Below are positions 1 to 64,000 of a stretch of 64,000 nt of DNA, piece by piece. The notes under the pieces are model-generated. The model was not told the origin of the DNA, did no database searches, and was given only the letters and a program-made list of their open reading frames with translations. This DNA comes from Actinomycetota bacterium (lineage in GTDB: Bacteria; Actinomycetota; Actinomycetes; S36-B12). Made by a program: the position numbers and the translations under genes. The DNA is taken from contig CANFQC010000001.1 in the NCBI GenBank assembly GCA_947449035.1, positions 65,659 to 129,658 of the forward strand, read 5' to 3'. How positions within the stretch are numbered: position 1 is the first letter of the stretch; each line of letters begins with the position of its first letter.

Positions 1-1
1 A

Positions 2-535
2 TTTATCGCACTTACTGCAGTGGGGCTCGAGGTGGCTCCCGAACTCCTGACGAGCGGATTTTCCGCCACCACACCCGTCTACAGCTTGTTGGCATTCAGT
101 GCCGGCTGCGGAGTTGCCGTGCAGCAGGCCATCAACGGTCGAGTGGCACGTGCCACGGGTGAGCCGCTTGCCTCCGGTTGGCTGAATTTCGCGATAGGCG
201 CGATTGCCCTCGCCCTCGTCACGCTTCTCTTGGCCGTAACTCAGGTCACGCCGCTTGAGCCTGTCCAGAACATGCCGTGGTGGGCAATTACTCCTGGGTT
301 CATGGGGGCCGCCTTTGTCTCCCTCGCTGCCTGGTCGGTCGGCGCAATCGGAGTGCTCCGCCTAGGACTCCTTTCCGTGGCGGGGCAAATCCTCACCGCC
401 TTCGCATTCGACCTCGTGAATCCCATGGTCGGCATTGCGATGGACCAACGCACCGCGATCTCTTGCGCTCTGGCGCTTCTCGCAGCGTACGTGTCATCTC
501 GAGTACCCGCTAAGCAGGTAACGCATCTCGCCTGA
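2..535 (+). CDS. DMT-superfamily membrane protein (YdcZ/DUF606-like); N-terminus runs off the window edge
   Basis: Frame is open from nt 2 (FIALTA precedes the first start at 20). Multi-helix hydrophobic protein with QQAINGRV and LSVAGQ motifs typical of DUF606. TGA at 533-535. Confidence 0.6.
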   Translation, partial: FIALTAVGLEVAPELLTSGFSATTPVYSLLAFSAGCGVAVQQAINGRVARATGEPLASGWLNFAIGAIALALVTLLLAVTQVTPLEPVQNMPWWAITPGFMGAAFVSLAAWSVGAIGVLRLGLLSVAGQILTAFAFDLVNPMVGIAMDQRTAISCALALLAAYVSSRVPAKQVTHLA

Positions 536-613
536 GCGCAAGAAAACGTCACATCGTTCACGTCTTGTACTCGAGATACCCAAGGCGTGGTCGTACCCCA
601 CTAACTTATTCCC

Positions 614-1528
614 GTGGCCCATGATCGAATTCGAGTCGCAATTCTCGGCTCAGGAAACATAGGCATTGATCTGGGCGAACGCCTCCTGGTCGACGATGAC
701 TTCGAGGTGGTGGCCATCGCAGGTCGACGACCCGATAGCCCGGGCCTGCATCGATTCGATGGGCGTATTCCGCTGGTGGCCTCGAACGGAATCGCCGGCC
801 TCATACCTCACTTCGACTACCTCGATGGCGTCTTCGACGCGACGTCGTCATTCGACCATCCCGAGCACTGGGCAATCACGAAAGCGCACGGCAAGTGGAT
901 TATCGACTTGACCCCCTCAAGCATCGGTCGCCCGACGGTGCCCTGCCTGGTTGATCGCGTCGACTCCATGCACCTGAACCCGGGTGTCGAGCCCGACAAC
1001 CTTTCGATGATCAGTTGCGGTGGACAGTCATCCGGTCCTCTGCTGTACGCGATCACGCAGGGAGTGAGCGGTATCCAAGAGGTCGAGGTGTCGATCAGTG
1101 TCTCGTCCGGCTCCGCCGGGCCTGCCACGCGCCGAAATATTGATCACTACATTGAAGCCACCGAGGCGCTGGCCGCGCAAGTAACGGGTTGCGAGCGGGC
1201 TAAGGCAATCCTCGTTCTCAATCCAGCGGATCCGCCGGTCATGATGCGTACCACCGCGATTGTTCAGGCAGACGTGATCGATCTCGAGGCCGTTCACATC
1301 GCGTGCGCAGAGATGGTGGCAGAAGTCCAGCATGCGGTTCACGGGTACGACCTCGCAGTTGAGCCGCACTTACTCAGCGAGAATTTGGTGTCTGTCACTG
1401 CTCGAGTAATCGGGGCAGGCTTCTACCTTCCTCCGCATGCAGGGAACCTCGACATCATCAATTCCGCTGCGGTTGAGTCAGCACGGATCATTGGTCGTCA
1501 TCATCTTCTGGCGGAGGCGCAGTCATGA
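614..1528 (+). CDS. acetaldehyde dehydrogenase (acetylating), DmpF/MhpF family
   Basis: 304 aa. N-terminal Rossmann motif VAILGSGNIGIDL. Catalytic-Cys context MISCGGQSSGP. ATGA overlap with the next gene. Confidence 0.85.
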   Translation: MAHDRIRVAILGSGNIGIDLGERLLVDDDFEVVAIAGRRPDSPGLHRFDGRIPLVASNGIAGLIPHFDYLDGVFDATSSFDHPEHWAITKAHGKWIIDLTPSSIGRPTVPCLVDRVDSMHLNPGVEPDNLSMISCGGQSSGPLLYAITQGVSGIQEVEVSISVSSGSAGPATRRNIDHYIEATEALAAQVTGCERAKAILVLNPADPPVMMRTTAIVQADVIDLEAVHIACAEMVAEVQHAVHGYDLAVEPHLLSENLVSVTARVIGAGFYLPPHAGNLDIINSAAVESARIIGRHHLLAEAQS

Positions 1529-2511
1529 CGACTTATTACGATGTGACTCTGAGAGACGGCAATCACGCGCTGCGACATCAACTGACCGAGAGCTTCGTAC
1601 GTGAGTACTGCACTTCAGCAGACTCCTCAGGTGTGTGGGCTGTCGAGGTCGGGCACGGAAATGGACTCGGCGCCTCGTCTTTCCTCGTCGGAAAATCGGC
1701 GTATAGCGATGAGGTGCTTCTTGCCGCTGCCCGTGAGTCGCTCAACGAGGCAAAACTGGCAGTTCACACGATTCCAGGTTTTGCCACGATCGATCGTGAC
1801 CTGCGCCCGGCGATCGAACTAGGCGTCGAGGTGTTCCGAGTTGCTACGCACGTCACCGAAGCGACGGTGGCTCAGGGTCACATGGAATACCTCGTCGATC
1901 AGGACGTCATCGTTCATGGGGTCCTAATGATGTCGCACATGATCGAACTGGCAGGCCTACTCGCCAATGCTGCACAGATGAAGTCCTACGGTGCGTCCGC
2001 AATCATTTTGATGGACTCCGCAGGCCGATTCGAGCCGTTCGAGGTGAAGGAACGAGTAGCGATGCTTCACCAGGAACTCGGCTTGGAAGTCGGATTCCAT
2101 GCGCACAACAACCTCGGTCTTGCTGTGGCCAATGCTCATGCAGCATCGGGCGCCGGTGCCAGCATCGTTGATGGTGCGGCCATGGGCCTAGGAGCCGGCT
2201 CTGGCAACGCGCAGCTCGAGTGCATCGTGGCTACCGATCACGGTGCTAGCCATCCGGATCTTCGTCAGGTGCTCGGAATGAGCCGACTGGTCGAGAGCGA
2301 GTTCCCGGACAAGCTACCGCGCACCACGGCCTCGAGCATCGAAAGCGGACTCGCAGGGGTGTTCAGCGGCTACGCGCCGCAAGTGAAGCAGATCTCTTCA
2401 GAATTCGGTCTTAGGCCTGATGAACTCTGGCAGGCACTTGCCGATCACAAAGTCATTGCAGCTCAGGAATCGATGATCCGAGAGATAGCGATAGAACTCA
2501 GCATGCGCTGA
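1525..2511 (+). CDS. 4-hydroxy-2-oxovalerate aldolase, DmpG/MhpE family
   Basis: 328 aa. DVTLRDGNHA, GHGNGLG, RVATHVTEA, MDSAGRF and HAHNNLGLAVANA motifs of HMGL-like DmpG aldolases. Translationally coupled to the DmpF-like gene. Confidence 0.85.
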   Translation: MTTYYDVTLRDGNHALRHQLTESFVREYCTSADSSGVWAVEVGHGNGLGASSFLVGKSAYSDEVLLAAARESLNEAKLAVHTIPGFATIDRDLRPAIELGVEVFRVATHVTEATVAQGHMEYLVDQDVIVHGVLMMSHMIELAGLLANAAQMKSYGASAIILMDSAGRFEPFEVKERVAMLHQELGLEVGFHAHNNLGLAVANAHAASGAGASIVDGAAMGLGAGSGNAQLECIVATDHGASHPDLRQVLGMSRLVESEFPDKLPRTTASSIESGLAGVFSGYAPQVKQISSEFGLRPDELWQALADHKVIAAQESMIREIAIELSMR

Positions 2512-2547
2512 AAGGTCACCGAGCTACCTCCACATTAAACTTCACTC

Positions 2548-3687
2548 ATGCAGAACGCTTCGCCTTCCTCGTCCGCTCTGCCCCGCGGCGGGATGCTCCT
2601 GCACATCGGCGTCCATAAGTCCGGCACCACGGCCATCCAGGCAGCCTTCGAGAATGCCCGCCCTTCGCTCGCTGATTGCGGTGTCTCCTACCCCGGCGAG
2701 CAACAGGCCCACCGTGCGATCGCTTCGTCAGCACTCGGTCGACCGCTCGGCTGGCGCACGACCGGAGCGAACAAGCCAGATGTCTCGGCGTGGAATGAAT
2801 TCGTTCAGCATGCTCAGGCTTACCCGGGAATTACCGTGTGCTCAAGTGAGTTCTTCGCCGAAGCCGACAATGAGGCTGCGGCAGAGATTGTCTCTCGCGT
2901 AGGACTCGACCGCATCCATGTCGTTCTGACGCTGAGAAATCTCGGCAAGATCCTTCCTTCCGCCTGGCAGCAGATGCTGAAGTCGGGTTTCGAGATGGAC
3001 TACGCAACATGGCTCACTGACATCCTTTCCACACCTCACGATCAGATGCATCCGAAATCGAAAAGCTTCTGGATACGTCATAGCCACGGTGAAGTGGTGA
3101 AGAGATGGGCAGATCTTGTCGGTTCCGAACGGCTCACCGTTGTTGTCGTCGATGATTCCGATCGCACTGCGATCTACGGCGCATTCGAGCAACTTCTCGG
3201 CATGCCACAGAACTTCCTGCTGGCATTTCAGGCCTCTTCGCATAATCGCTCGATGACTGTGCCCGAGGCCGAGCTAATTCGCGCCCTGAACATCGCCGTA
3301 GGCGGCGGCAAGGGCTGGAAGCCCTACAGTCAGCAGCAGCACGATTCGCTTATCAAGGCCATCACCGAGGGACGCCTTCCGCCGACCGAAGAGGCTCGAC
3401 TGGTGACGCCACAGTGGGCACTTGATGCCGCAGCCGACTTGGGGCGTTCGGATGTGGATGTCATCGAGCAACTCGGTGTGCACGTGATCGGGAATCTAGA
3501 GAAGCTCGCCGAGCGACTCACGGAGCCAACACACGTGAGTGAATCGCCACCCGACACCGTGCCTATTGATGTTGCCGTCGCAGCCACTCTCGGAGCAATG
3601 AAGCCTGGTATGGAACCAAAGCCGGCTGCGAGCTTCCTCGAACGCTTCCGACTTCGTCTGAGCTCGCTCATGAAGCGCGGCTCGTAG
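2548..3687 (+). CDS. sulfotransferase-fold protein (function unknown)
   Basis: 379 aa. N-terminal LLHIGVHKSGTTAIQ resembles the PAPS-binding loop of bacterial sulfotransferase-family proteins. The rest is not recognisable. Confidence 0.45.
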   Translation: MQNASPSSSALPRGGMLLHIGVHKSGTTAIQAAFENARPSLADCGVSYPGEQQAHRAIASSALGRPLGWRTTGANKPDVSAWNEFVQHAQAYPGITVCSSEFFAEADNEAAAEIVSRVGLDRIHVVLTLRNLGKILPSAWQQMLKSGFEMDYATWLTDILSTPHDQMHPKSKSFWIRHSHGEVVKRWADLVGSERLTVVVVDDSDRTAIYGAFEQLLGMPQNFLLAFQASSHNRSMTVPEAELIRALNIAVGGGKGWKPYSQQQHDSLIKAITEGRLPPTEEARLVTPQWALDAAADLGRSDVDVIEQLGVHVIGNLEKLAERLTEPTHVSESPPDTVPIDVAVAATLGAMKPGMEPKPAASFLERFRLRLSSLMKRGS

Positions 3688-3772
3688 AGTCCCCGGAGAT
3701 ACTGATCAGGACCTGAGCTCGGTCTGAAACCTTGATGGATTCACGACGCGAGCGATGCGTCAGAAAAACGTG

Positions 3773-3848
3773 TGGTGGGTCGCCCGGGGCTCGAACCCGG
3801 AACCTACGGATTAAAAGTCCGCAGCTCTAACCATTGAGCTAGCGACCC
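3773..3848 (-). tRNA. tRNA-Lys (anticodon TTT), CCA encoded
   Basis: Reverse complement reads GGGTCGCTAGCTCAATGGTTAGAGCTGCGGACTTTTAATCCGTAGGTTCCGGGTTCGAGCCCCGGGCGACCCACCA. Full cloverleaf; anticodon loop CTTTTAA. Confidence 0.95.
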
Positions 3849-3914
3849 GTGCTCACGGCTTACGTCGCGAGCGCATCCAAGACTACGGGCTCAGGAGAGG
3901 CAGGCCGACAGCGG

Positions 3915-4916
3915 TCAGGCGCGACTAGCCGGTACTGAGTCGGGCTTGCCCACCGAATTCCTGTAGTACGGAAGTAGGAGAGCCACCGTGATCAGGCCGA
4001 TAAAGCTTCCGATAATCGTGAAGCCCAGACGACTGATCGCGAGTTGCAACAGCGAGCCCTCGTCACCGCTCGAGGCGACCACGAGCACGACACCTGGGGT
4101 AAGGAACACGACGTATTGCCAGTAGGCACGCCTCGAGTCCATCTTGACGAGCAAGGACACCCCGAGCAGAACAACGCCCACAAGAATTTCCGCTATCGGC
4201 GTGCTCACGAAGGCGCTCAGCACGATGGCGATGCCGAAGCCGGCAACCGTCCCGATAGCGCGCTGCACGCTTCTTTTGAAGGTGCTGGAGATACCAGGCT
4301 GCACAACGATGAGGATGGTCATCATGAGCCAGGCTCCGCCGTGACCGAGGTTCCGATCGGCCACGACCCACGCCGTTCCACCGACCAGCAGCGCGAGAAT
4401 GATTGCCATGAGCCTCGCGTGACGCGCCTCAAGTGGTGCAGCGGGCGGGAAGTGAATCTTGTGGAAGACCTTGTTAGTGATTGTCAGGCCCCAGAAGCCG
4501 GCGCACAGCGCAATGAAGCCGACCACGAGAGCATCCTGAACCGTCGAGAGTGAGGTTGAGACCACTGGTGGCTGCGCAACGAAGAAGGCCACGGATATCG
4601 CAAAGAAGTTCACTGCCGAGACAAGACCTCGAATAGACGCGATGCCGGATATCCCCGCGCAGACACCCATGATGAGCATCGATCCCCAGGGATTTCCCTG
4701 GTTGAGAACGGCGAGGGTCGAGGCGATAGCGAGAAGGATCACCGTGTAGACGGAGAGTCGAACGGTGCTCGAAAGAACTGCAAGAGCGCCGGTGACCGTG
4801 CCGAGCATCCAGATACCGCTGGCCTCCCCCCAGCCGAGAAGAACGAAGAGCACCGCCGGAATTGCCGGTACGGCCATGACCATCAAGATCAGCGGGATGG
4901 ATTTCTTGAGGCTCAT
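3915..4916 (-). CDS. FUSC/aromatic-acid-exporter-like integral membrane protein
   Basis: Very hydrophobic, about 10 TM. KRSVQRAIGTVAGFGIA motif of the FUSC family. ATG at 4916 forms an ATGA overlap with the stop of the upstream HAD gene. Longer ORF-track start (5003) rejected. Confidence 0.6.
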   Translation of the reverse strand: MSLKKSIPLILMVMAVPAIPAVLFVLLGWGEASGIWMLGTVTGALAVLSSTVRLSVYTVILLAIASTLAVLNQGNPWGSMLIMGVCAGISGIASIRGLVSAVNFFAISVAFFVAQPPVVSTSLSTVQDALVVGFIALCAGFWGLTITNKVFHKIHFPPAAPLEARHARLMAIILALLVGGTAWVVADRNLGHGGAWLMMTILIVVQPGISSTFKRSVQRAIGTVAGFGIAIVLSAFVSTPIAEILVGVVLLGVSLLVKMDSRRAYWQYVVFLTPGVVLVVASSGDEGSLLQLAISRLGFTIIGSFIGLITVALLLPYYRNSVGKPDSVPASRA

Positions 4917-5503
4917 GGCCATTGGCGAATATCCACAATTCTCCCGGCACCAGCGCCGCGCGCCGACGTCATGCCTATTTCGCTGTCTTCGTACACGAGG
5001 CAATCTGCGGGATCAACGCCAAGCTTTCGCATGGTCAATGAGTACAGATCAGGTGCCGGCTTCGAATGAGTCACTTCGTCAGCAGTGACGATGAAGTCGA
5101 AGAGCGAGGTGATGCCGGCTGCGTCGAGCGATGGCACCACGACATCGCGATACCCACCGGTGACTACGGCCATGGGAAGTTTGCCGTGATAACGCCGGGC
5201 CACATCGACCACGTGCTCGAGAGGTTCAATCTTGTGGAGCATCTCGTTGTACATGGCCATCGCTTCGATATTGAGCTCTTCGGCAAGCTCTGCCGTCGCA
5301 TCAGGAATGGCATACAGGACCATCGGCAGGAGTGGCAGATTCGCCCACTCCTCCCACCATTCGTCGGTGATGACGAAGTCGTATCTCAAGAACAGCTGAT
5401 GCCATACCTCGCGATGCACGGGCATCGTGTCGACGAGGGTGCCGTCGCAGTCGAAGAGGATCGCCTTCGTGGTCTCGTCAGGCAGGTGATTGGCAGTCGA
5501 CAT
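4913..5503 (-). CDS. HAD-superfamily hydrolase (beta-phosphoglucomutase-like subfamily IA)
   Basis: ILFDCDGTLVDT (motif I), VVTGG (motif II), YEDSEIG (motif IV). ATG at 5503; the track start at 5512 is TTG. Confidence 0.8.
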   Translation of the reverse strand: MSTANHLPDETTKAILFDCDGTLVDTMPVHREVWHQLFLRYDFVITDEWWEEWANLPLLPMVLYAIPDATAELAEELNIEAMAMYNEMLHKIEPLEHVVDVARRYHGKLPMAVVTGGYRDVVVPSLDAAGITSLFDFIVTADEVTHSKPAPDLYSLTMRKLGVDPADCLVYEDSEIGMTSARGAGAGRIVDIRQWP

Positions 5504-5556
5504 GGTGCTCAAACCCTAGTGGCCCTGGTGTGGCCTCACAGGCACAGAGTTGCCGG

Positions 5557-6810
5557 TCAGCCCCGCTTGGTGAAGGTAATCGGCAGATCCACCAGTGAGT
5601 AGAAGATGAGCCCGCCGGTGCGCTGCAGATTCGCTCCCGGTGCCAGCTGAATGTTGTCGAGTCGATCCAGGATGCGATCGAAGCCGATCATCAGCTCTTG
5701 AATGGCAAGTGGCTGCCCGACGCAGAAGTGCGGGCCACGCGAGAAGGCGAGGTGCTTGCTTGCATTCTCACGCGTGATGTCAAACTTCTCTGGCTCAGGG
5801 AAGACGCTTTCGTCCCAGTTCGCAGATCCGTAGCGGGTGTGAATGATGCTGTTGGCCGGAATCGTCACACCACTGAGCTCGGTATCTATGGTCGTGCGTC
5901 GGAACAGGCCCTGCACGGAACTCGAGTGACGAAGTGCCTCCTCGGCAAAGTTGCGAAGAAGCGAACGGTCGTTGCGCAGCAACTCCATCTGATCGGGATT
6001 CTCGATCAGCAGCAGCATCGCGTTCGCGATCGAGTCTGCCGTAGTCGTGTAGCCGCCTGTGATGAGCTGGTTCATCAGGTTCTGAAGTTCATGCATGGTC
6101 AACGGCTCGTCGCCATCAGTGGAATCAGCGAGCAGCGCCGAGAGGATGTCGTCGGTCGGGTTAGCTCGGCGCTCCTCGAAGAGCTTGGCCAGGTAGTGCT
6201 GCGCTTCTGCCTCGACCTCCGCGTACTTCTTCGCCGAAGCCTCGTCGACAAGCAGGCCCATCGCCGGAGCGAGCATGCCGTCGCTCCAGGCCTTGAAGGT
6301 GTTGATCTGGTCGGCATCGAGTCCGATCTGCTCGGCGATGATCAACCCGGGCAGCGGGAAGGCGAATGCCTGAACGAAGTCGCATTCACCCTTGTCAATG
6401 AAGGCATCAATGAGCTCGTCAGCGATCCGGTTCAGGCTCGGGAGCATCGCCTTGACCATTGGCGGGGTGAGCGTCCGATTGATCAGCCGGCGGTAGCGAC
6501 CGTGCACGGGCGGGTCGGTGCGCTGCAGGGTCTGCACGTGTCCCCATCCCACCTCAGCCAAGTGGTCATCGAACATGCGACCAAGATCAGCCGCAGCCTC
6601 ACCGGCAAGCTGTTCGATCTCGATGTCATTGGAGAAAGTTGCGGGATCTGACAGAACTGTCTTGAGGTCGTCGTAATTAGAGATGACATAGAACCCGGTT
6701 TCGGGCATCCGATACACAGGGGCCTTCTCGCGCAGTTGCTGGTGGTACGCGAAGGGACAGGCCTGAACGGCCGGATCCAGCAGCGTTCCCTCAATCTCCA
6801 CGGCAGACAT
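5557..6810 (-). CDS. cytochrome P450 monooxygenase
   Basis: Heme-ligand loop FSRGPHFCVGQPLA, EALR (ExxR), I-helix GGYTTTAD. ATG at 6810 is preceded by AAGGGAG; the track start at 6867 is TTG without an SD. Confidence 0.9.
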   Translation of the reverse strand: MSAVEIEGTLLDPAVQACPFAYHQQLREKAPVYRMPETGFYVISNYDDLKTVLSDPATFSNDIEIEQLAGEAAADLGRMFDDHLAEVGWGHVQTLQRTDPPVHGRYRRLINRTLTPPMVKAMLPSLNRIADELIDAFIDKGECDFVQAFAFPLPGLIIAEQIGLDADQINTFKAWSDGMLAPAMGLLVDEASAKKYAEVEAEAQHYLAKLFEERRANPTDDILSALLADSTDGDEPLTMHELQNLMNQLITGGYTTTADSIANAMLLLIENPDQMELLRNDRSLLRNFAEEALRHSSSVQGLFRRTTIDTELSGVTIPANSIIHTRYGSANWDESVFPEPEKFDITRENASKHLAFSRGPHFCVGQPLAIQELMIGFDRILDRLDNIQLAPGANLQRTGGLIFYSLVDLPITFTKRG

Positions 6811-6870
6811 CGCACTCCCTTTAATTGTCGGTAGCGGCAGTGCACCACCGCCCTCGGAGACTGTCAACGG

Positions 6871-6882
6871 ATTTGGCCAAAT
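6871..6882. repeat. 12-bp perfect palindrome ATTTGGCCAAAT in the P450 / SnoaL-SDR divergent intergenic region (candidate operator)
   Basis: Read directly from the sequence. AT-rich palindrome in an otherwise GC-rich 133-nt divergent promoter region. Confidence 0.3.
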
Positions 6883-6943
6883 TCATCTACATGACTTTCC
6901 GAAAGCCACCACGTGGCCAGCAACCGATGGGAATACTTCCCGC

Positions 6944-7390
6944 ATGACCACTGAGGATGTCCACGCTCGCCTGGAGAAGCTCGAATCGATCGAGGCGGCC
7001 CGCAACGTAACCCAGCAGTATGCGCGAGCGATCGACTCCCTGGACTGGGATCTCCTGACCGAGACGTTCACCACTGACGCAAACCTCATCTCGCGCAGCA
7101 GCTCTCATGTGGGGCGTGAGGCTGTCATCGCGAACTACCGCCGAGCTCTCGAGGCCCCCCTCGATCGCAAGCACTTCATCATCAACACCAGCGCCGAGTG
7201 GATGTCTCGCGGCGAGGTCATCGTGAACTCGTATTTCATCTACACCTTTGCCGGTGACGAGACCTCGACGCTCGGCTGGGGCAACTACACCGACCGGGTG
7301 CGAATCGAGAACGGCGTGGCCCGGATTGCTGAGAAGCGCATCTCGATTGATCGCTCCGGCTCCGTGCTTCCCGGCTGGATGAATCGATGA
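6944..7390 (+). CDS. SnoaL-like / NTF2-fold protein
   Basis: 148 aa. N-terminal helix with IEAARNVTQQYARAIDSLDWDLL typical of SnoaL_4/NTF2-like proteins. ATGA overlap with the downstream SDR. Confidence 0.6.
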   Translation: MTTEDVHARLEKLESIEAARNVTQQYARAIDSLDWDLLTETFTTDANLISRSSSHVGREAVIANYRRALEAPLDRKHFIINTSAEWMSRGEVIVNSYFIYTFAGDETSTLGWGNYTDRVRIENGVARIAEKRISIDRSGSVLPGWMNR

Positions 7391-8184
7391 GCCAGCTCGC
7401 AGGTAAGCGAATCCTGATTACCGGCGCGGGGCAAGGCATGGGATATGCCATCGCCCTGGGAATGGCGGCAGCCGGCGCCGAGGCGATCGTCGTCACCGAT
7501 GTGAACGAGTCCAATGGCCACTCCATTGCCGAGGCCGTGCGCGATATTGGCGTCAAGGCAACCTTCATCAGGGCTGATCTACGCAACGGGGCCGAGATCG
7601 AGGCGTTGATCGACGGATCGGTCACGTTCATGGGTGGCCTGGACTGCGTCGTGAATAACGCGGGGGTCATCGACTCCCAGCTCAGTGACAACGCCACGAT
7701 CGAAGGGCTTGACGAGGCAACCTGGGATCTCGTGATGGACGTCAACTTGAAGGCGATTTGGCTCATGACCAAGTTTGCGGCACCGCACCTTCGTGCATCG
7801 GGTCGAGGCGCCACGATCATAAACTCCGCTTCGGTCTCCGGAATCAACGGGACAAAGGCAGGAGTCGCCTACGGAGCGAGCAAGGCGGGCGTCATTCAGT
7901 TCACGAAGTCCAGTGCGCTTTACCTAGCGCCTGAGGTGCGGGTGAACTGCTACCTGCCCGGCACGATTGAGACCCCAATGTCACTCGGGCATCTCGATGC
8001 GTCACCGGATCGCGCGGACACTCTTCGACGTATGACCGGCGCACATCTACTGCCGCGCATGGGCGAGCCGTCGGAGGTTTCGGACCTCGTGTGCTTCCTG
8101 GCCTCTGATCAGTCTTCGTTCATCACCGGGGTCGCTATTCCGATCGACGGCGGCATGCTCGCCTGGCGAGGAGTGCGCGGCTAG
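7387..8184 (+). CDS. SDR-family oxidoreductase
   Basis: TGAGQGMG cofactor motif, NNAG, catalytic YGASKAG. Confidence 0.9.
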   Translation: MSQLAGKRILITGAGQGMGYAIALGMAAAGAEAIVVTDVNESNGHSIAEAVRDIGVKATFIRADLRNGAEIEALIDGSVTFMGGLDCVVNNAGVIDSQLSDNATIEGLDEATWDLVMDVNLKAIWLMTKFAAPHLRASGRGATIINSASVSGINGTKAGVAYGASKAGVIQFTKSSALYLAPEVRVNCYLPGTIETPMSLGHLDASPDRADTLRRMTGAHLLPRMGEPSEVSDLVCFLASDQSSFITGVAIPIDGGMLAWRGVRG

Positions 8185-9062
8185 AGACGAGCCTTGATGG
8201 CCGCGACCATGTTGCTAGCCGCTGACTCGTGCTTCGCGAAAAAGAGTGAAGGCTCGGTGAGTTCGAGCTCAAGAAGCAAGGGTTCTCCGTTCGGGCCGGG
8301 AATCAGATCGACGCGCGCGTAGAGCACGCGATCAGAGCCACCGGGGATTGCCGCAAGCACCTGGCGAGCAGCCTCATGCTCTGCCTCGGTCGGAACGCGT
8401 GGATCAATGGTTTCGACGACATACAGGCCCTCGACGCGTTCACCTTCGGCGTTGGGAGCGAGCATCGGGCCCTTGCGAATGGAATGCGAGAACTCGCCGC
8501 CCATGTAGATCACCGCAGTTTCTCCGACAGTGTCGACGGCATCGAGATACGGCTGGATCATCACGACCCTGTTGTCATCGAGCAGTCGCTGCGCATGTGC
8601 GCGAGGTGCGTCCATCGGTTCAGCAGCGATGTAGCGCATGGTGTCGCGCGAACCCGCCGACACGGCAGGCTTGACGACATATTCGGCGAATCCAGCCGGC
8701 GGCTCCCATTCAGTGACGCCGCCGGGCTCGAGGAAAACCGTGGGAACGACTGGCACGCCAGCTTCGAGCAAATCTCGCAGGTAACGCTTGTCGGTATTCC
8801 ACTCGATCACGTCGGCGGGGTTAAGCAAGGAGGTGACCGCGGCTACACGCTTTGCCCACGCAATGAAGTCCTCATGGAATTCGGTGTAGTCCCAAGGCGA
8901 GCGCACGATCACGAGGTCATACGCCGACCAGTCAACACTTGAGTCTGTCCAGATACATGACGCAACAGTGAAACCCTCGGCTTCGAGCCCGTCCTTGAGA
9001 AGCAGCTCGTCAGGGTCGAGATCGGGGAGCGCTGCACAGGTCACGAGAGCAATCGATGTCAT
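8181..9062 (-). CDS. ATP-grasp domain protein (RimK-like, unknown ligase)
   Basis: 293 aa. N-terminal pre-ATP-grasp region (VTCAALPDLDPDE, WDY), then KPAVSAGSRDT and a C-terminal ARVDL..LLELELTEP pattern typical of ATP-grasp folds. Confidence 0.6.
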   Translation of the reverse strand: MTSIALVTCAALPDLDPDELLLKDGLEAEGFTVASCIWTDSSVDWSAYDLVIVRSPWDYTEFHEDFIAWAKRVAAVTSLLNPADVIEWNTDKRYLRDLLEAGVPVVPTVFLEPGGVTEWEPPAGFAEYVVKPAVSAGSRDTMRYIAAEPMDAPRAHAQRLLDDNRVVMIQPYLDAVDTVGETAVIYMGGEFSHSIRKGPMLAPNAEGERVEGLYVVETIDPRVPTEAEHEAARQVLAAIPGGSDRVLYARVDLIPGPNGEPLLLELELTEPSLFFAKHESAASNMVAAIKARL

Positions 9063-9088
9063 ACGACAATTCTATTGAGGACAAAGAA

Positions 9089-9117
9089 CGAGGGACCGGC
9101 CGATGGCCGGTCCCTCG
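9089..9117 (-). terminator. intrinsic terminator for the lipoprotein gene
   Basis: 13-bp perfect stem CGAGGGACCGGCC/GGCCGGTCCCTCG with a 3-nt loop. On the minus strand it is followed by TTCTTTGT, 17 nt after the stop at 9134. Confidence 0.7.
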
Positions 9118-9133
9118 TTTCAGAACTTGGTGA

Positions 9134-9550
9134 TTACTCGCTGATGGTGATGGTGACATCGCGCATTGAACTGTCAGGGTTGGTGACAGTAACGACTGCG
9201 GTGCCTGCAGCGAGTGCCTTGGCGCCCGGGTTGAACTCTGCGCCATCCTTCTCGCCACCCTGGGTGAGCTCGACGAGGTCAGGGGTGCTGGTCGAGATTG
9301 TGGTGCCGGCGAGCTTGGCAACGTTGAACACGATGGTGTCGCCAACCTTCGCCTCAGCCGTGGTGGCGGTGGCATCAACCATGACGGGGGGCAGCACGTC
9401 GCCTCCGATGGGGCTAGCGGCGGCACTCGCGGCAGCTTCTGAAGCCGGTGCAGCGGGGGTCGACGAGGTGGATGCCGAGCAACCGGCGAGAACGGCGATA
9501 CCGAGCAGTGCGGTCGCGCTTGCGGCGACGATACGACCGGTGCGGGTCAT
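9134..9550 (-). CDS. small secreted lipoprotein, function unknown
   Basis: Signal peptide plus lipobox (LLGIAVLAGC). ATG at 9550 is preceded by GAAGGAG. Ala/Thr-rich linker, then a roughly 90-aa beta-rich domain. Confidence 0.7.
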   Translation of the reverse strand: MTRTGRIVAASATALLGIAVLAGCSASTSSTPAAPASEAAASAAASPIGGDVLPPVMVDATATTAEAKVGDTIVFNVAKLAGTTISTSTPDLVELTQGGEKDGAEFNPGAKALAAGTAVVTVTNPDSSMRDVTITISE

Positions 9551-9642
9551 GATGAACTCCTTCAATGCCGGGGCATCTCCCCAGCGGCTAGAGGGTATCT
9601 ACCCCGTGGACGTCACCCTCAAACCTGTGGCCTACTTAGTCC

Positions 9643-10437
9643 GTGAGTTCACTACGGTTTCGCTTTCTGGCCATGATCCTGGTCGGATCTGCCGTATTGC
9701 TCTGCTCTCCCGCGGCCGGCGCTGCCGGTCAGGTGGTTGACGCCGGCGGCCAACGCCAGTGGATCGACTGCCAGGGCATCGGCTCACCCACAGTCGTCAT
9801 CAGTTCAGGGCTCAATGCTGATCATCGAATGTGGAATCGGGTGCTTCCGGCATTCCGAAAGCTCACTCGAACCTGCATCTATGACCGTCCAGGGCTAGGC
9901 AGCAGTCCGTCGCGAAGCGGATCGAAGGTCACCGATGCCGGGAAGCAGGCCTCCGAGCTCCGGTCGCTTCTCACCACTGTCGGCGAGAGTGGCCCATACA
10001 TCCTCGTCGCTCACTCCTACGCCGGGCTGATAGCTCGGGCGTTCGCCGCTGAGAATGGGTCTGATCTCGCAGGGATGCTTCTCATCGACGCGGTCTTCCC
10101 CGGCATCCATCGCACCTACACCGCGTCGTACCGAGGCAACTGGCATGAGGGTGGAACGACCATCAACATGAACGCGAGTGAGAGGGCGACGAAGGGCGGA
10201 CCCGATCTCGGTTCACTGCCTCTGATCGTGCTGACCGCAGGCACCGCTCACCCCACTGGCGAGAATGACAAGCGCTGGAACGCTGAACAAGCCAAGGCCG
10301 CAGGTCTCTCGACAAATTCACTGCACTGGTTCGATGCGAAGTCAGGTCACGTGATTCAGCAGGATGATCCGACCCGAGTGATTGCTGCGGTGCGACAACT
10401 CGTCTCGGCTGCTCGCACCGGCACATTGCTGAACTAG
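9643..10437 (+). CDS. secreted alpha/beta-hydrolase
   Basis: N-terminal signal peptide. Nucleophile elbow VAHSYAG. C-terminal SGHVIQQD (catalytic His region). Confidence 0.7.
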   Translation: MSSLRFRFLAMILVGSAVLLCSPAAGAAGQVVDAGGQRQWIDCQGIGSPTVVISSGLNADHRMWNRVLPAFRKLTRTCIYDRPGLGSSPSRSGSKVTDAGKQASELRSLLTTVGESGPYILVAHSYAGLIARAFAAENGSDLAGMLLIDAVFPGIHRTYTASYRGNWHEGGTTINMNASERATKGGPDLGSLPLIVLTAGTAHPTGENDKRWNAEQAKAAGLSTNSLHWFDAKSGHVIQQDDPTRVIAAVRQLVSAARTGTLLN

Positions 10438-10883
10438 ATCTCGGCACCTTCATCGAGCGCCGCGAGAAGTTCGACCCGGCTTTCGTGACGGCCACCTTCA
10501 AACTCGGTGCTCAGAAAGACTCGAAGTGCCTCGATTGCCGCCGCTGGCTCAGTCACCCGCTCGCCGAAGCAGGCGACATTCGCGTTGTTGTGACGTCGGG
10601 TCATTTCGGCATCCCAGTTGTCGCGAATGACGCCACCGCGAATGCCCGTGATCTTGTTCGCCGCCATGCAGATGCCCTGGCCGCTGCCGCACACAAGGAC
10701 TCCGAAATCAGCGTTACCGGCTGAGACGACCTCCCCCACCCTCGCACCGAAGACCGGGTAGTCGACACGCTCATCACTGAAGGCGCCGCAATCGTTGACG
10801 TCATATCCCTCGGACTCAAGCCACTCCTTGAGTGCGGTCTTGAGCGCAAAGCCCGCGTGGTCACAGCCGATGGCGATTCTCAT
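10434..10883 (-). CDS. rpiB: ribose-5-phosphate isomerase B
   Basis: MRIAIGCDHAGFALK, LVCGSGQGICMAANK, RRHNNANV motifs of RpiB/LacA/LacB. ATG at 10883 with an AAAGGAA SD. Confidence 0.9.
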   Translation of the reverse strand: MRIAIGCDHAGFALKTALKEWLESEGYDVNDCGAFSDERVDYPVFGARVGEVVSAGNADFGVLVCGSGQGICMAANKITGIRGGVIRDNWDAEMTRRHNNANVACFGERVTEPAAAIEALRVFLSTEFEGGRHESRVELLAALDEGAEI

Positions 10884-10901
10884 GGGATTTCCTTTCACGA
10901 T

Positions 10902-10976
10902 TGCGTCACCCCATTGTGACGCAGCATCTTCGGTGAATCGCGGCGACTCCCGATCGCTGACGCAATACTGGCGTCA
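10902..10976. repeat. two inverted repeats sharing half-site TGACGCA in the rpiB/rbsK divergent region (candidate operators)
   Basis: TGCGTCAC-N6-GTGACGCA at 10902-10923. TGACGC-N7-GCGTCA at 10958-10976, the latter ending in the A of the rbsK ATG. Confidence 0.35.
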
Positions 10977-11887
10977 TGGGAACAGTCGTAGTCGTGGGCA
11001 GCCTCAATGTCGACCTGGTAGTTGGTCTTGACCGAATGCCTGATCCCGGCGAGACAGTCATGGGTCGCACCCTCGATCAGCATCCCGGCGGCAAGGGGCT
11101 CAATCAGGCAGTTGCCGCAGCCCGCCTTGGCGCAAAGGTGCAGATGATTGGTGCCGTGGGTTCGGATGACTCTGGTTCTTGGCTACGAGGCATTGTCACG
11201 AGCGAGGGGATCGGCGACTCGGGCGTTCGCACCGTCGACGGCCCCTCTGGTACCGCACTAATCGAGGTCGATCGCACGGGCATGAATCGCATCGTGGTCG
11301 TACCGGGAGCCAACGGAATGGTCTCGCCTGATGACGTCGCCGCCGCGCTGTCAGAAATCGATGACGTCACCATCGTCCTCACCCAAGGGGAGGTGCCACT
11401 TGCCTCGATCGAGGCAGCGATGGTCGTGGGTAGGGCCAAGGGCGCCCGCACGATCCTGAACCCGGCACCAGTGCTCGACTACCCCGTCGAACTCTTGCGC
11501 GCCGTCGACATCGTGCTGCCTAACGAGCACGAGGCTGCACAGCTCACTGGCCTGGACACATCAACACTCGAAGGTGCTCAGGCCGCTGCCGCACACCTGG
11601 TGGCATGTGGCGTGACCTGCGCAATCATCACGCGCGGCGGCGATGGTGCAATCTGGGCCACGGCCGAGTCATCTGGCAACGTTCCTGCCTTTACCGTCAC
11701 ACCCATCGACACTGTTGCTGCAGGCGATGGTTTCTGCGGTGGCCTGGTCGCCGCGCTTGCAGAAGGCCACGACCTCGACACTGCACTTCGATGGGCCGCT
11801 GCTGCAGGTGGCCTCGCGACGACGAAGGCAGGAGCCGTTCCGTCACTTCCTCACAGAACTGAACTCGATACCCTCGTTAATTCGTAG
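10976..11887 (+). CDS. rbsK: ribokinase
   Basis: GSLNVDLV, GGKGLNQAVAAARLG, C-terminal DTVAAGDGFCG and GA..S motifs of PfkB-family ribokinases. Confidence 0.9.
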   Translation: MGTVVVVGSLNVDLVVGLDRMPDPGETVMGRTLDQHPGGKGLNQAVAAARLGAKVQMIGAVGSDDSGSWLRGIVTSEGIGDSGVRTVDGPSGTALIEVDRTGMNRIVVVPGANGMVSPDDVAAALSEIDDVTIVLTQGEVPLASIEAAMVVGRAKGARTILNPAPVLDYPVELLRAVDIVLPNEHEAAQLTGLDTSTLEGAQAAAAHLVACGVTCAIITRGGDGAIWATAESSGNVPAFTVTPIDTVAAGDGFCGGLVAALAEGHDLDTALRWAAAAGGLATTKAGAVPSLPHRTELDTLVNS

Positions 11888-13912
11888 TCACGGACGCGGC
11901 AAAGCAGTCGTGATCGTCGTGCCTCCGCGAGTGATGGTGACCGAATCACCATTGATCGTGACCGGAGTCGACTCGGCTGCCGTGCGCGGAACGAAGACAG
12001 TCACTTCCGTGTGAGACGACGCGCCCTTCGGAAGTCGTAGCTCACGCATCAGAACAGCACCTTGAAGTCGTTCACCCCAGGCGCCGGTGAACCAGCCCAC
12101 ACTTGACCCCGGCTTGGCTGTCTTGACCGACCAACCGCCGTCACCGGCCTTCACGACGTCAAGACGCTTGTCCTCCTTGGCAAGTGCGAACCCGCCGTTG
12201 ACTTGCTCGGCACCGATGCCGGGTGGCAGTTGCCAGCGTTGGGTCACGACACGATTGCGCTTTGAGCTCTTGCCCGCATTAACCTGATCGGTCACGATCA
12301 CCGCATCAATCGAGCGCACATAGGTGACGCAACGCGTGACCACGACATTGCTCCAGGTGCTGTCGCGAACACACGTGTTGTCGTTGCCACCCTTAGGCCA
12401 GTCGGAAGTCGTGACGAGTTTGGTGACCTTGTTCGACTTGGTGCGTGCCACATTACTTACAGTGAAAGAGGAATGGGCATTGCGCGATCGCATGAAGATT
12501 CGAAGCTCACTGCCGTTCTCATACCGATACGGACCTGGATCCCCTATCCACTCGACACCGCGCGAATACAAGGTGAGCGCGGCACCGTCGTCATGCGCGT
12601 GCGGAGTGTTGGGACGTTGCGAGGAATAGCGCAGTGAATAGAACGTGTCAGCCCCACCTGGCTGCGGATTCCATCCGGCGCGCGCGAAGACATAACCACC
12701 GTCGTAGTACGAGTAGAGCATTGACGGAGGCGCACCGGCTGAGCCCGCACTGCGCAACCAGTCCGCGCGCGGGTCTCCCGGGGCAAAGGAATTGGAAAGG
12801 CGCTGGTTGATGGTGTCACCGATCGATACCAGCTTGTAGTCCGGGCGGGTTGCTGTAGAGACGAAGTCGTACAGCCGACCCTTGAGCTCAGTAACCTCAC
12901 CCGCCGGAATACCGCATGTCGCGGCAGCACGCTCCACGTCTTGCAGGATGTTCTCGTCATAGATCGCGTAGCCGGGTGAGCCCTCGACATCGCTTCCATC
13001 ACCTTGAATGATTCCGCGCGTGACTCCGAGAACATTGCCCCAGGCGCGGTCCCGGTTCGCAGTGTCACCGATGGAGCAGAAGACTCCCAGCGCACCGGTC
13101 TGTCGGATCAGGTCAGTGTTGTTCGCGCCGATGACTGCATTTCCCTGCGAGTTTCGCGAGCCGATCATCGTGCGCGCATCTCGGAGCGCTGCATTGACTA
13201 TCAGTGGATCGCCCAGCGTCTGAGCTGCGCAGAGAAGTGTCTGCGTACGAAGGCCTCCGTAGATCGAGCCATCGACCCAGTAAGCCCTCTTGCCTTGATG
13301 ATCGTTGATCCAATACGTGAGCAGCGTGCGAAAGCGATCGATCATTGGCTGGCTCTGCACCTGAACGCCGCGGTAGAGCAGCGGCAGAGCCCAATTCAGT
13401 GAGTTCACGTGACGGTCACCGGACGTGTCCGTGCCTGCCTGCGGCTGCCAGTTCGGATGCTCGGCGAGCAAGTAGGTGCCACCTTGCGACATGGTCGCTT
13501 TTCCACCCATCAGATTCCAGGCGGCGGTCTTGACCGAATTCGTTGGTCCCGGGGGAAGCAGCGCTCGGCACCAGCTGCCGATCTCCGTCGGCAAAGGCAC
13601 GGGGGTTGACGTTGGGGTTGCCGCCGGTGAGGAAGCCGGGCTCGCCGAATCAGCCGCGGAGGCCGTGGGCGACGTGCTGGGTGACGTTGTCGGTGAGACC
13701 GACGGCGTGGCACTTGCCGTCGCGCTTGGCGTCGAACTCGCACTTGCCGTGGGGGTTGGGGTGGCTGATGCAGTGGGATCCGCTGCCGGGACCACTGCTT
13801 CGGCCGGGTTTGCCAGACCGGAGAGCAGGATGCCTGCGCCCGCCACGGCCACTACGGAGGTCGTCACAGCAGTACGCACAGAACGCCTCACCAGCCACAT
13901 GCGTTCCATCAT
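11888..13912 (-). CDS. secreted heparinase II/III-like polysaccharide lyase
   Basis: Signal peptide (MMERMWLVRRS..LANPAEA), a roughly 60-aa S/T/P/A linker, and the C-terminal Hepar_II_III signature HAHDDGAALTLYSRGVEWIGDPGPYRY. The 108-codon upstream extension in the track overlaps the neighbouring gene and is rejected. Confidence 0.75.
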   Translation of the reverse strand: MMERMWLVRRSVRTAVTTSVVAVAGAGILLSGLANPAEAVVPAADPTASATPTPTASASSTPSATASATPSVSPTTSPSTSPTASAADSASPASSPAATPTSTPVPLPTEIGSWCRALLPPGPTNSVKTAAWNLMGGKATMSQGGTYLLAEHPNWQPQAGTDTSGDRHVNSLNWALPLLYRGVQVQSQPMIDRFRTLLTYWINDHQGKRAYWVDGSIYGGLRTQTLLCAAQTLGDPLIVNAALRDARTMIGSRNSQGNAVIGANNTDLIRQTGALGVFCSIGDTANRDRAWGNVLGVTRGIIQGDGSDVEGSPGYAIYDENILQDVERAAATCGIPAGEVTELKGRLYDFVSTATRPDYKLVSIGDTINQRLSNSFAPGDPRADWLRSAGSAGAPPSMLYSYYDGGYVFARAGWNPQPGGADTFYSLRYSSQRPNTPHAHDDGAALTLYSRGVEWIGDPGPYRYENGSELRIFMRSRNAHSSFTVSNVARTKSNKVTKLVTTSDWPKGGNDNTCVRDSTWSNVVVTRCVTYVRSIDAVIVTDQVNAGKSSKRNRVVTQRWQLPPGIGAEQVNGGFALAKEDKRLDVVKAGDGGWSVKTAKPGSSVGWFTGAWGERLQGAVLMRELRLPKGASSHTEVTVFVPRTAAESTPVTINGDSVTITRGGTTITTALPRP

Positions 13913-13934
13913 CACCCGAGGTACGGGGGGTGGG

Positions 13935-14864
13935 TCAAATCGCGGAAACCTCGGCGAGTCGGTCAATTCGAGTGAAGGCAGCCTGCTGACTCGGGGAATG
14001 GGGTCCCAACACGAGGCCGAGGGTGCCCAGCATGGCGCCGACAGCGGGCTTGGCCAAGGTAAGCGGCACATTCGGCAGTTTGAGCAATGACCGATGCTCA
14101 GCGGGCATCGTGGCCACGGCGCCGGCGAAGAGAAGTGCGTAGGGAGGGCGCGCCGGAATGGGCATCGGCACATTGCGAATGAAGTCGACGGTGCGGTCTG
14201 CCGCCTCTCCCCCGCGCAGATCAGGCAGGAAGTCACGCAGCTGCTGCTCGAGCTCCGCCACTGATCGCGGCGGGTTCACCACACCGACAAGCTCACCGGC
14301 CTTCGCCCACTCGCGCACATAGGCGTCGTCGCCACCAGGGATAGATCCGCCCCAGACTCGATGAGTGGCCAGGAAGGAATCGGTAAACGCAACATGCACC
14401 CAGCGCAGTAGATCAGGATCCATTGCCGAATATGCACGCTCAGCGCCATCAGCGTCATACGTGCCCGACACCTTGCGATGCATCCCGCGAACGCGAGCGC
14501 ATTCACGATCCGCCGCAGTCGTGTCGCCGAAGGTCACGACGGTAAGCCACTGGGTGGTACCAGCGAGTCGACCGAGCGCATCCGCCTCGTAGCGCGAGTG
14601 CTGCATCACGCCAGCGAGTGCCCCCGGATGAAGTGCCTGCATAAGAAGAGCACGAATTCCGCCGACGATGGTCGGCAGCGAGCCGTGTACCGCCCAGGCC
14701 GCCGAGCCTGGCCCGAAGTAGCCGATGTCATCACCATCGGCCATGCCGCGCACCCAGTCCGGTGCTCCCGTGGGATCCCCCGAGACGATGCGACGAAAAC
14801 CAGCCGCGATCTGCTCGCGAGTGGAATCCAGCGCACCGCGTGGAGATGGAAGTGAGGGAAGCAC
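13935..14864 (-). CDS. MpaB/DUF2236-family oxygenase
   Basis: GPGSAAWAVHG..GGIRALLMQALHP..RLAGTTQWL..RVRGMHRKV pattern characteristic of DUF2236 (MpaB / rubber-oxygenase-like). Confidence 0.7.
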   Translation of the reverse strand: MLPSLPSPRGALDSTREQIAAGFRRIVSGDPTGAPDWVRGMADGDDIGYFGPGSAAWAVHGSLPTIVGGIRALLMQALHPGALAGVMQHSRYEADALGRLAGTTQWLTVVTFGDTTAADRECARVRGMHRKVSGTYDADGAERAYSAMDPDLLRWVHVAFTDSFLATHRVWGGSIPGGDDAYVREWAKAGELVGVVNPPRSVAELEQQLRDFLPDLRGGEAADRTVDFIRNVPMPIPARPPYALLFAGAVATMPAEHRSLLKLPNVPLTLAKPAVGAMLGTLGLVLGPHSPSQQAAFTRIDRLAEVSAI

Positions 14865-14918
14865 CCCTTAAGAGTGCCTGCGAACAGTGCTTTCCGCAAT
14901 TGGGGCGTCGGAAACGAA

Positions 14919-14962
14919 GCAGCGCGCCCGAGTCGGGAGGAGGACCGACCGGGGCGCGCTGC
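14919..14962 (-). terminator. long GC hairpin downstream of the HtrA-like gene
   Basis: 11-bp outer stem GCAGCGCGCCC/GGGCGCGCTGC enclosing an inner GTCGG/CCGAC stem. On the minus strand it is followed by CTTCGTTTCC. Confidence 0.5.
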
Positions 14963-14974
14963 TGGCTTGCGTGG

Positions 14975-16144
14975 CTAGCTCTTCGGAGCCGACTTGAGAG
15001 TCAGCGGGAGCTTGACCACCTGGTCGCCGTCGCGGACGACAGTCAAGGTGATGGTGTCGCCAGGCGCATGTGAGCGGATAGTGACAACCAGTGCGGTGGA
15101 ATCGGCAACCTTCTTGCCGTCGATCTTGGTGATGACGTCACCGGACTGCATTCCTGCAGCTTCAGCGGCGCCGCCCGAAGTGACCTCGCCGACCTTGGCG
15201 CCGTCACCGGTGTAACCCGTGTCGAGCTGTACGCCGATAACCGGAGTGCTCGCAGAGCCGTTCTTAATCAGCTCATTCGACACACGCTTCACCGTGTCGA
15301 TGGGGATCGCGAAGCCGAGGCCGATGGAGCCGGCCTGCTGACCCGCAGCAGCGCCCATGCTCGCGATTGCCGAGTTCACGCCGATTACTTCGCCTGAAGC
15401 GTTGATCAGCGGGCCACCGGAGTTGCCGGGGTTGATCGCAGCGTCAGTCTGGATCGCGTTAATGAATGAGGTGTCGCCGCCACCCTCGCCGGCAGTGACC
15501 GGACGATCAAGTGCGCTGACGATGCCGGTCGTGACAGTGCCTTGCAGTCCGAGCGGTGAACCGATTGCAATGACGCTCTGGCCCACCTTCAGGTCATGCG
15601 AGACGCCCATCGGGACAGCCTGGAGACCGGTGCGGTCAACCTTGACGACCGCGATGTCGTAATCGGGGCTTGCACCGACGAGTGTGCCCGTTGCAGTCTT
15701 GCCATCGGCGAAGGTGACGCTGATGCTGCCCTCCTTCCCTGCTGGGCCGGCCACGTGATTGTTCGTCACGATGTAGCCATCGGGACTGATGACAAAGCCC
15801 GAACCGGTTCCTGAGCCATTGGCACCGGTCACATCGAGCTGTACGACTGCCGGCTGCACGGCGGCGGCGAGGTCGACGACTGAGCTGCCTGCGGGCACGG
15901 AGATGTTGCCACCTTCTGCCGTGGAAGCAGTGGCCACGGCTGAGGCCGAGTTGTTGTTGGCAACGGTGTAGCCGACGGCACCGCCAACGGCACCACCAAG
16001 CAGCGCGGTTACTGCTGCGCCACCGATGACGGCGGCACCGATACGGGACTTCTTCGCCGCGGGTGCGGAGTAGTGGGGAGCGGGCTGCGCGATTGGCGCC
16101 TGATCAGCCTGGGGCATGCCCGCGGGGGTCATGGGGGTGGTCAC
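14975..16144 (-). CDS. HtrA/DegP-family trypsin-like serine protease with C-terminal PDZ domain
   Basis: Membrane anchor, VTNNHV (His), DIAVVKV (Asp), GNSGGPL (Ser), PDZ segment GDVITKIDGKKV. GTG start with an AAGGAG SD. Confidence 0.9.
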   Translation of the reverse strand: MTTPMTPAGMPQADQAPIAQPAPHYSAPAAKKSRIGAAVIGGAAVTALLGGAVGGAVGYTVANNNSASAVATASTAEGGNISVPAGSSVVDLAAAVQPAVVQLDVTGANGSGTGSGFVISPDGYIVTNNHVAGPAGKEGSISVTFADGKTATGTLVGASPDYDIAVVKVDRTGLQAVPMGVSHDLKVGQSVIAIGSPLGLQGTVTTGIVSALDRPVTAGEGGGDTSFINAIQTDAAINPGNSGGPLINASGEVIGVNSAIASMGAAAGQQAGSIGLGFAIPIDTVKRVSNELIKNGSASTPVIGVQLDTGYTGDGAKVGEVTSGGAAEAAGMQSGDVITKIDGKKVADSTALVVTIRSHAPGDTITLTVVRDGDQVVKLPLTLKSAPKS

Positions 16145-16329
16145 GATGATCTCCTTCTGTGCCGGCCGGTGCCGACTACAACTATTCGAACCCAGATTCC
16201 CCTCTGCGTCTTCCTCTCAAACCCGAGTCGAGGCAGACCTAACCCTCTCCTTACATGGGCCTGACCCGATCCAGTCAGATAGCCGTCTGCGGCGGGAACT
16301 TCCCAGGGAGCGGCAGAGTCGAAAGGGGT

Positions 16330-16341
16330 GGTCAATTGACC
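16330..16341. repeat. 12-bp perfect palindrome GGTCAATTGACC upstream of the S8 peptidase gene
   Basis: Read directly; 45 nt upstream of the ATG at 16386. Contains a TTGACC (-35-like) hexamer on both strands. Confidence 0.3.
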
Positions 16342-16385
16342 GAGCAAAGGTGAGGCATCCTTATCCAGTGAGTACAGGGAGCGGC

Positions 16386-19166
16386 ATGAGAAATAGAGCG
16401 GCGAAGGGCATCTCCGCTGCCCTGGTCTCGTTGACTGTGGTCGCCGCATCTTTCTGGGCCACGTCCGCCGCGGCAGACCCGATCGCCGATCCCCCACCTG
16501 CTGCGAGCGCATCCCCCAGCGCGAGTCCTGGGTCGAGTGCACCTTCACTCGCATCCACAGATCCCTCCGCGGCTCCCAGCAGTTCACTCCCGAATGGCCT
16601 TGGTCGGTACATCGTCACTGTTGACCCGGGACAGCAGTCAGCGGTCGCGAATATCGTGACCGACGCCGGCGGCATAGTCACAGCGAGCTATGACAAAGCA
16701 ATCGAAGGTCTTGCAGTGCAAATGAGTGCGGAAGACGCTTCAGCTCTCGCCTCTACACGCGGCGTCGTCAGCGTGGAAGTCGATAAGCCAGTTTCAATCA
16801 ATGAGCCATCAGCGAATGTCGGTGGCGCGGTGGTGACCGACCCGGGCTGCACCACCAACAGCCTGCCTCGCGGTGACGACGTCGGAACCTCGGCAGTCAA
16901 TCTCGGCTTCTCTGTCAACTGGTTTGGCAGCAGCTACAGCCAGATCCTGATCAACAACAACGGCGGCCTCTCCTTCAACGACGGCAGGGGAAGCTTCACC
17001 GATTACACAAACGTAGATCTGCGCACGACCAATCGCCCGCTTGTACTCCCCCTGTTCACCGACATCGATACGCGAAACAACGCAACGACTGTCGTGAAGT
17101 ACGGACCATTGCAGAATTCCTTCGATGGCGTCACCGGCGGTTACTGCATCAACTGGGTCAACGTCGGACACTACGACCAGAGTGCGCCGTATTACTCAGC
17201 CCAGTTGATCATTCTGCCGAGGACCTCTGCAGACTCCGGTCGTGCAACCGGCGATGTCGACTTGATCTTCAACTACGACGGCATCAATGCTGCGACCACG
17301 AATGTCCCGTTGGAAATCGGCTACGCCGATCCCGCGAACCGAGCTAACAGTTACCGCTTCTCCTCCAGCGGGGTGACTCCGAATCCGTATGTTGACGGAG
17401 TTGGAACTGCTCTTAAGACAAACAAGAACGTTCCGTTGGGCAAGGGCGCTCTCGACGTTAATGGGCGCTACTGGTTCCAGATCACGCCAGGCTCTGCGCC
17501 TACGGCTACCCCGACACCCACGGGCTCCGCATCTCCAACCGCCACTGCAACGCCAGAGCCTTGCTCATCGAGCACCCCGACCGGCACTCAAGGCTGCGCG
17601 CCTTGGGGCCTTGACCGCATTGATCAGCGCTCACTCCCGCTGAACACCACCTTCACTCCCGCAGGCACCGGAGCCGGCGTTCGTGCCTATGTCATCGATA
17701 CGGGCATCTACGCCAGCAATGACTTCAGCACTCGGCTGACCACCGGATACGACTTCGTTGACAACGACACCGACGCGACCGACTGTCACGGTCACGGCAC
17801 GCACGTTGCAGGCACCGTCGCCGGCACCGCGTACGGCGTGGCCAAGCAGGCCACGCTCGTGCCGGTACGCGTGCTCAGTTGCACGGGTAGTGGCTACACC
17901 AGCGATGTCATTGCGGGCATCAACTGGGCGATTAGCGATCATCAAGCTCATCCTGGCCCCGCAGTGGCCAACATGAGCCTCGGCGGTTCGGCAGACAAGT
18001 CAACTGACGACGCCGTTGCTGCCGCAGTGGCTGCAGGTATCACCATGGTGGTGGCCGCAGGCAACAGCAATGCGGATGCCTGCACCGCCAGCCCGGCACG
18101 CGAGACGACGGCAATAACTGTCGGCGCTATCGATAGCTCCGATGCACGTGCTTCGTTCTCTAATTACGGCACGTGCGTTGACATCTTCGCGCCAGGCGTG
18201 AGCATCACATCTGACGGCATCTCCAGCCCGACGTCGACTGCAACGATGAGCGGCACCTCCATGGCGTCACCTCATACCGCCGGCACCGTTGCCGTCTACC
18301 TCGGGCTGCACCCCACCGACACACCAGCCCAAGTTGTTACCTCACTCAAGGCAAGCGCATCCACAGGCGTCACGAACGCAGGAGCCGGAAGTCCGGATCA
18401 CCTTCTCTACGCCCGTTCCTTTGTGGCGAACTCCGCTTCGCCATCAGCACCTGCCTCTGCCTCTGCCTCGTCGTCAACGGGTGGTGGCAGTTCCTCGGGA
18501 GGAGGAAGCGGGAGTGGCGGTGGAGGTAGCTCCGGCGGTGGCGGTGGCGGTGGCGGTGGAACCACGGCCGACATCCTCGAAGTGCGTCCGGCTTTCGGGC
18601 CGACCACCGGCGGCAACACCATCAACATTCTCGGCTACGGCTTCTGGGGCACGAGTGGTGTGACGGTCGGCGGTAAGTCTGCGACCTATAAAGTCATCGA
18701 CGCTTCAAACATCCAGGTCGTGGCTCCCCCAGGAGTTGCCGGCTGGCAGGACGTCATCGTGACTCTCGCCGTAGGACGTGCCGTGGCTCTCGGCGGCTAC
18801 CGCTACGAGGCGCCGGTGACACCCCCGCCGGGCCAGGTCGTCATTCAGTCAACGACAAGTTCCTCAACCGCACCAGCAGCGGTGAACTCGACTGTCCCGG
18901 TCACTCGGGCAACTGTCAGCTCCGTACGCCTGGCTGCCAACGGCACGATGTCGATCTCGATGAGGGTGGCTGGCGCGGCTAAGGGGCAAACAGTCTCCCT
19001 GTACAAGTCGGGCACGAAGGTGCGCAGTGGCAAGGTGACGAAGAACGGAACCGTGGCCTTCACCGGCGTGGCTCCGACTACCGGCACCTACACGGTCGTG
19101 CTCAGCAAGGCTGGCAAGACCATGTCACGGTCACAGCCGATGCTCATCACCGCTCCTCGCCGCTGA
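16386..19166 (+). CDS. secreted multidomain subtilisin (S8, proteinase-K-like): signal peptide, I9 propeptide, NIDO-like domain, S8 domain, G/S linker, IPT/TIG and Ig-like domains
   Basis: ATG at 16386 with an AGGGAG SD. I9 (YIVTVD..GVVSVEVDKPV). NIDO-like LGFSVNWFGSSYSQILINNNGGLSF..LPLFTDIDTR..INWVNVGHY. S8 triad YVIDTGI / HGTHVAGT / GTSMASPH. IPT-like ILEVRPAFGPTTGGNTINILG. Confidence 0.85.
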   Translation: MRNRAAKGISAALVSLTVVAASFWATSAAADPIADPPPAASASPSASPGSSAPSLASTDPSAAPSSSLPNGLGRYIVTVDPGQQSAVANIVTDAGGIVTASYDKAIEGLAVQMSAEDASALASTRGVVSVEVDKPVSINEPSANVGGAVVTDPGCTTNSLPRGDDVGTSAVNLGFSVNWFGSSYSQILINNNGGLSFNDGRGSFTDYTNVDLRTTNRPLVLPLFTDIDTRNNATTVVKYGPLQNSFDGVTGGYCINWVNVGHYDQSAPYYSAQLIILPRTSADSGRATGDVDLIFNYDGINAATTNVPLEIGYADPANRANSYRFSSSGVTPNPYVDGVGTALKTNKNVPLGKGALDVNGRYWFQITPGSAPTATPTPTGSASPTATATPEPCSSSTPTGTQGCAPWGLDRIDQRSLPLNTTFTPAGTGAGVRAYVIDTGIYASNDFSTRLTTGYDFVDNDTDATDCHGHGTHVAGTVAGTAYGVAKQATLVPVRVLSCTGSGYTSDVIAGINWAISDHQAHPGPAVANMSLGGSADKSTDDAVAAAVAAGITMVVAAGNSNADACTASPARETTAITVGAIDSSDARASFSNYGTCVDIFAPGVSITSDGISSPTSTATMSGTSMASPHTAGTVAVYLGLHPTDTPAQVVTSLKASASTGVTNAGAGSPDHLLYARSFVANSASPSAPASASASSSTGGGSSSGGGSGSGGGGSSGGGGGGGGGTTADILEVRPAFGPTTGGNTINILGYGFWGTSGVTVGGKSATYKVIDASNIQVVAPPGVAGWQDVIVTLAVGRAVALGGYRYEAPVTPPPGQVVIQSTTSSSTAPAAVNSTVPVTRATVSSVRLAANGTMSISMRVAGAAKGQTVSLYKSGTKVRSGKVTKNGTVAFTGVAPTTGTYTVVLSKAGKTMSRSQPMLITAPRR

Positions 19167-19181
19167 CACGAGTGAGCCGCT

Positions 19182-20171
19182 GTGCGGTTGAATGGCCTTA
19201 TGCAGCTCATCACCGACCCCCGCGTTGCCGCTGTGCGGCTTCGCGATGGTGGGCTGGTGGCAGTGCCTACTGAGACTGTCTACGGTCTGGCCGCGCGTGC
19301 TGATGACCCGCATGCCGTCGCTCGCATTTACGCGGCCAAGGGTCGACCTGCCGATCATCCGTTGATCGTGCACGTGGCCAACGCGCTTGCTCTCGACGAA
19401 TGGGCGGCAATCATTCCCGAGTACGCCCACTCACTCGCCGCTGAATTCTGGCCCGGTCCGATGACTCTGGTCGTTAAGCGAAATGAGCGCGCCGGCGACT
19501 ACATCACCGGCGGACAGGACTCAGTCGCACTACGTGTCTCCTCGCATCACTTGATGGACGAAACTTTGCGCGCCCTCATCACGCTGACCAACGATCCTGC
19601 GATTGGCATCGCAGCGCCGAGTGCGAATCGTTTTGGCAAGGTCAGCCCGACATCCGCGCAGCATGTACTAGACGAGTTCACCGGGATCATCAATGACGAC
19701 GACCTTGTGCTCGATGGTGGCGAGAGCTCCGTCGGAGTCGAGTCGACGATCATCGACTGCACCGATGACATTCCGCGCCTGCTTCGCGCCGGTGCAATCA
19801 CGCTGGATGACATCGAGCGCGTCACCGGTCTCGTACCGGGAATGACCTCAACCGTGCGAGCTTCCGGCACTCTCGATTCCCACTACGCCCCGACCGCCGA
19901 GGTTGTCATCACAGATGCCGCCAGCCTGGCCGCGACCCACCCCACGGATGAAGCGCGCGTGGGGGTCCTCGCCTTGGCCGCCGTGGCAACTCCGGAGGGC
20001 ATGGTGCGCCTCTCGGCGCCGATGACCAATGACGACTACGCCCACGTGCTCTACGCAGCCCTCCGAGAAGCCGACGCCCTGTGCCTGACCACCGTGCTCG
20101 CCGTCTTGCCCGACGAGACCGGACTGGGCTATGCAGTGATCGACCGCCTGCGCCGAGCCGCCCACCGCTAG
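19182..20171 (+). CDS. L-threonylcarbamoyladenylate synthase (Sua5/YwlC long form)
   Basis: VPTETVYGLAA, SANRFG, VESTIID motifs plus a C-terminal Sua5 domain. An alternative ATG start lies at 19200. Confidence 0.85.
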   Translation: MRLNGLMQLITDPRVAAVRLRDGGLVAVPTETVYGLAARADDPHAVARIYAAKGRPADHPLIVHVANALALDEWAAIIPEYAHSLAAEFWPGPMTLVVKRNERAGDYITGGQDSVALRVSSHHLMDETLRALITLTNDPAIGIAAPSANRFGKVSPTSAQHVLDEFTGIINDDDLVLDGGESSVGVESTIIDCTDDIPRLLRAGAITLDDIERVTGLVPGMTSTVRASGTLDSHYAPTAEVVITDAASLAATHPTDEARVGVLALAAVATPEGMVRLSAPMTNDDYAHVLYAALREADALCLTTVLAVLPDETGLGYAVIDRLRRAAHR

Positions 20172-20272
20172 ATCGGTTCTCGTCCACGAGGAGATCACCC
20201 CATTTTGGCTCCCCGTGAACCCTGCCCTATGCTTATGCGGTCGCCAACGGCACTAGGTCGACGGAGGCATAG

Positions 20273-20345
20273 GTCCCCATCGTCTAGTGGCCTAGGACAC
20301 CGCCCTTTCACGGCGGCAGCACGGGTTCGAATCCCGTTGGGGATA
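20273..20345 (+). tRNA. tRNA-Glu (anticodon TTC), no encoded CCA
   Basis: GTCCCCATCGTCTAGTGGCCTAGGACACCGCCCTTTCACGGCGGCAGCACGGGTTCGAATCCCGTTGGGGATA. Very close to E. coli tRNA-Glu; G1.U72 wobble. Confidence 0.9.
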
Positions 20346-20367
20346 CGCACGGCAGCACCATCAGTAA

Positions 20368-20444
20368 GGCCCCGTAGCGCAGTCGGTTAGCGCGCCGCCC
20401 TGTCACGGCGGAGGTCGCCGGTTCGAGCCCGGTCGGGGTCGCCA
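20368..20444 (+). tRNA. tRNA-Asp (anticodon GTC), CCA encoded
   Basis: Cloverleaf GGCCCCG..CCTGTCACGG..GGTTCGAGCCCGGTCGGGGTCGCCA. Confidence 0.95.
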
Positions 20445-20480
20445 TATCGAAGGTCAGCGAAAGCTGGCCTTCGATTGTTC

Positions 20481-20557
20481 GGCCAGGTAGCTCAGTTGGT
20501 ACGAGCGTCCGACTGAAAATCGGAAGGTCGGCGGTTCGACCCCGCCCCTGGCCACCA
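20481..20557 (+). tRNA. tRNA-Phe (anticodon GAA), CCA encoded
   Basis: GGCCAGGTAGCTCAGTTGGTACGAGCGTCCGACTGAAAATCGGAAGGTCGGCGGTTCGACCCCGCCCCTGGCCACCA. Confidence 0.95.
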
Positions 20558-20595
20558 CACGCTTGTGTCCCCAAGACCAACAGGTCAGTTCACCT

Positions 20596-21399
20596 TTAGT
20601 TCGGCTGTGGGCAACTTGGCAGTGGAATGTCGCCAATGTGATCATGCGTGAGATTTGTCAGTGTCACTTCCATCGCTGTGGGCGCGACTCCACCAGGCGT
20701 GATTGCATATGGGTGATCAAAGAAAGCAATCACCACAAGGGCTGCTGATGCAACAAAAAGCGGGCCAATAATCACAAGGGCATGCGCCCACGCTGGTTTC
20801 TTGGGATCGGCGAAAACGAACAGTGAGCCAATGGTGATCAGGGATCCGAAGATCAGCAGAATCCACAAGATCAGTGGGACGCCGTCGCCGGCAACATTTA
20901 GTCGCTGTAAATGTGCTGTCCAACGCTGAGTATTGGCTTCCTCCCAAATCCCGATTCCATTTGCACCGGCCACAGCAGCATTTGACGCCAAGATCCCATC
21001 CATCGTGTCGACTGTGTTCTTGACTTCAGGGATGGGATTGGAAATTCCTTCTCTCATGGCTGGCCATTCAAGATTGATGACATTTTGCGCGTAGCACACG
21101 AGCTGGTCTCTCAAGGGATCTCGCACTTCAGGGGGCATAAACGTAGCTCCGCGCGACATCGACATCACCGCCCCCGCTTCCTGCTGGGCCGCTTGTTGGG
21201 CACTCAAGTACTGCCCAAATGTCATCGACATCGTGAACGCGATCAACAATGACATCGCGCCGCCTGTAACTACGTACACATTGGTGGGTGTGCGATCACC
21301 GAGTCCACCTGCTGGGCTGATTCGGGAAACCAGAACATAGATAACCGAACCGACAAGCAGCACTAAGCAGATAACGAGAATGGCGATTTGAATGCTCAC
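20596..21399 (-). CDS. DUF4239-like membrane protein
   Basis: 267 aa with N- and C-terminal TM pairs. Central EWPAMREG motif as in DUF4239 proteins. Visibly more A/T-rich than its neighbours. Confidence 0.55.
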   Translation of the reverse strand: MSIQIAILVICLVLLVGSVIYVLVSRISPAGGLGDRTPTNVYVVTGGAMSLLIAFTMSMTFGQYLSAQQAAQQEAGAVMSMSRGATFMPPEVRDPLRDQLVCYAQNVINLEWPAMREGISNPIPEVKNTVDTMDGILASNAAVAGANGIGIWEEANTQRWTAHLQRLNVAGDGVPLILWILLIFGSLITIGSLFVFADPKKPAWAHALVIIGPLFVASAALVVIAFFDHPYAITPGGVAPTAMEVTLTNLTHDHIGDIPLPSCPQPN

Positions 21400-21627
21400 G
21401 CGACGATGATAATCACTTGATTTGCGAAGCGAGACTTTTCAACTCACCGAACCCTGGCCCCTCGATGGGTCAAGTATTGGATCCCACATTCGCCTCCCGC
21501 ACAACATCCCCTGGAATGTCGTCGCAGTGTGAGCTTCGAACACCAACATTCCTTCTCCACCCAACTGTTGACCTCGCCCTGCCCATACGTGAGAGTGTGC
21601 GGATTGTCGGATATCGCAGGGAGTTCT

Positions 21628-22449
21628 ATGCGCATCGTGTGCCAGCAGCTTGCCCCGAGGGTGGGCGAAGACGCCGCAAACTTGACTGCCATTGAGCAAG
21701 CTATTGACGAGGCGTTGGCCTTGGGGGCAGACCTGATCGTGCTCCCTGAGTTGAGCACCAGCGGATACGTCTTCGAGGCCGAGGCCGAGGTGGCCGCGGC
21801 AGCACTCATCCGCGACTCGTCTGTCTTCACTCAGTGGCAGGAGCGCCTGAGCGGTACGGGCGCAGTACTCGCCGCTGGCTTCCCGCTCAAGGATGCGCAT
21901 GGCATCTTCAACGCAGCAGTGCTGCTGGATGAATCAGGCGTACTCGCTGTCTACAAGAAGGTGCATCTCTGGGACGAGGAGAAGCGCTGGTTCGTGCCGG
22001 GTAATGAGGCACCACCTGTGGTCGAGACTCGTCACGGCCGCGTGGGTGTTCTTGTCTGCTACGACCTCGAATTCCCCGAGATGGTTCGAGGCTTGCTGCT
22101 CAAAGGTGCTGAGGTCATCGCGGTCCCGACGAACTGGCCGCTGGGCACTAAGCCCGATCACGAACGTCCAGCCGAGGTTCATGATGCGATGTCGAGCGCG
22201 CGACTTAGTCGAGTGATTGTCGCCTGCTGCGATCGGTGCGGTTCTGAGCGAGGAGTTGCGTTCACCGGTGGCAGCGCCATCATCGGGGCCGACGGTTGGA
22301 TTAAGGCGGAGAGACCAGAGCGTGATGGTGGAGAGGTTGTAGCAGACATCGATATCGCCACTGCGCGAAACAAGACCGTCTCTGCGCGAAACCACACCCT
22401 CGACGACCGCCGACCCGATGTTTACGCTCGGATGAATCTGGGGAACTAG
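21628..22449 (+). CDS. carbon-nitrogen hydrolase (nitrilase superfamily)
   Basis: Catalytic triad contexts LPELSTSGY (Glu), YKKVHLW (Lys), VLVCYDLEFPE (Cys). ATG at 21628 chosen over the upstream track start. Confidence 0.85.
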   Translation: MRIVCQQLAPRVGEDAANLTAIEQAIDEALALGADLIVLPELSTSGYVFEAEAEVAAAALIRDSSVFTQWQERLSGTGAVLAAGFPLKDAHGIFNAAVLLDESGVLAVYKKVHLWDEEKRWFVPGNEAPPVVETRHGRVGVLVCYDLEFPEMVRGLLLKGAEVIAVPTNWPLGTKPDHERPAEVHDAMSSARLSRVIVACCDRCGSERGVAFTGGSAIIGADGWIKAERPERDGGEVVADIDIATARNKTVSARNHTLDDRRPDVYARMNLGN

Positions 22450-23867
22450 CCGTCAACGGAGTTCGATCGCGCTGAGGCAAGCGCACCGATTCTACGTTCG
22501 GCGCGGAAGAGCACAATCCAGCCGAGTAGCGCCACGACAAAGCCCAGAATTCCATCTATGCGAATTGCATTGGCAAGGGCAGCGAGCTGGCCATCACTGA
22601 CAGACGTCACTCCGGCCTCCAGCTGCACGCTGGTGAGGATCGCGGCGCCAAGAAGAGACATACCCAAGACGGTACCTATCGAACTTGCTGCCGTACGGAA
22701 TGCCGACACTTCACCTGTGCGATCAGAAGGCGCGCGGCCCATGACATCCATGTTGAGCACGGTCAATGCGCCCATGCCTGCGCAACTAAAGACGCTGGAG
22801 ATCGCGATGAGGAGCCATAACGGAGTCTCGGGCTGCATCACGATGAGAGGGAGCATGGTGAGGCCTGTGACGAGGATGAGGCCTCGCCCAGCACGCGCCT
22901 TCCCCCAGTGGTGTACTGCTCGCTTTGCGAGAACCTTCGCGCCAAGTATCGCTCCAAGCTGAGCGGGCACGACAACGATCGCAGCCTGGAGGGGTGTCAG
23001 GTCGTAGAAGTACTGAATGGCAATGCAGACGTACGTCAGGATCTGGATGAGCGAGATCAGCACGACACCGATCAAGAGCACTCGCAGCAGGGGGGCGCGA
23101 ATCGAATCGAAGTTGAAGCTCGCTTCGGCGGGCCTTCGCATCATGAAAATGCAGACGACTCCGGTGAGAAGGCTCACCAGGGCACCGATCAGGATCTTTG
23201 TTCCCTCGATCTCGACATTGTCGATCTCGGCGAGCGCAATCGAACCAGCGGTGAGGGAGACGCCGGCGAGGACCGGAGCCAACCAGCCATGATTTGCTCT
23301 CCGCGGCTTGTCCGCATCGAGCACCATCGCCGCGACGATTGCGATGACGAAGCCCGATACGGCCCACACGATGGGGATCCATCGCCAGTTCACCGCATCC
23401 AATACACCTGCGGTAGCAATGGGCAAGATCAGGAAACTGATCGGGAAGACCATTCCGTAGGTGGTGAAGGCCGATACCTGAGCCGCGCCTTCACTTGCTG
23501 TCTTTTGCAGCAGGCTCACTCCGACTACCTGGATGATGATCGCGCCAGCCCCGCAGAGTGCGAGTCCGACATTCACTCCAGTTGGACCCTGAGCCGAAGC
23601 GAGAATCAGTGCACCGAGGGCGAAGAGCAGCCCCGACCAGACCATCGTCCTTCGATCGCCGAGATTGTCACCGACCCGACCGGCTAGGAAGACTACGAGC
23701 AGCGCCGAGACGGCCGGAACTACGAGTGCGTCTTCCACGTACTGGTCAGATAGCCCGAGACTCTCTGCCATTGGAGAAACAAGGAAGGTGAGGCCGGCTC
23801 CCACCAGAAGAGTGAGTCCCACCATGACGCAGACGGCCAACACGACTCTGTGCTGCGCGGCGGACAT
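22446..23867 (-). CDS. MFS transporter (14-TM, DHA2-like)
   Basis: 473 aa, uniformly hydrophobic. GRVGDNLGDRR loop (MFS motif A-like). Confidence 0.8.
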   Translation of the reverse strand: MSAAQHRVVLAVCVMVGLTLLVGAGLTFLVSPMAESLGLSDQYVEDALVVPAVSALLVVFLAGRVGDNLGDRRTMVWSGLLFALGALILASAQGPTGVNVGLALCGAGAIIIQVVGVSLLQKTASEGAAQVSAFTTYGMVFPISFLILPIATAGVLDAVNWRWIPIVWAVSGFVIAIVAAMVLDADKPRRANHGWLAPVLAGVSLTAGSIALAEIDNVEIEGTKILIGALVSLLTGVVCIFMMRRPAEASFNFDSIRAPLLRVLLIGVVLISLIQILTYVCIAIQYFYDLTPLQAAIVVVPAQLGAILGAKVLAKRAVHHWGKARAGRGLILVTGLTMLPLIVMQPETPLWLLIAISSVFSCAGMGALTVLNMDVMGRAPSDRTGEVSAFRTAASSIGTVLGMSLLGAAILTSVQLEAGVTSVSDGQLAALANAIRIDGILGFVVALLGWIVLFRAERRIGALASARSNSVDG

Positions 23868-23958
23868 GACTCAGATCCTAAGTGGGACCTGAGAGGGAGA
23901 CAGGTGGCATTTCGAGACGGATCTTCATGCGAGCCGCTGAACGCGTAGCATTCCCACC

Positions 23959-24303
23959 ATGGCTCAGTACCTCATCTTCTTCAATCAGCAATGGGTCGGC
24001 GACCACTCCGAGGAGTGGTTCCAAGGCCGCGGTCCACTCGCTCGCGCAGTTGTTCAGCGCATGCAGGAGGCGGGGGTTGTCGTCTTCGCCGGTGGCCTTG
24101 TGGAGGAAGTCGAAGAGGCATTCAGTGCCGACACCACCAGCGGAGAACTCATCATGTCGCCCGGACGCTACTCAGAGAGCGATGAGTACCTCGGCGGAAT
24201 GACGATCATCGAAGTGGAAGACGATGCGGCGGCCGCCATGTGGGCGGGCGAGATTGCCGAGGCCTGCGGTTGGCCTCAGGAAGTTCGACGCTTCAAGCCG
24301 TAG
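23959..24303 (+). CDS. YciI-family protein
   Basis: 114 aa; MAQYLIFF start with the alpha/beta pattern of YCII/DGPF proteins. Confidence 0.6.
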   Translation: MAQYLIFFNQQWVGDHSEEWFQGRGPLARAVVQRMQEAGVVVFAGGLVEEVEEAFSADTTSGELIMSPGRYSESDEYLGGMTIIEVEDDAAAAMWAGEIAEACGWPQEVRRFKP

Positions 24304-24337
24304 ATGCTGCCTAGGCCGACACTGATTCCATCGAGAG

Positions 24338-25183
24338 TCACGAACGAGTAATCAACCCACGAGCCTCGAGATCCTTGAGGTACTTCTCCATGCCTCGATC
24401 GCCACGCCCTCGGAAGAGCGGCAAGGCCTTCGGGATCAGGCTTGGCACCAGCATCACCACACGCACAAGCCACGACTCGGAGGGCTTCGGGTAGTACTCG
24501 TACTTGGGCTTGTTGAGAAGCTTGCGAAAAGCCTTCACGACATCGGCCGGCGTCTGTGGCGGGTCCAGGAACTGAAGGGAATTTCCGCCGTCCAGCGCCT
24601 CCTGCCGAAGCATTGGAGTGTCGGTTGCTGACGGCAGAACGGATCCGACAGTAATTCCCTTGGGACCGAGGTCCATTCCGATCGCAAGCATCGCTCCGCG
24701 CAGACCAAACTTCGAAGCCGTGTAGATCGGCGTCTCGCCGAGGGGAAAGATTCCTCCCAGGGAAACTGTGGTGCAAATGCGCGGATCAGTGGACTTGCGG
24801 AGCAGCGGAATTGCCAGCCGGGAAAGGACCAGCGGTGCAAGCAGATTGACGCTCAACTCATGCTCGATACTCTCCACGCTTCGCTCATCAAAGCGATCAG
24901 CCGACGTCATCCCGGCGTTGTTCACGAGGACATCGAGGCGCCCGAACCTCTCATCAATGAAGGCCACCAGCCCTTCGACCTGAGAGCGGTCGGTCAGATT
25001 GATGCCGTAGCCAATGTGCCCAGTTCCCGACAGGGATGCAGCTACCGAATCTGCGCCCTCCCTGTTGAGATCGGCCACGATGACCACCGCGCCGTCAGCC
25101 GCGAGCGACTCCGCCAGCGCCGAGCCAATTCCACCGGCACCTCCAGTGACGAGAATGACCTTGTTCTGTGGGTCGTAGCTCAT
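24338..25183 (-). CDS. SDR-family oxidoreductase
   Basis: VTGGAGGIGSALA, NNAG, YTASKFG. ATG at 25183 forms an ATGA overlap with the stop of the permease-FMO ORF. Confidence 0.85.
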   Translation of the reverse strand: MSYDPQNKVILVTGGAGGIGSALAESLAADGAVVIVADLNREGADSVAASLSGTGHIGYGINLTDRSQVEGLVAFIDERFGRLDVLVNNAGMTSADRFDERSVESIEHELSVNLLAPLVLSRLAIPLLRKSTDPRICTTVSLGGIFPLGETPIYTASKFGLRGAMLAIGMDLGPKGITVGSVLPSATDTPMLRQEALDGGNSLQFLDPPQTPADVVKAFRKLLNKPKYEYYPKPSESWLVRVVMLVPSLIPKALPLFRGRGDRGMEKYLKDLEARGLITRS

Positions 25184-28002
25184 GAGTTCTCCTGGGGCTG
25201 GGCGGATGAGGTAGAGAGCGGACGCATCATCGAGCGATATGTCTCGGCATCGAGATCGGCCCACTCGAAGCGATCACGAAGAGATGCCAAGTAGTCGACG
25301 TAGGTGTCGACTTGCACGTAGGTGGCATGTCGGTCGGAGTCGACATACGTCATGCCACCACTGAGGTCAGGGAAGTCAGACGACTTCAATGATCGGAACT
25401 CATCATGGAATTGGCCAGTCTCACGGGCACGAATGTCGATCACGATCATCTGAGCCATCTCATCGAAACGCGTGTACGCAGCACCGGCGAATTCCGTGAA
25501 ACCAACCACGTACAGGCTGTCGTAATCACGTGAAAAGAGATTGAGATACAGCTTCGGCCGACCTCGGTGCCAGGTAATGAGTTTCTCGTCAAGGAAAGGC
25601 AGCAGATACTGATACCCCGTGGCCAGCAGTACCAAGTCAATCTCTTCGGAGCTCCCGTCCGCGAAGACCACAGATTTACCCTCAAGCCTGGCTACGTCGG
25701 GCTTCGCAATGAGGTCACCATGCTGGAGGTAGTGAATAACCTGTGTGTTCATGATCGGGTGGCTTTCCAGCAGGGCGTGATCTGGCGCGGGGAGTCCAAG
25801 GCGAGTGACGTCACCGACGTAGGCATCAATCATCGAGGTGGCATCCCCCGACAACGAGACCCCCTTCGGCGGCGGAATGACTCCGTAGAGAACTGCATCA
25901 GTCGGCAGCCCGAAGATGTGCTTGGGAACGAAGCGATAGCCGCGTCGAACTGAGAGGTAGGCCTGCGATGCGGACCTAGCGGCATCACAGGCGATATCGA
26001 CTCCCGAATTTCCCGCGCCGACAATGAGTACTCGCCGGTCAGCGAGTTCGGCCGGCTCCCGGTAACTCACCGAATGACGAATCTCTCCAGCGAATGACTC
26101 CGCGCCCGGAAGTTCGGGAATGCTCGGATGCCAGGTAACGCCTGGGCAACCGATGATCCCGTCGTAGTCGCGCACTTCGCCAGTGGACAAGGTGACCGAC
26201 CAACGGTCCTCCGGCAGCGGCACTGCGGCCGCCACACCTACTCCGAGAGTCACATGTTCATACAGTCCGAAATCACGCGCGAAGGCCCGGATGTAGTCGC
26301 GGATTTGATCCCATGACGGATAGTCCGGGTAGTGCGAGGGCATGGGGTAGCCGACAAAGCCGGAGGTGTACTTGGAGCTGATGAAGTGCGCACTTGTGTA
26401 CATCGGGGAGTCTGGATTGTCCATGTTCCAGATGCCACCCACGTCGTCCTGCTTCTCGAACCAATCGAAGGGGACGCCTTCAGCTATGAGCGCACGCGCC
26501 ATGATGAGGCCGGCAGGGCCAGCACCAACAAGGCAGTAGCGACGCGAGTACGCGACTGCGATGGCGTCGGAACGGCGTCGACGACTTCGTACCTGCGCTC
26601 GGGCGATCGCGGCGTATGTCGTGGGCTTTCGGCGACGAATCACTAAAGCCACCACCACACCCGCAATCGCAGCGACGAAAAGCGCCAAGGGGACCGAGTT
26701 CACCATCGCGCTCGAGGAACCAGTAAGGGTCGGGTAATTGATGAAGGCCAGAACGAAGGCTGCCGTGAGACCGATGAATCCGATCGCTGGCGCCACGGTC
26801 TCACGCCACCAATGACGGGATCGACGACCCGCGAAGAATGCAACGACGGAAAGCGAGGCACCGGCCTGAAGCGCGATGATTCCGAGGGTGCCGACTCCGA
26901 GGAGCGCAGGAACAAGGGTCGTGAACGGATCAGCTCCGATGAGCCCGAAGATGCTGATGACCACCAACGCCAGCACCGAAACAAGCACGCTTGCCACGTG
27001 CGGACTGAAGTGCTGGGGGTGATAGTGCCCAAGGCGCTCAGGCAGGACACGCTCGCGACCCAGAGCAAAGAGGTACCGACTGGTTGCGTTGTGAATCGCC
27101 AGGTAACCCGCAAGCACGCTGGTGCACAGCAGCACTGCTGAGATGTCGTACAAGACTTCTCCGCCGTACTGCTTGATGAGATCGAAGACGAATTCACCCT
27201 GAGCCTCGGTGGCCTGCGGAGCAATCGATGCGACTCCTGCGGCCCCGACGATGATCCAACTGGTCAGGATGTAGAAACCACCGATCGAGGCTACGGCGAT
27301 GTAGGTGGCTCGTGGGATCGAGCGCTCCGGATCCTTCGTCTCCTCCCCGTAAAGTGCTGCGGACTCGAAGCCGATGAAGCTAGACATCGCGAACATCAAG
27401 GCGATTCCCAGCGAGCCGCTGAAGGCGTAGGTGGGCGTGAAGGAATCGAGTGGGAAAGCTTCTGCACCCTTGTCGCCGACGATGATGACATCGAAAACGA
27501 TGAGCACGACGAATTCGAGCACCATGAGTGTGCCGAGAACTTTCGCGGATAGGTCAACCGATCGGTAGCCAAGAACCGCAACGATTCCGATAGCTACAAG
27601 CGCCGGGATCCACCAGGCAATAGTGATTCCGAGTCCGTCGAGTACAAGTGCCGTGTAGTAGCCAAAGGCGCCTGCAAGCCCGAATGAGAGACCTCCGTAG
27701 GCGAGTACCGCGACGTATGCCGCTGCCACTCCTGTTGGCTTCCCGAGAGCGCGAGCGATATACGTATAGAAGGCGCCGGTGTTGACGACTCGACGACTCA
27801 TCGCGGCATAGCCCACCGAGAAGCACAGCAGAATCAGAGTTGCGGCCACGAAGGCGAATGGAATTCCCGCCCCATTTCCGAAGATGACCGCAAGCGGGAC
27901 GTTTCCGACCATCGCAGCCATCGGAGCTGCAGCCGCAATGACGAGGAAGACCACCCGACGGGTGCTCAGGGCGGTGCGCGTTCCACCGGTTTCCTGTGCC
28001 AT
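25180..28002 (-). CDS. fusion protein: N-terminal APC-family amino-acid/amine permease (aa 1-457) plus C-terminal class-B flavin-containing monooxygenase (aa 489-940)
   Basis: One uninterrupted 941-codon frame from ATG 28002 (GGAG 6 nt upstream). APC motifs NTGAFYTYIARALG, FIGFESAA. Arg-rich linker. FMO part has CLVGAGPAGL (FAD), FAGEIRHSVSY (FMO motif), VLIVGAGNSGVD (NADPH), LATGY. Confidence 0.85.
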   Translation of the reverse strand: MAQETGGTRTALSTRRVVFLVIAAAAPMAAMVGNVPLAVIFGNGAGIPFAFVAATLILLCFSVGYAAMSRRVVNTGAFYTYIARALGKPTGVAAAYVAVLAYGGLSFGLAGAFGYYTALVLDGLGITIAWWIPALVAIGIVAVLGYRSVDLSAKVLGTLMVLEFVVLIVFDVIIVGDKGAEAFPLDSFTPTYAFSGSLGIALMFAMSSFIGFESAALYGEETKDPERSIPRATYIAVASIGGFYILTSWIIVGAAGVASIAPQATEAQGEFVFDLIKQYGGEVLYDISAVLLCTSVLAGYLAIHNATSRYLFALGRERVLPERLGHYHPQHFSPHVASVLVSVLALVVISIFGLIGADPFTTLVPALLGVGTLGIIALQAGASLSVVAFFAGRRSRHWWRETVAPAIGFIGLTAAFVLAFINYPTLTGSSSAMVNSVPLALFVAAIAGVVVALVIRRRKPTTYAAIARAQVRSRRRRSDAIAVAYSRRYCLVGAGPAGLIMARALIAEGVPFDWFEKQDDVGGIWNMDNPDSPMYTSAHFISSKYTSGFVGYPMPSHYPDYPSWDQIRDYIRAFARDFGLYEHVTLGVGVAAAVPLPEDRWSVTLSTGEVRDYDGIIGCPGVTWHPSIPELPGAESFAGEIRHSVSYREPAELADRRVLIVGAGNSGVDIACDAARSASQAYLSVRRGYRFVPKHIFGLPTDAVLYGVIPPPKGVSLSGDATSMIDAYVGDVTRLGLPAPDHALLESHPIMNTQVIHYLQHGDLIAKPDVARLEGKSVVFADGSSEEIDLVLLATGYQYLLPFLDEKLITWHRGRPKLYLNLFSRDYDSLYVVGFTEFAGAAYTRFDEMAQMIVIDIRARETGQFHDEFRSLKSSDFPDLSGGMTYVDSDRHATYVQVDTYVDYLASLRDRFEWADLDAETYRSMMRPLSTSSAQPQENS

Positions 28003-28066
28003 GAATTCTCCTGCTCTCACTATGGGAGACGCCATGCGGCGTGACCCGTGCCTTGGATCCTGCTGC

Positions 28067-28114
28067 ACGCTGGGGATCTGGTCCAGCGTCATGGGAAAAA
28101 GGTTGCAATTTCCC
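28067..28114. repeat. two adjacent inverted repeats in the divergent promoter region of the permease-FMO / SRPBCC operons
   Basis: ACGCTGG-N9-CCAGCGT (28067-28089) and GGGAAA-N10-TTTCCC (28093-28114), read directly. Confidence 0.3.
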
Positions 28115-28143
28115 TCTGTCCTCATTCGGGTTACCGTGGGCGC

Positions 28144-28632
28144 ATGCCCGCAGAGAAGCCTCGCGCTGAAATCGTCCCCACGAACCACGAGTGGCGGCGA
28201 GCCGGGCGCATCGTGATCAATGCGCCCATCGCCGTGATCTTCGATCTGCTTGCCGATCCCCGCCGACACGCGGATTTTGACGGCTCAGGAACTGTCCAGC
28301 GGCAGATCAAGGGGCCGCTGCGCCTGTCGAAGGGCGCCACGTTTGGCATGGCAATGCGGGTCAAGCTTCCGTACACGATCACGAACACGGTCGAGGAGTT
28401 CGAGGAGCCCTCACGTATCGCCTGGCGACACCTGGGTCGTCATCGCTGGCGTTACGAGCTCGAGGCCGTCGACACAGCCACGACTGTCGTGACCGAGACC
28501 TTTGATGGAAGCACGGCTCTCTTCCCCCCAGCCCTGAAACTCATCAACGCGTATGACAACAACCAGAAGGCCATCCTGAAGTCACTCGTGCAGCTCAAGA
28601 TCATCGCCGAGGAGCTGGCGGCATCCATCTGA
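28144..28632 (+). CDS. SRPBCC-family (polyketide cyclase/START-like) ligand-binding protein
   Basis: IVINAPIAVIFDLLADPRRHADFDGSG..ITNTVEEFEEPSRIAWRH is typical of SRPBCC proteins. ATG at 28144. Confidence 0.65.
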   Translation: MPAEKPRAEIVPTNHEWRRAGRIVINAPIAVIFDLLADPRRHADFDGSGTVQRQIKGPLRLSKGATFGMAMRVKLPYTITNTVEEFEEPSRIAWRHLGRHRWRYELEAVDTATTVVTETFDGSTALFPPALKLINAYDNNQKAILKSLVQLKIIAEELAASI

Positions 28633-28779
28633 TTCGGTCCATCACAGTTCATCTTGAATTGGCCCGACTGTCATGCGCGCATCAGTCATTCGTCACATCG
28701 GCACCTCACCATTTTCTTACTTCCCCAGGAGTCCGTCGCCATTGACGTGACTGCCGACCGCAACGGATGGGGAGTAATC

Positions 28780-28923
28780 ATGATGTCCGAGGAACTTGTC
28801 TGCCCGGTGTGTCATACCGACGACTTCGAGGTAACCCGCAACGCCACTCATGGTTTCGTAGTGCTGTGCAATGAGTGCGGGTTCGCGCGCGGCGCGACTC
28901 TGCAGCACCTGCTCGCCGGCTGA
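28780..28923 (+). CDS. 47-aa zinc-ribbon protein
   Basis: ATG at 28780 with a GGAG SD. CPVC-X19-CNEC four-Cys knuckle pair. Confidence 0.5.
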   Translation: MMSEELVCPVCHTDDFEVTRNATHGFVVLCNECGFARGATLQHLLAG

Positions 28924-29002
28924 CGCTTCCCCTGTCAGCCTGACTGACGCCACGCCTGCAGCCCGGTCGAGCAATCGACCGGTCGCATGCGAGGCTTAAG
29001 CG

Positions 29003-30367
29003 GTGCATCGACGGCAGTTTCTCTCCCTTTCCGCGGCGGCGACCGCCTCGCTTGCTGTTGTCGGTACGTCCACCTCGCAGGCCAGGGCCATGTCGATCCC
29101 GCGCCCCACGGGTTTCATGGCGACCCGCTGGGGCTCAAACCCCTGGGCCCGTGGCTCGTATTCCGCTCTCAGTACTCGGTGCAATCCAAATGCTCGCGAG
29201 ACTCTGGGTGAGGCTCTCGTCGGCGGTCGCGTAGTGCTAGCCGGCGAATACACGAGCATCGACTTTCCTTCCACGACCACTGGCGCGTACCAGTCCGGAG
29301 TCCGTGCGGCACGGCAGTTGATCTCCGAAGTCGAGCCGAGTCGGGTCATCGTGATCGGCGCCGGCATTGCTGGCGCTGCGGCAGCCAAGACTTTGGCGAA
29401 CACCGGCATCGCAGTTCAGGTGCTCGAAGCCAGCGATCGCATCGGCGGTCGCATCAGGTCGTCCACCGAATGGGGTGCTCCCGTTGAGCTCGGGGCGGCG
29501 TGGGTGCACTCCACCAAGGGCAACCCCGTCACCGGCCTGGCAGCCTCCGCCGGGCTCACACTCGTGCCCACCGACTACGGGGACGAAGTCATTCGCGACA
29601 CGGTCACCGGGCGAGAGAGCAGTCAGGCTGAATCCGTTGATGGACGACTCTCGGATCTCACCGATGAACTTGCCGACGACGAAAACTCGCCGACTCTCTC
29701 CGTATCCTCGTGGCTCGCCCGACATGGGTGGAGCCCCAATCGATTCGGACGCTGGGCTCAGGCAGTCGACATCACTCAGGAATATGGGCTGGACCCCTCC
29801 ACGCTGAGTGTCGCTGCACTGCAGGAGGGCGGGGAAGGCGCCGGCGGCGATGCATTCGTCAAGGGTGGTTACGCCGCAATTCCCCGCTACCTCCTCGACG
29901 GTCTTGACGTTCGACTCAATGAACCGGTGTCACGCGTAGAGCCCAACACCTCATCGGTACGAGTACGAACATCACGCGAGTCGCTGACCGCAGATGCAGT
30001 CGTGATCGCCGTTCCACTCCCCTTGCTGCAGGCCGGAATGCCGGGAGTCACGGGAATGACGAAGGGTGTTGCGCGCGCGGTGCGAGGCTTGACGACCGGC
30101 AACCTCGAGAAGGTGATCCTGAAATACGACGAGCAGTGGTGGGGCGATTCGCAGGTGCTCGGCATCGTGGGCGGCGGTGTGCCCGGTGCACCCGATGGCT
30201 CACCGGCCGCCCTGCGCTGGACAGAGTTCTATTCGCTTACGCCACTCGTCGGCTTCCCCGCACTCGTTGGATTCTCCGGCGGACTTGCTGCTCGCACTCG
30301 ACCCGCCACAGATGCAAGTTGCGCTTCGGAGGCGCAAGCCCGTCTCGCTGCTGCATTCCGGCGTTAG
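29003..30367 (+). CDS. Tat-exported flavin amine oxidase (polyamine/monoamine-oxidase family) with circularly permuted sequence order
   Basis: Twin-arginine signal MHRRQFLSLSAAA..SQARA. Aa 31-110 carry the normally C-terminal motif TRWGSNPWARGSYS..VVLAGEYTS..TGAYQSGVRAA. Aa 114 onward carry the normally N-terminal VIVIGAGIAGAAAAKTL..VLEASDRIGGR. Confidence 0.8.
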   Translation: MHRRQFLSLSAAATASLAVVGTSTSQARAMSIPRPTGFMATRWGSNPWARGSYSALSTRCNPNARETLGEALVGGRVVLAGEYTSIDFPSTTTGAYQSGVRAARQLISEVEPSRVIVIGAGIAGAAAAKTLANTGIAVQVLEASDRIGGRIRSSTEWGAPVELGAAWVHSTKGNPVTGLAASAGLTLVPTDYGDEVIRDTVTGRESSQAESVDGRLSDLTDELADDENSPTLSVSSWLARHGWSPNRFGRWAQAVDITQEYGLDPSTLSVAALQEGGEGAGGDAFVKGGYAAIPRYLLDGLDVRLNEPVSRVEPNTSSVRVRTSRESLTADAVVIAVPLPLLQAGMPGVTGMTKGVARAVRGLTTGNLEKVILKYDEQWWGDSQVLGIVGGGVPGAPDGSPAALRWTEFYSLTPLVGFPALVGFSGGLAARTRPATDASCASEAQARLAAAFRR

Positions 30368-30379
30368 GCGTTCCACGAC

Positions 30380-31303
30380 ATGCCACGTCCACTCAGCGCG
30401 ATCCTTGGCCTCATCCTTGTGAGCACAGGACTTCTAGGCATCGCGAACCACGCCGCTGCGGCTTCGGCACTCGATTTGTCAGCTGTTGAACTCAACGTGC
30501 AGCGGGTAAATGCAGCAGGAACGACAATCGCCTGGGCCGAACTCGGCACGGGCTCACCGCTCCTATTGCTCAATGGCACCGCGTCCCCGATGAGCGAATG
30601 GGATCCCGCATTCCTCGCCGGCCTCGCAAATGCGAATCGGGTGATCGTGTTCGACTATCCCGGTCTCGGTGACTCGGGGGCCGCTCCCGGCTCATGGACT
30701 TTCGAACACGCAGCCGACTGGATAGCTGACTTCGCGGCGCGAGTCACCCCAGGCGAGCGTGTCAATGTGCTCGGTTGGTCAATGGGTGGGTTCATCGCAC
30801 AACAACTGGCTATTCGCCACCCTGCACTCATTCGCAATCTGGTGCTCGCGGCGACGAACCCCGGCGGTACCAAGACTGCACTCGGTCCTGCTTGGGTTCA
30901 GGAGATCGACAGCTCGTCATCTTCGGACGCCGACTACTTGCGCACGAATTACCCGCCGTCCGGACGAGCTGCAGGAAAGAGATTCCTGGACCGCCTTTCT
31001 GATGCCTATGACAGCGGCGCTTATCCAGTGACTGAGACCCCCGACCGAACCCTGAAGGCGATGGTTGCGGCAGAGGATCCTTGGCTGAGAAGTAATGACA
31101 ATCTTCGCCAGCTCGGAGGCATCGGCGCACCGACTCTTGTCCTTGATGGCGCGAACGACCTGATCACTCCGAAATCCAACAGCGCGGTGATCGCATCGCG
31201 GATACCAAAAGCGAGACTGCAAATCTTCCCCGGAAGCGGACATTCGTTCCTCTTTCAGAGACCTGAGATCGTGACGGGTGTCGTGAACCGTTTTCTCCGT
31301 TGA
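30380..31303 (+). CDS. secreted alpha/beta-hydrolase
   Basis: Signal peptide, nucleophile elbow GWSMGG, C-terminal GSGHSF. Confidence 0.75.
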   Translation: MPRPLSAILGLILVSTGLLGIANHAAAASALDLSAVELNVQRVNAAGTTIAWAELGTGSPLLLLNGTASPMSEWDPAFLAGLANANRVIVFDYPGLGDSGAAPGSWTFEHAADWIADFAARVTPGERVNVLGWSMGGFIAQQLAIRHPALIRNLVLAATNPGGTKTALGPAWVQEIDSSSSSDADYLRTNYPPSGRAAGKRFLDRLSDAYDSGAYPVTETPDRTLKAMVAAEDPWLRSNDNLRQLGGIGAPTLVLDGANDLITPKSNSAVIASRIPKARLQIFPGSGHSFLFQRPEIVTGVVNRFLR

Positions 31304-31376
31304 GGATCCCGGCACCGACTCGTGAAAACCTGCCCGCCAGCCACAGTTCTGCACCAGTGCCTAGTTAGATAGGCAT

Positions 31377-31946
31377 GTGGAACTGACGCGTATTGGCACC
31401 GAAGGTGCACCTGGAAGGGTGCTCAGAAGCGCCTGGTGGGCCTGGTGGGCATGCGCGATCTCCTGGTTGATCGCCTGCCTGCGGCTTGGCGCCTGGTTCT
31501 TCTCGAATCTGAAGTCGGGCGACGGCAATGACGATCCGATCGGGGCTTTCGGCACCGTGTACGACGCCGGCTACCTGGCCGTCTCCGCCTCCACCTTCGT
31601 AGCACTGGCCTTCGTCGTGCTACTGGCATTTCAGACGAGACGCGGCGGCAAGTTAGCCGTCGCGGTGATCTTGCTCATCATCGGCGGAGTGCTGTTCGCC
31701 TACTTCCGCGAATTCGCTGCATGGATGGTCGCCGCTAAGGGCCTCTTCGCCTTCACCCCGCGCATGGTGAAAATGGACGCCGTCTACACGGTCCTGACAA
31801 TTCTCACGCTGTTCTTCGCCACCCCGAGCTATTTCGGTCAGGCGCTAGTTGCCACCGCACTTGTGCTGACTGCGGTCTTCCTCGTCGTTGCGGCGCGAAG
31901 GTGGCGCGGAGTCACTCGGCTCGTTGAGGCTGACAGACTGCTCTGA
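31377..31946 (+). CDS. hypothetical membrane protein (5 TM)
   Basis: Hydrophobic ORF with no recognisable family; start uncertain. Confidence 0.4.
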   Translation: MELTRIGTEGAPGRVLRSAWWAWWACAISWLIACLRLGAWFFSNLKSGDGNDDPIGAFGTVYDAGYLAVSASTFVALAFVVLLAFQTRRGGKLAVAVILLIIGGVLFAYFREFAAWMVAAKGLFAFTPRMVKMDAVYTVLTILTLFFATPSYFGQALVATALVLTAVFLVVAARRWRGVTRLVEADRLL

Positions 31947-31977
31947 CCCCCATGCAAGGCGCTCAGAACTTCCCGAC

Positions 31978-33099
31978 TTATGCGGTCGTCACCTTGTCGC
32001 CCCAGCGCGGAATCAGTCTCGCAACAATCGCACCGACGAGCGCTGCGGGAACCAGAGTCCAGGTGCCAAAGAGCAAACCAAGCACCACGCCAAGGACGAT
32101 GACGATCCACCACTTCATCGGAGCGGTGGCAATCAGTGAGGCGATCACGCCGACAACGATTGCGGCCGGCACAGACGGACCTGAGTCGCCCATGACGAGT
32201 GAGATGAGGAGTCCGACCGCTGCCCCGACAAACATCGCCGGGAAGAACGGGCCGCCTCGAAAGCCGGATCCCAATGACACCGCGTAGGCAATTGCCTTGA
32301 AGATGATGATGGCGAGAACCGTTGAGACAGTCGTGAGTGCGGGCAGCTTGGTAATGAACTCCTCACCCGACGTCACGATGAAGAGAATCCCTTCACCCGT
32401 GCGACTTTGGACGATCAAGGCGCTAATACCGACGATGAGGGAAGCGGCGATGAGGATCGGCAAGTGGGGGCCGCTACCGGTCGCGCGAGCCAGAAGGGCT
32501 GCGACCGTGCGAGCGAGCGTGACTACGACGGCCACGATGAGCGCAACAACAATGGCCCAACCCAGTTGATCGACCTCGATCGACTCCGGAGCACCGCCGA
32601 GCTCGAGGCTTCCGGAGAGGATTGGCCCTACGAACAGCGCGAGGATCGCACCTAGCGCACCGAAGCCCACGATCTTCTTCTGGTCGGTGGCATCAGTGAA
32701 GTGCATGCGCTTCGCGACAAGTCCGCCGACCATCGAGCCAGTCGTGACGAGCGCAACCTCCGGGCCGAGCACGACGCCACCCCACAGCGAGGCAAAGATC
32801 GCCAGGATCACCCCGACGTACTCCTTGGGCGTGATGCTGCTGACCTTGATACCGCCGATCGGTGAGTGGCCTGCATCGCCGACGTATTTCCGGATCACGA
32901 AGACCAACACTGCTGCGATCACCAGGAGTCCGAGCACATACCAGGCAGGCGTTGACGCCCAGTTCTCGGGAATGGTCTCCCAGATCGCGATGATGCCCGC
33001 GTTGACGATCTCCAGTACGACGTATCCGAGGACCAGCCCGATGATCGCTGCAACCAACATTGCCGGAAGGGGTCGACGGGTCGTGGTTGCTGTAGTCAT
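31978..33099 (-). CDS. short ClC-like (voltage-gated chloride channel family) membrane protein
   Basis: 373 aa, hydrophobic. Segments align with ClC selectivity motifs: GHSPIGG (GSGIP-like), GPEVALV (GREGP-like), GFRGGPFFPAMFVG (GxFxP). Confidence 0.55.
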   Translation of the reverse strand: MTTATTTRRPLPAMLVAAIIGLVLGYVVLEIVNAGIIAIWETIPENWASTPAWYVLGLLVIAAVLVFVIRKYVGDAGHSPIGGIKVSSITPKEYVGVILAIFASLWGGVVLGPEVALVTTGSMVGGLVAKRMHFTDATDQKKIVGFGALGAILALFVGPILSGSLELGGAPESIEVDQLGWAIVVALIVAVVVTLARTVAALLARATGSGPHLPILIAASLIVGISALIVQSRTGEGILFIVTSGEEFITKLPALTTVSTVLAIIIFKAIAYAVSLGSGFRGGPFFPAMFVGAAVGLLISLVMGDSGPSVPAAIVVGVIASLIATAPMKWWIVIVLGVVLGLLFGTWTLVPAALVGAIVARLIPRWGDKVTTA

Positions 33100-33181
33100 G
33101 GCCGTATCCCACCACGAAGCAGGCGGCAGCCGTGCTCGGGTGGCCGTCGCGGCGCGAGAAAATCCTGGCTACTCTGCATTC

Positions 33182-33682
33182 ATGAAGTCCATGCGCACCC
33201 TGTCTGCCCTATTCATCAGCCTTGTGGCCCTCGTCGGCATCGCCGCACCTGCTCAGGCAGTCTCGAATTCCGGAATCACTACGGTCACCGTGTATCACCA
33301 GCCTGTAGTGCCGACGGCAGTGACGGGCACTGGCATTGGCACCGTGCGCTACTTCACGTTGCCCACTGCGGTGAACGGAGTTGCCGCTGACGGCCAGTAC
33401 CTGACAGGCACCCTCACCACCCTCGACACCGGCGTGGCTGGCGGCCAAGAGATCCGTGCCTCGAACCTGATCTTCGTCTTCGGAAGCAGTGAGAATCAGC
33501 TCGTCGTGGGTGGCATCGCGATCTACCCGGCGGCCGGAGCAACACTGGCTGAAGGCGCTCGCGTCGTACGACCTGTCGTCGGCGGTTCCGGCAAGTACGC
33601 AGGCGCAGTCGGACAAGTGACCTCCACCAACCTTGGGGCCAAGGGCTGGACTCACGTCTTCAAGATCCGCATTCCCTCCTAA
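33182..33682 (+). CDS. small secreted beta-rich protein, unknown function
   Basis: ATG at 33182, signal peptide ALVGIAAPAQA. C-terminal VVGGSGKYAGAVG resembles the GGTG motif of dirigent/AOC-like barrels (weak). The 5' part of the track ORF (32687-33181) is a shadow of the ClC gene. Confidence 0.5.
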   Translation: MKSMRTLSALFISLVALVGIAAPAQAVSNSGITTVTVYHQPVVPTAVTGTGIGTVRYFTLPTAVNGVAADGQYLTGTLTTLDTGVAGGQEIRASNLIFVFGSSENQLVVGGIAIYPAAGATLAEGARVVRPVVGGSGKYAGAVGQVTSTNLGAKGWTHVFKIRIPS

Positions 33683-33690
33683 GGAAAAAC

Positions 33691-35349
33691 GTGACGACCT
33701 ACCTCTTCCGAGGCGGATCCATCCGCACGATGGACACCGACAACCCGATTGCCGAAGCTGTGGTCGTCGACGGTGCGACGATCATCTATGTCGGCACCGA
33801 GACTGGGGCGGCAGATCTGCTGCCAGAGAAGTTCGAGGTCATTGATCTCGAAGGAGGCATGCTGCTTCCAGGTTTCATTGATTCGCATGACCATCTCGCC
33901 ACCATGGGCATCGGCAAGCTTGGCGTTGATCTGAGCAAGCTCACCACGATGGAACAAATGCTCGACGCAATCCGGGAATACGTTCACGCAAACCCAGGAC
34001 TCAAGGTCTATCGAGGCTTCGGCTGGATCCCCGCGAGCTTCCCGAATGGCTCACCACGTCGTGAATGGCTCGACGAGATCACCGGCGATACCCCGATGGT
34101 GGTGAATTCCGCCGACTTTCATGACCTGTGGTTCAACACCGCGGCGATGAACGCGGCTGGCATCGACGCATCGACGCCTGATCCTGACGCCAATCAGTAC
34201 TACGTCCGCGACGCAGACGGCACACCGACCGGCCATGCCATCGAGGCCGCTACCTCGTTGCCCATCATGGCTGCGGTCGGAACCTTCACTCTCGAGTGCT
34301 TCCGTGAGGCACAGGCCCTTACCCTCGACCGTGCTCCCTCTTACGGGATCACGACCTATTTCGAGGCAGGTGTCGGCGCAGGCACAACCAGCGCAGATGC
34401 GGAACCTGTGTACGCCGACTTCATCGAGCGCGACAACGACGGAAAACTCGACGTACGCATCGCCGGCACCTACTGGACACGCAGCGAATCAGACGGCATC
34501 GACGAGGTGACCGCAGCGCTCGTTGACTGGAACGGACGTCTGCGTTCGGAGCACGTCACTATTTCTCACTGCAAGATGTGGGCCGACGGCACGCTCTTCA
34601 GCGGGGGGGCACTCTTGCTTCAACCCTCGTGCGGTGCACATCCATCAGTGGGGCGGATGACGTTCAGCGTCGACTACATCGCGGCACAGTTCAAGGCCGT
34701 CCAGGAGGCCGGGTTCGATATGCACGTGCATGTTGATGCCGATGGCTCAGTGCGCACCGTGCTCGACGCGATCGAACGAGTTCAAGCGCAAATCGGTCGC
34801 GGGGAATCGCGGCACGTGATCGCGCATAACAGTCTCGTAGCACCTGAGGACATTCCGCGATTTCGCCAGCTCGGTGTTATCGCGAACTGCACCCCATTGT
34901 GGGGAACCAACTACCACGGCATGTACGCGCAGATTTACACCGACCTGCTCGGCGCCGAGCGTGTCGACGAACGAGTGTTCCCCTACGGAGACCTTGTGCG
35001 CAGTGGTGCTGTAGTTACCTATGGCGCTGACCTTCCAGGCGTTGACGTCGATGAGGTGCCCCCACTGATTCAGATCGAGGCAGCGATCACTCGAAAGCGA
35101 CCTGGCTTTACGGATGACATACCTTTCATCGAGCGCCAGCGAGTGGGCCTCGACGATGCCCTGCGCGCCTACACGATCAACGGTGCCTACCAGCTGCGTA
35201 TGGAGGACCGCATTGGGTCGATCGCGGTCGGCAAGCGGGCAGATCTCGTGGTCCTTGCTCAGGATCTCTATTCCATTTCACCTGAACAGATCCATTCGGT
35301 GCCGGTCCGGCTGACCATGATGGATGGCCGAATCACCTTCGCCGCCTGA
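33691..35349 (+). CDS. amidohydrolase-3 family metal-dependent hydrolase (YtcJ-like)
   Basis: GFIDSHDHL metal motif, HVHVDADG, HNSL and a C-terminal GKRADLVVL motif. Confidence 0.8.
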   Translation: MTTYLFRGGSIRTMDTDNPIAEAVVVDGATIIYVGTETGAADLLPEKFEVIDLEGGMLLPGFIDSHDHLATMGIGKLGVDLSKLTTMEQMLDAIREYVHANPGLKVYRGFGWIPASFPNGSPRREWLDEITGDTPMVVNSADFHDLWFNTAAMNAAGIDASTPDPDANQYYVRDADGTPTGHAIEAATSLPIMAAVGTFTLECFREAQALTLDRAPSYGITTYFEAGVGAGTTSADAEPVYADFIERDNDGKLDVRIAGTYWTRSESDGIDEVTAALVDWNGRLRSEHVTISHCKMWADGTLFSGGALLLQPSCGAHPSVGRMTFSVDYIAAQFKAVQEAGFDMHVHVDADGSVRTVLDAIERVQAQIGRGESRHVIAHNSLVAPEDIPRFRQLGVIANCTPLWGTNYHGMYAQIYTDLLGAERVDERVFPYGDLVRSGAVVTYGADLPGVDVDEVPPLIQIEAAITRKRPGFTDDIPFIERQRVGLDDALRAYTINGAYQLRMEDRIGSIAVGKRADLVVLAQDLYSISPEQIHSVPVRLTMMDGRITFAA

Positions 35350-35385
35350 CCTGCCTCACGGAGCCTCTCTCCTACGATTACGTCC

Positions 35386-36183
35386 ATGTCTACGACTGAC
35401 ACCGCTGTCTCCCGCCGACAGGTGTGGCTTGCGGCCTATACGGCCCGAACCTCGGGCCTGCTTTCCACCCTGGCTCTCGTCTATCTCGTCACGTATTCGA
35501 TTCAGTCCATTTGGCACGACCCCGGTGCCCCCTGGTACTTCTGGCTCGACCTGTTCGGCAAGTTTCTTTGGGTGCTCTTCGCGGTCGACCTCGCCTTCCG
35601 CTATCTCATGACCTCACCGAAGAAGCGCTTCTTCCGTAAGAACTGGCTCGACACGATCACAGTCCTGATCCCTCAACTTCGCTCACTGCGCGCATTACGC
35701 GCATTCACAGGCGGCGGCATCATCTCCACTAAGGGCTTTCTCTCCGGCGGCGCGATTACCTCTGGCATCGTGGCCGTGTTGCTGATCGTGTGGGTCGGCG
35801 GCCTCATGGTTCTCAACGCAGAACGTGGCGCTCCGGGTGCCCAGATCACTACCTTTGGCGATTCCACCTGGTGGGGATTCGAAACCATCACGACGGTTGG
35901 CTACGGGGATTTCGTGCCCGTGACCATGCAGGGCCGCTTTTTCGCGGTGCTGGTGATGTTTGTCGGCATCAGCGTGCTCGGTGTTGTATCCGCGACGTTC
36001 GCCTCCACTTTGGTGAAGAAGGGAAGCGATGGTGCACCCGTACCAGAGTCCCCACAGCAGCACATCCTCGATCAACTTGCTGAACTGAAGTCGATGGTCT
36101 CCGCTCTCGAGGCCCGCATCGATGGCGCGTCATCGATCACAACGATTTCTGCAACTGAAAACCCCCTGCCCAAGAATCCTTAG
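35386..36183 (+). CDS. voltage-sensor-containing K+ channel (compact 6-TM type)
   Basis: Selectivity filter TTVGYGD. S4-like LRSLRALRAF. Confidence 0.85.
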   Translation: MSTTDTAVSRRQVWLAAYTARTSGLLSTLALVYLVTYSIQSIWHDPGAPWYFWLDLFGKFLWVLFAVDLAFRYLMTSPKKRFFRKNWLDTITVLIPQLRSLRALRAFTGGGIISTKGFLSGGAITSGIVAVLLIVWVGGLMVLNAERGAPGAQITTFGDSTWWGFETITTVGYGDFVPVTMQGRFFAVLVMFVGISVLGVVSATFASTLVKKGSDGAPVPESPQQHILDQLAELKSMVSALEARIDGASSITTISATENPLPKNP

Positions 36184-36314
36184 GCCAGCGGCCTGGGCGA
36201 TCACATACCTCTGGGTGTGTGATGTCGAGATAATCGCAAGATCAGACGAATTGCCGACCGCTTGCATGGACCGCGAGGCGAAACAGGGAGAAGCTGAATG
36301 AATGAGGAGGAGCG

Positions 36315-37406
36315 CTAACTTGCGACTATCCACCTCTGAGTCTGTGCGCTGAAGTGAAGGACCCGCATACACACGGCGCCACCAATACCTGAATTCATCC
36401 ATTGCGCCCACGACATGGCCCAGCCGCCGCTCGCTACGCCAGCCCAATCCAAGTCTGGGCGATTGACTGCTGAGCAAGAACTAGTCAGCGCACCGACACC
36501 TTGGAACACATCGGCCGGGGTGAGTCCGGCCGTGCCGGATGATGCAGTAAACGTGAAAGTGACTGAACCGTTACCTCCGACGCCCGACGTGAGGGCGGTG
36601 CCTGCGTTGTTAGCGGAAGTGAATGATGCGGGAGTGGCCGAGTAACTTCCACCTGCCCCGCCGCCGCCAGCGTAGGCACACATGCCCTGCGAGCCGGCAC
36701 CGCCACCGCCGTAGCCCGCGCCTCCGGCACCTCCCGCAGTCGAAACGCCGCCTGTCCCTGCCGAGCTCGCGCCGCCTGCCCCATCAAAACCGTTGCCGCC
36801 AGGATTGCCGCTGCTCGAGCCACCTACTCCGCTCGCTCCGCCACCGCCGGCGTCGAAGGAGACGCAACCGGGGAAACCTGGCGAACCGACCTCGAGAGAC
36901 GAGCCGCCTGAACCGTTGTATCCACCACCTAACACGTCACTTCCGCCACCACCTCCGGCTCCGGCGACAACCGCAACTGTGCCGTCAATCAGAACTGCAC
37001 TGGACCCGCCACCCGCCCCGCCGAAAGCGCCGGCGGGCGAACCGCCCGCGCCATACCCCAGGCCACCGTTACCGGTGCCCATTCCACCACCGCCACCGAC
37101 CCACACGCGCATGGTCTGACCAGCAGTGACGATGGCCGTCGTCGAGACGAGAGCGCCGCTGCCGCCGTTGGCCAAGGTGTCGTTCCTGCCACCACCACCA
37201 CCAGCAACGGAAAGTTGCACGAGCGAAGCGCCAACCGGGACAGTCACGTCCACGAAACTGCCGCCGTTAAAGGCACATGTGACTGAGACGCCGAGTGCCA
37301 GGGCTGGCGAACACGCGGGCGTGGCAGACGCCGGTGTCACGGGCAGTACTGACAGGACCGCGATCGCTGCTGCGACTGTCAGTGACAGGCGAGGGAGGCT
37401 GGTCAT
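36315..37406 (-). CDS. secreted glycine-rich-domain protein (ALK/LTK-type Gly_rich fold, PF12810-like) with a Trp/Cys-containing C-terminal module
   Basis: Signal peptide. Then FNGGSFVDVTVPVGASLVQLSVAGGGGG..GGSGALVSTTAIVTAGQTMRVWVGGGGG and many further GGGG runs. The plus-strand ORFs 36623-37129 and 36793-37119 are shadows. Confidence 0.7.
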   Translation of the reverse strand: MTSLPRLSLTVAAAIAVLSVLPVTPASATPACSPALALGVSVTCAFNGGSFVDVTVPVGASLVQLSVAGGGGGRNDTLANGGSGALVSTTAIVTAGQTMRVWVGGGGGMGTGNGGLGYGAGGSPAGAFGGAGGGSSAVLIDGTVAVVAGAGGGGGSDVLGGGYNGSGGSSLEVGSPGFPGCVSFDAGGGGASGVGGSSSGNPGGNGFDGAGGASSAGTGGVSTAGGAGGAGYGGGGAGSQGMCAYAGGGGAGGSYSATPASFTSANNAGTALTSGVGGNGSVTFTFTASSGTAGLTPADVFQGVGALTSSCSAVNRPDLDWAGVASGGWAMSWAQWMNSGIGGAVCMRVLHFSAQTQRWIVAS

Positions 37407-37547
37407 GACACGAACCTACTTGCCACGTCACTCCCACGTGGGACATACGTGCGGTTCGTCCTCCCCTGGGACACTTATTCATGACGGGATTAGTGAGACC
37501 CGAATAGAACTCAAGAAGCATCGCGTGACAGTACCGGTTGTGGCGAG

Positions 37548-37582
37548 AGTGAGGGCGAGGCGGATTCCGCCTCGCCCTCACT
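37548..37582 (-). terminator. 16-bp perfect hairpin between the G/Q/P/M-rich gene and the Gly-rich gene
   Basis: AGTGAGGGCGAGGCGG-ATT-CCGCCTCGCCCTCACT, 22 nt after the stop at 37605. No clear U-tract (I-shaped, common in actinobacteria). Confidence 0.55.
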
Positions 37583-37604
37583 AGTTCCATCCTTCGAAGC
37601 CGAA

Positions 37605-38240
37605 CTATCCGGCCTGATTGCGCATTCCGCCCACGAGGCCCTTGAGCTGATCGAGGAGTTGCTGCTGATCACTGGTCAGGCCCTTGCCGCTCTGCAACTG
37701 GTTCAGGAAGTCCTGGATTCCTGCGCCGGGGCCTTGCATCATCGGACCGCCTTGCTGCCCTCCCATCACGCCGTTACCCGGGCCCTGCATCATCGGACCT
37801 CCGGGCTGATCGCCCTGCTGGCCGAACGGTGACTGGCCCTGCTGGCCGCCAAACATCGGACCGTCCTGCTGGCCACCACGCTGGCCACCGCCTGACCAGT
37901 TATCTCCATCGGGATCAATACCGCGTTGGCCGTCCATCATCGGACCGCCACCCTGCTGGCCGCCCTGCGGACCACCCGGCTGTCCATTTCGCTCACCCGA
38001 CACGGTCAGCGTTGCCTCGCGTTGATTCTGGCCCTCGTGATTGCCAATTGAGTAGCCGATGACACCTGCACCGAGAATCAGCACTGCACCGACTACAGCG
38101 GAAACTCCGGCAATAACGACGGTGCGCACACCGTTGCTCTTTGCGGGCGCCGCCGCAGGTGTGGTCGCAGTGATGGGAACGCTAGCGGGAGCGGGAACCG
38201 GCTCCTGGGGCGTGGTCATGTCGCTGGTGTTATCGGTCAT
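37605..38240 (-). CDS. single-pass membrane-anchored, intrinsically disordered G/Q/P/M-rich protein with a C-terminal LTxxQ helix
   Basis: TM VVIAGVSAVVGAVLILGAGVIGY. Repeated GGPMMQGPG / GGQQG units. C-terminal LTSDQQQLLDQL. ATG with a GAGGAG SD. Confidence 0.7.
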   Translation of the reverse strand: MTDNTSDMTTPQEPVPAPASVPITATTPAAAPAKSNGVRTVVIAGVSAVVGAVLILGAGVIGYSIGNHEGQNQREATLTVSGERNGQPGGPQGGQQGGGPMMDGQRGIDPDGDNWSGGGQRGGQQDGPMFGGQQGQSPFGQQGDQPGGPMMQGPGNGVMGGQQGGPMMQGPGAGIQDFLNQLQSGKGLTSDQQQLLDQLKGLVGGMRNQAG

Positions 38241-38325
38241 GGTGAGTGCTCCTCGTGGCGGAAGGTCGTGATCTCACTATGACGAACCCAGATCAGCGAA
38301 CGACCCTGCGAGTGTTAAGGGAATG

Positions 38326-40341
38326 TCAGGATGCAGAGACTGCGCAAAAGATTCCGTAGTCATCCGACTTCGGCACGATGGCCCAGCCTCGGGTCGTAGG
38401 GCCGGTCGCAGCGCGGCCTTGCTCCCACAGCACCGAGCCACTCACCAGTCCGTTACCGGTAACCAATCCCGGCTTACTGCCGTCGCACAGATCCGTGGGA
38501 CGGTCGATGACAAGAAGCTGAAGTGACGACTCGCCCGGAAGTGCATTTACCCCTGCAGAATCGACGCTGACGTATCCGGAGGGCACTGGCTCTCCGATCA
38601 GACCCTGATCTATTCCGATTGCAAAGGGGTGCTGAGGATCGGCGGGTGATAGATCGGCCTGCGTCCACGGATCGCTCTCGGGCGCACCGGCGTACACCCA
38701 CGGCGTAGCCACTCCGCCGGCGACCGTGCTGAACACCGGGGGTTCCGCGGGATCATTCGTCAGGCTCGGGGCCAGGGTCAGGTTCGATGACGGAGTCGCG
38801 CCTGCGGCGTCGAGAACCGTGCGCGCAATCTGCCCGGTCGACCGAGGCGCGGTGACGACCTTCGGGCTGGTCTGGTGCGGGTCCTTGACCATCAGCGGCA
38901 CGTGAGCGATTTCGGACCAACGCTGCTCGAGTGTGTCACCGACACGGCGATCGATCTTGGTCGACATGGTGGCGCCGTGGTCGGCTGTGAACACGATCAT
39001 CGTGTTGTCCATCAGGTAGTTCTGTTCGAGATAGTCGAGCAACTGGCCAAGCTGACGATCCATATCGATCGCCGCATTAGCCCAAAGGCGCCGTTCGATC
39101 GACTCGAGCTCTGGCGAGGTGTACAAACCTGCCTTGTCACTGCCGACCATGTGAGCGCCTTCGACGACGGGCAATGTTGCCGGGTAGATCAGTGTGCCCT
39201 CGCGATCCACGGCCCACGGCGCATGCGTGCGAATCGTGTGCCAGAGGGCGAAGAATGGTGCATCGGGGCTTGCCTTACGTACCGAGTCAATTCCGCTGAT
39301 GGCCTTGCCCACCGTGTGACCCTCGGCGTTATCGCCGAACTCATCGCCACCACTCCAGAAGTCGCGCCACTTGCCATCAAGTTCAGGGAAAACGTTGCTG
39401 AACGGCGGGGCTAGAGCAACTCGACCGGCAACAGCCGCGGTGTCCTTTGCGAAGTTCACGAATCGAGTGACTATGCCCGTCTCCTGCTCATTGCCAACAC
39501 TCGCGCAGTCATTCGTGTCGCATTCGAAGTGATAGATAGGTGACTCCATCACCACCGAGTACTCGGAACCCAGACCGGGAACGATGCCAATACCCGCACG
39601 CACCTTGTCCATGCGATCACTTCCGACCTTCGGAACATCAGCAATGCCATTGAGTTGGGCAGGAACGGCGTAGTCGGTGTAGTTGGCTGCTGAGTAGACG
39701 TGGGTGTAAGTGGTGGACACCTTCTGCAGGCGCTGGAGGTTCGGGAACTCTGGCCTAACTGCACCTGCTTGATCCATCACGAGTGGGTACTGCAGCTCAT
39801 CAGAAATCACCCAGACCACGTTCGGCCGCTGAGTATCAGCGCTGAAGGTCAATTCGTTTGCGGTGGACGGAACACCGCCGATGAGGGTGAGCACGAGAGG
39901 CACCGCTGCAGCGCCCGCAGCGAAGAGCATCAGGATCAGGCCCATGGTGATGCGGCGAGAGAGCTCGGTGAGCACGAGTGCCAGCGCAAGCCCGACGAGT
40001 GGTCCGAGTATCGGCGCAGAAGAGAGAAAGGAGCGCGAGAGCAGGTTTCCGAGAAGGAACCACGTCGAGAGCAGCATGATCGTCGACGCCGTGATGTCGA
40101 AGGCGCGAGCACTCGCCTTCCGGCGAATCAGCGTGAAGATACCGAAGAGAATGAGCCAGAGGCCGATGATCGCGATGAGTAGAACGACAAGCCAGGCGAT
40201 CGCCGATACGCCGTGAGCCGCGAAGAACACCTGATTGCTCGCGATCTTCTCATTGGAAGGAATCACGATCACGAGGATGAACGGGGCGAGGATCCACGCG
40301 GCGGTGTCGCGTGCGCTCAGATTGCGCCGTTCGCGGAGCAT
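38326..40341 (-). CDS. LtaS-like membrane-anchored sulfatase / phosphoglycerol-transferase family protein (alkaline-phosphatase superfamily)
   Basis: About 5 N-terminal TM helices, then NVVWVISDELQ and FTADHGA motifs of the sulfatase fold. ATG at 40341 lies 1 nt after the upstream stop. Confidence 0.7.
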   Translation of the reverse strand: MLRERRNLSARDTAAWILAPFILVIVIPSNEKIASNQVFFAAHGVSAIAWLVVLLIAIIGLWLILFGIFTLIRRKASARAFDITASTIMLLSTWFLLGNLLSRSFLSSAPILGPLVGLALALVLTELSRRITMGLILMLFAAGAAAVPLVLTLIGGVPSTANELTFSADTQRPNVVWVISDELQYPLVMDQAGAVRPEFPNLQRLQKVSTTYTHVYSAANYTDYAVPAQLNGIADVPKVGSDRMDKVRAGIGIVPGLGSEYSVVMESPIYHFECDTNDCASVGNEQETGIVTRFVNFAKDTAAVAGRVALAPPFSNVFPELDGKWRDFWSGGDEFGDNAEGHTVGKAISGIDSVRKASPDAPFFALWHTIRTHAPWAVDREGTLIYPATLPVVEGAHMVGSDKAGLYTSPELESIERRLWANAAIDMDRQLGQLLDYLEQNYLMDNTMIVFTADHGATMSTKIDRRVGDTLEQRWSEIAHVPLMVKDPHQTSPKVVTAPRSTGQIARTVLDAAGATPSSNLTLAPSLTNDPAEPPVFSTVAGGVATPWVYAGAPESDPWTQADLSPADPQHPFAIGIDQGLIGEPVPSGYVSVDSAGVNALPGESSLQLLVIDRPTDLCDGSKPGLVTGNGLVSGSVLWEQGRAATGPTTRGWAIVPKSDDYGIFCAVSAS

Positions 40342-40342
40342 G

Positions 40343-41776
40343 TCAGTTCCAGGCGTTGACGACGACGCGGGTGGCCGAGGTGGTTCCGACCTCATCGACG
40401 TGCGCGAAACGTGCGCGCAGGGCATCAAGGAGCGCCGCGGTTGAGTAGTCGCCGCTCCAGTTCGGAATCTGGCTGAGAAGCAGGCGTACCTTCTCGTCAT
40501 CCTCCGTAGCGAACTCGATCTGCACTGGTGCGCCGAAGCGAGCTAGCGCCTCGATCGCGAAGGGCATCGGGGTGCCTTGAGTGATGACGACGTGATGCAG
40601 CACGGCTTGGCAGATCAATGCGGTGGGATGCACGCGTGACAGATAGGAGGCGAACTCAGCATCAAGCAAGCCCGAGGCTGGGCTCAGATTGGTGATGTCT
40701 CCGAGGATCGGCGTAATGCGGCCGGCAAGATCAGCGTTTGTCGAGACTCCGGCGTAGAGCACATCAAGTGCTCCAGCATCGGCGTCCATCACGATGACGT
40801 TGGCGTTGGCGTCGCGCACGAGACGCGATGCCGTGAACCCGTCGTTGCCGCCGACGTCGAGAACCAGGCGCTCGCGACCGGCGAATGCATTGATGAACTC
40901 TGCGGCAAACGCCGACTTACGGGTGAGGTCGCTCTCCTCGTAATGCTCACGCGAGCCGTAACCAACCCAGGTAGTGGCATGAGCCTTGCCATGCAACTTG
41001 GTGATTTGCTTGGCTAGGCGCTTGGTCAGGCCCTTGGTGGCTGACAGTGCGAGATCACGATTCTTATTGGCCTCGCCCGCGAATTGAGTTTCGCTCGGCG
41101 CCTTAGAGGTCGGACGCGTCGTGGCCTGCAGGAGAAGCAGAGAGAAACTGCGTCGCTTGCCCTTCGGAAGGAGCTGGCGAGCCGCATCTGAGCGGAGTCC
41201 GCGGTGACGCGACAGCTGCCATGCATCGGCGGCGGTGACGTGATCTCCGGAGCCAACGGCGAGCGGATTAATGAAGTGCTCGATGAACTGGCGTGACGCA
41301 TTCCATGACGGGTTCGGGCGCCAGGTCTCAACGGAACCAATGTCGATGAAACGCGGATTGAGTCCGTCGAACTGCACGTTGAATGCTGATGCGTCCTTGA
41401 GATCTAGGCCGATGTCGAGCAGACGCATGCGAAGGTTCAAGGTCAGCTGGGCAGCTGACTCGAGCAGCGAGTTCGGCCACTCCCACGGGTAGGTGATGAC
41501 CTCGACCGTATCGACTCGAAAAACTCGGGAGTCCGGCTTCGGTTCGCGGCCTGCACTGTGAGCAAACGCAGCGAGCACACGAGAAGCCTGCTCGCCTTCG
41601 ACCCGGTCGAATGGGACGAGTGAGCCCTCGGCGATCAGGGAGTCGTAGAGCGCAGAATCACGAAGGGTATTTATTGCCGCGGCAGATGCCGGGCTCGCTA
41701 TGCGGTACCAAGTGCCGTCATGAAGGAAGGCAGCGTTCTCGGGATCGCGGAAGCTTGCCGTCGGCTGCGAGCTCAC
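40343..41776 (-). CDS. two-domain protein: N-terminal kinase-like domain plus C-terminal class I SAM-dependent methyltransferase
   Basis: SFRDPENA..ITYPWEWP..LKDASAFNVQF..PRFIDIGS (kinase-like). LVLDVGGNDG (SAM motif I). GTG at 41776 forms a GTGA overlap with the upstream small ORF. Confidence 0.7.
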   Translation of the reverse strand: MSSQPTASFRDPENAAFLHDGTWYRIASPASAAAINTLRDSALYDSLIAEGSLVPFDRVEGEQASRVLAAFAHSAGREPKPDSRVFRVDTVEVITYPWEWPNSLLESAAQLTLNLRMRLLDIGLDLKDASAFNVQFDGLNPRFIDIGSVETWRPNPSWNASRQFIEHFINPLAVGSGDHVTAADAWQLSRHRGLRSDAARQLLPKGKRRSFSLLLLQATTRPTSKAPSETQFAGEANKNRDLALSATKGLTKRLAKQITKLHGKAHATTWVGYGSREHYEESDLTRKSAFAAEFINAFAGRERLVLDVGGNDGFTASRLVRDANANVIVMDADAGALDVLYAGVSTNADLAGRITPILGDITNLSPASGLLDAEFASYLSRVHPTALICQAVLHHVVITQGTPMPFAIEALARFGAPVQIEFATEDDEKVRLLLSQIPNWSGDYSTAALLDALRARFAHVDEVGTTSATRVVVNAWN

Positions 41777-41958
41777 TGCTCGGTCGGGGTCGACTCGGTG
41801 GCTTCCGTGGTCACGGGAGCCGCCTTGGCGGGACCGCGGCCACGGATCTGCGCCCACTTCGAGCGGATGAAGAACCAGATGCCCGCGGCACCGCTGGCGA
41901 TGGCAGCCAGCAGGTAGGAACCCGTTCCGGCGTCGATGTATCCGACGGTCTTCAGCAT
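41773..41958 (-). CDS. 61-aa single-TM protein
   Basis: ATG at 41958 with a GAGGTG SD. MLKTVGYIDAGTGSYLLAAIASGAAGIWFFI, then a basic/Thr-rich tail. Translationally coupled to the downstream methyltransferase. Confidence 0.55.
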   Translation of the reverse strand: MLKTVGYIDAGTGSYLLAAIASGAAGIWFFIRSKWAQIRGRGPAKAAPVTTEATESTPTEQ

Positions 41959-41966
41959 CTGTTCAC

Positions 41967-41994
41967 CTCTTGGTCGAGTGCACGTCACCAAGAG
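41967..41994. repeat. inverted repeat CTCTTGGT-N12-ACCAAGAG centred on GTGCAC
   Basis: Read directly. Lies in the 77-nt divergent region between the envelope operon and the YczE-like gene, abutting the SD of the small ORF. Confidence 0.3.
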
Positions 41995-42035
41995 CGTACA
42001 GGCAGGTGCAGACTGGGCGGGTGCAGTCGTCCCCC

Positions 42036-42674
42036 ATGAGAAGCCCGCGCAGCTGGGGCATCCTCATTCTGGGCACGGTGTGCGCGGGAATCGCGGTGGC
42101 TCTGCTCCTCGATTCCGCCTTCGGGGTGGCCCCGGTTGACGCCGTGTTCTCCGGAATCAGCCGTATGACCGGCATCAGCGTGGGTACCGCCCTCATCGCC
42201 GCCTGCATTGCCCTGGTTCTCGTGGCCTGGGCACTTGGCGTGAAGCCCGGCCTGGGCACGGTGATCTCGTTCTTCGGGATCGGATTGACCGTGGACGCCA
42301 CAACGTGGGTTCTTGAGGCCACGGACTGGAGCGTGACCGACAATTCCTGGCAGCTTCGGCTCCTGGTCTGGTTGCTGGCAGCACCGCTTTTGGGTTTTGC
42401 CGCCGCATGCATGTATTCCAGCGGCTTAGGCGCGAGCCCCTACGACCTATTCGTTCAATCTCTAGGCCGGTTCCACCTCTCTATTCCGGTGGCCAGGGTT
42501 GTCATCGATGCGGCAATGCTGGTGGTTGCCTTCGTGATCGGCGGCGCCTGGGGTCTAGGCACCGTAGGCCTGATGCTCGCCATCCCCCTCTTCCTCAAGC
42601 TCTTCTTGCCACTGGTGGGGCGCTTCGCTCCGCACCAGTCCTTCGAACATCCCTCACGCGTCACGGGTAGTTGA
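42036..42674 (+). CDS. YczE/YitT-like membrane protein
   Basis: 6 TM. G..P.D and GLGTVISFFGIG patterns as in YczE-type proteins. Start uncertain (41970 or 42036). Confidence 0.5.
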   Translation: MRSPRSWGILILGTVCAGIAVALLLDSAFGVAPVDAVFSGISRMTGISVGTALIAACIALVLVAWALGVKPGLGTVISFFGIGLTVDATTWVLEATDWSVTDNSWQLRLLVWLLAAPLLGFAAACMYSSGLGASPYDLFVQSLGRFHLSIPVARVVIDAAMLVVAFVIGGAWGLGTVGLMLAIPLFLKLFLPLVGRFAPHQSFEHPSRVTGS

Positions 42675-42705
42675 CAGTTCAACTAATAATGCGGATACTC
42701 TCATC

Positions 42706-43494
42706 ATGAGTACCGCAACCGGCCGAATGCCCGCGCTCTTCCTCGGCCATGGCGCCCCGCCCTTGCTAGATGACAGGCTCTGGACGGCTCAGCTCTCCGC
42801 CTGGGCCGGCGAACTCCCGAAGCCGACGGCGATCCTGATCGTCTCAGCCCACTGGGAGCAGGCCCCGATGACCCTGTCCGCCTCGGGCGCTGCGACCCCG
42901 CTCATTTACGACTTCGGCGGCTTCGATCCGAAGTACTTTCGGGAGACTTACGCCACCCCCGACGCCTCGGAAATCTCGACCCTTGTTACCTCGGTGGTAC
43001 CCGACGGCATGGCTGTCCACCAGCACACCTCCCGAGGTCTTGACCACGGCGCCTGGGTGCCACTCAAGGTGATGTACCCCAAGGCAGATATCCCCGTTCT
43101 CCAATTGTCGATTCCCACCCACGATCCCGCGGCCCTGCTGGACATCGGGCGCCGACTCCAGCCACTGCGCGACGCCGGAGTCCTCATCATCGGATCCGGC
43201 TTCCTCACCCACGGTCTGCCCTACCTTCGCGACTGGAGTACTGATGCCGTGCCGCCCACGTGGTCTGTCGACTTCGACTTGTGGGCCACGGAGGCACTGG
43301 CGCGCGGTGATCTCGACACTTTGATGGACTACCGAAACCAAGCGCCGGGCCTTCCGTACGCGCATCCCACCGTCGAGCACCTTTCACCGCTGTTCGTGGC
43401 GCTCGGAACGGCAAGCGCTCTCGATAGCGCACCATCAGTGACTATCGACGGCTACTTTTATGGCCTGGCGAAACGATCAATTCAGATCGCATAA
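42706..43494 (+). CDS. class III extradiol dioxygenase (4,5-DOPA dioxygenase / YgiD-like, LigB family)
   Basis: MPALFLGHGAP, SAHWE, LDHGAWVPL, GSGFLTH motifs. Confidence 0.85.
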   Translation: MSTATGRMPALFLGHGAPPLLDDRLWTAQLSAWAGELPKPTAILIVSAHWEQAPMTLSASGAATPLIYDFGGFDPKYFRETYATPDASEISTLVTSVVPDGMAVHQHTSRGLDHGAWVPLKVMYPKADIPVLQLSIPTHDPAALLDIGRRLQPLRDAGVLIIGSGFLTHGLPYLRDWSTDAVPPTWSVDFDLWATEALARGDLDTLMDYRNQAPGLPYAHPTVEHLSPLFVALGTASALDSAPSVTIDGYFYGLAKRSIQIA

Positions 43495-43508
43495 AGAAGG
43501 GCACGACT

Positions 43509-44339
43509 TTGGCATCCACTCATGATTTAGAGGATTCACCAGTCGAGCGTTTGCCCAAGAAGGTGTACGAAGACGAGCTGTATCGACTTCAGGCGGAGTT
43601 GGTGAAGCTCCAGGAATGGGTTCGCCTTGAAGGCTTGCGCGTTGTCGTGCTCTTCGAAGGACGCGACGCCGCAGGCAAGGGCTCAGCTATCAAGCGAGTT
43701 GCCGAGTACTTGAACCCGCGTGTTGCACAGATCGTCGCGCTCCCCACCCCGACCGAACGCCAGCGCACGCAGTGGTATTTCCAGCGCTACATCGATCATC
43801 TCCCTGCAGCAGGAGAGATTCGACTGTTCGACCGCTCCTGGTACAACCGCGCTGGCGTTGAACATGTCATGGGTTTCTGCACTCCCGAGGAGTACCGCAG
43901 ATTCCTACAACAGACGCCGATCTTCGAACGCCTTTTGATCGAGGACGGCATCATCCTTCGCAAGTACTGGTTCAGCGTGAGCGATGCTGAACAGGAACGG
44001 CGCTTCAAGTCACGTCTCGAGGATCCAATGAGGCAGTGGAAGCTCTCACCGATGGATCTTGAATCCATCACTCGCTGGGAGGACTACTCGCGCGCCAAGG
44101 ACGAAATGCTCGTACACACCGACATTCCGGAATCACCGTGGTTCGTGGTTGAGGCTGACGATAAGCGACGTGCACGACTCAACATGATTCATCACCTGCT
44201 GTCGACAATTCCGTATGAGCAGGTCATGCGTCCGCCGCTGGAGCTACCGCATCGACCGAAGTCCAGTGGATACGAACGACCACCGAGGGATCTCAATAAC
44301 TACGTGCCCGATTTTGCTGCGAGCCTTCTGAAGGACTGA
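43509..44339 (+). CDS. ppk2: polyphosphate kinase 2
   Basis: VVVLFEGRDAAGKGSAIKRV (Walker A), FDRSWYNRAGVE, lid region RWEDY. TTG start. Confidence 0.9.
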   Translation: MASTHDLEDSPVERLPKKVYEDELYRLQAELVKLQEWVRLEGLRVVVLFEGRDAAGKGSAIKRVAEYLNPRVAQIVALPTPTERQRTQWYFQRYIDHLPAAGEIRLFDRSWYNRAGVEHVMGFCTPEEYRRFLQQTPIFERLLIEDGIILRKYWFSVSDAEQERRFKSRLEDPMRQWKLSPMDLESITRWEDYSRAKDEMLVHTDIPESPWFVVEADDKRRARLNMIHHLLSTIPYEQVMRPPLELPHRPKSSGYERPPRDLNNYVPDFAASLLKD

Positions 44340-44342
44340 GGA

Positions 44343-44546
44343 TCAGAGTTCGCCGCTGCGACCTGGGGCGTGGCTCTCGAGGAGTGCGTACACCTCGCTG
44401 GCGCGGTAACGACGATGACCGCCGAGGGTGCGAATGCTGGCGAGCTTGCCGGCTTTGGCCCAGCGGGTGACTGTCTTGGGGTCGACACGGAACAGGGCAG
44501 CGACTTCTGAAGGGGTGAGCAACTGCTCAGACTCTGGCCCGGCCAT
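44343..44546 (-). CDS. bldC: BldC-family MerR-like DNA-binding developmental regulator
   Basis: LLTPSEVAALFRVDPKTVTRWAKAGKLASIRTLGGHRRYRASEV is almost identical to Streptomyces BldC. ATG at 44546. Confidence 0.9.
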   Translation of the reverse strand: MAGPESEQLLTPSEVAALFRVDPKTVTRWAKAGKLASIRTLGGHRRYRASEVYALLESHAPGRSGEL

Positions 44547-44851
44547 GAGCTTCCTCCCCGCTCGAAAGCGCACCTCTTGTGGCTTCGTGAACCGTCGTAC
44601 TGTCCCACCCAGGTGCAAGCGCGGCAAGCACAATCGACCGAAACATCGCCTTTTTCCACGGTTTGGGACCTATTTTCGGCAGTTCGCGGGCTCGTGTCCG
44701 AAATGTCCGTTCCTATCGTGCCGGACCGGATAGCCGCTGCCTGAGGGTCCAGGTAGACTTCCCACTAATGACGCGCGGCGGCCCCGGGGCCACTGCGCGA
44801 GTTCCGTCCAATACGTACCGGGGCGATGGCCTCGAATAAGGGGGTCGAGCC

Positions 44852-45052
44852 ATGGGGCGCGGCCGGGCCAAGGCGAAGCAGACCAAGGTTGCCCGCGAGC
44901 TTAAGTACGGTGGTCCGCAGACTGATTTCGATCGTCTGCAGGCCGAGCTCGGCGGAGGAAGCAGCTCGTACACCAGCACGACTGTCGACACTGATGATGT
45001 CGACGACGAAGACGATCCCTACGCCAAGTACCTCAACGACGACGAGAAGTAG
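44852..45052 (+). CDS. DUF3073 protein (Rv0810c-like)
   Basis: MGRGRAKAKQTKVARELKY start with an acidic tail. Conserved actinobacterial neighbour of purM. Confidence 0.85.
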   Translation: MGRGRAKAKQTKVARELKYGGPQTDFDRLQAELGGGSSSYTSTTVDTDDVDDEDDPYAKYLNDDEK

Positions 45053-45067
45053 ATTCGGCGCGCGCGG

Positions 45068-46159
45068 CTAGAGCGCGTAGGTGCCGATCAGGCTCGTCGC
45101 TCCACCCTTGCCACCCTTGGCCTCGGCATCGCCATGCTCTCCGTCGCGACGATCACGAATCTCACCGCACACCCATGAAGGCACGCCACGCTCGCTGAGC
45201 ACGCGAAGCGCTTCATCGACTGACGATTCCGGAACGATCGCAATCATTCCCATGCCCATGTTGAACGTGCGCTCAAGTTCGATCTGCTCGACCTTGCCCA
45301 GTGTGCCGATCAGGGTGAACACCGGCTGAGGGGTCCAGCTCGAGCGGTCAATATCGACGGCAAGGTGCTGAGGCAGCACTCGAGCGATGTTGGCGGCTAT
45401 GCCACCACCGGTGATGTGGCTCATCGCATGCACCTCGACTGCATCGGCAAGTGCCAGGCAGTCCTTGGCATAGATGCGGGTCGGGATGATGAGCTCCTCG
45501 CCCACCGTGTGACCGAGCTCGTCGATCGTGGCCGACAGACCAGGGCCGCCATCGCCGAGCAATACGTAGCGCGCAAGCGAGTATCCGTTGGAGTGCAAGC
45601 CCGATGACTTCATGGCGATCACGACGTCGCCGGCGCGCACAAGATCAGCACCCAGCAGGCGATCAGCTTCGACGACGCCTGTACCGGCGCCGGCCATGTC
45701 GTACTCATGCGGGCCAAGAAGTCCGGGGTGCTCGGCGGTCTCGCCGCCGAGCAGTGCGCAGCCTGCCTGGCGGCAGCCTTCAGCGATACCCGCCACGATG
45801 TTGGCGATGCGCTCGGGAACGACAGAGCCAGTGGCGATGTAGTCGGTAAGGAAGAGCGGCTCTGCGCCGCAGACGACGAGATCGTCGACGATCATCGCGA
45901 CCAAGTCGATGCCGACGGTGTTGTGAATGTCGAGTGCCTGAGCAACAGCGACCTTGGTACCGACACCGTCAGTTGAGGTAGCGAGAAGTGGCTTGCGGTA
46001 CTTGGTGAGAGCGGAGGCATCGAAGAGACCGGCGAATCCGCCGAAACTTCCGACAGTCTCGGGGCGCTGGGCAGCGGCGACCGAGGCGCGCATCAGGGCT
46101 ACCGCGCGCTCACCTGCTTCGACGTCGACACCAGCAGCTGCGTACGAGGCGCCGCTCAT
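45068..46159 (-). CDS. purM: phosphoribosylformylglycinamidine cyclo-ligase (AIR synthetase)
   Basis: YAAAGVDVEAG, GGFAGLF, TDGVGTK, DLVAMIVDD motifs. Confidence 0.95.
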   Translation of the reverse strand: MSGASYAAAGVDVEAGERAVALMRASVAAAQRPETVGSFGGFAGLFDASALTKYRKPLLATSTDGVGTKVAVAQALDIHNTVGIDLVAMIVDDLVVCGAEPLFLTDYIATGSVVPERIANIVAGIAEGCRQAGCALLGGETAEHPGLLGPHEYDMAGAGTGVVEADRLLGADLVRAGDVVIAMKSSGLHSNGYSLARYVLLGDGGPGLSATIDELGHTVGEELIIPTRIYAKDCLALADAVEVHAMSHITGGGIAANIARVLPQHLAVDIDRSSWTPQPVFTLIGTLGKVEQIELERTFNMGMGMIAIVPESSVDEALRVLSERGVPSWVCGEIRDRRDGEHGDAEAKGGKGGATSLIGTYAL

Positions 46160-47700
46160 GGGCGATCCAGGGCATCGAGTGCACCACCGGCGATGGTGTT
46201 CGCGACGCCCTCGGCATCAACGACGCGGCGCTCGATACCGTCAAGAACCTGCTTGCCTACTGCCTGCTGGGCTTCCGGAATCTGCACCGGGTAAATACCG
46301 TCGAAGCAGGCACGGCAAAGATTGTCCTTGGGGATGGTCGTGGTCTTAATCAGCATGTCGAGATCGACGTAGCCGAGTGAGTCAGCCCCGATCGAGGTAC
46401 AGATCTCGTCGATGGTCAGGCCATTGGCGACGAGCTCAGCTCGAGTGGCGAAGTCAATGCCGTAGAAGCACGGCCACTTCACGGGCGGACTGCTGATTCG
46501 GACGTGAACTTCCTTCGCCCCGGCCTCACGAAGCATCCGCACGAGTGCACGCTGCGTGTTACCGCGCACAATCGAGTCGTCGACAACAACGAGACGCTGA
46601 CCAGAGATGACCTCGCGCAGCGGATTCAACTTGAGGCGAATGCCGAGCTGACGAATGGTCTGCGACGGTTGGATGAAGGTACGACCCACGTAGGCGTTCT
46701 TCACCAAACCCTCGGCGAACGGGATGCCCGACTCTTGCGCGTAGCCGATAGCGGCGTAGCGACCGGACTCAGGGACGGGGATGACGAGGTCGGCTTCGAC
46801 CGGATGCTCGCGAGCGAGCTCACGACCGATCTCGACTCGCGAAACCTGAACGCTGCGGCCGGCGATAGAGGTGTCAGGGCGGGCCAGGTACACGTACTCG
46901 AAGAGACAGCCCTTGGGCTTTGCCTCGGCAAAGCGCTGGGAGCGCAGGCCGTGCTCGTCAATGCAGATGAGCTCCCCCGGCTCGACTTCACGGACGAAAG
47001 CGGCACCGACGATGTCGAGGGCTGCTGTCTCGCTGGCAATGACCCAACCACGTTCGAGACGACCGAGCACCAGCGGACGAATGCCCTGCGGGTCACGCGC
47101 ACCGTAGAGAGCATCGTCGTCCATGAATACGAGCGAGAATGCGCCGCGCACATTCGGAAGTTCGAGCATCGCTGCAGCCTCGATGCTGAGATCTGGGTGC
47201 ACAGCAAGGAGCGCAGTGAGTACGTCCGTGTCGTTAGTCGCCACGGCTTCACCCAGAGGGAGTTCACCGGAACTGGTGGCCAGGCTCGCCAGGCGAGCGG
47301 CGAGCTCCCGGGTATTGGTGATGTTGCCGTTGTGTCCGAGCGCAAGATGGCCGGTCGCGGTGGAGCGAAGAATCGGCTGCGCGTTCTCCCAGACGCTGGC
47401 GCCTGTGGTCGAGTAGCGCGTGTGACCGATGGCCACGTGACCCTTCAGTGACTCAAGGCTCGCCTCGGTGAACACCTGTGAGACCAGGCCCATGTCCTTG
47501 TAGACGAGGATGTGGCTTCCGTCGCTGACCGCGATTCCGGCCGATTCCTGGCCGCGATGCTGAAGTGCATACAGGCCGAAGTACGTGAGTTTGGCAACCT
47601 CGTCGCCGGGAGCCCAGACCCCGAATACGCCACAGGCGTCCTGGGGGCCCTTATCGCCGGCAAGGAGATCATGGTTCAGAAGTCCATCGCCTCGCGCCAC
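46156..47700 (-). CDS. purF: amidophosphoribosyltransferase
   Basis: Propeptide then CGVFGV, RGQESAGI, PRPP loop VVVDDSIVRGNT, C-terminal Cys cluster. Confidence 0.95.
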   Translation of the reverse strand: MARGDGLLNHDLLAGDKGPQDACGVFGVWAPGDEVAKLTYFGLYALQHRGQESAGIAVSDGSHILVYKDMGLVSQVFTEASLESLKGHVAIGHTRYSTTGASVWENAQPILRSTATGHLALGHNGNITNTRELAARLASLATSSGELPLGEAVATNDTDVLTALLAVHPDLSIEAAAMLELPNVRGAFSLVFMDDDALYGARDPQGIRPLVLGRLERGWVIASETAALDIVGAAFVREVEPGELICIDEHGLRSQRFAEAKPKGCLFEYVYLARPDTSIAGRSVQVSRVEIGRELAREHPVEADLVIPVPESGRYAAIGYAQESGIPFAEGLVKNAYVGRTFIQPSQTIRQLGIRLKLNPLREVISGQRLVVVDDSIVRGNTQRALVRMLREAGAKEVHVRISSPPVKWPCFYGIDFATRAELVANGLTIDEICTSIGADSLGYVDLDMLIKTTTIPKDNLCRACFDGIYPVQIPEAQQAVGKQVLDGIERRVVDAEGVANTIAGGALDALDRP

Positions 47701-47721
47701 GGCTTAAGGATACGGGATAGA

Positions 47722-48528
47722 TCAGATGACTCCGCCAGCACGCTCGTCATCGCTGCCGAACTTTTGTGCCACGTAGATCGGAATGATGCTGAAGAGCACC
47801 AGGGCCGCCGCCACCACGTTGACAATCGGAGCCTGGTTGGGTCGGAACAGGTTCTGGTAGATCCAGATCGGCAGGGTCGTAATGCCTGGTCCGGCCGTGA
47901 ATGTGGTCACGATGATCTCGTCGAATGAGAGTCCGAATGCGAGGATCCCGCCGGCCAGGATCGCCGATTTCATGAGCGGGAAGGTGACCAGTCTGAAGGT
48001 GGTCCAACCCCCAGCGCCGAGATCCGACGAGGCCTCCTCAACACTTCCGCCCATCCGGCGAAGTCGGGCCAGCACATTGTTGTAGACCACGACCATGCAG
48101 AAGGTCGCATGTGCGACAACAAGGGTGAGGAAGGTAAGACCGCCCAGATACGAGGTGAAGACATTGTTGAGCGCGATGCCCGTGACGATGCCGGGAAGAG
48201 CGATTGGCAGCACGATGAGCAATGAGATCGACTCACGACCAAAGAAGCGGTAGCGGGCGATGGCTAAGGAGATCAGCAGCCCGAGCACGAGTGCGATCGC
48301 TGTCGCGCACAAAGCGACGATCACGCTTGTAAGAAGTGCGCTGCGCACACCCTCGTTGTCGAGAGCCCTGCCCCACCACTCGGTGGTAAAACCGGTCGGA
48401 GGCCAGGTCAGCGACTTATTCGTGCTGAATGAGTTGATCAGGATGATTCCGAGCGGCACGTAGATGAACGCACCGGCGATCAGGGCGAATATCCCGAGCA
48501 GGATCTTTGTTCCGCGGGAAAGTGTCAT
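47722..48528 (-). CDS. ABC transporter permease (PotC/PotI-like)
   Basis: 6 TM with an EAA loop (EEASSDLGAGGWTTFRLVTFPL). Confidence 0.85.
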   Translation of the reverse strand: MTLSRGTKILLGIFALIAGAFIYVPLGIILINSFSTNKSLTWPPTGFTTEWWGRALDNEGVRSALLTSVIVALCATAIALVLGLLISLAIARYRFFGRESISLLIVLPIALPGIVTGIALNNVFTSYLGGLTFLTLVVAHATFCMVVVYNNVLARLRRMGGSVEEASSDLGAGGWTTFRLVTFPLMKSAILAGGILAFGLSFDEIIVTTFTAGPGITTLPIWIYQNLFRPNQAPIVNVVAAALVLFSIIPIYVAQKFGSDDERAGGVI

Positions 48529-48530
48529 GG

Positions 48531-49400
48531 CTACACGTTCTCCAGTGCACCGGTCTTACGCACGGCGAGCAAGTACAACAAGATGATGATCACGGGCAGG
48601 GTCGCTACTGCCGCGGCAAAGGGAAGATTCGTGACGTAGGTCTGCTGCACGACATTTCCGAGCATCGTCACCTTGCCGCCCACGATCTGCGCGGTGATGT
48701 AGTCACCGAGGCTGAGCGAGAACGTGAAGATCGAACCGGCCACCACCGACGGGAAGATCAGCGGGATCACGATGCTTCGGAAGGTGCGACCTGAATGCGC
48801 GCCGAGGTCAGCGGACGCATCGAGCATCGAGTCCGGAAGACGAGTGAGCCCTGCATAGACGGGCAGGATCATGTACGGAAGCCACAGATACGTCAGCGTG
48901 ATCACGATGCCCAGATATCCGTAGCCGGGGCCACCCAAGCCCAGGGGCTTGAGGAACCAGGCGATGACGCCGGTATCCGGCTGCAGCATCGACCGCCAGG
49001 CGTACACCTTCACGAGGTACGACGCCCAGAGCGGGGTGAGCACGAGTGCCACCATCACCGGGCGCCAGCTTCGCGGGGCAACGCGAGCCATGAAAAAGGC
49101 GAGCGGCACTGCAATCACCAAGCACAGGACCGTCACGAGCACCGCGATGGAGATCGTGCGGAAGACCGACTGGTAGTAGGCGGAGGTCGTGAAGAGATTC
49201 TGGAAGTTCTTCAGGCTGAAGGAGCGAACGACCTGACCGGTGAAGTCATCGACTTGATAGAAGGCCGTGAGAAAAAGTGCGGCCAGTGAACCCAGATAGA
49301 CCACGACCAACCACGCCATCGGGGCGGTAAGCAGGCCGCCCTGGCGAAGCCCGGGATGCCTGTACCAAAAGCCCCGATGGGTGGCGGTCGTGGTCGTCAC
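48531..49400 (-). CDS. ABC transporter permease (PotB/PotH-like)
   Basis: EAA loop LDASADLGAHSGRTFRSIVIPL. Confidence 0.85.
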   Translation of the reverse strand: MTTTTATHRGFWYRHPGLRQGGLLTAPMAWLVVVYLGSLAALFLTAFYQVDDFTGQVVRSFSLKNFQNLFTTSAYYQSVFRTISIAVLVTVLCLVIAVPLAFFMARVAPRSWRPVMVALVLTPLWASYLVKVYAWRSMLQPDTGVIAWFLKPLGLGGPGYGYLGIVITLTYLWLPYMILPVYAGLTRLPDSMLDASADLGAHSGRTFRSIVIPLIFPSVVAGSIFTFSLSLGDYITAQIVGGKVTMLGNVVQQTYVTNLPFAAAVATLPVIIILLYLLAVRKTGALENV

Positions 49401-49425
49401 TGAGTTCTTCCTTCGCTACGCAGCG

Positions 49426-50652
49426 CTAGCTACGCAGTGCAGTCCAGGCAGTGCCCCACTCGCTGTAGGGAATGCACTGCACATCGGTACGACCATCCAG
49501 GCACGCAGTGGTCGGGGTGTTCCAGTAGTAGACGTCCTTCCAGTACTCGGTATCACCTGCGTGGTACGAAGTGCAGAAGTTCTTGTCAGTGGTGAGATCG
49601 CATGCCTTGGCATTCGACGGAGCCTCACCGAACCACTCGGCAACCTGTGCGTTCACCGACGGTGAGGCGATGTAATCGACCCACTTGTAGGCGCAGTTGA
49701 TGTTCGCGCTGTCCTTGGCGATCATCCAGGTGTCCGACCAACCGGTTGCACCTTCCTTGGCCTTGGCAGCAGCCACATGGCCGCCGTCTGCCTCCGCAAG
49801 GTTCGCGATGACCTGCCATGACGTACCGACAGCCGTTGAACCGGACTCGAAAGCCTGGGTGGCCTTGGTGTAGTCAGACCAGTACTCGCCGATCAGTTCC
49901 TTCTGCTGAGTGAGCAGCGCGATTGCGGCATCGAACTGAGTCTTGTCGAGTGCGTAGGGATCCTTGATGCCGAGCTCAGGCTGCGTTGCCATCAGATAAA
50001 CCGCAGCATCAGCGATGAAGATCGGTGAGTCGTACGCGGTGACAGCACCCTTGTATGGCGATTTCGGATCGAAGGTCACGGCCCATGAATCGAGTGGCGT
50101 GGTGACCTTGTCGGTGTTCCACATGATCAGGTTCGCACCGCGACCATGCGGGATGCCGTATGCGACACCGTCGACACTGTTGAACTTCTGCATCTTCAGG
50201 TCGGGGAAGATGTCGGCGTAGCTCGGCACCAGATCGGTGTTCACTGGCTGCACGAGATCGCCGTAGATCAGGCGCAGGGTTGCGTCGCCAGATGCTGACA
50301 CGACATCCCAGCCGCCGCCCTGCATGAGCTTCACGGCCTCGTCAGAGGTTCCGAAGGTCTTCAGGTTGACCTGGCAACCGGTTTCCTTCTCGAATGGGGT
50401 GACCCAGTCGACGGCGGGATCGGTCGAACCGTCCTCGACGTATCCGGGCCACGCCAAGATGTTGACCTGGCCTTCGCCCATTCCCACCGGGCCTGCGAAC
50501 GCAGATCCACCAGGGGTCTCGGCTGCTGCGCCCCCCGACGCTGCCGCACTGCTGCCGCTCGAGCTGCTGCCCGAACTGCCACCGCAGGCAGCAACGAGCA
50601 GCATTGCGCTCGCACTTACCGCGGCGACCTTGAGTAGACGCTTTGCGTGCAT
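49426..50652 (-). CDS. ABC substrate-binding lipoprotein (PotD/PotF-like, probable polyamine-type ligand)
   Basis: Lipobox LLVAACGG, Ser/Gly linker, PBP2 fold pattern of spermidine/putrescine binders. The ligand cannot be fixed from sequence. Confidence 0.75.
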   Translation of the reverse strand: MHAKRLLKVAAVSASAMLLVAACGGSSGSSSSGSSAAASGGAAAETPGGSAFAGPVGMGEGQVNILAWPGYVEDGSTDPAVDWVTPFEKETGCQVNLKTFGTSDEAVKLMQGGGWDVVSASGDATLRLIYGDLVQPVNTDLVPSYADIFPDLKMQKFNSVDGVAYGIPHGRGANLIMWNTDKVTTPLDSWAVTFDPKSPYKGAVTAYDSPIFIADAAVYLMATQPELGIKDPYALDKTQFDAAIALLTQQKELIGEYWSDYTKATQAFESGSTAVGTSWQVIANLAEADGGHVAAAKAKEGATGWSDTWMIAKDSANINCAYKWVDYIASPSVNAQVAEWFGEAPSNAKACDLTTDKNFCTSYHAGDTEYWKDVYYWNTPTTACLDGRTDVQCIPYSEWGTAWTALRS

Positions 50653-50694
50653 CTTCGCCTCCTTACTTCGATGGGTAATCGTCCGGTTGGACGA

Positions 50695-51717
50695 CTAATT
50701 CACTGAGTACTCGTGCTCCGTGTTCCAGAGCAGGGTGACGTGTTCACCGCGCATCGACAGTCGCTCATCTGCGTGACGACCAGAGTTCTGCTCGACTGCG
50801 ACGAGGGTGCCTCCCGGCGCAAGGTCAATGACCATGCGCGTCGACATACCGACATAGATCACTTCGCGGACGGTGCCGGCAACAGCACGCTCGCCAGACG
50901 AGGCGGGTGTGCCGGCCGCGGAAATGCGAATCTTCTCGGGGCGGATCGACCACGTACCTGCGTTGCCGAGAACTGCGCGAGCAGTTTCGTCACGCAAAAG
51001 ATTCGAGGTGCCCACGAAGCCTGCGACGAACTCCGATGCTGGGAACTCGTAGATCTCGGCGGGCGTACCGAGCTGCACGATGCGACCCTCATTGAAGACC
51101 GCGATTCGATCCGACATCGTCAGGGCTTCATCCTGATCATGCGTAACGAAGACGAACGTGATGCCGACATCGCGCTGGATCGCCTTCAGCTCGACCTGCA
51201 TCTGCTCGCGCAGCTTGAGATCGAGTGCGCCAAGCGGCTCGTCGAGAAGCAGCACCTTAGGGCGATTGACGAGCGCACGAGCCAGGGCAACGCGCTGACG
51301 CTGGCCGCCCGAGAGCTGGGAGGGGGCACGATCGCCGAGATCGGCGAGGCGCACGCCTTCGAGCGCTTCCATCGCACGTGCACGACGTTCTGCCTTCGGG
51401 ACCTTCTTGACGCGCAGGCCGTACTCGATGTTCTCCAGCACGCTCATGTGTGGGAAAAGTGCGTAGTCCTGGAAGACGGTGTTCACGTCGCGGGCATACG
51501 GCGGCGCGCTCGTCACGTCGACGCCGTCAAGTTCGATTGTGCCCGCGTCGGGCCGCTCGAACCCGGCGATCATGCGCAGCACCGTGGTCTTGCCCGAGCC
51601 TGACGGGCCGAGCAGGGTCAAGAACTCTCCGTCGATGACATCAAGGTCAACGCCATCGACAGCCACGACGGTGCCGAAGGTGCGACGTAGGTCACGCACG
51701 CGAATTGCTGTATTCAC
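50695..51717 (-). CDS. ABC transporter ATP-binding protein (PotA/PotG-like)
   Basis: GPSGSGKTT, LSGGQRQRVALAR, LLLDEP, C-terminal TOBE-like domain. Confidence 0.9.
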   Translation of the reverse strand: MNTAIRVRDLRRTFGTVVAVDGVDLDVIDGEFLTLLGPSGSGKTTVLRMIAGFERPDAGTIELDGVDVTSAPPYARDVNTVFQDYALFPHMSVLENIEYGLRVKKVPKAERRARAMEALEGVRLADLGDRAPSQLSGGQRQRVALARALVNRPKVLLLDEPLGALDLKLREQMQVELKAIQRDVGITFVFVTHDQDEALTMSDRIAVFNEGRIVQLGTPAEIYEFPASEFVAGFVGTSNLLRDETARAVLGNAGTWSIRPEKIRISAAGTPASSGERAVAGTVREVIYVGMSTRMVIDLAPGGTLVAVEQNSGRHADERLSMRGEHVTLLWNTEHEYSVN

Positions 51718-51822
51718 GGCGTAACCCTAATAAGGGGATGGGAATTCGCACGGCGAGACGTGCAAAAGGAATGAACTCGTAACCTTTCAGAAATCAGGTC
51801 AACGAAATCCGCAGCCCAGTCA

Positions 51823-52164
51823 TCAGAAGAGCGGCAGCCATTCGGAGAGATCAGAGCGCTCACCGCTGGCGAGCACGCGACCGGTCGATACCCCTTGCTG
51901 CCAGGTGAGATCACCGCATGCCAGCGCCAGCCAGGTAGCGGCGTCCATTTCGACCACAGCTGCCGGAGTGCCTCTGCGGTGGGTATGCCCGGCGACAGCC
52001 TGTACGGCGGCGAACGGCGGAATCCGCACTTCCACGCTTCGGCCCGGCGCCTTCTCGACCAGGGCAGCAAGGGCTGCCTTGACCGCCGCCTTGGCTTCGA
52101 GCCGATCAGGGGTATCGCCAACGAGGTAGGCAGCGCGAGCCGCCTGCACCTCGTTGGGGATCAC
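51823..52164 (-). CDS. sterol-carrier(SCP2)-like family protein conserved next to purL
   Basis: GTG at 52164, 1 nt after the purL stop. EMDAATWLALACGDLTWQQGVSTGRVLASGERSDLSEWLPLF matches the actinobacterial sterol-carrier-family pattern. The longer track ORF overlaps purL. Confidence 0.65.
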   Translation of the reverse strand: MIPNEVQAARAAYLVGDTPDRLEAKAAVKAALAALVEKAPGRSVEVRIPPFAAVQAVAGHTHRRGTPAAVVEMDAATWLALACGDLTWQQGVSTGRVLASGERSDLSEWLPLF

Positions 52165-52165
52165 G

Positions 52166-54414
<2,249 letters not shown>

Positions 54415-54415
<1 letters not shown>

Positions 54416-55092
54416 CAGGCGCTCACAAGTGAGGTCAGGACGCTCGTGAAGAACGGGAGCCCTTCAGTGGTCGGGCCGGTCAGCGACTCGACAGCGTGCT
54501 CGGGGTGGGGCATGAGGCCAACAACATTGCCGCGCTCATTGCGAATGCCCGCAATATCGCGAGCACTTCCGTTGGGATTCACATCGAGATAGCGCGCGAC
54601 AACGCGGCCCTCCCCCTCGAGCATGTCGAGCGTGGCCGGATCAGCAAAGTAATTTCCTTCGCCATTCTTCAGCGGCACGACAATCTCTTGGTTCTTGAAG
54701 TAATCGCGGGTCCACATCGAATCAGCGTTCTCGATGCGCAACTTCTGGTCACGGCAGATGAAGTGGCGTGACTCATTGCGCATCAGTGCGCCGGGCAGCA
54801 GGTGCGACTCGACGAGGATCTGGAAACCATTGCAGATACCCAGCACCGGCAGCCCGCCCTTGGCACCGTCGATGATCGAATTCATCACCGGGGCGAAGCG
54901 TGAGATCGCGCCGCAGCGCAGATAGTCGCCGTACGAGAAGCCACCGGGCAGGATCACCGCATCGACACCTTTGATGTCGTCATCGCCATGCCACAGCTCG
55001 ACAGGCTCACCGCCTGCGATACGCACCGCACGTGCCGCATCGCGATCGTCGAGGGTGCCCGGGAAGGTCACGACGCCAATGCGAGCGCTCAC
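54415..55092 (-). CDS. purQ: phosphoribosylformylglycinamidine synthase glutaminase subunit PurQ
   Basis: [27 protein letters not shown] (Cys), MPHPE (His). Confidence 0.95.
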
Positions 55093-55340
55093 GCGTCAGC
55101 CTCGACCGTGAGCGAGTAGTTCTCGATCACCGGGTTCGACAGAAGTTCCTCGGCCAGCTTGTGCATAAGGGCCAGGCGGTCACCGGTGAGATCACCATCG
55201 ACCTGGATCACGAACTGCTTGCCCTGGCGGACGTCAGCGACTCCCGACAGGCCCAGGCGCCCGAGGGCCCCCTGAACAGCTCGCCCCTGGGGGTCGAGGA
55301 TCTCCGGCTTGAGCATGACGTCGACGACGACGCGGGCCAC
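55089..55340 (-). CDS. purS: phosphoribosylformylglycinamidine synthase subunit PurS
   Basis: 83 aa. [14 protein letters not shown] motif; overlaps the purQ start. Confidence 0.9.
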
Positions 55341-55431
55341 GGGCTCTCCATTGCTAGTGCAGGCAGAAGGCTGGGGAAGGGCTCCAGTCTATCGGCGTGC
55401 GAGCACCCCCGAGAACGGCGGCTGTAGGCGT

Positions 55432-56487
55432 TTAGCTCTCGCCGAACCCCAAGAGATGATCGTCAATGGTCCCCGACGTAAGCCCGCCGAGATCCCCGCT
55501 CAACAGTCCTCCACTAGGGCGCCGAAGATGGGCAGCTTGCCAGGCCGACCACGCCGAGGTGACCATGTCGCGAAGATCGCGAGTCGCTTTCCAGCCGAGC
55601 TCGCTTTCGATCTTCGCGGTCACGGCGAAGCAAGCAGGTGGGTCACCGGCACGACGGCCTACGATCTGCGCATTCACGTCGGTCCCGATGACCTCACTAA
55701 TCATGGACATCACCTCGAGCACCGATGAGCCCTGGCCGCGACCGACATTGAAGGACTCTGCACGGCCGCCGGTCTCGCACCGAGCGGCAGCCGCGACATG
55801 GGCGGCCGCCAGGTCGGCTACGTGGACGTAGTCGCGAATGCAGGAGCCATCAGGAGTCGGGTAGTCATCACCGAAGACCTTGGGGCGCTCACCGATGCTC
55901 AGTGCACGGAAGACCATGGGCACGAGGTTGTTCACGCTGCGGTCGCCAAGGGCATCGCTGCCTGCACCGGCCACATTGAAGTAGCGCAGGGCCACCCAGG
56001 AGAAACCGTGCGCGATTCCCATGCCGCGTGCAAGCCATTCACCTACGACTTTGGTCTCGCCGTAAGGCGACTCGGGGTTCAACGGGAAATCCTCCGAGAC
56101 CGGATTGCTTGCCGGTGTTCCGTACACAGCAGCCGATGAGGAGTAGACGAAGTTTGTGACGCCTGCATCATTCATCGCACCGAGCAGCGCCTGAGTGCCC
56201 GCGACGTTTTCGTCGTAGTAATACAGCGGCATGTGAACTGACTCGCCAGCAGCCTTCTTGGCAGCAAGGTGGATGACGCCATCAACCTTGTGCTCTTGAA
56301 GTGCAGCGGTGACAGCCTCGCGATCAGCTACCGAGGCAACAATGAGCGGGACGTCGGACGGCACGTTCTCGCGAACGCCTGAGGAGAGATCATCAAGAAC
56401 GACAACACTGCGGCCGCTGGACTGGAGTTCACGAATGACGTGCGCACCGATGTAACCGGCGCCTCCGGTCAGCAGCCAGGTGGTCAT
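55432..56487 (-). CDS. galE: UDP-glucose 4-epimerase
   Basis: LTGGAGYIGAH, SSSAAVYG, YGETK catalytic motif. Confidence 0.85.
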   Translation of the reverse strand: MTTWLLTGGAGYIGAHVIRELQSSGRSVVVLDDLSSGVRENVPSDVPLIVASVADREAVTAALQEHKVDGVIHLAAKKAAGESVHMPLYYYDENVAGTQALLGAMNDAGVTNFVYSSSAAVYGTPASNPVSEDFPLNPESPYGETKVVGEWLARGMGIAHGFSWVALRYFNVAGAGSDALGDRSVNNLVPMVFRALSIGERPKVFGDDYPTPDGSCIRDYVHVADLAAAHVAAAARCETGGRAESFNVGRGQGSSVLEVMSMISEVIGTDVNAQIVGRRAGDPPACFAVTAKIESELGWKATRDLRDMVTSAWSAWQAAHLRRPSGGLLSGDLGGLTSGTIDDHLLGFGES

Positions 56488-57383
56488 TCGAACTTCTCCC
56501 CCGTCATGATCTCGTACGCCTCGATGTACTTTGCGCGAGTCTTCTCGACAATTTCGTCAGGGAGGGGCGGCGGCGGGGTGTTGGAGTTCTTATCCCAGCC
56601 AGACGCTGGCGAGGTGAGCCAGTCACGCACGAACTGCTTATCGAATGAGGGCTGCGCGTGACCGGGCTCCCACTGATCGAGGGGCCAGTAGCGCGAGGAG
56701 TCAGGGGTGAGCACTTCGTCGGCGAGCACGATCTGGCCCTTGTGCTTGCCATTGGTACCGAAGCCGAATTCGAACTTGGTGTCAGCGAGAATCAGTCCGC
56801 GCTGATGCGCGAGCGCATCGGCACGACGGTAGATGTCGAGTGACAGGCGCTTGAGCTCCTGCGCCTCCTCCTGTCCGATGGTGATGACGACCTCGTCGAA
56901 GGTGACGTTCTCATCGTGATCGCCGATGGCAGCCTTCGTCGCCGGGGTGAAGATCGGCTTCGGCAGAAGCGAGCCATCAACGAGTCCGGGTGGCAGACCA
57001 TTGCCGCAGATCTGACGGGTGGCCTTGTAGTCAGCCAGGCCAGAGCCTGCGAGGTAACCGCGCACGACGCACTCAACTGGCAGCATCTCGAGCGGCTCGC
57101 AGATCATCGCGCGACCCGCCACGGACTTCGGCACTGCAGTGGTTTCCAGGTGATTGGCCACGACACCCTCAAGTGTCTGGAACCACCACAGCGAAAGCTT
57201 CGTAAGGATGCGGCCCTTGTCAGGAATGGTGGTCGGCAGCACCCAGTCATAGGCCGAGATGCGATCACTGGCAATGAAGAGCAGTCGCTCATCGGGCGTG
57301 CGATAGAGATCGCGCACCTTGCCGGAGTAAACGTGGGTGTAGCCCTCGGGAAGCCCGTAGTCGGTAACGGGGATGTTGGTCAC
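56484..57383 (-). CDS. purC: phosphoribosylaminoimidazole-succinocarboxamide synthase
   Basis: GKVRDLY, LFIASDRISA, ILADTKFEFG motifs (long actinobacterial form). Confidence 0.95.
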   Translation of the reverse strand: MTNIPVTDYGLPEGYTHVYSGKVRDLYRTPDERLLFIASDRISAYDWVLPTTIPDKGRILTKLSLWWFQTLEGVVANHLETTAVPKSVAGRAMICEPLEMLPVECVVRGYLAGSGLADYKATRQICGNGLPPGLVDGSLLPKPIFTPATKAAIGDHDENVTFDEVVITIGQEEAQELKRLSLDIYRRADALAHQRGLILADTKFEFGFGTNGKHKGQIVLADEVLTPDSSRYWPLDQWEPGHAQPSFDKQFVRDWLTSPASGWDKNSNTPPPPLPDEIVEKTRAKYIEAYEIMTGEKFE

Positions 57384-58804
57384 AGGATGTCTCCGGGCTT
57401 GTATCCGGCGACTTCCGGATGTTCGTTGACGATCGCCTCTACGCGCAGCGCGATTGCCTTCACCTGATCACCAGCGGCGCCGGTGAAGTCGAGAGGGTCA
57501 GCGATGAGGGCAGTGAGTTCATCGACGGAGAGTTCGAGACGCGCATCATTCGACAGGCGCACGAGCAGATCGTTCTCTGACAAGCCCGCCTCGCGCATCT
57601 GGAGCGCAACAGAAACGGCGTGCTCCTTGATTGCTTCGTGCGCGGTCTCGCGGCCGACTCCCTTGCGCACCGATGCCATGAGCACCTTGGTGGTCGACAG
57701 AAAAGGCAGGTAGCGCTCAAGCTCGCGATCGATAACAGCCGGGAAGGCGCCGAAGTCATCGAGCACTGTCAGGAAAGTCTCGAAGAGTCCGTCGAGGGCG
57801 AAGAAGGAATCGGGAAGTGCAACGCGGCGAACAACCGAGCACGACACATCGCCTTCATTCCACTGCGTTCCTGAAAGCTCAGCGGTCATTGTCAGGTAAC
57901 CCTTGAGGATGATCGAGAAACCATTGACTCGCTCACACGAACGCGTGTTCATCTTGTGCGGCATTGCCGATGAGCCGACCTGGCCGGGGCGGAAGCCCTC
58001 GGTGACGAGATCGTGGCCGGCCATCAGGCGAATCGTGGTGGCAAGACTCGACGGTGCTGCCGCAACCTGCACGAGTGCAGCGACGACATCAAAGTCGAGT
58101 GAGCGCGGGTAGACCTGGCCAACACTGCTGAGCACGTTCTGGAAACCAAGGTGGCGTGCGACGCCTTCTTCAAGCTGTGCGAGTCGTTCGGAAGAACCGA
58201 GAAGATCGAGCATGTCCTGCGCCGTGCCGACCGGACCCTTGATGCCACGAAGTGGGTAGCCAGCGATCAGGTTGTTGAGGCGGTCATACGCAACGAGGAG
58301 TTCATCGGCGGCAGAAGCGAAACGCTTGCCCAAGGTCGTGGTCTGCGCGGGCACGTTGTGAGAGCGACCGGTGATTGCGGTGTCGGAGTAGGCGACAGCC
58401 AGAGATGCAAGACGCTCCAGCGCTGCGATGACCTTTACGCGCACGAGCAGGAGCGAGTCGCGGATCTGGAGCTGCTCGACGTTCTCGGTGAGATCGCGCG
58501 AGGTCATGCCAAGGTGAATGGTCTCGAAGCCCGCGAGGTCGTTGAACTCCTCGATACGGGCTTTGACGTCGTGCTTGGTGACGCGCTCGCGTGCGGCGAT
58601 CGAGGAGACGTCAACCTGATCGATCACGGCGCGGTAGGCATCGAGCGCGCCGGCCGGAATCGCCAGGCCGAGCTCGGCCTGGGAGGCCATGACGGCCAAC
58701 CAGAGCTGGCGCTCCATGACGATCTTCGCCTCAGGTGACCACAGATCGGTCATGGCTCCAGAGGCGTAGCGGCCGGCCAGGACATTGGGGATCGACGAGG
58801 TCAC
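57380..58804 (-). CDS. purB: adenylosuccinate lyase
   Basis: Fumarate-lyase signature GSSAMPHKMN; 474 aa. Confidence 0.95.
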   Translation of the reverse strand: MTSSIPNVLAGRYASGAMTDLWSPEAKIVMERQLWLAVMASQAELGLAIPAGALDAYRAVIDQVDVSSIAARERVTKHDVKARIEEFNDLAGFETIHLGMTSRDLTENVEQLQIRDSLLLVRVKVIAALERLASLAVAYSDTAITGRSHNVPAQTTTLGKRFASAADELLVAYDRLNNLIAGYPLRGIKGPVGTAQDMLDLLGSSERLAQLEEGVARHLGFQNVLSSVGQVYPRSLDFDVVAALVQVAAAPSSLATTIRLMAGHDLVTEGFRPGQVGSSAMPHKMNTRSCERVNGFSIILKGYLTMTAELSGTQWNEGDVSCSVVRRVALPDSFFALDGLFETFLTVLDDFGAFPAVIDRELERYLPFLSTTKVLMASVRKGVGRETAHEAIKEHAVSVALQMREAGLSENDLLVRLSNDARLELSVDELTALIADPLDFTGAAGDQVKAIALRVEAIVNEHPEVAGYKPGDIL

Positions 58805-58819
58805 GGCCTCATTCTTCCA

Positions 58820-60085
58820 TCACTGGGATGTGCTGGCTGCCAGGGCGATGTCGCGGCGGTGATGGGAGCCCTCAAGGCGGATCAAGTCGAGTGCGGCATA
58901 AGCCCGCTCCCGTGCCTCGTGGAGGGATTCGCCGTGCGCGGTGACCGAGAGCACCCGGCCACCGTTGGAGGCAATTCCGTCATCGGTGATCTTCGTGCCG
59001 GCATGCAGAATCGAGACGCCGACCACCTCGCCTGCCTCCTCGAGGCCGCTGATGACATCGCCGGTGACCGGGCTCTCGGGGTAGCCCTTAGCTGCCACGA
59101 CAACCGTGACCGCTGAGCCCTTGCGCCACTGCAGAGGAGGTAACGAGGCGAGGCGGCCGGTGGCCGAAGCCAGCAGCACTGAGGCAAGCGGAGTCTTCAG
59201 GCAGGCAAGAACCACTTGAGTCTCGGGATCGCCGAAGCGTGCATTGAATTCGATGACGCGAACTCCGCGCGAGGTCAGCGCGAGACCTGCGTAGAGCAGT
59301 CCACTGAATGGGGTGCCGCGCTTGGCCATCGCATCGACCATCGGCTGCAAAACGCGAGCGGTCACGTCTTCAACAAGGCCCGCCGGTGCCCAAGGCAGCG
59401 GCGAGTACGCACCCATGCCACCGGTGTTCGGGCCGGCATCACCATCGTGCGCGCGCTTGAAATCCTGCGCAGGCTGAAGCGGAATGATCGTCGTGCCATC
59501 GGTAATGCCGAAGAGCGAGACCTCGGGGCCGTCGAGGTACTCCTCGATCACGACCCGAGCATCTCCCCCGCGAGCCAGGCAAGCAGCTGCATGCGCGAGT
59601 GCTTCGTCGCGATCATCGGTGACAACAACGCCCTTGCCTGCAGCGAGTCCGTCGTCCTTGACCACATGCGGTGCACCGAACTGATCGAGCGCTGACGCAA
59701 CCTCGTCGACGGATGAGCACACACGCGCCATTGCGGTCGGAACACCGGCCTCTGCCATGACCTGCTTGGCGAATGCCTTGCTGCCTTCGAGCAGCGCAGC
59801 TTCAGCCGAAGGACCGAAGCAGGCGATGCCGCGATCTCGTACTGCATCGGCAGCGCCGGCGACCAGCGGAACTTCGGGGCCGATCACGACAAGATCAGCG
59901 TCGAGTTCATAAGCGAGATCGCCGATCGCATTCGCATCATTGACATCGACGGGAAGAACATCGATCTCGCGTGCGATACCCGCATTGCCAGGTGCGCAGA
60001 TCACCGTCGTGACGGATTCATCCGCAAGAAGTGCAGTGACAAGAGCGTGCTCACGAGCACCGGAGCCAATGACCAGGATCTTCAC
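58820..60085 (-). CDS. purD: phosphoribosylamine-glycine ligase
   Basis: MKILVIGSGAREHAL, ATP-grasp core, GPNTGGMGAY. Confidence 0.95.
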   Translation of the reverse strand: MKILVIGSGAREHALVTALLADESVTTVICAPGNAGIAREIDVLPVDVNDANAIGDLAYELDADLVVIGPEVPLVAGAADAVRDRGIACFGPSAEAALLEGSKAFAKQVMAEAGVPTAMARVCSSVDEVASALDQFGAPHVVKDDGLAAGKGVVVTDDRDEALAHAAACLARGGDARVVIEEYLDGPEVSLFGITDGTTIIPLQPAQDFKRAHDGDAGPNTGGMGAYSPLPWAPAGLVEDVTARVLQPMVDAMAKRGTPFSGLLYAGLALTSRGVRVIEFNARFGDPETQVVLACLKTPLASVLLASATGRLASLPPLQWRKGSAVTVVVAAKGYPESPVTGDVISGLEEAGEVVGVSILHAGTKITDDGIASNGGRVLSVTAHGESLHEARERAYAALDLIRLEGSHHRRDIALAASTSQ

Positions 60086-60189
60086 GGCACAAGCCTATCG
60101 ACCGTGCACAGGCCATGATTCGCGCGAGTTGTCCACAGAGATTCGATCGCTCTTCCATGTGTTGAAACTGACTCATACCTTCGATGGGT

Positions 60190-60262
60190 GCCCCCGTAGC
60201 TCAAGGGATAGAGCACATCCCTAACGAAGATGCGGTTGTCGGTTCGAATCCGACCAGGGGCA
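60190..60262 (+). tRNA. atypical tRNA or tRNA pseudogene: Arg-type body, canonical fold gives anticodon AAC (Val); no encoded CCA
   Basis: GCCCCCGTAGCTCAAGGGATAGAGCACATCCCTAACGAAGATGCGGTTGTCGGTTCGAATCCGACCAGGGGCA. Good D and T arms. C6.A67 and C31.A39 mismatches. Anticodon loop CTAACGA, or a 9-nt loop CCTAACGAA on a 4-bp stem. Confidence 0.6.
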
Positions 60263-60270
60263 CGAAAAAG

Positions 60271-60301
60271 GGAACCGGCCCCGTAAGACGGGGCCGGTTC
60301 C
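60271..60301 (-). terminator. intrinsic terminator of the aminotransferase gene
   Basis: 12-bp perfect stem GGAACCGGCCCC/GGGGCCGGTTCC with a 7-nt loop. On the minus strand it is followed by CTTTTTCG. Confidence 0.8.
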
Positions 60302-60325
60302 TCAATGCGGTCGCTCTTTCGAGCG

Positions 60326-60386
60326 GAGCACATCCCTAACGATCCTCAGGCTAACTCGGCTTGGCCGACGCGGTCAAGATGCGGTT
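60326..60386 (+). repeat. split partial copy of the upstream tRNA (positions 22-48) interrupted by 34 nt
   Basis: 60326-60342 is identical to 60211-60227 (17/17). 60377-60386 is identical to 60228-60237 (10/10). A degenerate D-arm (GCTC-N9-GAGC) lies just upstream. No T-arm or acceptor 3' half. Confidence 0.7.
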
Positions 60387-61732
60387 TAGCCCTCGTAGTA
60401 CTTGTCGATGATGGTGAACACATCGTCGAGGATCGCGAGACCGGCCTCGGCCTCTTCGACCGTGATTGTGCACGGCGGCACGACATGCATGCGGTTGAAG
60501 TTGGCGAACGGCATCAGGCCGCGTGCCTTGCACTCGACCACGAGATCAGTCATGGCCTGTGAAGTTCCGCCATACGGGGCAAGCGGTGCACGGGTTGCGC
60601 GGTTCGTGACGAGATCGAGTGCCCAGAAGACACCAAGGCCGCGAACCTCTCCAATCACCGGGTGTTTCTCCTGCAGGGCACGCAGGCCTGGGCCGAGAAC
60701 CTTCTCGCCGATCATGGCGGCGTTTTCGACGATTCCCTCTTCCTTCATTGCATCGATGGACGCGACGATCGAGGCGGTGGCAAGCGGGTGACCGGAATAG
60801 GTCAGGCCACCCGGGAACACTCGCTCGTCGAAGGTCGCTGCGATGTCGGCACTGATGATGACGCCACCGACCGGCACGTAGCCGGAGTTCGAGCCCTTTG
60901 CGAAGACGATGAGATCGGGCTGGACATCCCAGTTCTGGTAAGCGAACCACTTACCGGTGCGAGCGAAGCCCGACATGGTCTCGTCGGCGATGTAGACGAT
61001 GCCGTACTTGTCGCAGAGTGCACGAACACCTTCGAGGTAGCAGGGCGGCGGAACGAGAACGCCCGCAGTTCCGACGACCGACTCGAGGATGATGCACGCG
61101 ATGGTGTTGGGGCCCTCGAACTGGATGACCTGCTCGAGGTGCTGCAGTGCACGCTCGGATTCCTGGATCTCGCTGTCCGACCAGAACGAGGAGCGGTACG
61201 CGTACGGGCCGAAGAAGTGCACGTGACCATGGGCAAACTCATTCGGCCAACGGCGCGGATCACCCGTCGCAGAGATCGCCGCACCGGTGTTGCCATGGTA
61301 GGAGCGGTATGCGGACATCGCCTTGGCGCGACCCGTATGCACGCGAGCCATGCGAATGGCGTTCTCGACTGCATCGGCACCGCCGTTGGTGAAGAACACC
61401 TTCGCCATATTCGGTGAGGAGAGCTCGACGATGCGCTTCGCAGCATTGTTGCGAGCGTCGTTAGCATGCTGCGGCGCGATGGTCGACAGCAGCGCTGCCT
61501 GATCCTGGATCGCCTTGACGACCTTGGGGTGCTGGTGACCGATGTTGACGTTGACCAGCTGCGAAGAAAAGTCGAGGAACTTATTGCCGTCGTAATCCCA
61601 GAAATAGCTGCCCTCGGCTGCTGCAATGCACATCGGCTTCAACGCCTTCTGCGCACTCCAGGAATGGAAGACGTATTCGCGATCCATGTCGAAGACGGTC
61701 TTGCCGTAAGCGGGATCTGCCGTGTAATCCAT
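60386..61732 (-). CDS. class-III (omega) aminotransferase, PLP-dependent
   Basis: 448 aa. GGADAVENAIRMAR, IADETMSGFARTG, FAKG..SGY (Lys region) motifs. Confidence 0.85.
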   Translation of the reverse strand: MDYTADPAYGKTVFDMDREYVFHSWSAQKALKPMCIAAAEGSYFWDYDGNKFLDFSSQLVNVNIGHQHPKVVKAIQDQAALLSTIAPQHANDARNNAAKRIVELSSPNMAKVFFTNGGADAVENAIRMARVHTGRAKAMSAYRSYHGNTGAAISATGDPRRWPNEFAHGHVHFFGPYAYRSSFWSDSEIQESERALQHLEQVIQFEGPNTIACIILESVVGTAGVLVPPPCYLEGVRALCDKYGIVYIADETMSGFARTGKWFAYQNWDVQPDLIVFAKGSNSGYVPVGGVIISADIAATFDERVFPGGLTYSGHPLATASIVASIDAMKEEGIVENAAMIGEKVLGPGLRALQEKHPVIGEVRGLGVFWALDLVTNRATRAPLAPYGGTSQAMTDLVVECKARGLMPFANFNRMHVVPPCTITVEEAEAGLAILDDVFTIIDKYYEG

Positions 61733-61820
61733 CGAGGCTCCTCTAATCGTGGTCGCGTAAATCTAACGCGCCAATAAGGAGGAGACTAGATCAGCGAATG
61801 TTCACCACATATTGGGGTGA

Positions 61821-63134
<1,314 letters not shown>

Positions 63135-64000
63135 TCACTCCGAATCGAGAAGGCGACGAGCCAATTCCTCGCCAAGGAGGTGGCCGGATAACCAGGCTGT
63201 TTCGACCTTGGGTCCGTCGGCCCAGGCATCACCGGCCAAGCCCAGCAGCCTGTGCTCATCAAGATGGAAAGGCTCACGATGCGCGGTCATCGGCTTGGCG
63301 TAAGTCCAACGATGGGCATCTACCCAAGTCGGCTGGGACGTGAGAGAGAGCACGCGGCTCATGGTGGCGAGCACCAGCGGGAGTACAGACGCCGGTTCGT
63401 CGAGATGACGAGCGGCAAGAACCGGGTTCACGTGCGCGACGAGCACGGGTGCATCGTCACCACGCCGCGATCCGTCATTCGCGATCCAGGTAATCACCGG
63501 ATCGTCATTGACGAACATGCCGTCGAAGTCCTCCCAGCACTGCTGGTCAAACACGGCCGTCACAGCGATAACCGGCTCGTACGTAATACCGGTGAGCGAC
63601 GCTTCGAGCGACGGACTCAGGAGAGAGGTGTCGATGAGGCGATGAGCCTGTGCATTCGGCATGCACAGAGCAACAGCAGATCGACGCTCACCGTCAACGA
63701 TCAACGAAGTGTCGTCTGCGGACACTGAGGTCACGTCGATGCTCGACCAAACATTCGGCAGCTTCGAAGCTGAGTCAGCAATCAATGAGCGCAGACCGCC
63801 GTTTGCGGCATAACGCACCGGCCCGCTGCGTACTGCCTCAACGCCGTCACTGCTGGCGACGTGAAAAGAATTGGTCCACGGTCGCGCGAGATCGCGGGCG
63901 ATCCAGTCATCGACGACAGCGCGAAACTCCGGAGTCGAGACCGTGAAATACGAGGCGCCAATATCCACGACACGTCCGTCAAAGGCAGTTCCGGTGTCAC
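63135..64000 (-). CDS. NAD(P)/FAD-dependent oxidoreductase (renalase-like, COG3380); N-terminus beyond the window edge
   Basis: Frame stays open upstream of the track start to nt 64000 (..DTGTAFDGRVVDIGASYFTV). DxGAxYFT and a C-terminal GDAW..G..VE.AWLSG motif. Confidence 0.7.
   Translation of the reverse strand, partial: DTGTAFDGRVVDIGASYFTVSTPEFRAVVDDWIARDLARPWTNSFHVASSDGVEAVRSGPVRYAANGGLRSLIADSASKLPNVWSSIDVTSVSADDTSLIVDGERRSAVALCMPNAQAHRLIDTSLLSPSLEASLTGITYEPVIAVTAVFDQQCWEDFDGMFVNDDPVITWIANDGSRRGDDAPVLVAHVNPVLAARHLDEPASVLPLVLATMSRVLSLTSQPTWVDAHRWTYAKPMTAHREPFHLDEHRLLGLAGDAWADGPKVETAWLSGHLLGEELARRLLDSE

Follow-up and report, generated by a model that had tools for sequence, protein, structure and literature searches.

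Does a single reading frame in the window, the whole 64,000-nt stretch of DNA analysed here, really join a permease to a flavin-containing monooxygenase (FMO), and what would such a protein do? The frame, its start signal and its neighbour are the following.

25180..28002, minus strand: permease-FMO fusion gene, 940 codons and TGA, uninterrupted in translation, both domains recognised by Pfam
28008..28011, minus strand: ribosome-binding site GGAG, 5-nt spacer to the ATG, read off the sequence
24338..25183, minus strand: classical SDR gene of 281 aa, translationally coupled (adh_short, 151 bits; ATGA overlap with the fusion stop)

Reading frame and occurrence of the fusion

The single open frame described in the earlier note at 25180-28002 on the minus strand holds, as its translation gives 940 aa and a stop with 0 internal stops. 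All peptides quoted there (NTGAFYTYIARALG, FIGFESAALYGEE, RRRKPTTYAAIARAQVRSRRRRSD, GAGPAG, FAGEIRHSVSY, VLIVGAGNSGVD, and LATGY) are found in this translation. The ATG at 28002-28000 is preceded by GGAG at 28011-28008, and the fusion TGA shares ATGA with the ATG of the SDR gene, both as noted before. A longer mechanical ORF reaching to GTG 28269 (1029 aa) was rejected as the true start, since homologues and independent gene calls disagree with it. ATG 28002 is taken as the start because the fusion homologues are 910-963 aa long and align from residue ~1-9, and because independent gene calls give 940 aa.

Gene calling gave the identical 940-aa product on 16 contigs, which come from at least five samples and different assemblers. 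Full-length fusions were recognized in at least 120 protein clusters and at least 70 species-level genomes. Actinomycetota make up most of the carriers, among them many Nanopelagicales-type MAGs from fresh water; some others belong to the Alpha- and Betaproteobacteria. The full-length fusion also occurs in isolates of Streptomyces, Rhizobium, Methylobacterium, Amycolatopsis, and Actinocorallia. The covalent transporter-enzyme fusion is thus genuine, and the search for the combined architecture proposed earlier returned many full-length fusions across Actinomycetota and Proteobacteria. That an indel from sequencing or a chimeric assembly merged two adjacent genes can be dismissed, as the identical product on these contigs, the isolate genomes of five genera, and the conserved linker between the domains refute it, and no evidence favouring such an artefact was found. 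No paper describing the permease-FMO architecture was found in a literature search, and in this sense the earlier remark that no characterised fusion was known stands; the rarity it implied does not, since the fusion is common in public databases, where it is automatically named 'amino acid permease' only. The permease-FMO family is widespread yet uncharacterised and probably has a single fusion origin; branches of the NJ tree carry no support values.

Permease, linker, and monooxygenase domain

The features of the protein are, from its N-terminus:

26632..28002, minus strand: APC-superfamily permease domain, aa 1-457, 12 TM (Pfam, hydrophobicity, AF2 model)
26539..26631, minus strand: Arg-rich linker, aa 458-488 (RRRKPTTYAAIARAQVRSRRRRSD...), conserved and basic
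25183..26538, minus strand: FMO-like class B flavin monooxygenase domain, aa 489-940 (PF00743, PDB search, Foldseek)
26509..26526, minus strand: FAD-binding GAGPAG, aa 493-498; G493, G495, and P496 invariant
26380..26385, minus strand: flavin-side dyad Phe540-Ile541, aligned with AncFMO5 I61-N62
26059..26094, minus strand: FMO-identifying motif FAGEIRHSVSYR (FxGxxxHxxx[YF][KR]), aa 637-648, from translation and alignment
26002..26019, minus strand: NADPH-binding GAGNSG, aa 662-667; G662, G664, N665, S666, and G667 invariant
25759..25761, minus strand: His748, aligned with AncFMO5 His282 and AncFMO1 Glu281
25492..25494, minus strand: Glu837, aligned with DiatB Arg360 (mutated by its depositors), a charge reversal

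In the permease half, Pfam AA_permease_2 matches aa 12-433 with 95 bits against a cutoff of 27, and AA_permease matches with 76 bits. Its AF2 model has 12 long helices with pLDDT mostly 85-95, and the model of the 940-aa two-domain chain has pLDDT 85 and pTM 0.78. PDB sequence matches were weak (y+LAT2, xCT, and CAT). Within the fusions, the APC functional motifs do not vary, whether in TM1, in TM6 (FxGFE...EE), or in the loops. Every NCBIfam equivalog compared with the permease stayed far under its cutoff (best 96 bits vs 557), and therefore no substrate could be transferred to it. Stand-alone permeases without FMO exist and are up to 57% identical (P0127). The 12 hydrophobic segments are followed by RRRK directly after TM12, which sets the FMO on the cytoplasmic side, as had been supposed; the positive charge at this point likewise places the linker in the cytoplasm. 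All 36 fusions compared share linker residues P460, Y463, A467, R472, and Y485, and a short helix was modelled at 460-465 (pLDDT 64-71).

The Pfam check on the C-terminal half gave FMO-like (PF00743) at aa 487-848 with 170 bits, well over the cutoff of 22. By its sequence, the domain is of the mammalian-type (clade I-like) lineage. FAD, NADPH, FMO (as defined in PMC10028610), and ATGY motifs are all invariant among the fusions. Both halves, permease and FMO, look functional as far as can be read from their residues. These four motifs bear out the claim that all class B hallmarks are present, except for the canonical flavin-side Asn. It is replaced by Ile541 in alignments to DiatB (N57), AncFMO5 (N62), and AncFMO1, and Ile occupies the position in 36/36 fusions and in 43 of 49 sequences aligned from the surrounding clade. 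What this dyad does has been described: the Asn stabilises the flavin hydroperoxide, and its mutation in mFMO abolished activity (PMC10682829); therefore, the catalytic cycle of the FMO half may be unusual. The position of His748 is His in all 36 fusions and in 36/49 aligned clade sequences. The AncFMO5 H282E mutant loses Baeyer-Villiger (BV) activity, and AncFMO1 and AncFMO2 carry Glu there (PMC10028610). Glu837 is conserved as Glu in 36/36 fusions. Fusion residues ~690-760 are homologous to the NADPH-domain insertion of clade I FMOs, which makes membrane-facing substrate tunnels (PMC10682829).

SDR partner and proposed reactions

The translated SDR has motifs TGGAGGIG, NNAG, and YTASK. Its Asp38 after beta2 suggests NAD preference according to the established classification of SDR cofactors, and the NAD-type features fit the oxidative direction. 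An SDR gene lies no more than ~300 nt downstream of the fusion in 51 of 73 loci and is the sole conserved partner; the other 22 have no adjacent SDR. At least five SDR subfamilies, from Actinomycetota as well as Proteobacteria, are represented among the adjoining SDRs. The SDR gene of 23 loci is convergent to the fusion and therefore not co-transcribed with it, and the MAGs of these loci are closely related and thus not independent observations. An SDR gene also overlaps that of the stand-alone FMO P0125 (61% identical), with no permease upstream, and P0175 and P0204 are natural FMO-SDR fusion proteins, the latter with an SDR domain of the window SDR family (44% identity). The 'three-activity unit' with the SDR, suggested in the earlier note, is strongly supported by this adjacency, by P0125, and by the natural fusions. 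Other FMOs of the clade are fused to epimerase/extended SDR, alpha/beta-hydrolase, or metal hydrolase, and the partner domains are the enzyme set for an alcohol-ketone-ester-hydrolysis route. Clade member P0202 sits within a 4928-aa protein (megasynthase), and the close stand-alone relatives P0125 and P0130 have no TM segment. No conserved esterase was found near the fusion loci and no biosynthetic gene cluster around the fusion in 80 loci, while TetR-type local regulators are present at 12 loci.

With a probability of about 0.5, the locus encodes a transporter-tethered two-enzyme (FMO and SDR) oxidation module. The fusion is a single inner-membrane protein, a 12-TM APC-superfamily secondary transporter carrying a cytoplasmic FAD/NADPH monooxygenase on a basic linker. 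Its architecture and conservation, the cytoplasmic FMO, the intact cofactor motifs, and the FMO-SDR linkage are observed, whereas inward transport, a passing of substrate from one domain to the other, the type of reaction, and the kind of substrate belong to the proposal. The permease would bring in a small amine-bearing organic compound, which would be captured upon entry and converted at the membrane by the NAD-type SDR and the tethered FMO in two oxidative steps. The SDR would turn a hydroxyl into a carbonyl, the FMO would then perform a BV-type oxygen insertion, and a non-conserved esterase would hydrolyse the product afterwards. The imported compound is probably oxidised on cell entry. 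The proposed chemistry leans closer to BV than to simple N/S-oxygenation because His748 aligns with the AncFMO5 residue whose change to Glu abolishes BV activity, the dyad position 61 is hydrophobic, AncFMO5 is the top-scoring mammalian-type FMO, Ile replaces the Asn, the partner domains are SDR and hydrolases, and the insertion with the membrane-facing tunnel has its homologue in the fusion.

The main alternative, possible at clearly lower odds, is that the fused FMO directly N-/S-oxygenates or N-hydroxylates an imported amine, amino acid, or thioether, with the SDR acting on the oxygenated product or in an unrelated step. To our knowledge, all known APC substrates bear amino groups, and the invariant Glu837, standing where DiatB has Arg360, could serve to bind an ammonium group. 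Counter to a BV reaction, the motif FxGxxxHxxxY[R] is of FMO type (Y/F) and not of BVMO type (W), and one of the closest structures and nearest relatives of known function is LbmA-Ox, which N-oxygenates a glycine-derived amine and forms an oxime. Against direct heteroatom oxygenation, Tmm scored 90 bits vs a cutoff of 675 and ArsO 118 vs 425, the Lys/Orn monooxygenase match was partial (24 bits), the Glu position of the heteroatom-oxygenating AncFMO1 and AncFMO2 is His748 here, and the SDR and hydrolase partners are atypical for N/S-oxide formation. With these models far under their cutoffs and the active-site signature and partners leaning to BV, the amine oxygenation put forward earlier is not established.

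An unlikely reading is that of a precursor/product exchanger, in which an APC antiporter would import the substrate and export the FMO/SDR product, or would export a compound made by both enzymes. Many APC members are such antiporters working with a cytoplasmic enzyme (AdiC, GadC, ArcD, and CadB), a tethered enzyme would raise product levels close to the exchanger, and permease matches, topology, and conservation leave the transport direction unfixed. However, the 80 loci lack a biosynthetic gene cluster, retention in streamlined freshwater genomes better fits nutrient scavenging, and TetR-type regulators usually belong to units for catabolism or detoxification. Less probable again, the permease would be chiefly a membrane anchor or lipid-phase access route, and the FMO would act on hydrophobic membrane-partitioned compounds by analogy with membrane-bound mammalian FMOs. 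The clade I FMOs closest to the FMO half do bind membranes and open bilayer tunnels by their insertion, but 12 TM with invariant APC functional motifs far exceed anchoring needs, P0125 and P0130 manage without a TM segment, and the 57% identical permeases without an FMO. Very improbable is an FMO that senses NADPH, redox state, or O2 to gate the transporter, or that is catalytically impaired by the change of Asn to Ile. Nucleotide-binding domains do regulate other transporters, and the mFMO Asn mutant is inactive (PMC10682829), but the same Ile is found in clade FMOs within the megasynthase or SDR/hydrolase fusions, where catalysis is expected, neither His748 and Glu837 nor any cofactor or FMO motif varies, and the conserved SDR partner points to metabolism.

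Comparison with known systems

Among solved structures, DiatB (PDB 8Z12-8Z17, 'flavin-dependent monooxygenase', 2025) comes nearest to the FMO half, with 214 bits in the PDB sequence search and a Foldseek TM-score of 0.84 for 8Z12. Both have two Rossmann motifs and the FMO motif in common, but DiatB is a stand-alone soluble enzyme of 432 aa, not joined to a transporter, and has Asn57, Arg360, and Ala where the fusion has Ile541, Glu837, and His748. FMO5/AncFMO5 (PDB 6SEK) is the top FMO of known function with 164 bits; the alignment spans aa 8-429 of the FMO half and takes in its C-terminal 'YVDS.RH' stretch. AncFMO5 His282, needed for BV activity, corresponds to His748, and the NADPH-domain insertion, responsible for membrane association and substrate tunnels, is homologous. 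FMO5, described as a membrane-bound enzyme (PMC10682829), and the fusion are both membrane-held. FMO5 differs in being eukaryotic and without transporter domain, in its xenobiotic and endogenous ketone metabolism, and in having Ile61-Asn62 instead of Phe540-Ile541. LbmA-Ox (PDB 8ODW, 147 bits), the FMO domain of the lobatamide PKS, is of the same broad lineage and also covalently fused, as is P0202 within its 4928-aa protein. The partner of LbmA-Ox is an assembly line rather than a transporter, its substrate is carrier-bound and glycine-derived according to the PDB title, and the aligned part of the FMO half is limited to the first ~320 residues.

Stand-alone APC transporters (TC 2.A.3; TIGR00909 'ABT'-type, BcaP, y+LAT/xCT/CAT) have AA_permease, AA_permease_2, 12 TM, TM6 FxGxE...EE, and post-TM8 motifs in common with the fusion. 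They have no enzyme domain, and their TM1 carries the usual G(S/T)G-type segment, whereas that of the fusion is AAAAPMAAMVGN.

SDR/ADH, BVMO, and esterase form natural cascades in the cyclohexanol pathway (ChnA-ChnB-ChnC) and the mymA operon, and ADH-BVMO pairs, which are redox self-sufficient, have been engineered as fusion enzymes. A review deals with the use of fusion enzymes in oxidoreductase cascades that are self-sufficient in cofactor (PMC9354712). The enzyme set of these cascades matches the partners of the FMO clade, in which an SDR is a neighbour or a fused domain and hydrolases are fused domains, but their BVMOs are of type I with FxGxxxHxxxW and transporter-free, and the fusion family has no conserved esterase alongside. 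IrtAB of Mycobacterium tuberculosis belongs to the ABC transporters and bears a fused FAD-binding siderophore-interaction domain. It is ATP-driven and carries a flavin reductase, whereas the fusion combines an APC transporter with an O2-dependent monooxygenase, and the sequences are unrelated. IrtAB and group translocation (PTS) are conceptual precedents, in which imported cargo is modified on the cytoplasmic side.

The permease-monooxygenase gene

The gene at window positions 25180-28002 on the minus strand is a single uninterrupted frame that translates to 940 residues and a stop. A Shine-Dalgarno-like GGAG precedes ATG 28002 with a spacer of 5 nt, and its TGA and the ATG of the following gene overlap in ATGA. 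Every peptide motif quoted in the earlier note was found in the translation. The two-domain architecture read there was recovered in Pfam far above cutoffs, with AA_permease_2/AA_permease on aa 12-455 and FMO-like on aa 487-848. In assemblies from NCBI, ENA, and Logan, 16 contigs representing at least five samples encode the exact 940-aa sequence, with no break between the halves, and many full-length homologues exist; a hidden indel or stop, a frameshift, or a chimera is therefore excluded. On all 16 contigs the fusion is a single gene followed by an overlapping SDR gene.

Homologues of the fusion are 910-963 aa long and align from residue about 1-9, and independent gene calls give 940 aa. 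ATG 28002 is therefore taken as the start, and the longer start GTG 28269 of a mechanical ORF is ruled out. The frame stays open for 89 further codons upstream of the ATG (28003-28269, minus strand), overlapping a divergent SRPBCC gene, and a longest-ORF caller would mis-annotate the fusion as a 1029-aa product. A promoter and terminator scan of positions 22300-28800 revealed no sites exceeding shuffle expectation. Small ORFs near the fusion carried no confidently assigned domain, and a local TetR regulator is absent from the window.

The permease half is, by its sequence, a clear member of the APC superfamily, with 95.3 bits to AA_permease_2 PF13520 (cutoff 27) and 76 bits to AA_permease PF00324 (cutoff 24.6). 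The TM6 segment F209-x-G211-F-E213...Y218-G-E220 (FxGFE...YGEE) is invariant and typical of APC, while TM1 reads AAAAPMAAMVGN instead of the usual G(S/T)G segment. None of the NCBIfam equivalog models of characterised APC subfamilies was reached; the best was TIGR00909 with 96 bits (cutoff 557), and BcaP, ethanolamine permease, and GABA permease gave 59, 41, and 31 bits against cutoffs of 690, 382, and 678, respectively. Solved structures of y+LAT2, xCT, and CAT were matched weakly (E 1e-7 to 1e-5). Homology allows no substrate to be assigned to the permease.

Hydropathy gave 12 hydrophobic segments at aa 17-456, an Arg-rich N-terminus, and RRRK after TM12. According to the positive-inside rule and the known topology of APC transporters, both permease termini, and hence the flavin-containing monooxygenase (FMO) half, would be cytoplasmic, in agreement with the orientation assumed in the earlier note. 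NADPH is available on this side. An AlphaFold2 model, for which 36 family members were used, has high confidence (mean pLDDT 85, pTM 0.78); it shows 12 long helices, a short helix at 460-465, and an FMO half starting with a beta-strand at residue 489. A pTM of 0.78 suggests that the two equal-sized domains are held in a defined mutual orientation. The linker of about 30 residues is conserved, with P460, Y463, A467, R472, and Y485 invariant. The functional motifs are likewise conserved in the permease and the FMO, and purifying selection acts on both.

Genomic neighbourhood and the SDR partner

The features around the fusion are as follows.

Features of the window around the permease-FMO gene (window positions, strand, description)
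11888-14236, minus: heparinase II/III-like protein, 782 aa
16116-19166, plus: subtilase with TIG domain, 1016 aa
20273-20557, plus: tRNA-Glu(ttc)/Asp(gtc)/Phe(gaa) cluster, about 4.6 kb past the 3' end of the fusion
21529-22449, plus: nitrilase/CN-hydrolase-like gene; best NCBIfam models archaeal-type nitrilase and N-carbamoylputrescine amidase, both below cutoff
22446-23867, minus: MFS transporter gene, converging with the CN-hydrolase gene, 3' overlap 4 nt
24338-25183, minus: SDR gene, 281 aa
25180-28002, minus: permease-FMO fusion, 940 aa
28048-31303, plus: divergent set of SRPBCC/polyketide-cyclase-like protein, flavin amine oxidase (454 aa, weak TAT match), and alpha/beta-hydrolase (307 aa)
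38326-40500, minus: sulfatase-domain protein, 724 aa

The SDR at 24338-25183 is a classical one, with TGGAGGIG, NNAG, and S...Y-TAS-K motifs and 151 bits to adh_short; no NCBIfam equivalog cutoff was reached. An Asp follows beta2, which we take, following the established SDR classification, to indicate NAD(H) preference. Dehydrogenases that work oxidatively typically show such preference.

Among 73 related loci with enough downstream sequence, 51 have an SDR within about 300 nt past the fusion stop, 28 of them co-directional and 23 convergent. The convergent copies belong to the family of the window's SDR (about 60% identity); their sources are without exception related freshwater MAGs, and they cannot be counted as independent. 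The co-directional ones, found in Streptomyces, rhizobia, and further lineages, split into four or more additional SDR subfamilies. Since SDRs make up only an estimated few per cent of genes, chance would produce far less adjacency than is seen across phyla. When all flanking ORFs were clustered de novo and the genes up- and downstream were surveyed with Pfam, no elements recurred except the downstream SDR and, in a minority of loci, a divergent TetR regulator.

The SDR is tied to the FMO and not to the permease, as three observations on relatives from the 50%-identity search indicate. The start of an SDR overlaps the stop of the stand-alone FMO P0125 (61% identical), which has no permease in the available upstream sequence; P0175 and P0204 are natural FMO-SDR fusion proteins of the FMO clade; and the SDR domain of P0204 groups with the family of the window's SDR at 44% identity. 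The partnership looks obligate, and the FMO is 'genetically wedded' to an SDR. The suggestion that permease, FMO, and SDR make up one unit is upheld by both the adjacency and the FMO-SDR fusions. Further fusion partners in the FMO clade are an extended SDR of epimerase type, an alpha/beta-hydrolase, and a PF10118 metal hydrolase, and P0202 carries the clade member at the C-terminus of a 4928-aa megasynthase. The proteins P0175, P0204, P0169, P0221, P0260, and P0202 look like natural 'cascade fusion' enzymes and are apparently uncharacterised.

Other neighbours (MFS, CN-hydrolase, bestrophin-like, SRPBCC, TAT-signal amine oxidase, and alpha/beta-hydrolase) were rejected as partners, being beside the fusion in none of 80 related loci; these six adjoin it only in this species. 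The SRPBCC/amine oxidase/hydrolase set is tempting as an amine-catabolic partner, yet it shares this absence. The stretch at 20-28 kb has G+C of 0.58-0.60 against 0.61-0.63 and species-specific gene content, and could be a variable region beside tRNA genes. The flanking subtilase, heparinase-like, and sulfatase proteins appear unrelated to the fusion. In acI-type MAGs (loci L014-L017, L033, L058, L072, and L076), the fusion directly follows the housekeeping pair rph (RNase PH) and rdgB (Ham1-like) and is convergent with the SDR; in some, the two genes overlap at their 3' ends by as much as about 24 nt. This arrangement is very compact and conserved over many lake samples.

Family placement, active site, and distribution of the fusion

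The FMO half reached 170 bits to FMO-like PF00743 (cutoff 22 in Pfam) and belongs to the class B FMO subclass with paired-Rossmann fold. DiatB (PDB 8Z12, released 2025) is the closest solved structure, with 214 bits and Foldseek TM-score of 0.84; TM-scores to the reconstructed ancestral mammalian FMOs were 0.68-0.71. No literature account of the reaction and identity of DiatB was found. The ancestral enzymes AncFMO5, AncFMO1, AncFMO2, and AncFMO3-6 followed with 164, 152, 148, and 142 bits, respectively, so FMO5 is the best-scoring enzyme of known function, and the PKS-embedded domain LbmA-Ox gave 147 bits.

GAGPAG at 493-498 (FAD), GAGNSG at 662-667 (NADPH), and LATGY at 793-797 were identified, as was the FMO-identifying motif FxGxxxHxxx[YF][KR], defined in PMC10028610, which reads FAGEIRHSVSYR at 637-648. 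Key residues of these FAD, NADPH, FMO, and ATGY motifs are invariant in 36 fusions. A type I BVMO was rejected: where the fingerprint FxGxxxHxxxW[P/D] has Trp, the fusion has Tyr647 (its family has either Phe or Tyr) and then Arg, and CHMO and PAMO gave only 51-63 bits. Type II FMOs (SMFMO/CFMO/PSFMO; FMO-E/F/G, JsFMO) were rejected as well: SMFMO, PSFMO, and CFMO gave 57, 69, and 77 bits and the 618-aa 8acs 39 bits, a range of 39-77 in comparison with 164-214 for clade I FMOs and DiatB. Long-form type II FMOs have a SnoaL-like N-terminal extension (PMC10028610); no SnoaL-like domain was found in the fusion by Pfam. The model of Lys/Orn N-monooxygenase (PF13434) matched with 24 bits at aa 621-684 only and not over full length, and Tmm (90 vs. 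675 bits) and ArsO (118 vs. 425 bits) stayed below their curated cutoffs.

The earlier note credited the FMO half with all class B hallmarks. This is right for the FAD, NADPH, FMO, and ATGY motifs but not for the flavin-side Asn (AncFMO5 N62, DiatB N57), which in the alignment is Ile541 (HFISSK vs. INTSK, SNSCK, and LNTAK). All 36 fusions have Ile at this position, and so do 43 of the 49 aligned sequences from the bacterial clade around them, where the motif is H[F/L]ISSK (HFISSKY at aa 539-545 of the fusion). The Asn lies above the isoalloxazine and stabilises the C4a-hydroperoxyflavin. According to the 2023 FMO-family phylogeny, the position is 'predominantly asparagine', and mutation of N78 abolished the activity of mFMO (PMC10682829); a recent family-wide survey gives only Thr, His, and Val as rare alternatives. 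His748 aligns with His282 of AncFMO5, where AncFMO1 has Glu281; it is invariant in fusions and present in 36 of 49 aligned clade sequences. Glu837, also invariant in fusions, aligns with DiatB Arg360, a residue mutated by the depositors of DiatB. The FMO half belongs to a separate clade that is uncharacterised and has an unusual flavin environment.

The earlier note knew of no characterised permease-FMO fusion. The architecture is not unique, as full-length fusions are abundant in sequence databases. The best 120 matches in a collection of 5.8 billion proteins are all full-length, with both Pfam domains and 58-94% identity. Automatic annotation calls them 'amino acid permease', 'amino acid transporter', or 'CzcO/amino acid transporter', and neither half is annotated functionally beyond 'amino acid permease'. 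A scan of one genome per species gave 252 genomes with a confirmed relative. Both halves are present in 70 of the best 80 loci, the other 10 being incomplete matches, most of them cut by contig ends. The hosts are mostly Actinomycetota, many of them freshwater Nanopelagicales/acI-type MAGs, together with Streptomyces, Amycolatopsis, Actinocorallia, Nocardioidaceae, Pseudonocardia, and Acidimicrobiales. Alpha- and Betaproteobacteria (Rhizobium wuzhouense, R. aquaticum, Methylobacterium hispanicum, Roseiarcus, Rhodobacterales, Burkholderiales, Ottowia) account for 12 of the 80 best loci, with 50-53% identity. Fusions at L006 (MAG labelled Candidatus Melainabacteria) and L028 (labelled Acidobacteria) are 61-69% identical to actinobacterial ones, nearer to them than proteobacterial copies are, which suggests that they were either acquired horizontally not long ago or lie on misbinned contigs.

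An exhaustive search of 1.84 billion representatives of 50%-identity clusters gave only two full-length fusions, P0121 and P0122; the rest were stand-alone permeases (about 480-500 aa, at most 57% identical) and stand-alone or differently fused FMOs (at most 61% identical). In a rough neighbour-joining tree of FMO halves, computed without support values, all fusions cluster together, and the stand-alone P0125 branches from within their cluster. The branching agrees with a single fusion event and an occasional later split. Around the closest stand-alone relatives, no separate permease and FMO genes lying side by side were found: no FMO is near the permease P0127, and no permease is in the 162 nt of sequence upstream of the FMO P0125. 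The window's gene is an ordinary member of a conserved, uncharacterised family.

Possible reaction and comparison with known systems

A single polypeptide unites a transporter with a monooxygenase that looks cofactor-competent and lies on the cytoplasmic side of the membrane. To our knowledge, all known APC substrates carry amino groups, and the permease would therefore import a small amine-bearing compound, which the SDR and FMO would process at the membrane. The SDR would oxidise a hydroxyl to a carbonyl, and the FMO would then insert oxygen in a Baeyer-Villiger (BV) type of reaction. We lean towards this reaction type because the clade partners, SDR and hydrolases, make up an alcohol-ketone-ester-hydrolysis set; because His748 matches the FMO5 determinant and not the Glu of N/S-oxygenating FMO1 and FMO2; because of the best score of FMO5; and because an NAD-type SDR with an NADPH-consuming oxygenase is the cofactor-balanced cascade layout of engineers. 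The FMO-type motif of the FMO half, the closeness of the N-oxygenase LbmA-Ox, and the lack of a conserved esterase near the fusion speak against it. The H282E mutant of AncFMO5 lost all BV activity, while the comparable change of Glu-281 to His in AncFMO2 left sulfoxidation unchanged and gained no BV activity (PMC10028610). BV-linked residues are described as necessary but not sufficient (PMC10028610, PMC10682829), which also argues against the BV lean. At position 61, where the FMO5-like BV set calls for a hydrophobic Leu or Ile, the fusion has Phe540 and many clade members have Leu; the second His of the published triad was not located.

Direct oxygenation of a heteroatom (N or S) by the fused FMO, close to the uptake-coupled amine oxygenation read in the earlier note, survives best among the alternatives and is itself rather doubtful. 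The FMO-type motif and LbmA-Ox agree with it, His748 in place of Glu does not, and with the Tmm, ArsO, and Lys/Orn monooxygenase models below cutoffs amine N/S-oxygenation is not established.

In clade I FMOs, an insertion of the NADPH domain binds membranes and opens substrate tunnels towards them (PMC10682829). By analogy, the homologous insertion of the fusion FMO (aa about 690-760) could face the permease exit, and direct hand-over of the cargo would then be plausible. The boldest reading, to which we give a probability of roughly 0.18, is vectorial catalysis as a group translocation by a secondary transporter. An inward-open APC permease would feed a membrane-facing FMO tunnel, oxygenation together with the SDR would trap the cargo chemically and drive uptake besides the ion gradient, the catalyst would belong to a hitherto unrecognised FMO clade working without the flavin-side Asn, and the system would be a significant route by which abundant freshwater Actinobacteria process dissolved organic matter.

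Exchange of precursor and product by the permease with a tethered enzyme is improbable. A permease serving chiefly as membrane anchor for the FMO is very improbable, given its 12 TM segments with invariant motifs, and an FMO acting as regulatory domain is less likely still, its cofactor motifs being invariant.

Once identified, the substrate of the fusion family would give function to hundreds of genes, and might also point to a pathway by which organic nitrogen or amino alcohols are turned over in lakes and soils. As a representative of a large bacterial clade with Ile for the flavin-side Asn yet an FMO5-like His, the FMO half bears on the question of what makes an FMO a BV catalyst. Together with its conserved SDR partner and the relatives in which the FMO is joined to an SDR or a hydrolase, the fusion delineates a three-part module that can be tested. 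With its obligate-looking SDR partner, a probable single origin followed by fission, and the Asn-to-Ile/FMO5-like-His site, the family is a defined experimental target and not a one-genome curiosity.

The APC permeases and FMOs are well-known superfamilies, and the concept of a transporter-enzyme fusion is also known, but their combination is abundant with no published description found: searches of bioRxiv and of 7.7 million PMC papers yielded none, and transporter fusions go unmentioned in a phylogeny devoted to the FMO family. The fusion, the SDR unit, and the topology overturn nothing in current understanding; specialists would want the substrate. Precedents are IrtAB with its FAD domain and the group translocation of the PTS. 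Covalent fusions of a secondary transporter with an enzyme consuming its cargo are rare and reveal directly which activities go together. The SDR-FMO cofactor-recycling fusions of engineers appear to have been built by nature as well, together with a version that has its own uptake system.

Follow-up and report, generated by a model that had tools for sequence, protein, structure and literature searches.

A probable mosaic of independently inherited modules that places a permease–monooxygenase cassette beside an operon for a putatively exported amine oxidase in a freshwater actinobacterium

The window, which is the whole 64,000-nucleotide stretch of DNA that was analyzed, belongs to a freshwater actinobacterium whose genome is 97.7% complete. 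Six open reading frames at positions 24338–31303 form two units that are arranged head to head over a 141-nt gap (Table 1). The minus-strand unit consists of a permease-monooxygenase fusion gene and a short-chain dehydrogenase/reductase (SDR) gene that are coupled through an ATGA sequence at 25180–25183. The plus-strand unit encodes an SRPBCC protein, a small zinc ribbon, a circularly permuted flavin amine oxidase (pAO) and an alpha/beta-hydrolase (ABH), with intergenic gaps of 147, 79 and 12 nt, the last of which separates ABH from pAO. An earlier sequence-only reading of this DNA had given the same coordinates, the same four gap lengths and the same ATGA coupling, and all of these hold exactly. 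Its description of a seven-gene cluster is correct in layout but not in number, because seven is obtained by counting the fusion as two genes. The cluster was also described as lacking a regulator, and indeed no regulator gene was found from 20.5 to 36 kb; the absence arises because the TetR gene that accompanies the cassette in many relatives is missing here. The nearest relatives are metagenome-assembled genomes (MAGs) labelled Candidatus Nanopelagicales or uncultured actinobacterium, and not Micrococcales as had been supposed. The surrounding chromosome region, which lies downstream of a tRNA Glu-Asp-Phe cluster, is flexible. The GC content over the cassette displays no compositional anomaly.

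Table 1. Features of the divergent locus, with positions in the window
Feature	Position	Strand	Basis
YCII-like small protein	23959..24303	+	PF03795 match, weak
Indel segment, 3.8 kb (SDR, fusion and 124 nt upstream of the fusion)	24304..28126	-	blastn synteny against G008 (locus L021)
SDR	24338..25183	-	PF00106 at 151 bits
APC permease::FMO fusion, 940 aa	25180..28002	-	PF13520, PF00324 and PF00743 above cut-off
Promoter-like block of the cassette	28057..28085	-	upstream-region comparison with relatives
Inverted repeats, two	28067..28114		both within the indel segment
SRPBCC (Polyketide_cyc2), cytoplasmic	28144..28632	+	PF10604 at 30 bits
Zinc ribbon, 47 aa, CxxC...CxxC (CPVC...CNEC)	28780..28923	+	conserved small gene
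pAO, circularly permuted flavin amine oxidase with a predicted Tat signal	29003..30367	+	PF01593 at 183 bits, in two stretches
ABH, secreted alpha/beta-hydrolase, S33/PcaD-like	30380..31303	+	PF00561, PF12697; Sec-type leader

The N-terminal part of the fusion protein (residues 1 to ~465) is an APC-type permease with 12 transmembrane helices. Hydropathy analysis delineates ~12 hydrophobic segments followed by an Arg-rich basic linker, and the Pfam matches (PF13520, AA_permease_2, 95 bits; PF00324, AA_permease, 76 bits) assign this half to the APC superfamily of amino acid/polyamine/organocation permeases. The C-terminal part (residues ~485–940) contains the motifs GAGPAG (residue 493), FAGEIRHSVSY (637), GAGNSG (662) and LATGY (793) and scores 170 bits against PF00743 (cut-off, 22 bits), by which it is classified as a class-B flavoprotein monooxygenase of the FMO type. 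In an AlphaFold2 model of the fusion (mean pLDDT of 83), the permease part folds into a helical bundle. The top fold matches of the FMO domain are DiatB (PDB 8z12; TM score of 0.84 on the target) and the Ox domain of LbmA; the same two proteins are matched by sequence in the PDB, with DiatB as the best hit (214 bits; LbmA Ox, 147 bits). The nearness of DiatB and LbmA Ox suggests, by analogy, an import-coupled N-oxygenation of an amino compound. The fusion has 523 homologs at E ≤ 0.001, and all 120 of the homologs listed carry both the permease and FMO Pfam domains. A stand-alone permease homolog (49% identical) in genome G025 is coupled to a 348-aa protein without a Pfam match, a context that is uninformative.

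The SDR carries the motifs TGGAGGIG, NNAG and YTASK and, together with its Pfam match, is assigned to the classical short-chain dehydrogenases/reductases. An Asp residue after the β2 strand suggests a preference for NAD. The pairing of the SDR with the fusion, already apparent from the window, proved to be a real recurrent unit: an SDR directly adjoins the fusion in 43 of 63 metagenomic loci, and an AKR or HIBADH-type reductase takes its place in other loci. The SDR is positioned immediately downstream of the fusion and overlaps it in the window and in L016, L018, L019 and L092–L094, with an orthologous SDR in L016, L018 and L019. A divergent TetR gene (TetR_N and TetR_C_31 domains) is found upstream of the fusion in 12 of 57 loci, and members of Nanopelagicales, Streptomyces and Nonomuraea have TetR, fusion and SDR together in this arrangement. 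A TetR of the cassette type is absent from the window and from its own 97.7%-complete genome, where the best match is 29% identical and is confined to the HTH region. S-methylmethionine was considered as a substrate on the basis of a homocysteine S-methyltransferase gene beside the fusion in L096, L099 and L101, and by sequence similarity also in L102. This clue was rejected, as the gene is found beside the fusion in none of the 80 metagenomic loci.

The 141-nt gap contains the two inverted repeats that the sequence-only reading had pointed out. A custom scan located ACGCTGG-N9-CCAGCGT with 7-bp arms at 28067–28089 and GGGAAA-N10-TTTCCC with 6-bp arms at 28093–28114; both are present but stand out weakly from chance, with P ~0.07 for the 7-bp-arm repeat in Markov shuffles. 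An automatic inverted-repeat search returned a single palindrome, which spans the SRPBCC start. On the minus strand, a promoter-like block is composed of TGGACC, a 17-nt spacer and CAGGAT, and it is retained in relatives as TTGACC followed by CAGGAT, CAGACT or CAAACT (comparison of the upstream regions of the window, L018, L019 and L092–L094). The block is a putative promoter of the cassette. The first inverted repeat overlaps the −35-like box. A consensus sigma-70 scan detected no promoter-like site and terminator-like sites were fewer than in shuffled sequences, although both scans are uninformative for a high-GC actinobacterium. The TetR gene is missing and the promoter-like block is kept; therefore, the cassette is probably expressed constitutively or controlled in trans. 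Most of the gap belongs to the cassette segment, and only ~17 nt before the SRPBCC start are shared with genome G008.

The plus-strand unit ends in a putatively exported pair. In the PF01593 family, the Rossmann start canonically comes first and the FAD-binding C-terminal segment last, but pAO departs from this order. Its residues 29–106 align to residues 697–773 of LSD2, and residues 105–452 align to LSD2 residues 328–695, which maps the permutation that had been proposed and establishes it as real. The top PDB matches of pAO are LSD2, spermine oxidase and PAO. Residues E369 and K370, the latter being the Lys of the EK motif, are invariant among 13 homologs, and pAO is on these grounds classified as a flavin amine oxidase of the polyamine-oxidase/LSD branch (690 homologs at E ≤ 0.001). 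Its leader, MHRRQFLSL...ARA, retains the RR pair in 12 of the 13 homologs and scores 16.5 bits against PF10518, below the cut-off of 22.7 bits, and export is accordingly a prediction. ABH displays a GWSMG nucleophile elbow and a C-terminal GSGHS motif; this GxSxG element and the Pfam scores (PF00561, 96 bits; PF12146, 53 bits) place it among the S33-like alpha/beta-hydrolases. An orthologous ABH follows pAO in L018, L021, L024, L025 and L068, and different secreted alpha/beta-hydrolases flank pAO in other lineages. With a same-strand secreted alpha/beta-hydrolase adjacent to pAO in 23 of 70 loci, the pair noted in the window is a genuine recurrent unit.

The linkage between the cassette and the pAO operon was surveyed in ~200 related loci in all. 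The fusion survey covered a 10-kb range at 80 metagenomic loci, 37 of which have at least 2.5 kb of upstream sequence, and the pAO survey drew on species-representative genomes and took in 70 loci, of which 35 offer 4 kb or more of upstream sequence. No gene for pAO, SRPBCC, the zinc ribbon, ABH or YCII was found within 10 kb of the fusion at any of the 80 loci, many of which are short metagenomic contigs that lower the power of this absence for some. The fusion was likewise found at none of the 70 pAO loci. Among 40 relatives, pAO is present in 15 and the full fusion in one, G011, a phylogenetic profile in which the components do not co-occur as one pathway. G011 is also the sole other genome of the 40 with both proteins, and there the fusion, pAO and SRPBCC are encoded on separate contigs (C11, C33 and C2, respectively). 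Of five fusion-bearing genomes from other families, four lack pAO and the fifth encodes it 228 kb from the fusion; the two units are unlinked in G011 and G084. At a distant pAO locus, L080, a stand-alone FMO paralogue (36% identical) is located 1.7 kb upstream.

Comparison within the genus shows how the two units are placed relative to each other. In blastn alignments, window positions 23955–24302 match positions 803–1150 of L021, the corresponding locus of G008, and window positions 28127–28598 match L021 positions 1190–1661. G008 has the order YCII|SRPBCC–zinc ribbon–pAO–ABH, in which YCII is directly upstream of SRPBCC and its stop codon is ~40–55 nt from the SRPBCC start, a short spacer at the position where the window contains the 3.8-kb cassette. 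The stretch containing the SDR and the fusion is therefore an indel. YCII and the zinc ribbon of G008 are 79% and 96% identical, respectively, to those of the window. The pAO operon is present without the cassette in G008, G004 and G002. SRPBCC is encoded by six of eight same-genus genomes and is found without a detected pAO in G005, G006 and G007 (G006 being merely 76% complete). In G007, the zinc ribbon and SRPBCC precede a CLC gene, and in G005, SRPBCC is followed directly by CLC; SRPBCC and the zinc ribbon are thus kept in some same-genus genomes without pAO–ABH. The position of the zinc ribbon varies, being upstream of SRPBCC in G004 and G007 and next to YCII in G020, and the gene is absent from L018. 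At L018, the fusion is 94% identical to that of the window, and two extra genes, FUSC_2 and a CN_hydrolase, separate the cassette from SRPBCC. In the lineages of the window and L018, which are diverged to dS of ~0.8–1.8, no more than ~2.3 kb parts the cassette from the pAO operon. Judged from these alignments and gene orders, SRPBCC and YCII are backbone genes, SRPBCC occurring with or without pAO, and each module is present or absent independently of the others at the same chromosomal site.

All genes of the locus are under purifying selection (dN/dS of 0.03–0.14), with a dN/dS of 0.033 for the SDR in comparison with L018. Between the window and L018, dS values are 0.78–0.89 for the cassette and 0.58–1.78 for the flanks, which are near saturation and not clearly different. 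These values lend no support to a recent horizontal transfer of the cassette. Stronger constraint (dN/dS of 0.03–0.04) accounts for its higher amino acid identity.

We consider it probable (~0.8) that the stretch is put together as a mosaic from three modules, each inherited independently, which are chance neighbors and do not constitute one amine pathway. The first module, the minus-strand indel segment, would be a self-contained cassette of the permease::FMO fusion and its translationally coupled NAD-type SDR. The permease may import a compound bearing an amino group, and the FMO domain would use NADPH and O2 to N-oxygenate the import to a hydroxylamine or oxime, sulfur being a less likely target than nitrogen. 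The SDR would then act on the carbonyl or alcohol that this produces. The divergent TetR presumably controls the cassette in the many relatives that have it. The second module would comprise YCII, SRPBCC and the zinc ribbon, small cytoplasmic proteins whose backbone genes are loosely grouped. The third would be the exported pair of a Tat-routed, FAD-loaded pAO and a Sec-routed ABH. Outside the cell, ABH could release the amine moiety of a conjugate (amide, ester or peptide), and pAO could convert the freed amine into an aldehyde, NH4+ or a shorter amine, and H2O2, a sequence that may serve nitrogen scavenging. The first module is arranged head to head with the other two as a result of the position of the cassette, which in this lineage is flanked by YCII and SRPBCC. 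As a caution, indels in a flexible region can produce a tidy divergent layout of chemically suggestive genes.

The sequence-only reading had joined the genes into one two-compartment route, in which the exported ABH and pAO process an amine or amide and the permease-FMO and SDR import and oxygenate the product, and it had named a lack of neighborhood conservation in relatives as evidence that would speak against it. The enzyme classes do look complementary, the units face each other over a gap with two inverted repeats, and the adjacency is kept in the window and, in a looser form, at L018. However, the neighborhood is conserved at none of the surveyed fusion and pAO loci, the modules are unlinked or missing in genomes that have one of them, each module behaves as an independent indel within the genus, and the shared gap is itself mostly cassette sequence. 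A single route is therefore extremely improbable. The closeness of the cassette and pAO in the diverged lineages of the window and L018 leaves room for a lineage-specific functional link. The TetR-less cassette and the exported pAO and ABH could have separate origins and now be used together, for example under joint regulation from the gap between them; the persistence of the linkage in two diverged lineages, the loss of the usual TetR and the FMO paralogue near pAO at L080 are consistent with such recruitment. Shared ancestry without selection also explains the persistence, two unrelated genes part the units in L018, three same-genus genomes have the pAO operon without the cassette, and no common regulator or operator was found, which renders recruitment unlikely. 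A more specific version, in which an import-coupled N-oxygenation module lost its TetR in this genus, came to lie head to head with the exported operon and has since been recruited into lineage-specific two-compartment amine scavenging, is decidedly unlikely.

A different chemistry would link the cassette to ABH and not to pAO: the SDR would oxidize a secondary alcohol to a ketone, the FMO would convert the ketone into an ester by Baeyer–Villiger oxidation, and ABH would cleave the ester. The probable NAD type of the SDR and the resemblance of the FMO domain to FMO5-like enzymes accord with this scheme, as does G023, where a divergent TAP-like hydrolase and oleA/oleBC/oleD-like genes adjoin a stand-alone FMO–SDR pair. 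Nevertheless, ABH carries a secretion signal while the FMO and SDR are cytoplasmic, and ABH is next to the fusion at none of the 80 loci. The motif of the domain is the FMO-type FxGxxxHxxxY instead of the BVMO-type FxGxxxHxxxW, its nearest structures are N-oxygenases, and the fusion to an amino-acid-type permease points to an amino substrate. The ketone scheme is thus very improbable.

Under the preferred mosaic reading, the significance of the locus lies in its parts. The permease::FMO and reductase cassette is widely conserved but uncharacterized, with hundreds of sequences in Actinomycetota, often together with TetR, and the structures nearest to it belong to N-oxygenating FMOs that form oximes. 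The pairing of a putatively exported permuted amine oxidase with a secreted alpha/beta-hydrolase recurs in freshwater actinobacteria and may bear on the nitrogen supply of these abundant lake bacteria.

Known systems resemble individual parts of the locus. In the EthA–EthR loci of mycobacteria, a flavin monooxygenase is encoded with a divergent TetR, the layout of many cassette relatives; the TetR is missing in the window, and EthA, a type-I BVMO, lacks a permease domain. The phenylethylamine route of E. coli, in which the periplasmic amine oxidase TynA is combined with the cytoplasmic aldehyde dehydrogenase FeaB under the regulator FeaR, provides a precedent for a two-compartment logic of amine oxidation outside and further oxidation inside. 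However, TynA is a copper/TPQ enzyme and not a flavoprotein, and the route has a dedicated regulator, whereas at the present locus the two halves, exported and cytoplasmic, are inherited separately. DiatB (PDB 8z12–8z17) and SCO7468 of Streptomyces coelicolor have the class-B FMO fold and motifs in common with the FMO domain of the fusion. SCO7468 is an NADPH-dependent FMO that performs two N-hydroxylations of an amino acid to yield an aldoxime (PMC3617294), a chemistry in keeping with the joining of an FMO to an amino-acid-type permease. When SCO7468 was sought in control genomes, no Streptomyces was among those reported as matching. Both DiatB and SCO7468 are soluble, stand-alone enzymes of secondary-metabolite clusters and are paired with a prenyltransferase, whereas the FMO domain here is joined to a 12-TM permease and has an SDR as its partner. 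The oxime-forming Ox domain of LbmA from the lobatamide trans-AT PKS (PDB 8odw), crystallized with NADP and ethyl glycinate, is like the fusion an FMO-type domain tethered to a substrate-delivery partner, but its tether is an ACP within a PKS in a biosynthetic context, instead of a membrane transporter. A literature search found no paper on permease-FMO fusions, PDB 8z12/DiatB or Tat-exported flavin amine oxidases of these bacteria. For the exported enzyme, polyamine oxidase, spermine oxidase and LSD1/LSD2 belong to the same PF01593 family as pAO, which keeps the Lys of the EK motif. In pAO, the C-terminal segment of ~80 residues instead follows a predicted Tat leader at the N-terminus, and the enzyme is predicted to be exported, whereas polyamine oxidase, spermine oxidase and the LSD proteins are cytosolic, peroxisomal or nuclear.

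Six genes form two divergent units in the window, and the ORF map, translations and Pfam and NCBIfam scans bear out the layout that the sequence-only reading had proposed for both, with plus-strand gaps of exactly 147, 79 and 12 nt. That reading had counted seven genes, which is incorrect given six ORFs. On the minus strand, the ATG of the SDR gene overlaps the stop codon of the gene for the permease–monooxygenase fusion (fusion), and a 141-nt gap separates the fusion from the plus-strand SRPBCC gene. As had been stated, no regulator is encoded from the tRNA Glu-Asp-Phe cluster to 36 kb. The two inverted repeats reported from the gap are present; with 6–7-bp arms, they are just marginally unusual (P ∼0.07 for a 7-mer inverted repeat in Markov shuffles).

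Features of the two divergent units and their surroundings (ORF map, translations, Pfam and NCBIfam scans; window positions)
Feature	Position	Strand	Characteristics
tRNA Glu-Asp-Phe cluster	20273-20557		
SDR	24338-25183	minus	classical SDR
Fusion	25180-28002	minus	940 aa; APC-type permease (PF13520, PF00324) fused to flavin-containing monooxygenase (FMO; PF00743)
Inverted repeat	28067-28089		
Inverted repeat	28093-28114		
SRPBCC protein	28144-28632	plus	
Zinc ribbon	28780-28923	plus	47 aa
pAO	29003-30367	plus	flavin amine oxidase with RRQFLSL leader
ABH	30380-31303	plus	alpha/beta-hydrolase with Sec-type leader

The SDR–fusion cassette, the small cytoplasmic proteins and pAO with or without ABH most probably compose a mosaic of independent modules rather than one cluster (probability about 0.8). 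Neighbourhood conservation, the check named alongside the proposal of a single seven-gene amine-oxidation cluster, was run from both the fusion side and the oxidase side and did not link the two units. On the fusion side, tblastn searches with every window protein covered 9 annotated contexts and 80 metagenomic loci (flanks of up to 10 kb; at least 2.5 kb upstream in 37 of the 80). Within these flanks, pAO, the SRPBCC protein, the zinc ribbon, ABH, the small protein YCII, the nitrilase-like gene and the amidohydrolase were all absent from each of the 80 metagenomic loci. The sole fusion context that holds both units is a contig (L018) of a very close relative, with a 94% identical fusion; FUSC_2 and CN_hydrolase genes stand between the units there, and the zinc ribbon is absent. 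A functional link confined to this lineage is unlikely.

On the oxidase side, the fusion was found in none of 70 pAO loci from species-representative genomes, 35 of which offer at least 4 kb upstream. A stand-alone FMO paralogue occurs near pAO in one of the 70 alone, from a distant Nanopelagicales MAG (L080 1034-2308; 36% identical, 1.7 kb upstream of pAO, same strand). Genome profiles agree with the locus counts. Among 40 relatives, pAO is present in 15 and the full-length fusion only in G011, where the fusion, pAO and SRPBCC genes lie on three separate contigs. The fusion occurs in 8 genomes of an even sample of 400 from the class; four of five checked fusion-bearing genomes lack pAO, and the fifth carries it 228 kb from the fusion. 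On present evidence, the proposed single cluster is not a functional unit.

Gene order at the corresponding locus (L021) of the same-genus genome G008 is that of the window (YCII, SRPBCC, zinc ribbon, pAO, ABH, CLC and ion channel), with merely a short spacer between YCII and SRPBCC. Window positions 24304-28126, which comprise the SDR and the fusion with 124 nt of its upstream sequence, have no counterpart there. Homology restarts at GGGTTACCGTGG, ∼17 nt ahead of the SRPBCC start, and the cassette segment thus takes in both inverted repeats and most of the supposed shared promoter region. The difference represents either an insertion in the window's lineage or a deletion in G008. In other same-genus genomes, CLC follows the zinc ribbon and SRPBCC without pAO or ABH (G007) or directly follows SRPBCC (G005), and G004 has the zinc ribbon ahead of SRPBCC and lacks ABH. 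These patterns show that three units segregate independently: SDR and fusion (module A); YCII, SRPBCC and zinc ribbon (module B); and pAO with or without ABH (module C). Between the window and L018, the cassette dS (0.78–0.89) is not clearly below that of the flanks (0.58–1.78), and its dN/dS is 0.03–0.04 against 0.085–0.14; the higher protein identity of the cassette is therefore attributed to stronger constraint.

A 189-aa membrane protein without a Pfam match and an Amidohydro_3 gene (window 31259-31995 and 33681-35409) are further indels relative to G008. In G011 (L013), the fusion has an Amidohydro_3 ortholog (71% identical) at a distance of ∼5 kb. Across same-genus genomes, the region from the tRNA cluster to the ion-channel gene (20273-36183) stands out as a hotspot where gene content varies, namely in the nitrilase-like gene, MFS, FUSC_2, the cassette, pAO–ABH and the amidohydrolase; no integrase or transposase was seen in it.

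In module B, the 47-aa zinc ribbon is strongly conserved (96% identity with G008). It and SRPBCC occur without pAO in other genomes, where the zinc ribbon adjoins YCII, as in G020 (L108 2375-2888), or stands alone. Its position also varies, being after SRPBCC in the window and before it in G004 and G007 (L105 3445-4111).

Members of the fusion family of module A number 523 (E≤0.001) and range from MAGs of freshwater Nanopelagicales type to Streptomyces and Nonomuraea. In the permease part, ∼12 hydrophobic segments precede a linker rich in Arg, an arrangement that puts the FMO on the cytoplasmic side; mean pLDDT is 83 in the AlphaFold2 model. The FMO part retains both GxGxxG motifs, the FMO-type FxGxxxHxxxY motif and LATGY. 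Among solved structures, the closest to the FMO part is 8z12 (214 bits; TM 0.84 on target), confirmed to be DiatB; ancestral animal FMOs and the Ox domain of LbmA, crystallized with ethyl glycinate, come next. SCO7468 is an FMO that converts an amino acid to an aldoxime by double N-hydroxylation (PMC3617294).

The fusion is constantly accompanied by an NAD(P)-dependent carbonyl/alcohol oxidoreductase. In 43 of 63 loci this is a directly adjacent SDR, represented by at least two sequence types and found in both orientations; elsewhere, an aldo-keto reductase or HIBADH-type enzyme stands in for it. A divergent TetR gene is found in 12 of 57 fusion loci, with further examples from Nanopelagicales, Streptomyces and Nonomuraea. 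The window's upstream block (TGGACC-17 nt-CAGGAT) matches those of TetR-bearing relatives (TTGACC followed by CAGGAT, CAGACT or CAAACT), and a cassette-type TetR is absent from its genome.

In some more distant lineages, a homocysteine S-methyltransferase gene (PF02574) adjoins the fusion (L096 4976-5848, L099 4360-5283 and L101 4280-5332), with a HIBADH-type dehydrogenase on the other side in L099, L101 and L102; none of the 80 metagenomic loci showed the methyltransferase. A stand-alone permease (49% identical to the permease half of the fusion; L014, G025:C66, 1690-4208) has as its translationally coupled neighbour a 348-aa protein without a Pfam match, which may be an alternative enzyme partner. 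A stand-alone FMO (47% identical to the FMO half) with an SDR (62%; L015, G023:C54, 7846-16486) is flanked by a divergent TAP-like alpha/beta-hydrolase gene and genes resembling oleA (KAS III-like), oleBC (hydrolase and AMP-binding fusion) and oleD (3-beta-HSD-type reductase).

For module C, alignment verified the claimed circular permutation of pAO: residues 29–106 correspond to the last 77 of LSD2 and residues 105–452 to the preceding part. The family has 690 homologs (E≤0.001), the majority from freshwater Actinomycetota MAGs, and the permutation runs through all 13 aligned members, in which the EK motif is invariant and the RR leader is conserved in 12. A same-strand secreted alpha/beta-hydrolase adjoins pAO in 23 of 70 loci, either as the ∼310-aa downstream type of the window's group or as a ∼650-aa TAP-like upstream type in another group, often with a Zincin_1 protein downstream. 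This recurrent, non-orthologous pairing supports a probable functional link between the two enzymes. In a clade ∼55% identical to the window's pAO (L043 5931-7883, L046 11299-11649 and 13–19 similar loci), the order is secreted TAP-like hydrolase (∼650 aa), pAO, Zincin_1 (PF06262) and often a cytosine/purine-type permease, and a Sua5 gene lies 3–4 kb downstream in 18 loci.

Outside the cell, the hydrolase would free an amine from a conjugate and pAO would oxidize it. In module A, the permease would bring in an amino compound, the tethered FMO would oxygenate its nitrogen, and the reductase/dehydrogenase would then act on the resulting carbonyl or alcohol, in the window presumably without the usual repressor. 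The two-compartment logic of the sequence-only reading recalls the E. coli TynA–FeaB route, whose components are inherited together and possess their own dedicated regulator, whereas the parts in the window lack such joint inheritance. Only in its architecture is the cassette comparable to loci that pair TetR with a monooxygenase, such as EthR–EthA.

Follow-up and report, generated by a model that had tools for sequence, protein, structure and literature searches.

A naturally circularly permuted flavin amine oxidase with a probable Tat leader from uncultured freshwater Actinobacteria

The oxidase gene, its leader and its neighbours

The 64-kb window, i.e. the whole stretch of DNA that was analysed, harbours an open reading frame for a flavin amine oxidase of 454 aa (29003..30367, + strand) with a GTG start codon. 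Its position and sequence agree exactly with those given in an earlier sequence-only reading of this DNA. By direct reading of the sequence, a Shine-Dalgarno-like GAGG (28991..28994, +) lies 8 nt 5' of the start. The first 29 residues (29003..29089, +), which begin with M-H-R-R-Q-F-L-S and have a conserved RR, represent a predicted Tat signal peptide. They are followed by segment A (aa 30-107; 29090..29323, +), a relocated 'C-terminal' FAD-binding segment that was delimited by its alignment with residues 697-773 of LSD2 and has the landmarks IPRPTGFMATRW..GSYS..VVLAGEYTS..GAYQSGVRAARQLI. A six-residue linker, SEVEPS (aa 108-113; 29324..29341, +), assigned by spacing comparison, joins the old C-terminus to the old N-terminus. 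Segment B (aa 114-454; 29342..30364, +) makes up the remainder of the protein, as defined by alignments with LSD2 328-412 and 523-695 and by the Pfam Amino_oxidase match at residues 122-414. It comprises the Rossmann beta-alpha-beta unit with the sequence GAGIAG (aa 119-124; 29357-29374, +), E142, the GGR motif at 148-150, W167-x-H169, the substrate domain and K370, the catalytic lysine according to the LSD2 alignment (codon at 30110-30112, +), and terminates in ..EAQARLAAAFRR. From comparison with the canonical spacing, the stop codon (30365..30367, +) is located exactly at the permutation breakpoint.

The leader (MHRRQFLSLSAAATASLAVVGTSTSQARA) consists of H-R-R-Q-F-L-S followed by the Ala/Ser/Thr-rich h-region LSAAATASLAVVGTS and the c-region TSQ-A-R-A, with a predicted cleavage site at A-R-A|M-S. 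It conforms to the Tat pattern, in which an [ST]-R-R-x-F-L-K-like motif precedes an h-region of moderate hydrophobicity and cleavage takes place at AxA. Since the Pfam TAT_signal model scores the query leader at 16.5 bits (E 0.008), below its cut-off of 22.7, it is the family-wide conservation that supports a Tat signal. In an alignment of 54 homologues neither R3 nor R4 varies, conservation reaches at least 90% at F6 and L7, and RRx## was found in 91 of 94 full-length homologues. At 73 of 80 genome loci an RR motif is present upstream in frame while the rest of the leader varies freely. Among the loci and representatives of deeper lineages, lipobox cysteines occur at the right distance, which argues for leader processing; judging from this motif, the oxidase of these lineages is probably a lipoprotein. 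In an AlphaFold2 model of the query, residues 1-28 are the sole disordered part.

One might assume that the leader is an uncleaved membrane anchor or a cytoplasmic extension, so that the enzyme would be tethered or remain inside the cell. The TAT_signal score would be compatible with this view, as would eight permuted representatives that lack a leader and start directly at the breakpoint (e.g. P0145, MTRVPDPSGILVTRW), from which it follows that the fold does not need export. However, the invariant RR with the subsequent F-L, the Ala-rich h-region, the basic residue in the c-region, the AxA site, the retention of the motif in an otherwise variable leader, and the correctly spaced lipobox cysteines render such an anchor or extension very unlikely. 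The Tat signal proposed in the sequence-only reading thus stands as a conserved RR leader, but it is not special to the permutant. An RR leader also occurs in 51 of the 85 nearest canonical relatives, some of which have a lipobox, and by this comparison it appears equally common in both; export would therefore be independent of the permutation. Several gene callers place the start of the oxidase gene at M30 or M39, which deletes the export signal.

Downstream, a gene for a signal-bearing S33-type alpha/beta-hydrolase (30380..31303, +; Pfam Abhydrolase_1, Abhydrolase_6 and Hydrolase_4) starts 13 nt past the oxidase stop codon, with 12 intervening bases. It is a probable operon partner of the oxidase gene, which it also adjoins at three related loci (L001, L004 and L006), and a functional link between the two proteins is conceivable. 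At about 16 loci of Nanopelagicales, the gene directly upstream of the oxidase codes for a different secreted alpha/beta-hydrolase, which has a TAP-like C-terminus. De novo clustering of the neighbours revealed lineage-specific synteny only: no operon partner that could hint at a substrate is conserved family-wide, and the neighbours seen in the window are kept only in the closest relatives.

Swapped segment order in a PAO/LSD-like fold

When the query was compared with PDB chains using phmmer, its segments matched LSD2 (4gu0_A) in swapped order, without overlap or gap. Residues 29-106 correspond to LSD2 697-773 (i-Evalue 4e-11), residues 105-187 to LSD2 328-412 (8e-10) and residues 280-452 to LSD2 523-695 (3.5e-10); overall, aa 105-452 are equivalent to LSD2 328-695. 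The junction is seamless, as the query ends at LSD2 position 695 and its mature N-terminus resumes at 697. The sequence-only reading had already proposed that the N-terminal ~80 residues are the FAD-binding segment that is normally C-terminal, and that the protein ends where the TRW segment would usually begin. The significant E-values bear out the former and the 695|697 junction the latter. The reading also placed the dinucleotide fold after segment A, which we can confirm, with the trivial correction that VIVIGAG begins at aa 115 and not at aa 114. In every solved homologue the equivalent of segment A is C-terminal, and the query reverses the canonical chain order, which runs from an N-terminal Rossmann start to a C-terminal TRW..AGE..GAY.SG segment. 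The Pfam model PF01593 (Amino_oxidase) recognizes the protein with 182.9 bits (cut-off 19.8; E 1.8e-53), split into two stretches, and a search of NCBIfam yielded no dedicated model, all matches being far below cut-off. Judging from its sequence, the protein is to be regarded not as a canonical member of the flavin amine oxidoreductase superfamily but as a homologue whose topology deviates.

The elements required for cofactor binding and catalysis have been retained. Across the 54 aligned homologues, GxGxxG (G119-A-G-I-A-G124), E142 and G148-G-R150 are invariant, and so are W43, G51, Y53, S54, A80, G81, E82, G94 and G99 in segment A as well as H169 and K370; the NAD_binding_8 model scores 54 bits. 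In the phmmer alignment, K370 in GNLEKVIL falls on the lysine of LSD2 GIIEKIAL, and Y53 in GSYS on an LSD2 tyrosine. By their counterparts in LSD1 we take K370 to act like K661, which forms the water bridge to flavin N5, and Y53 like Y761, which faces the flavin. The region around W167-x-H169 (GAAWVHSTKGNP) aligns to GATWIHGSHGNP of SMOX (7oxl) and to GAHWIHG of APAO (5lae), which by sequence is a W-x-H motif of the PAO/SMOX type. The AlphaFold2 model is compact (pLDDT 89, pTM 0.87) and confident throughout segments A and B, with pLDDT values of 83-98 in segment A. Using Foldseek, a sequential aligner, we found LSD2, PAO, APAO and MAO as the best structural matches of the model (E down to 1e-21), those to LSD2 and PAO spanning ~374 columns, with a TMq of 0.65. 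Sequence and predicted structure place the query in the MAO/PAO/LSD fold family, apparently closest to the PAO/SMOX/LSD branch.

Both sequence and structure searches gave the best matches in the PAO/SMOX/APAO/KDM1 branch of PF01593. With these enzymes the query shares, by sequence and predicted structure, the two-domain FAD fold, GxGxxG, the acidic residue ending beta2, GGR, ..AGE.T.., GAY.SG, the lysine in G-x-x-E-K-[VI], the LSD2-aligned Y53 and W-x-H. It differs from them in that the last ~80 residues come first, and the identity amounts to only ~24-26% in Foldseek structural alignments. Moreover, a Tat leader sets the query apart from PAO, SMOX and LSD, which reside in peroxisomes, cytosol or nucleus or are secreted through the ER, and the SWIRM and zinc-finger additions found in LSD are missing from the query. 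NicA2, Pnao and their relatives belong to the same superfamily and, like the query, possess an N-terminal twin-arginine leader (PMC12224317), which points to folding with the cofactor before export. However, their chain order is canonical, the leader immediately preceding Rossmann strand beta1, and many of them are dehydrogenases with an adjacent cycN-like gene that is absent at the query locus. They represent the MAO/NicA2 rather than the PAO/LSD branch and are weaker matches of the query in the PDB search (E ~1e-14 to 1e-15). The nearest canonical bacterial relatives (e.g. P0161, P0170 and P0235) are uncharacterised proteins of similar length that are 35-40% identical to the query. They have the ordinary N-to-C order, the leader abuts beta1, and they contain a contiguous EAMxxLRxxYG-xx[VI]PxP..TRW stretch, the halves of which form the C- and N-termini of the permutant.

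Classical natural permutants include swaposin versus saposin, permuted DNA methyltransferases, transaldolases and some glucanases. In these cases the fold was kept, the termini were moved to a surface loop, the old termini were connected via a short linker, and the new order became fixed family-wide. They concern other folds, whereas the query is a discontinuous two-domain flavoenzyme that has kept an N-terminal export signal.

Conservation and origin of the permuted order

A single metagenomic contig could a priori contain an error, and a permutation might be mimicked by a chimeric assembly of two adjacent oxidase genes, by an erroneous join within the contig or by a pseudogene in decay. We found no positive support for such an artefact. 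The identical 454-aa protein is encoded, with identical neighbours, on 18 independently assembled contigs from several samples (ENA and three NCBI MAGs), and the 64-kb window contains no second or vestigial oxidase gene or fragment. All 120 of the 120 listed homologues (51-97% identity) are co-linear with the query. A relative is encoded in 260 species-level genomes, and the 80 loci listed from these, all from Actinomycetota MAGs, are co-linear as well. The GC content is even along the gene. The dN/dS ratios, 0.02-0.11 for segment A and 0.04-0.13 for segment B, are far below 1 in both segments and hence indicate purifying selection. Taken together, the independent contigs, the homologues, the selection and the GC content effectively rule out a chimera, mis-join or pseudogene, to which we accord a practically negligible probability. 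The assembly chimera that the sequence-only reading had named as a possible pitfall is thus not the case, and the orthologues do have the permuted order it asked about. Purifying selection together with the invariant RR, FAD motifs, Lys and Tyr argues for a genuine functional gene.

BLAST searches with segments A and B distinguished 60 permuted and 87 canonical proteins among the 150 best representatives at 50% identity. In 67 of 85 canonical relatives, 24 residues separate the conserved E from the tryptophan of TRW. The permuted proteins have a C-terminal tail of 9-12 aa after the equivalent E (E443 in the query) in 53 of 64 cases and resume ~13 aa ahead of the TRW tryptophan; tail and lead together give the canonical spacing of 24. 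Likewise, the distance from G99 to G119, which is 20-21 aa in 44 of 64 permuted proteins, equals the canonical C-terminal tail plus a short lead into strand beta1. The comparison of the linkers of the permuted proteins disclosed no remnant of a signal peptide. As far as can be judged from these spacings, all permuted proteins are cut in one and the same loop, without any loss or duplication of sequence.

Tandem duplication followed by truncation, the route suggested in the sequence-only reading, did not gain support. There is no duplication intermediate (leader-A-B-A or B-A-B-A) among the 150 best representatives, and this route must also explain why the leader stayed N-terminal. A simple duplicate-fuse-truncate model does not by itself account for the retained N-terminal export signal. 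One protein with three tandem oxidase units (P0228, 1449 aa) was rejected as a candidate intermediate, as it is an insect entry (Chelonus insularis) annotated 'LOW QUALITY PROTEIN' and probably represents merged tandem genes.

We also considered whether the permutation arose more than once, i.e. whether the query family and a second large group hit the same permissive loop starting from different canonical Tat-bearing ancestors. In a neighbour-joining tree of 149 de-permuted sequences, calculated as a test of a single origin, two large permuted groups (21 and ~39 members) and singletons are interleaved with canonical proteins, and no alignment column is common to both permuted groups yet absent from the canonical proteins. 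However, the backbone of this tree is star-like, with branches of 0.001-0.02 versus ~0.3 for terminal ones, which leaves the tree unresolved, and a three-group column test without an outgroup cannot reveal grouping. Furthermore, both groups have the same breakpoints and linker lengths. The nearest outside relatives of the query group are permuted in 61% of cases versus 34% expected, and the query group is 1.4 points more identical to the other permuted group than to canonical proteins (bootstrap 95% interval 0.8-2.1). Multiple origins are possible in our view, yet on the doubtful side.

Predicted activity and significance

In the scenario that we favour, with a probability of roughly 0.8, the gene encodes a functional, naturally circularly permuted, Tat-exported flavin amine oxidase that acts on a polyamine-like substrate with O2 as acceptor. 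The chain is cut in a surface loop between the last substrate-domain helix (..EAxxxLxxx[YF]G) and the strand re-entering the FAD domain ([VI]PxP..TRW), and the old C- and N-termini are joined via the short linker just before Rossmann strand beta1. As all FAD-binding and catalytic elements are kept, the protein would be expected to fold into the ordinary two-domain structure and to bind FAD. The twin-arginine leader would then take the folded, FAD-loaded enzyme via the Tat pathway across the cytoplasmic membrane, which in a monoderm actinobacterium would lead to the cell-wall zone or the medium. Cleavage at A-R-A|M-S would leave only two residues ahead of the conserved IPxP at the start of segment A. 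In the extracellular space, a polyamine-like amine would be oxidised with O2 as acceptor, the products being H2O2, an aldehyde and either an amine or ammonia. Freshwater Actinobacteria could scavenge nitrogen in this way; for acI Actinobacteria, the consumption of polyamines and further nitrogen-rich compounds has been predicted (PMC5574706).

With respect to the electron acceptor, the enzyme could also be a permuted and exported dehydrogenase of the NicA2/Pnao kind that hands its electrons over to a protein or quinone on the outer side of the membrane and releases little H2O2. Cytochrome c serves NicA2, Pnao and over 100 further superfamily members with a Tat signal as acceptor (PMC12224317), and the acceptor of the query could be encoded elsewhere in the genome. 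Yet no adjacent gene for an exported CxxCH cytochrome c was found within 3 kb, either in the window or at any of the 80 related loci. The CxxCH matches near the oxidase were dismissed as spurious frames, a Zn-ADH and a leaderless 47-aa Zn-ribbon, none of which is a credible cytochrome c. According to a rule derived from NicA2-related proteins that were found by BLAST with NicA2, a rapid reaction with O2 is shown by most of the tested Tat-bearing enzymes that have no cytochrome c encoded next to them; one Tat-only enzyme, from Erythrobacter sp. 1414, was slow with O2 and may depend on some other, unknown oxidant (PMC12224317). When read with this rule, the missing cytochrome c neighbour favours the use of O2, and the closest characterised relatives, SMOX, APAO, PAO and LSD, are oxidases. 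We thus deem a dehydrogenase unlikely, and the oxidation of extracellular amines with H2O2 output, as put forward in the sequence-only reading, is indirectly favoured by the gene neighbourhood.

In a full-text literature search for novelty and ecological context we found no description of a natural permutation in the MAO/PAO/LSD family, and the word stem 'permut' is absent from a survey of the superfamily (PMC12224317). The natural permutant is apparently an undescribed topological variant of a known enzyme family. MAO/PAO/LSD enzymes are among the most studied flavoenzyme folds and include the drug targets MAO-A, MAO-B and LSD1. The permutant implies that new termini can be accommodated at one defined loop of their discontinuous two-domain architecture. 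It represents a ready design for engineered permutants, fusions and biosensors, and a natural test case for the effect of chain order on FAD loading, folding and Tat export. It also exposes a blind spot of annotation, with generic labels, a Pfam domain split in two and miscalled starts.

A more far-reaching proposal, which we consider speculative and rather improbable, is that a single ancient event founded a large and hitherto unrecognised family of actinobacterial polyamine-type oxidases, exported and in part anchored to lipid, in which the chain order is adaptive and which is significant in the remineralisation of amine nitrogen and in H2O2 production in lakes. If the order were adaptive, the FAD-clamping segment would be placed beside the Rossmann beta-alpha-beta unit, so that the dinucleotide-binding elements would be made first and contiguously, and the Tat leader with its cleavage site would no longer adjoin the buried strand beta1. 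In monoderm cells, both effects could be of benefit to cofactor capture and to Tat proofreading or processing. The oxidase is widely conserved in uncultured freshwater Actinobacteria. It suggests that an exported amine oxidase is abundant in these bacteria, and it bears on the turnover of dissolved organic nitrogen and on biological sources of H2O2.

Chain order of the oxidase

The ORF encoding the oxidase lies at 29003..30367 (+), with the sequence quoted for it in the sequence-only reading; it comprises 454 codons with a GTG start and a GAGG motif, read from the sequence, 8 nt upstream, and the GC content of the region is even throughout. Pfam Amino_oxidase matches the protein with 182.9 bits (cut-off 19.8), split into two stretches, and NAD_binding_8 falls on residues 117-176. 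When the oxidase was compared with all PDB chains by phmmer, LSD2 (4gu0_A) was recovered as three significant stretches in swapped order: LSD2 697-773 corresponds to residues 29-106 (i-Evalue 4e-11), 328-412 to residues 105-187 (8e-10) and 523-695 to residues 280-452 (3.5e-10). The C-terminus of the oxidase is the equivalent of LSD2 residue 695, and the mature N-terminus picks up at 697. On this alignment, which is our decisive result, the enzyme is a textbook circular permutation with zero residues lost or duplicated. The proposed order, in which the C-terminal FAD-binding segment (segment A, aa 30-107) precedes the Rossmann fold and the remainder of the protein (segment B, aa 114-454), was borne out in every detail; only the start of the fold needs correction, as its first strand begins at residue 115, not 114.

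An AlphaFold2 model built with an alignment of 54 family members (mean pLDDT 89, pTM 0.87; disorder limited to residues 1-28) shows two strands and a long helix of segment A leading into Rossmann beta1-alphaA-beta2. The top Foldseek match is again LSD2 (E 1e-21, TMq 0.65, about 374 columns), followed by maize PAO, APAO and bacterial MAO; since Foldseek aligns sequentially, its reach is limited to segment B. Across the same 54 members, R3 and R4 of the leader are invariant, as are W43, G51, Y53, S54, A80-G81-E82, G94 and G99 in segment A and G119-A-G..G124, E142, R146, G148-G-R150, W167, H169 and K370 in the main body. In the phmmer alignment K370 (GNLEKVIL) pairs with the lysine of LSD2 GIIEKIAL and Y53 with an LSD2 tyrosine; in LSD1 the corresponding residues are K661, the flavin-N5 lysine, and Y761, a tyrosine that faces the flavin. 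The best alignments of the motif GAAWVHSTKGNP are to GATWIHGSHGNP in spermine oxidase (7oxl) and to GAHWIHG in acetylpolyamine oxidase (5lae), so that within the PAO/LSD branch the family falls with PAO/SMOX.

The swapped order is shared widely. A 90%-cluster search returned 625 proteins at E ≤ 1e-10; the best 120 of these are all co-linear with the query (51-97% identity, about 454-456 aa), and in 120/120 the TRW motif (~residue 42) stands ahead of GxGxxG (~residue 120). Relatives are encoded in 260 genomes in a scan of one genome per species. The 80 loci listed from these are likewise all co-linear and all come from uncultured Actinomycetota MAGs (Nanopelagicales/acI, acSTL, Gaiellales, Thermoleophilia and Micrococcales). 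An assembly chimera of two adjacent oxidase genes, which the sequence-only reading had considered, is excluded, because not only do homologues share the order, but 18 contigs assembled independently of one another, three NCBI MAGs among them, also carry the identical 454-aa protein with the same neighbours every time, and tblastn with the oxidase protein found no second oxidase fragment in the whole 64-kb window. Apart from the oxidase gene itself, only an unrelated FMO gave a match there, through its Rossmann motif (E 0.03). A pseudogene is excluded as well, given the conservation of the protein across homologues and the low dN/dS of both segments; with dS saturated these values are approximate, at 0.02-0.11 for segment A against six orthologues and, for segment B, 0.04-0.13 in the five closer pairs and 0.16 against the most distant orthologue (L006).

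Breakpoint and origin of the permutation

When 1.84 billion 50%-identity representatives were searched exhaustively, 19,393 matched, and segments A and B were mapped separately in the best 150 of them: 60 are permuted, 87 canonical and 3 fragments. The permuted chains were then put back into canonical order, and the breakpoint was aligned across 64 permuted and 85 canonical sequences. In canonical proteins E-A-M-x-x-L-R-x-x-[YF]-G-x-x-[VI]-P-x-P-(5)-T-R-W runs without a break, and the E-to-W spacing is 24 in 67/85 and 23 in 16/85. In 53/64 permuted proteins the chain stops 9-12 residues past that E (10-12 in 48/64), and the mature N-terminus of permuted proteins lies about 13 residues ahead of the W. 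Between the GAY.SG glycine and GxGxxG, 44/64 have a spacing of 20-21 residues, equal to a canonical C-terminal tail plus a short lead into beta1, and the linker holds no leader remnant. These matching spacings indicate that the cut site is one and the same loop in every permuted protein examined. In the oxidase, the predicted signal-peptidase site A-R-A|M-S lies two residues ahead of the conserved IPxP that opens segment A.

A neighbour-joining tree of de-permuted sequences was star-like and left one clade versus several for the permuted proteins unseparated, and looking for shared derived columns gave no information on this point. In a topology-neutral alignment, 61% of the nearest outside relatives of the query group are permuted versus 34% expected, and the query group is on average 1.4 points more identical to the other permuted group than to canonical proteins (bootstrap 95% interval 0.8-2.1). 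Together with the identical breakpoint, this makes a single origin of the permutation fairly probable.

The tandem-duplicate intermediate suggested earlier was not found; the 150 best representatives include no protein of leader-A-B-A or B-A-B-A layout. The one candidate, P0228 (XP_034936671.1, Chelonus insularis; 1449 aa, 'LOW QUALITY PROTEIN'), consists of three canonical polyamine-oxidase units head to tail and was rejected as an insect gene-model artefact, in which gene prediction has probably run three tandem genes together; it does illustrate that tandem arrays of polyamine-oxidase genes exist in animals. Taken alone, the classical duplicate, fuse and truncate model does not account for a leader that stays N-terminal. 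There are three possible routes: a leaderless protein was permuted and gained a leader later (leaderless permutants exist), the 3' segment was copied to a position just after the leader with subsequent loss of the original, or a tandem fusion was followed by several deletions.

The twin-arginine leader

Pfam TAT_signal matches the oxidase weakly (16.5 bits, under the 22.7 cut-off). Among 94 homologues with a full N-terminus, 91 carry RRx## and 87 RRxF[LIVM], while the remainder of the leader varies freely, as expected of a signal peptide. In most cases there is a basic residue in the c-region, a 'Sec-avoidance' feature. Lipobox-like cysteines in deeper lineages suggest Tat lipoproteins there. 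Upstream in-frame DNA, read regardless of gene calls, encodes an RR motif in 73/80 genome loci, one of which (L042) is a false match within the mature protein; of the seven loci without a match, three end at a contig edge or stop, at least three are regular-expression artefacts and one (L073) is unexplained. Some database versions (P0006, P0010, P0016-P0020) are 416 or 425 aa long, start at M39 or M30 and have lost the leader. As the loci encode the motif upstream, these are start-codon miscalls, a systematic annotation error for the family.

RR leaders also occur in 51/85 of the nearest canonical representatives, directly ahead of beta1. The 56 divergent permuted representatives comprise 37 with RR, 11 with other or truncated leaders and 8 leaderless ones that start exactly at the breakpoint. 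Export and permutation thus appear to be separable traits.

Electron acceptor, gene neighbours and place in the superfamily

A survey of 2,911 superfamily sequences with 25 characterised enzymes (PMC12224317, Biochemistry 2025) found that dehydrogenases such as NicA2 and Pnao are marked by a Tat signal together with a neighbouring Sec-exported cytochrome c; where no cytochrome c lay nearby, Tat-bearing enzymes were mostly fast with O2 and, with one exception, read as exported oxidases. Neither the window nor any of the 80 loci has a credible CxxCH ORF within 3 kb of the oxidase gene. Extended to this family, which belongs to another clade and phylum, the rule favours an oxidase that uses O2. 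The CPVCH of a 47-aa zinc-ribbon ORF (MMSEELVCPVCHTDDFEV..VLCNECGF..; 28780..28923, +; CxxC...CxxC pattern), 80 nt upstream, was rejected as a haem-c site because the ORF has no leader. This ORF is gene-called on all public contigs and conserved in the related loci L001 (96%) and L003 (81%).

The neighbouring genes are kept next to the oxidase in the closest relatives only, among them an SRPBCC/polyketide-cyclase-like protein upstream (28048..28632, +) and, downstream of the hydrolase described below, a predicted 189-aa membrane protein with no Pfam match (31377..31946, +); the context therefore gives no substrate reading. The sole recurring theme is a secreted S33-type alpha/beta-hydrolase, found in two lineages on opposite sides of the permuted oxidase. 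In the window it has 307 aa (30380..31303, +) and begins 13 nt (12 intervening bases) past the oxidase stop codon; in about 16 Nanopelagicales loci a different protein of ~650 aa (Abhydrolase_1 + TAP-like; for example L029:4008-5960, with about 15 other loci likewise) ends about 40 nt upstream. Exported hydrolase and oxidase may form a functional pairing. Consumption of polyamines, peptides and other N-rich compounds is predicted for acI Actinobacteria (PMC5574706), so our best guess is a polyamine-type substrate and a nitrogen-scavenging role.

Upstream of, and divergent from, the small cluster holding the oxidase, one continuous ORF (25180..28269, -) joins an APC-family permease (AA_permease_2, ~100-521) to a C-terminal FMO-like flavin monooxygenase (~575-936, 170 bits). 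This unusual transporter-monooxygenase fusion is also present in public gene calls as a 940-aa protein on several contigs; it was not found beside the oxidase in the 80 related loci. The window further holds three tRNA genes clustered within 280 nt (20273..20554, +) and single ones at 3776..3848 (-) and 60190..60262 (+).

The permuted oxidase is homologous to the PAO/SMOX/LSD amine oxidases but fails one defining feature of that family as catalogued, its chain order. Neither full-text literature searches nor the superfamily survey PMC12224317 yielded a description of a natural permutation in the MAO/PAO/LSD fold, NCBIfam has no model for it, and in public databases the proteins go under generic names ('polyamine oxidase', 'monoamine oxidase', 'FAD-dependent oxidoreductase'). 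For protein evolution and engineering and for freshwater microbial ecology the permuted oxidase is of real interest, though it does not represent a new type of system; as far as sequence can tell, the enzyme works like an exported member of the amine-oxidase superfamily.
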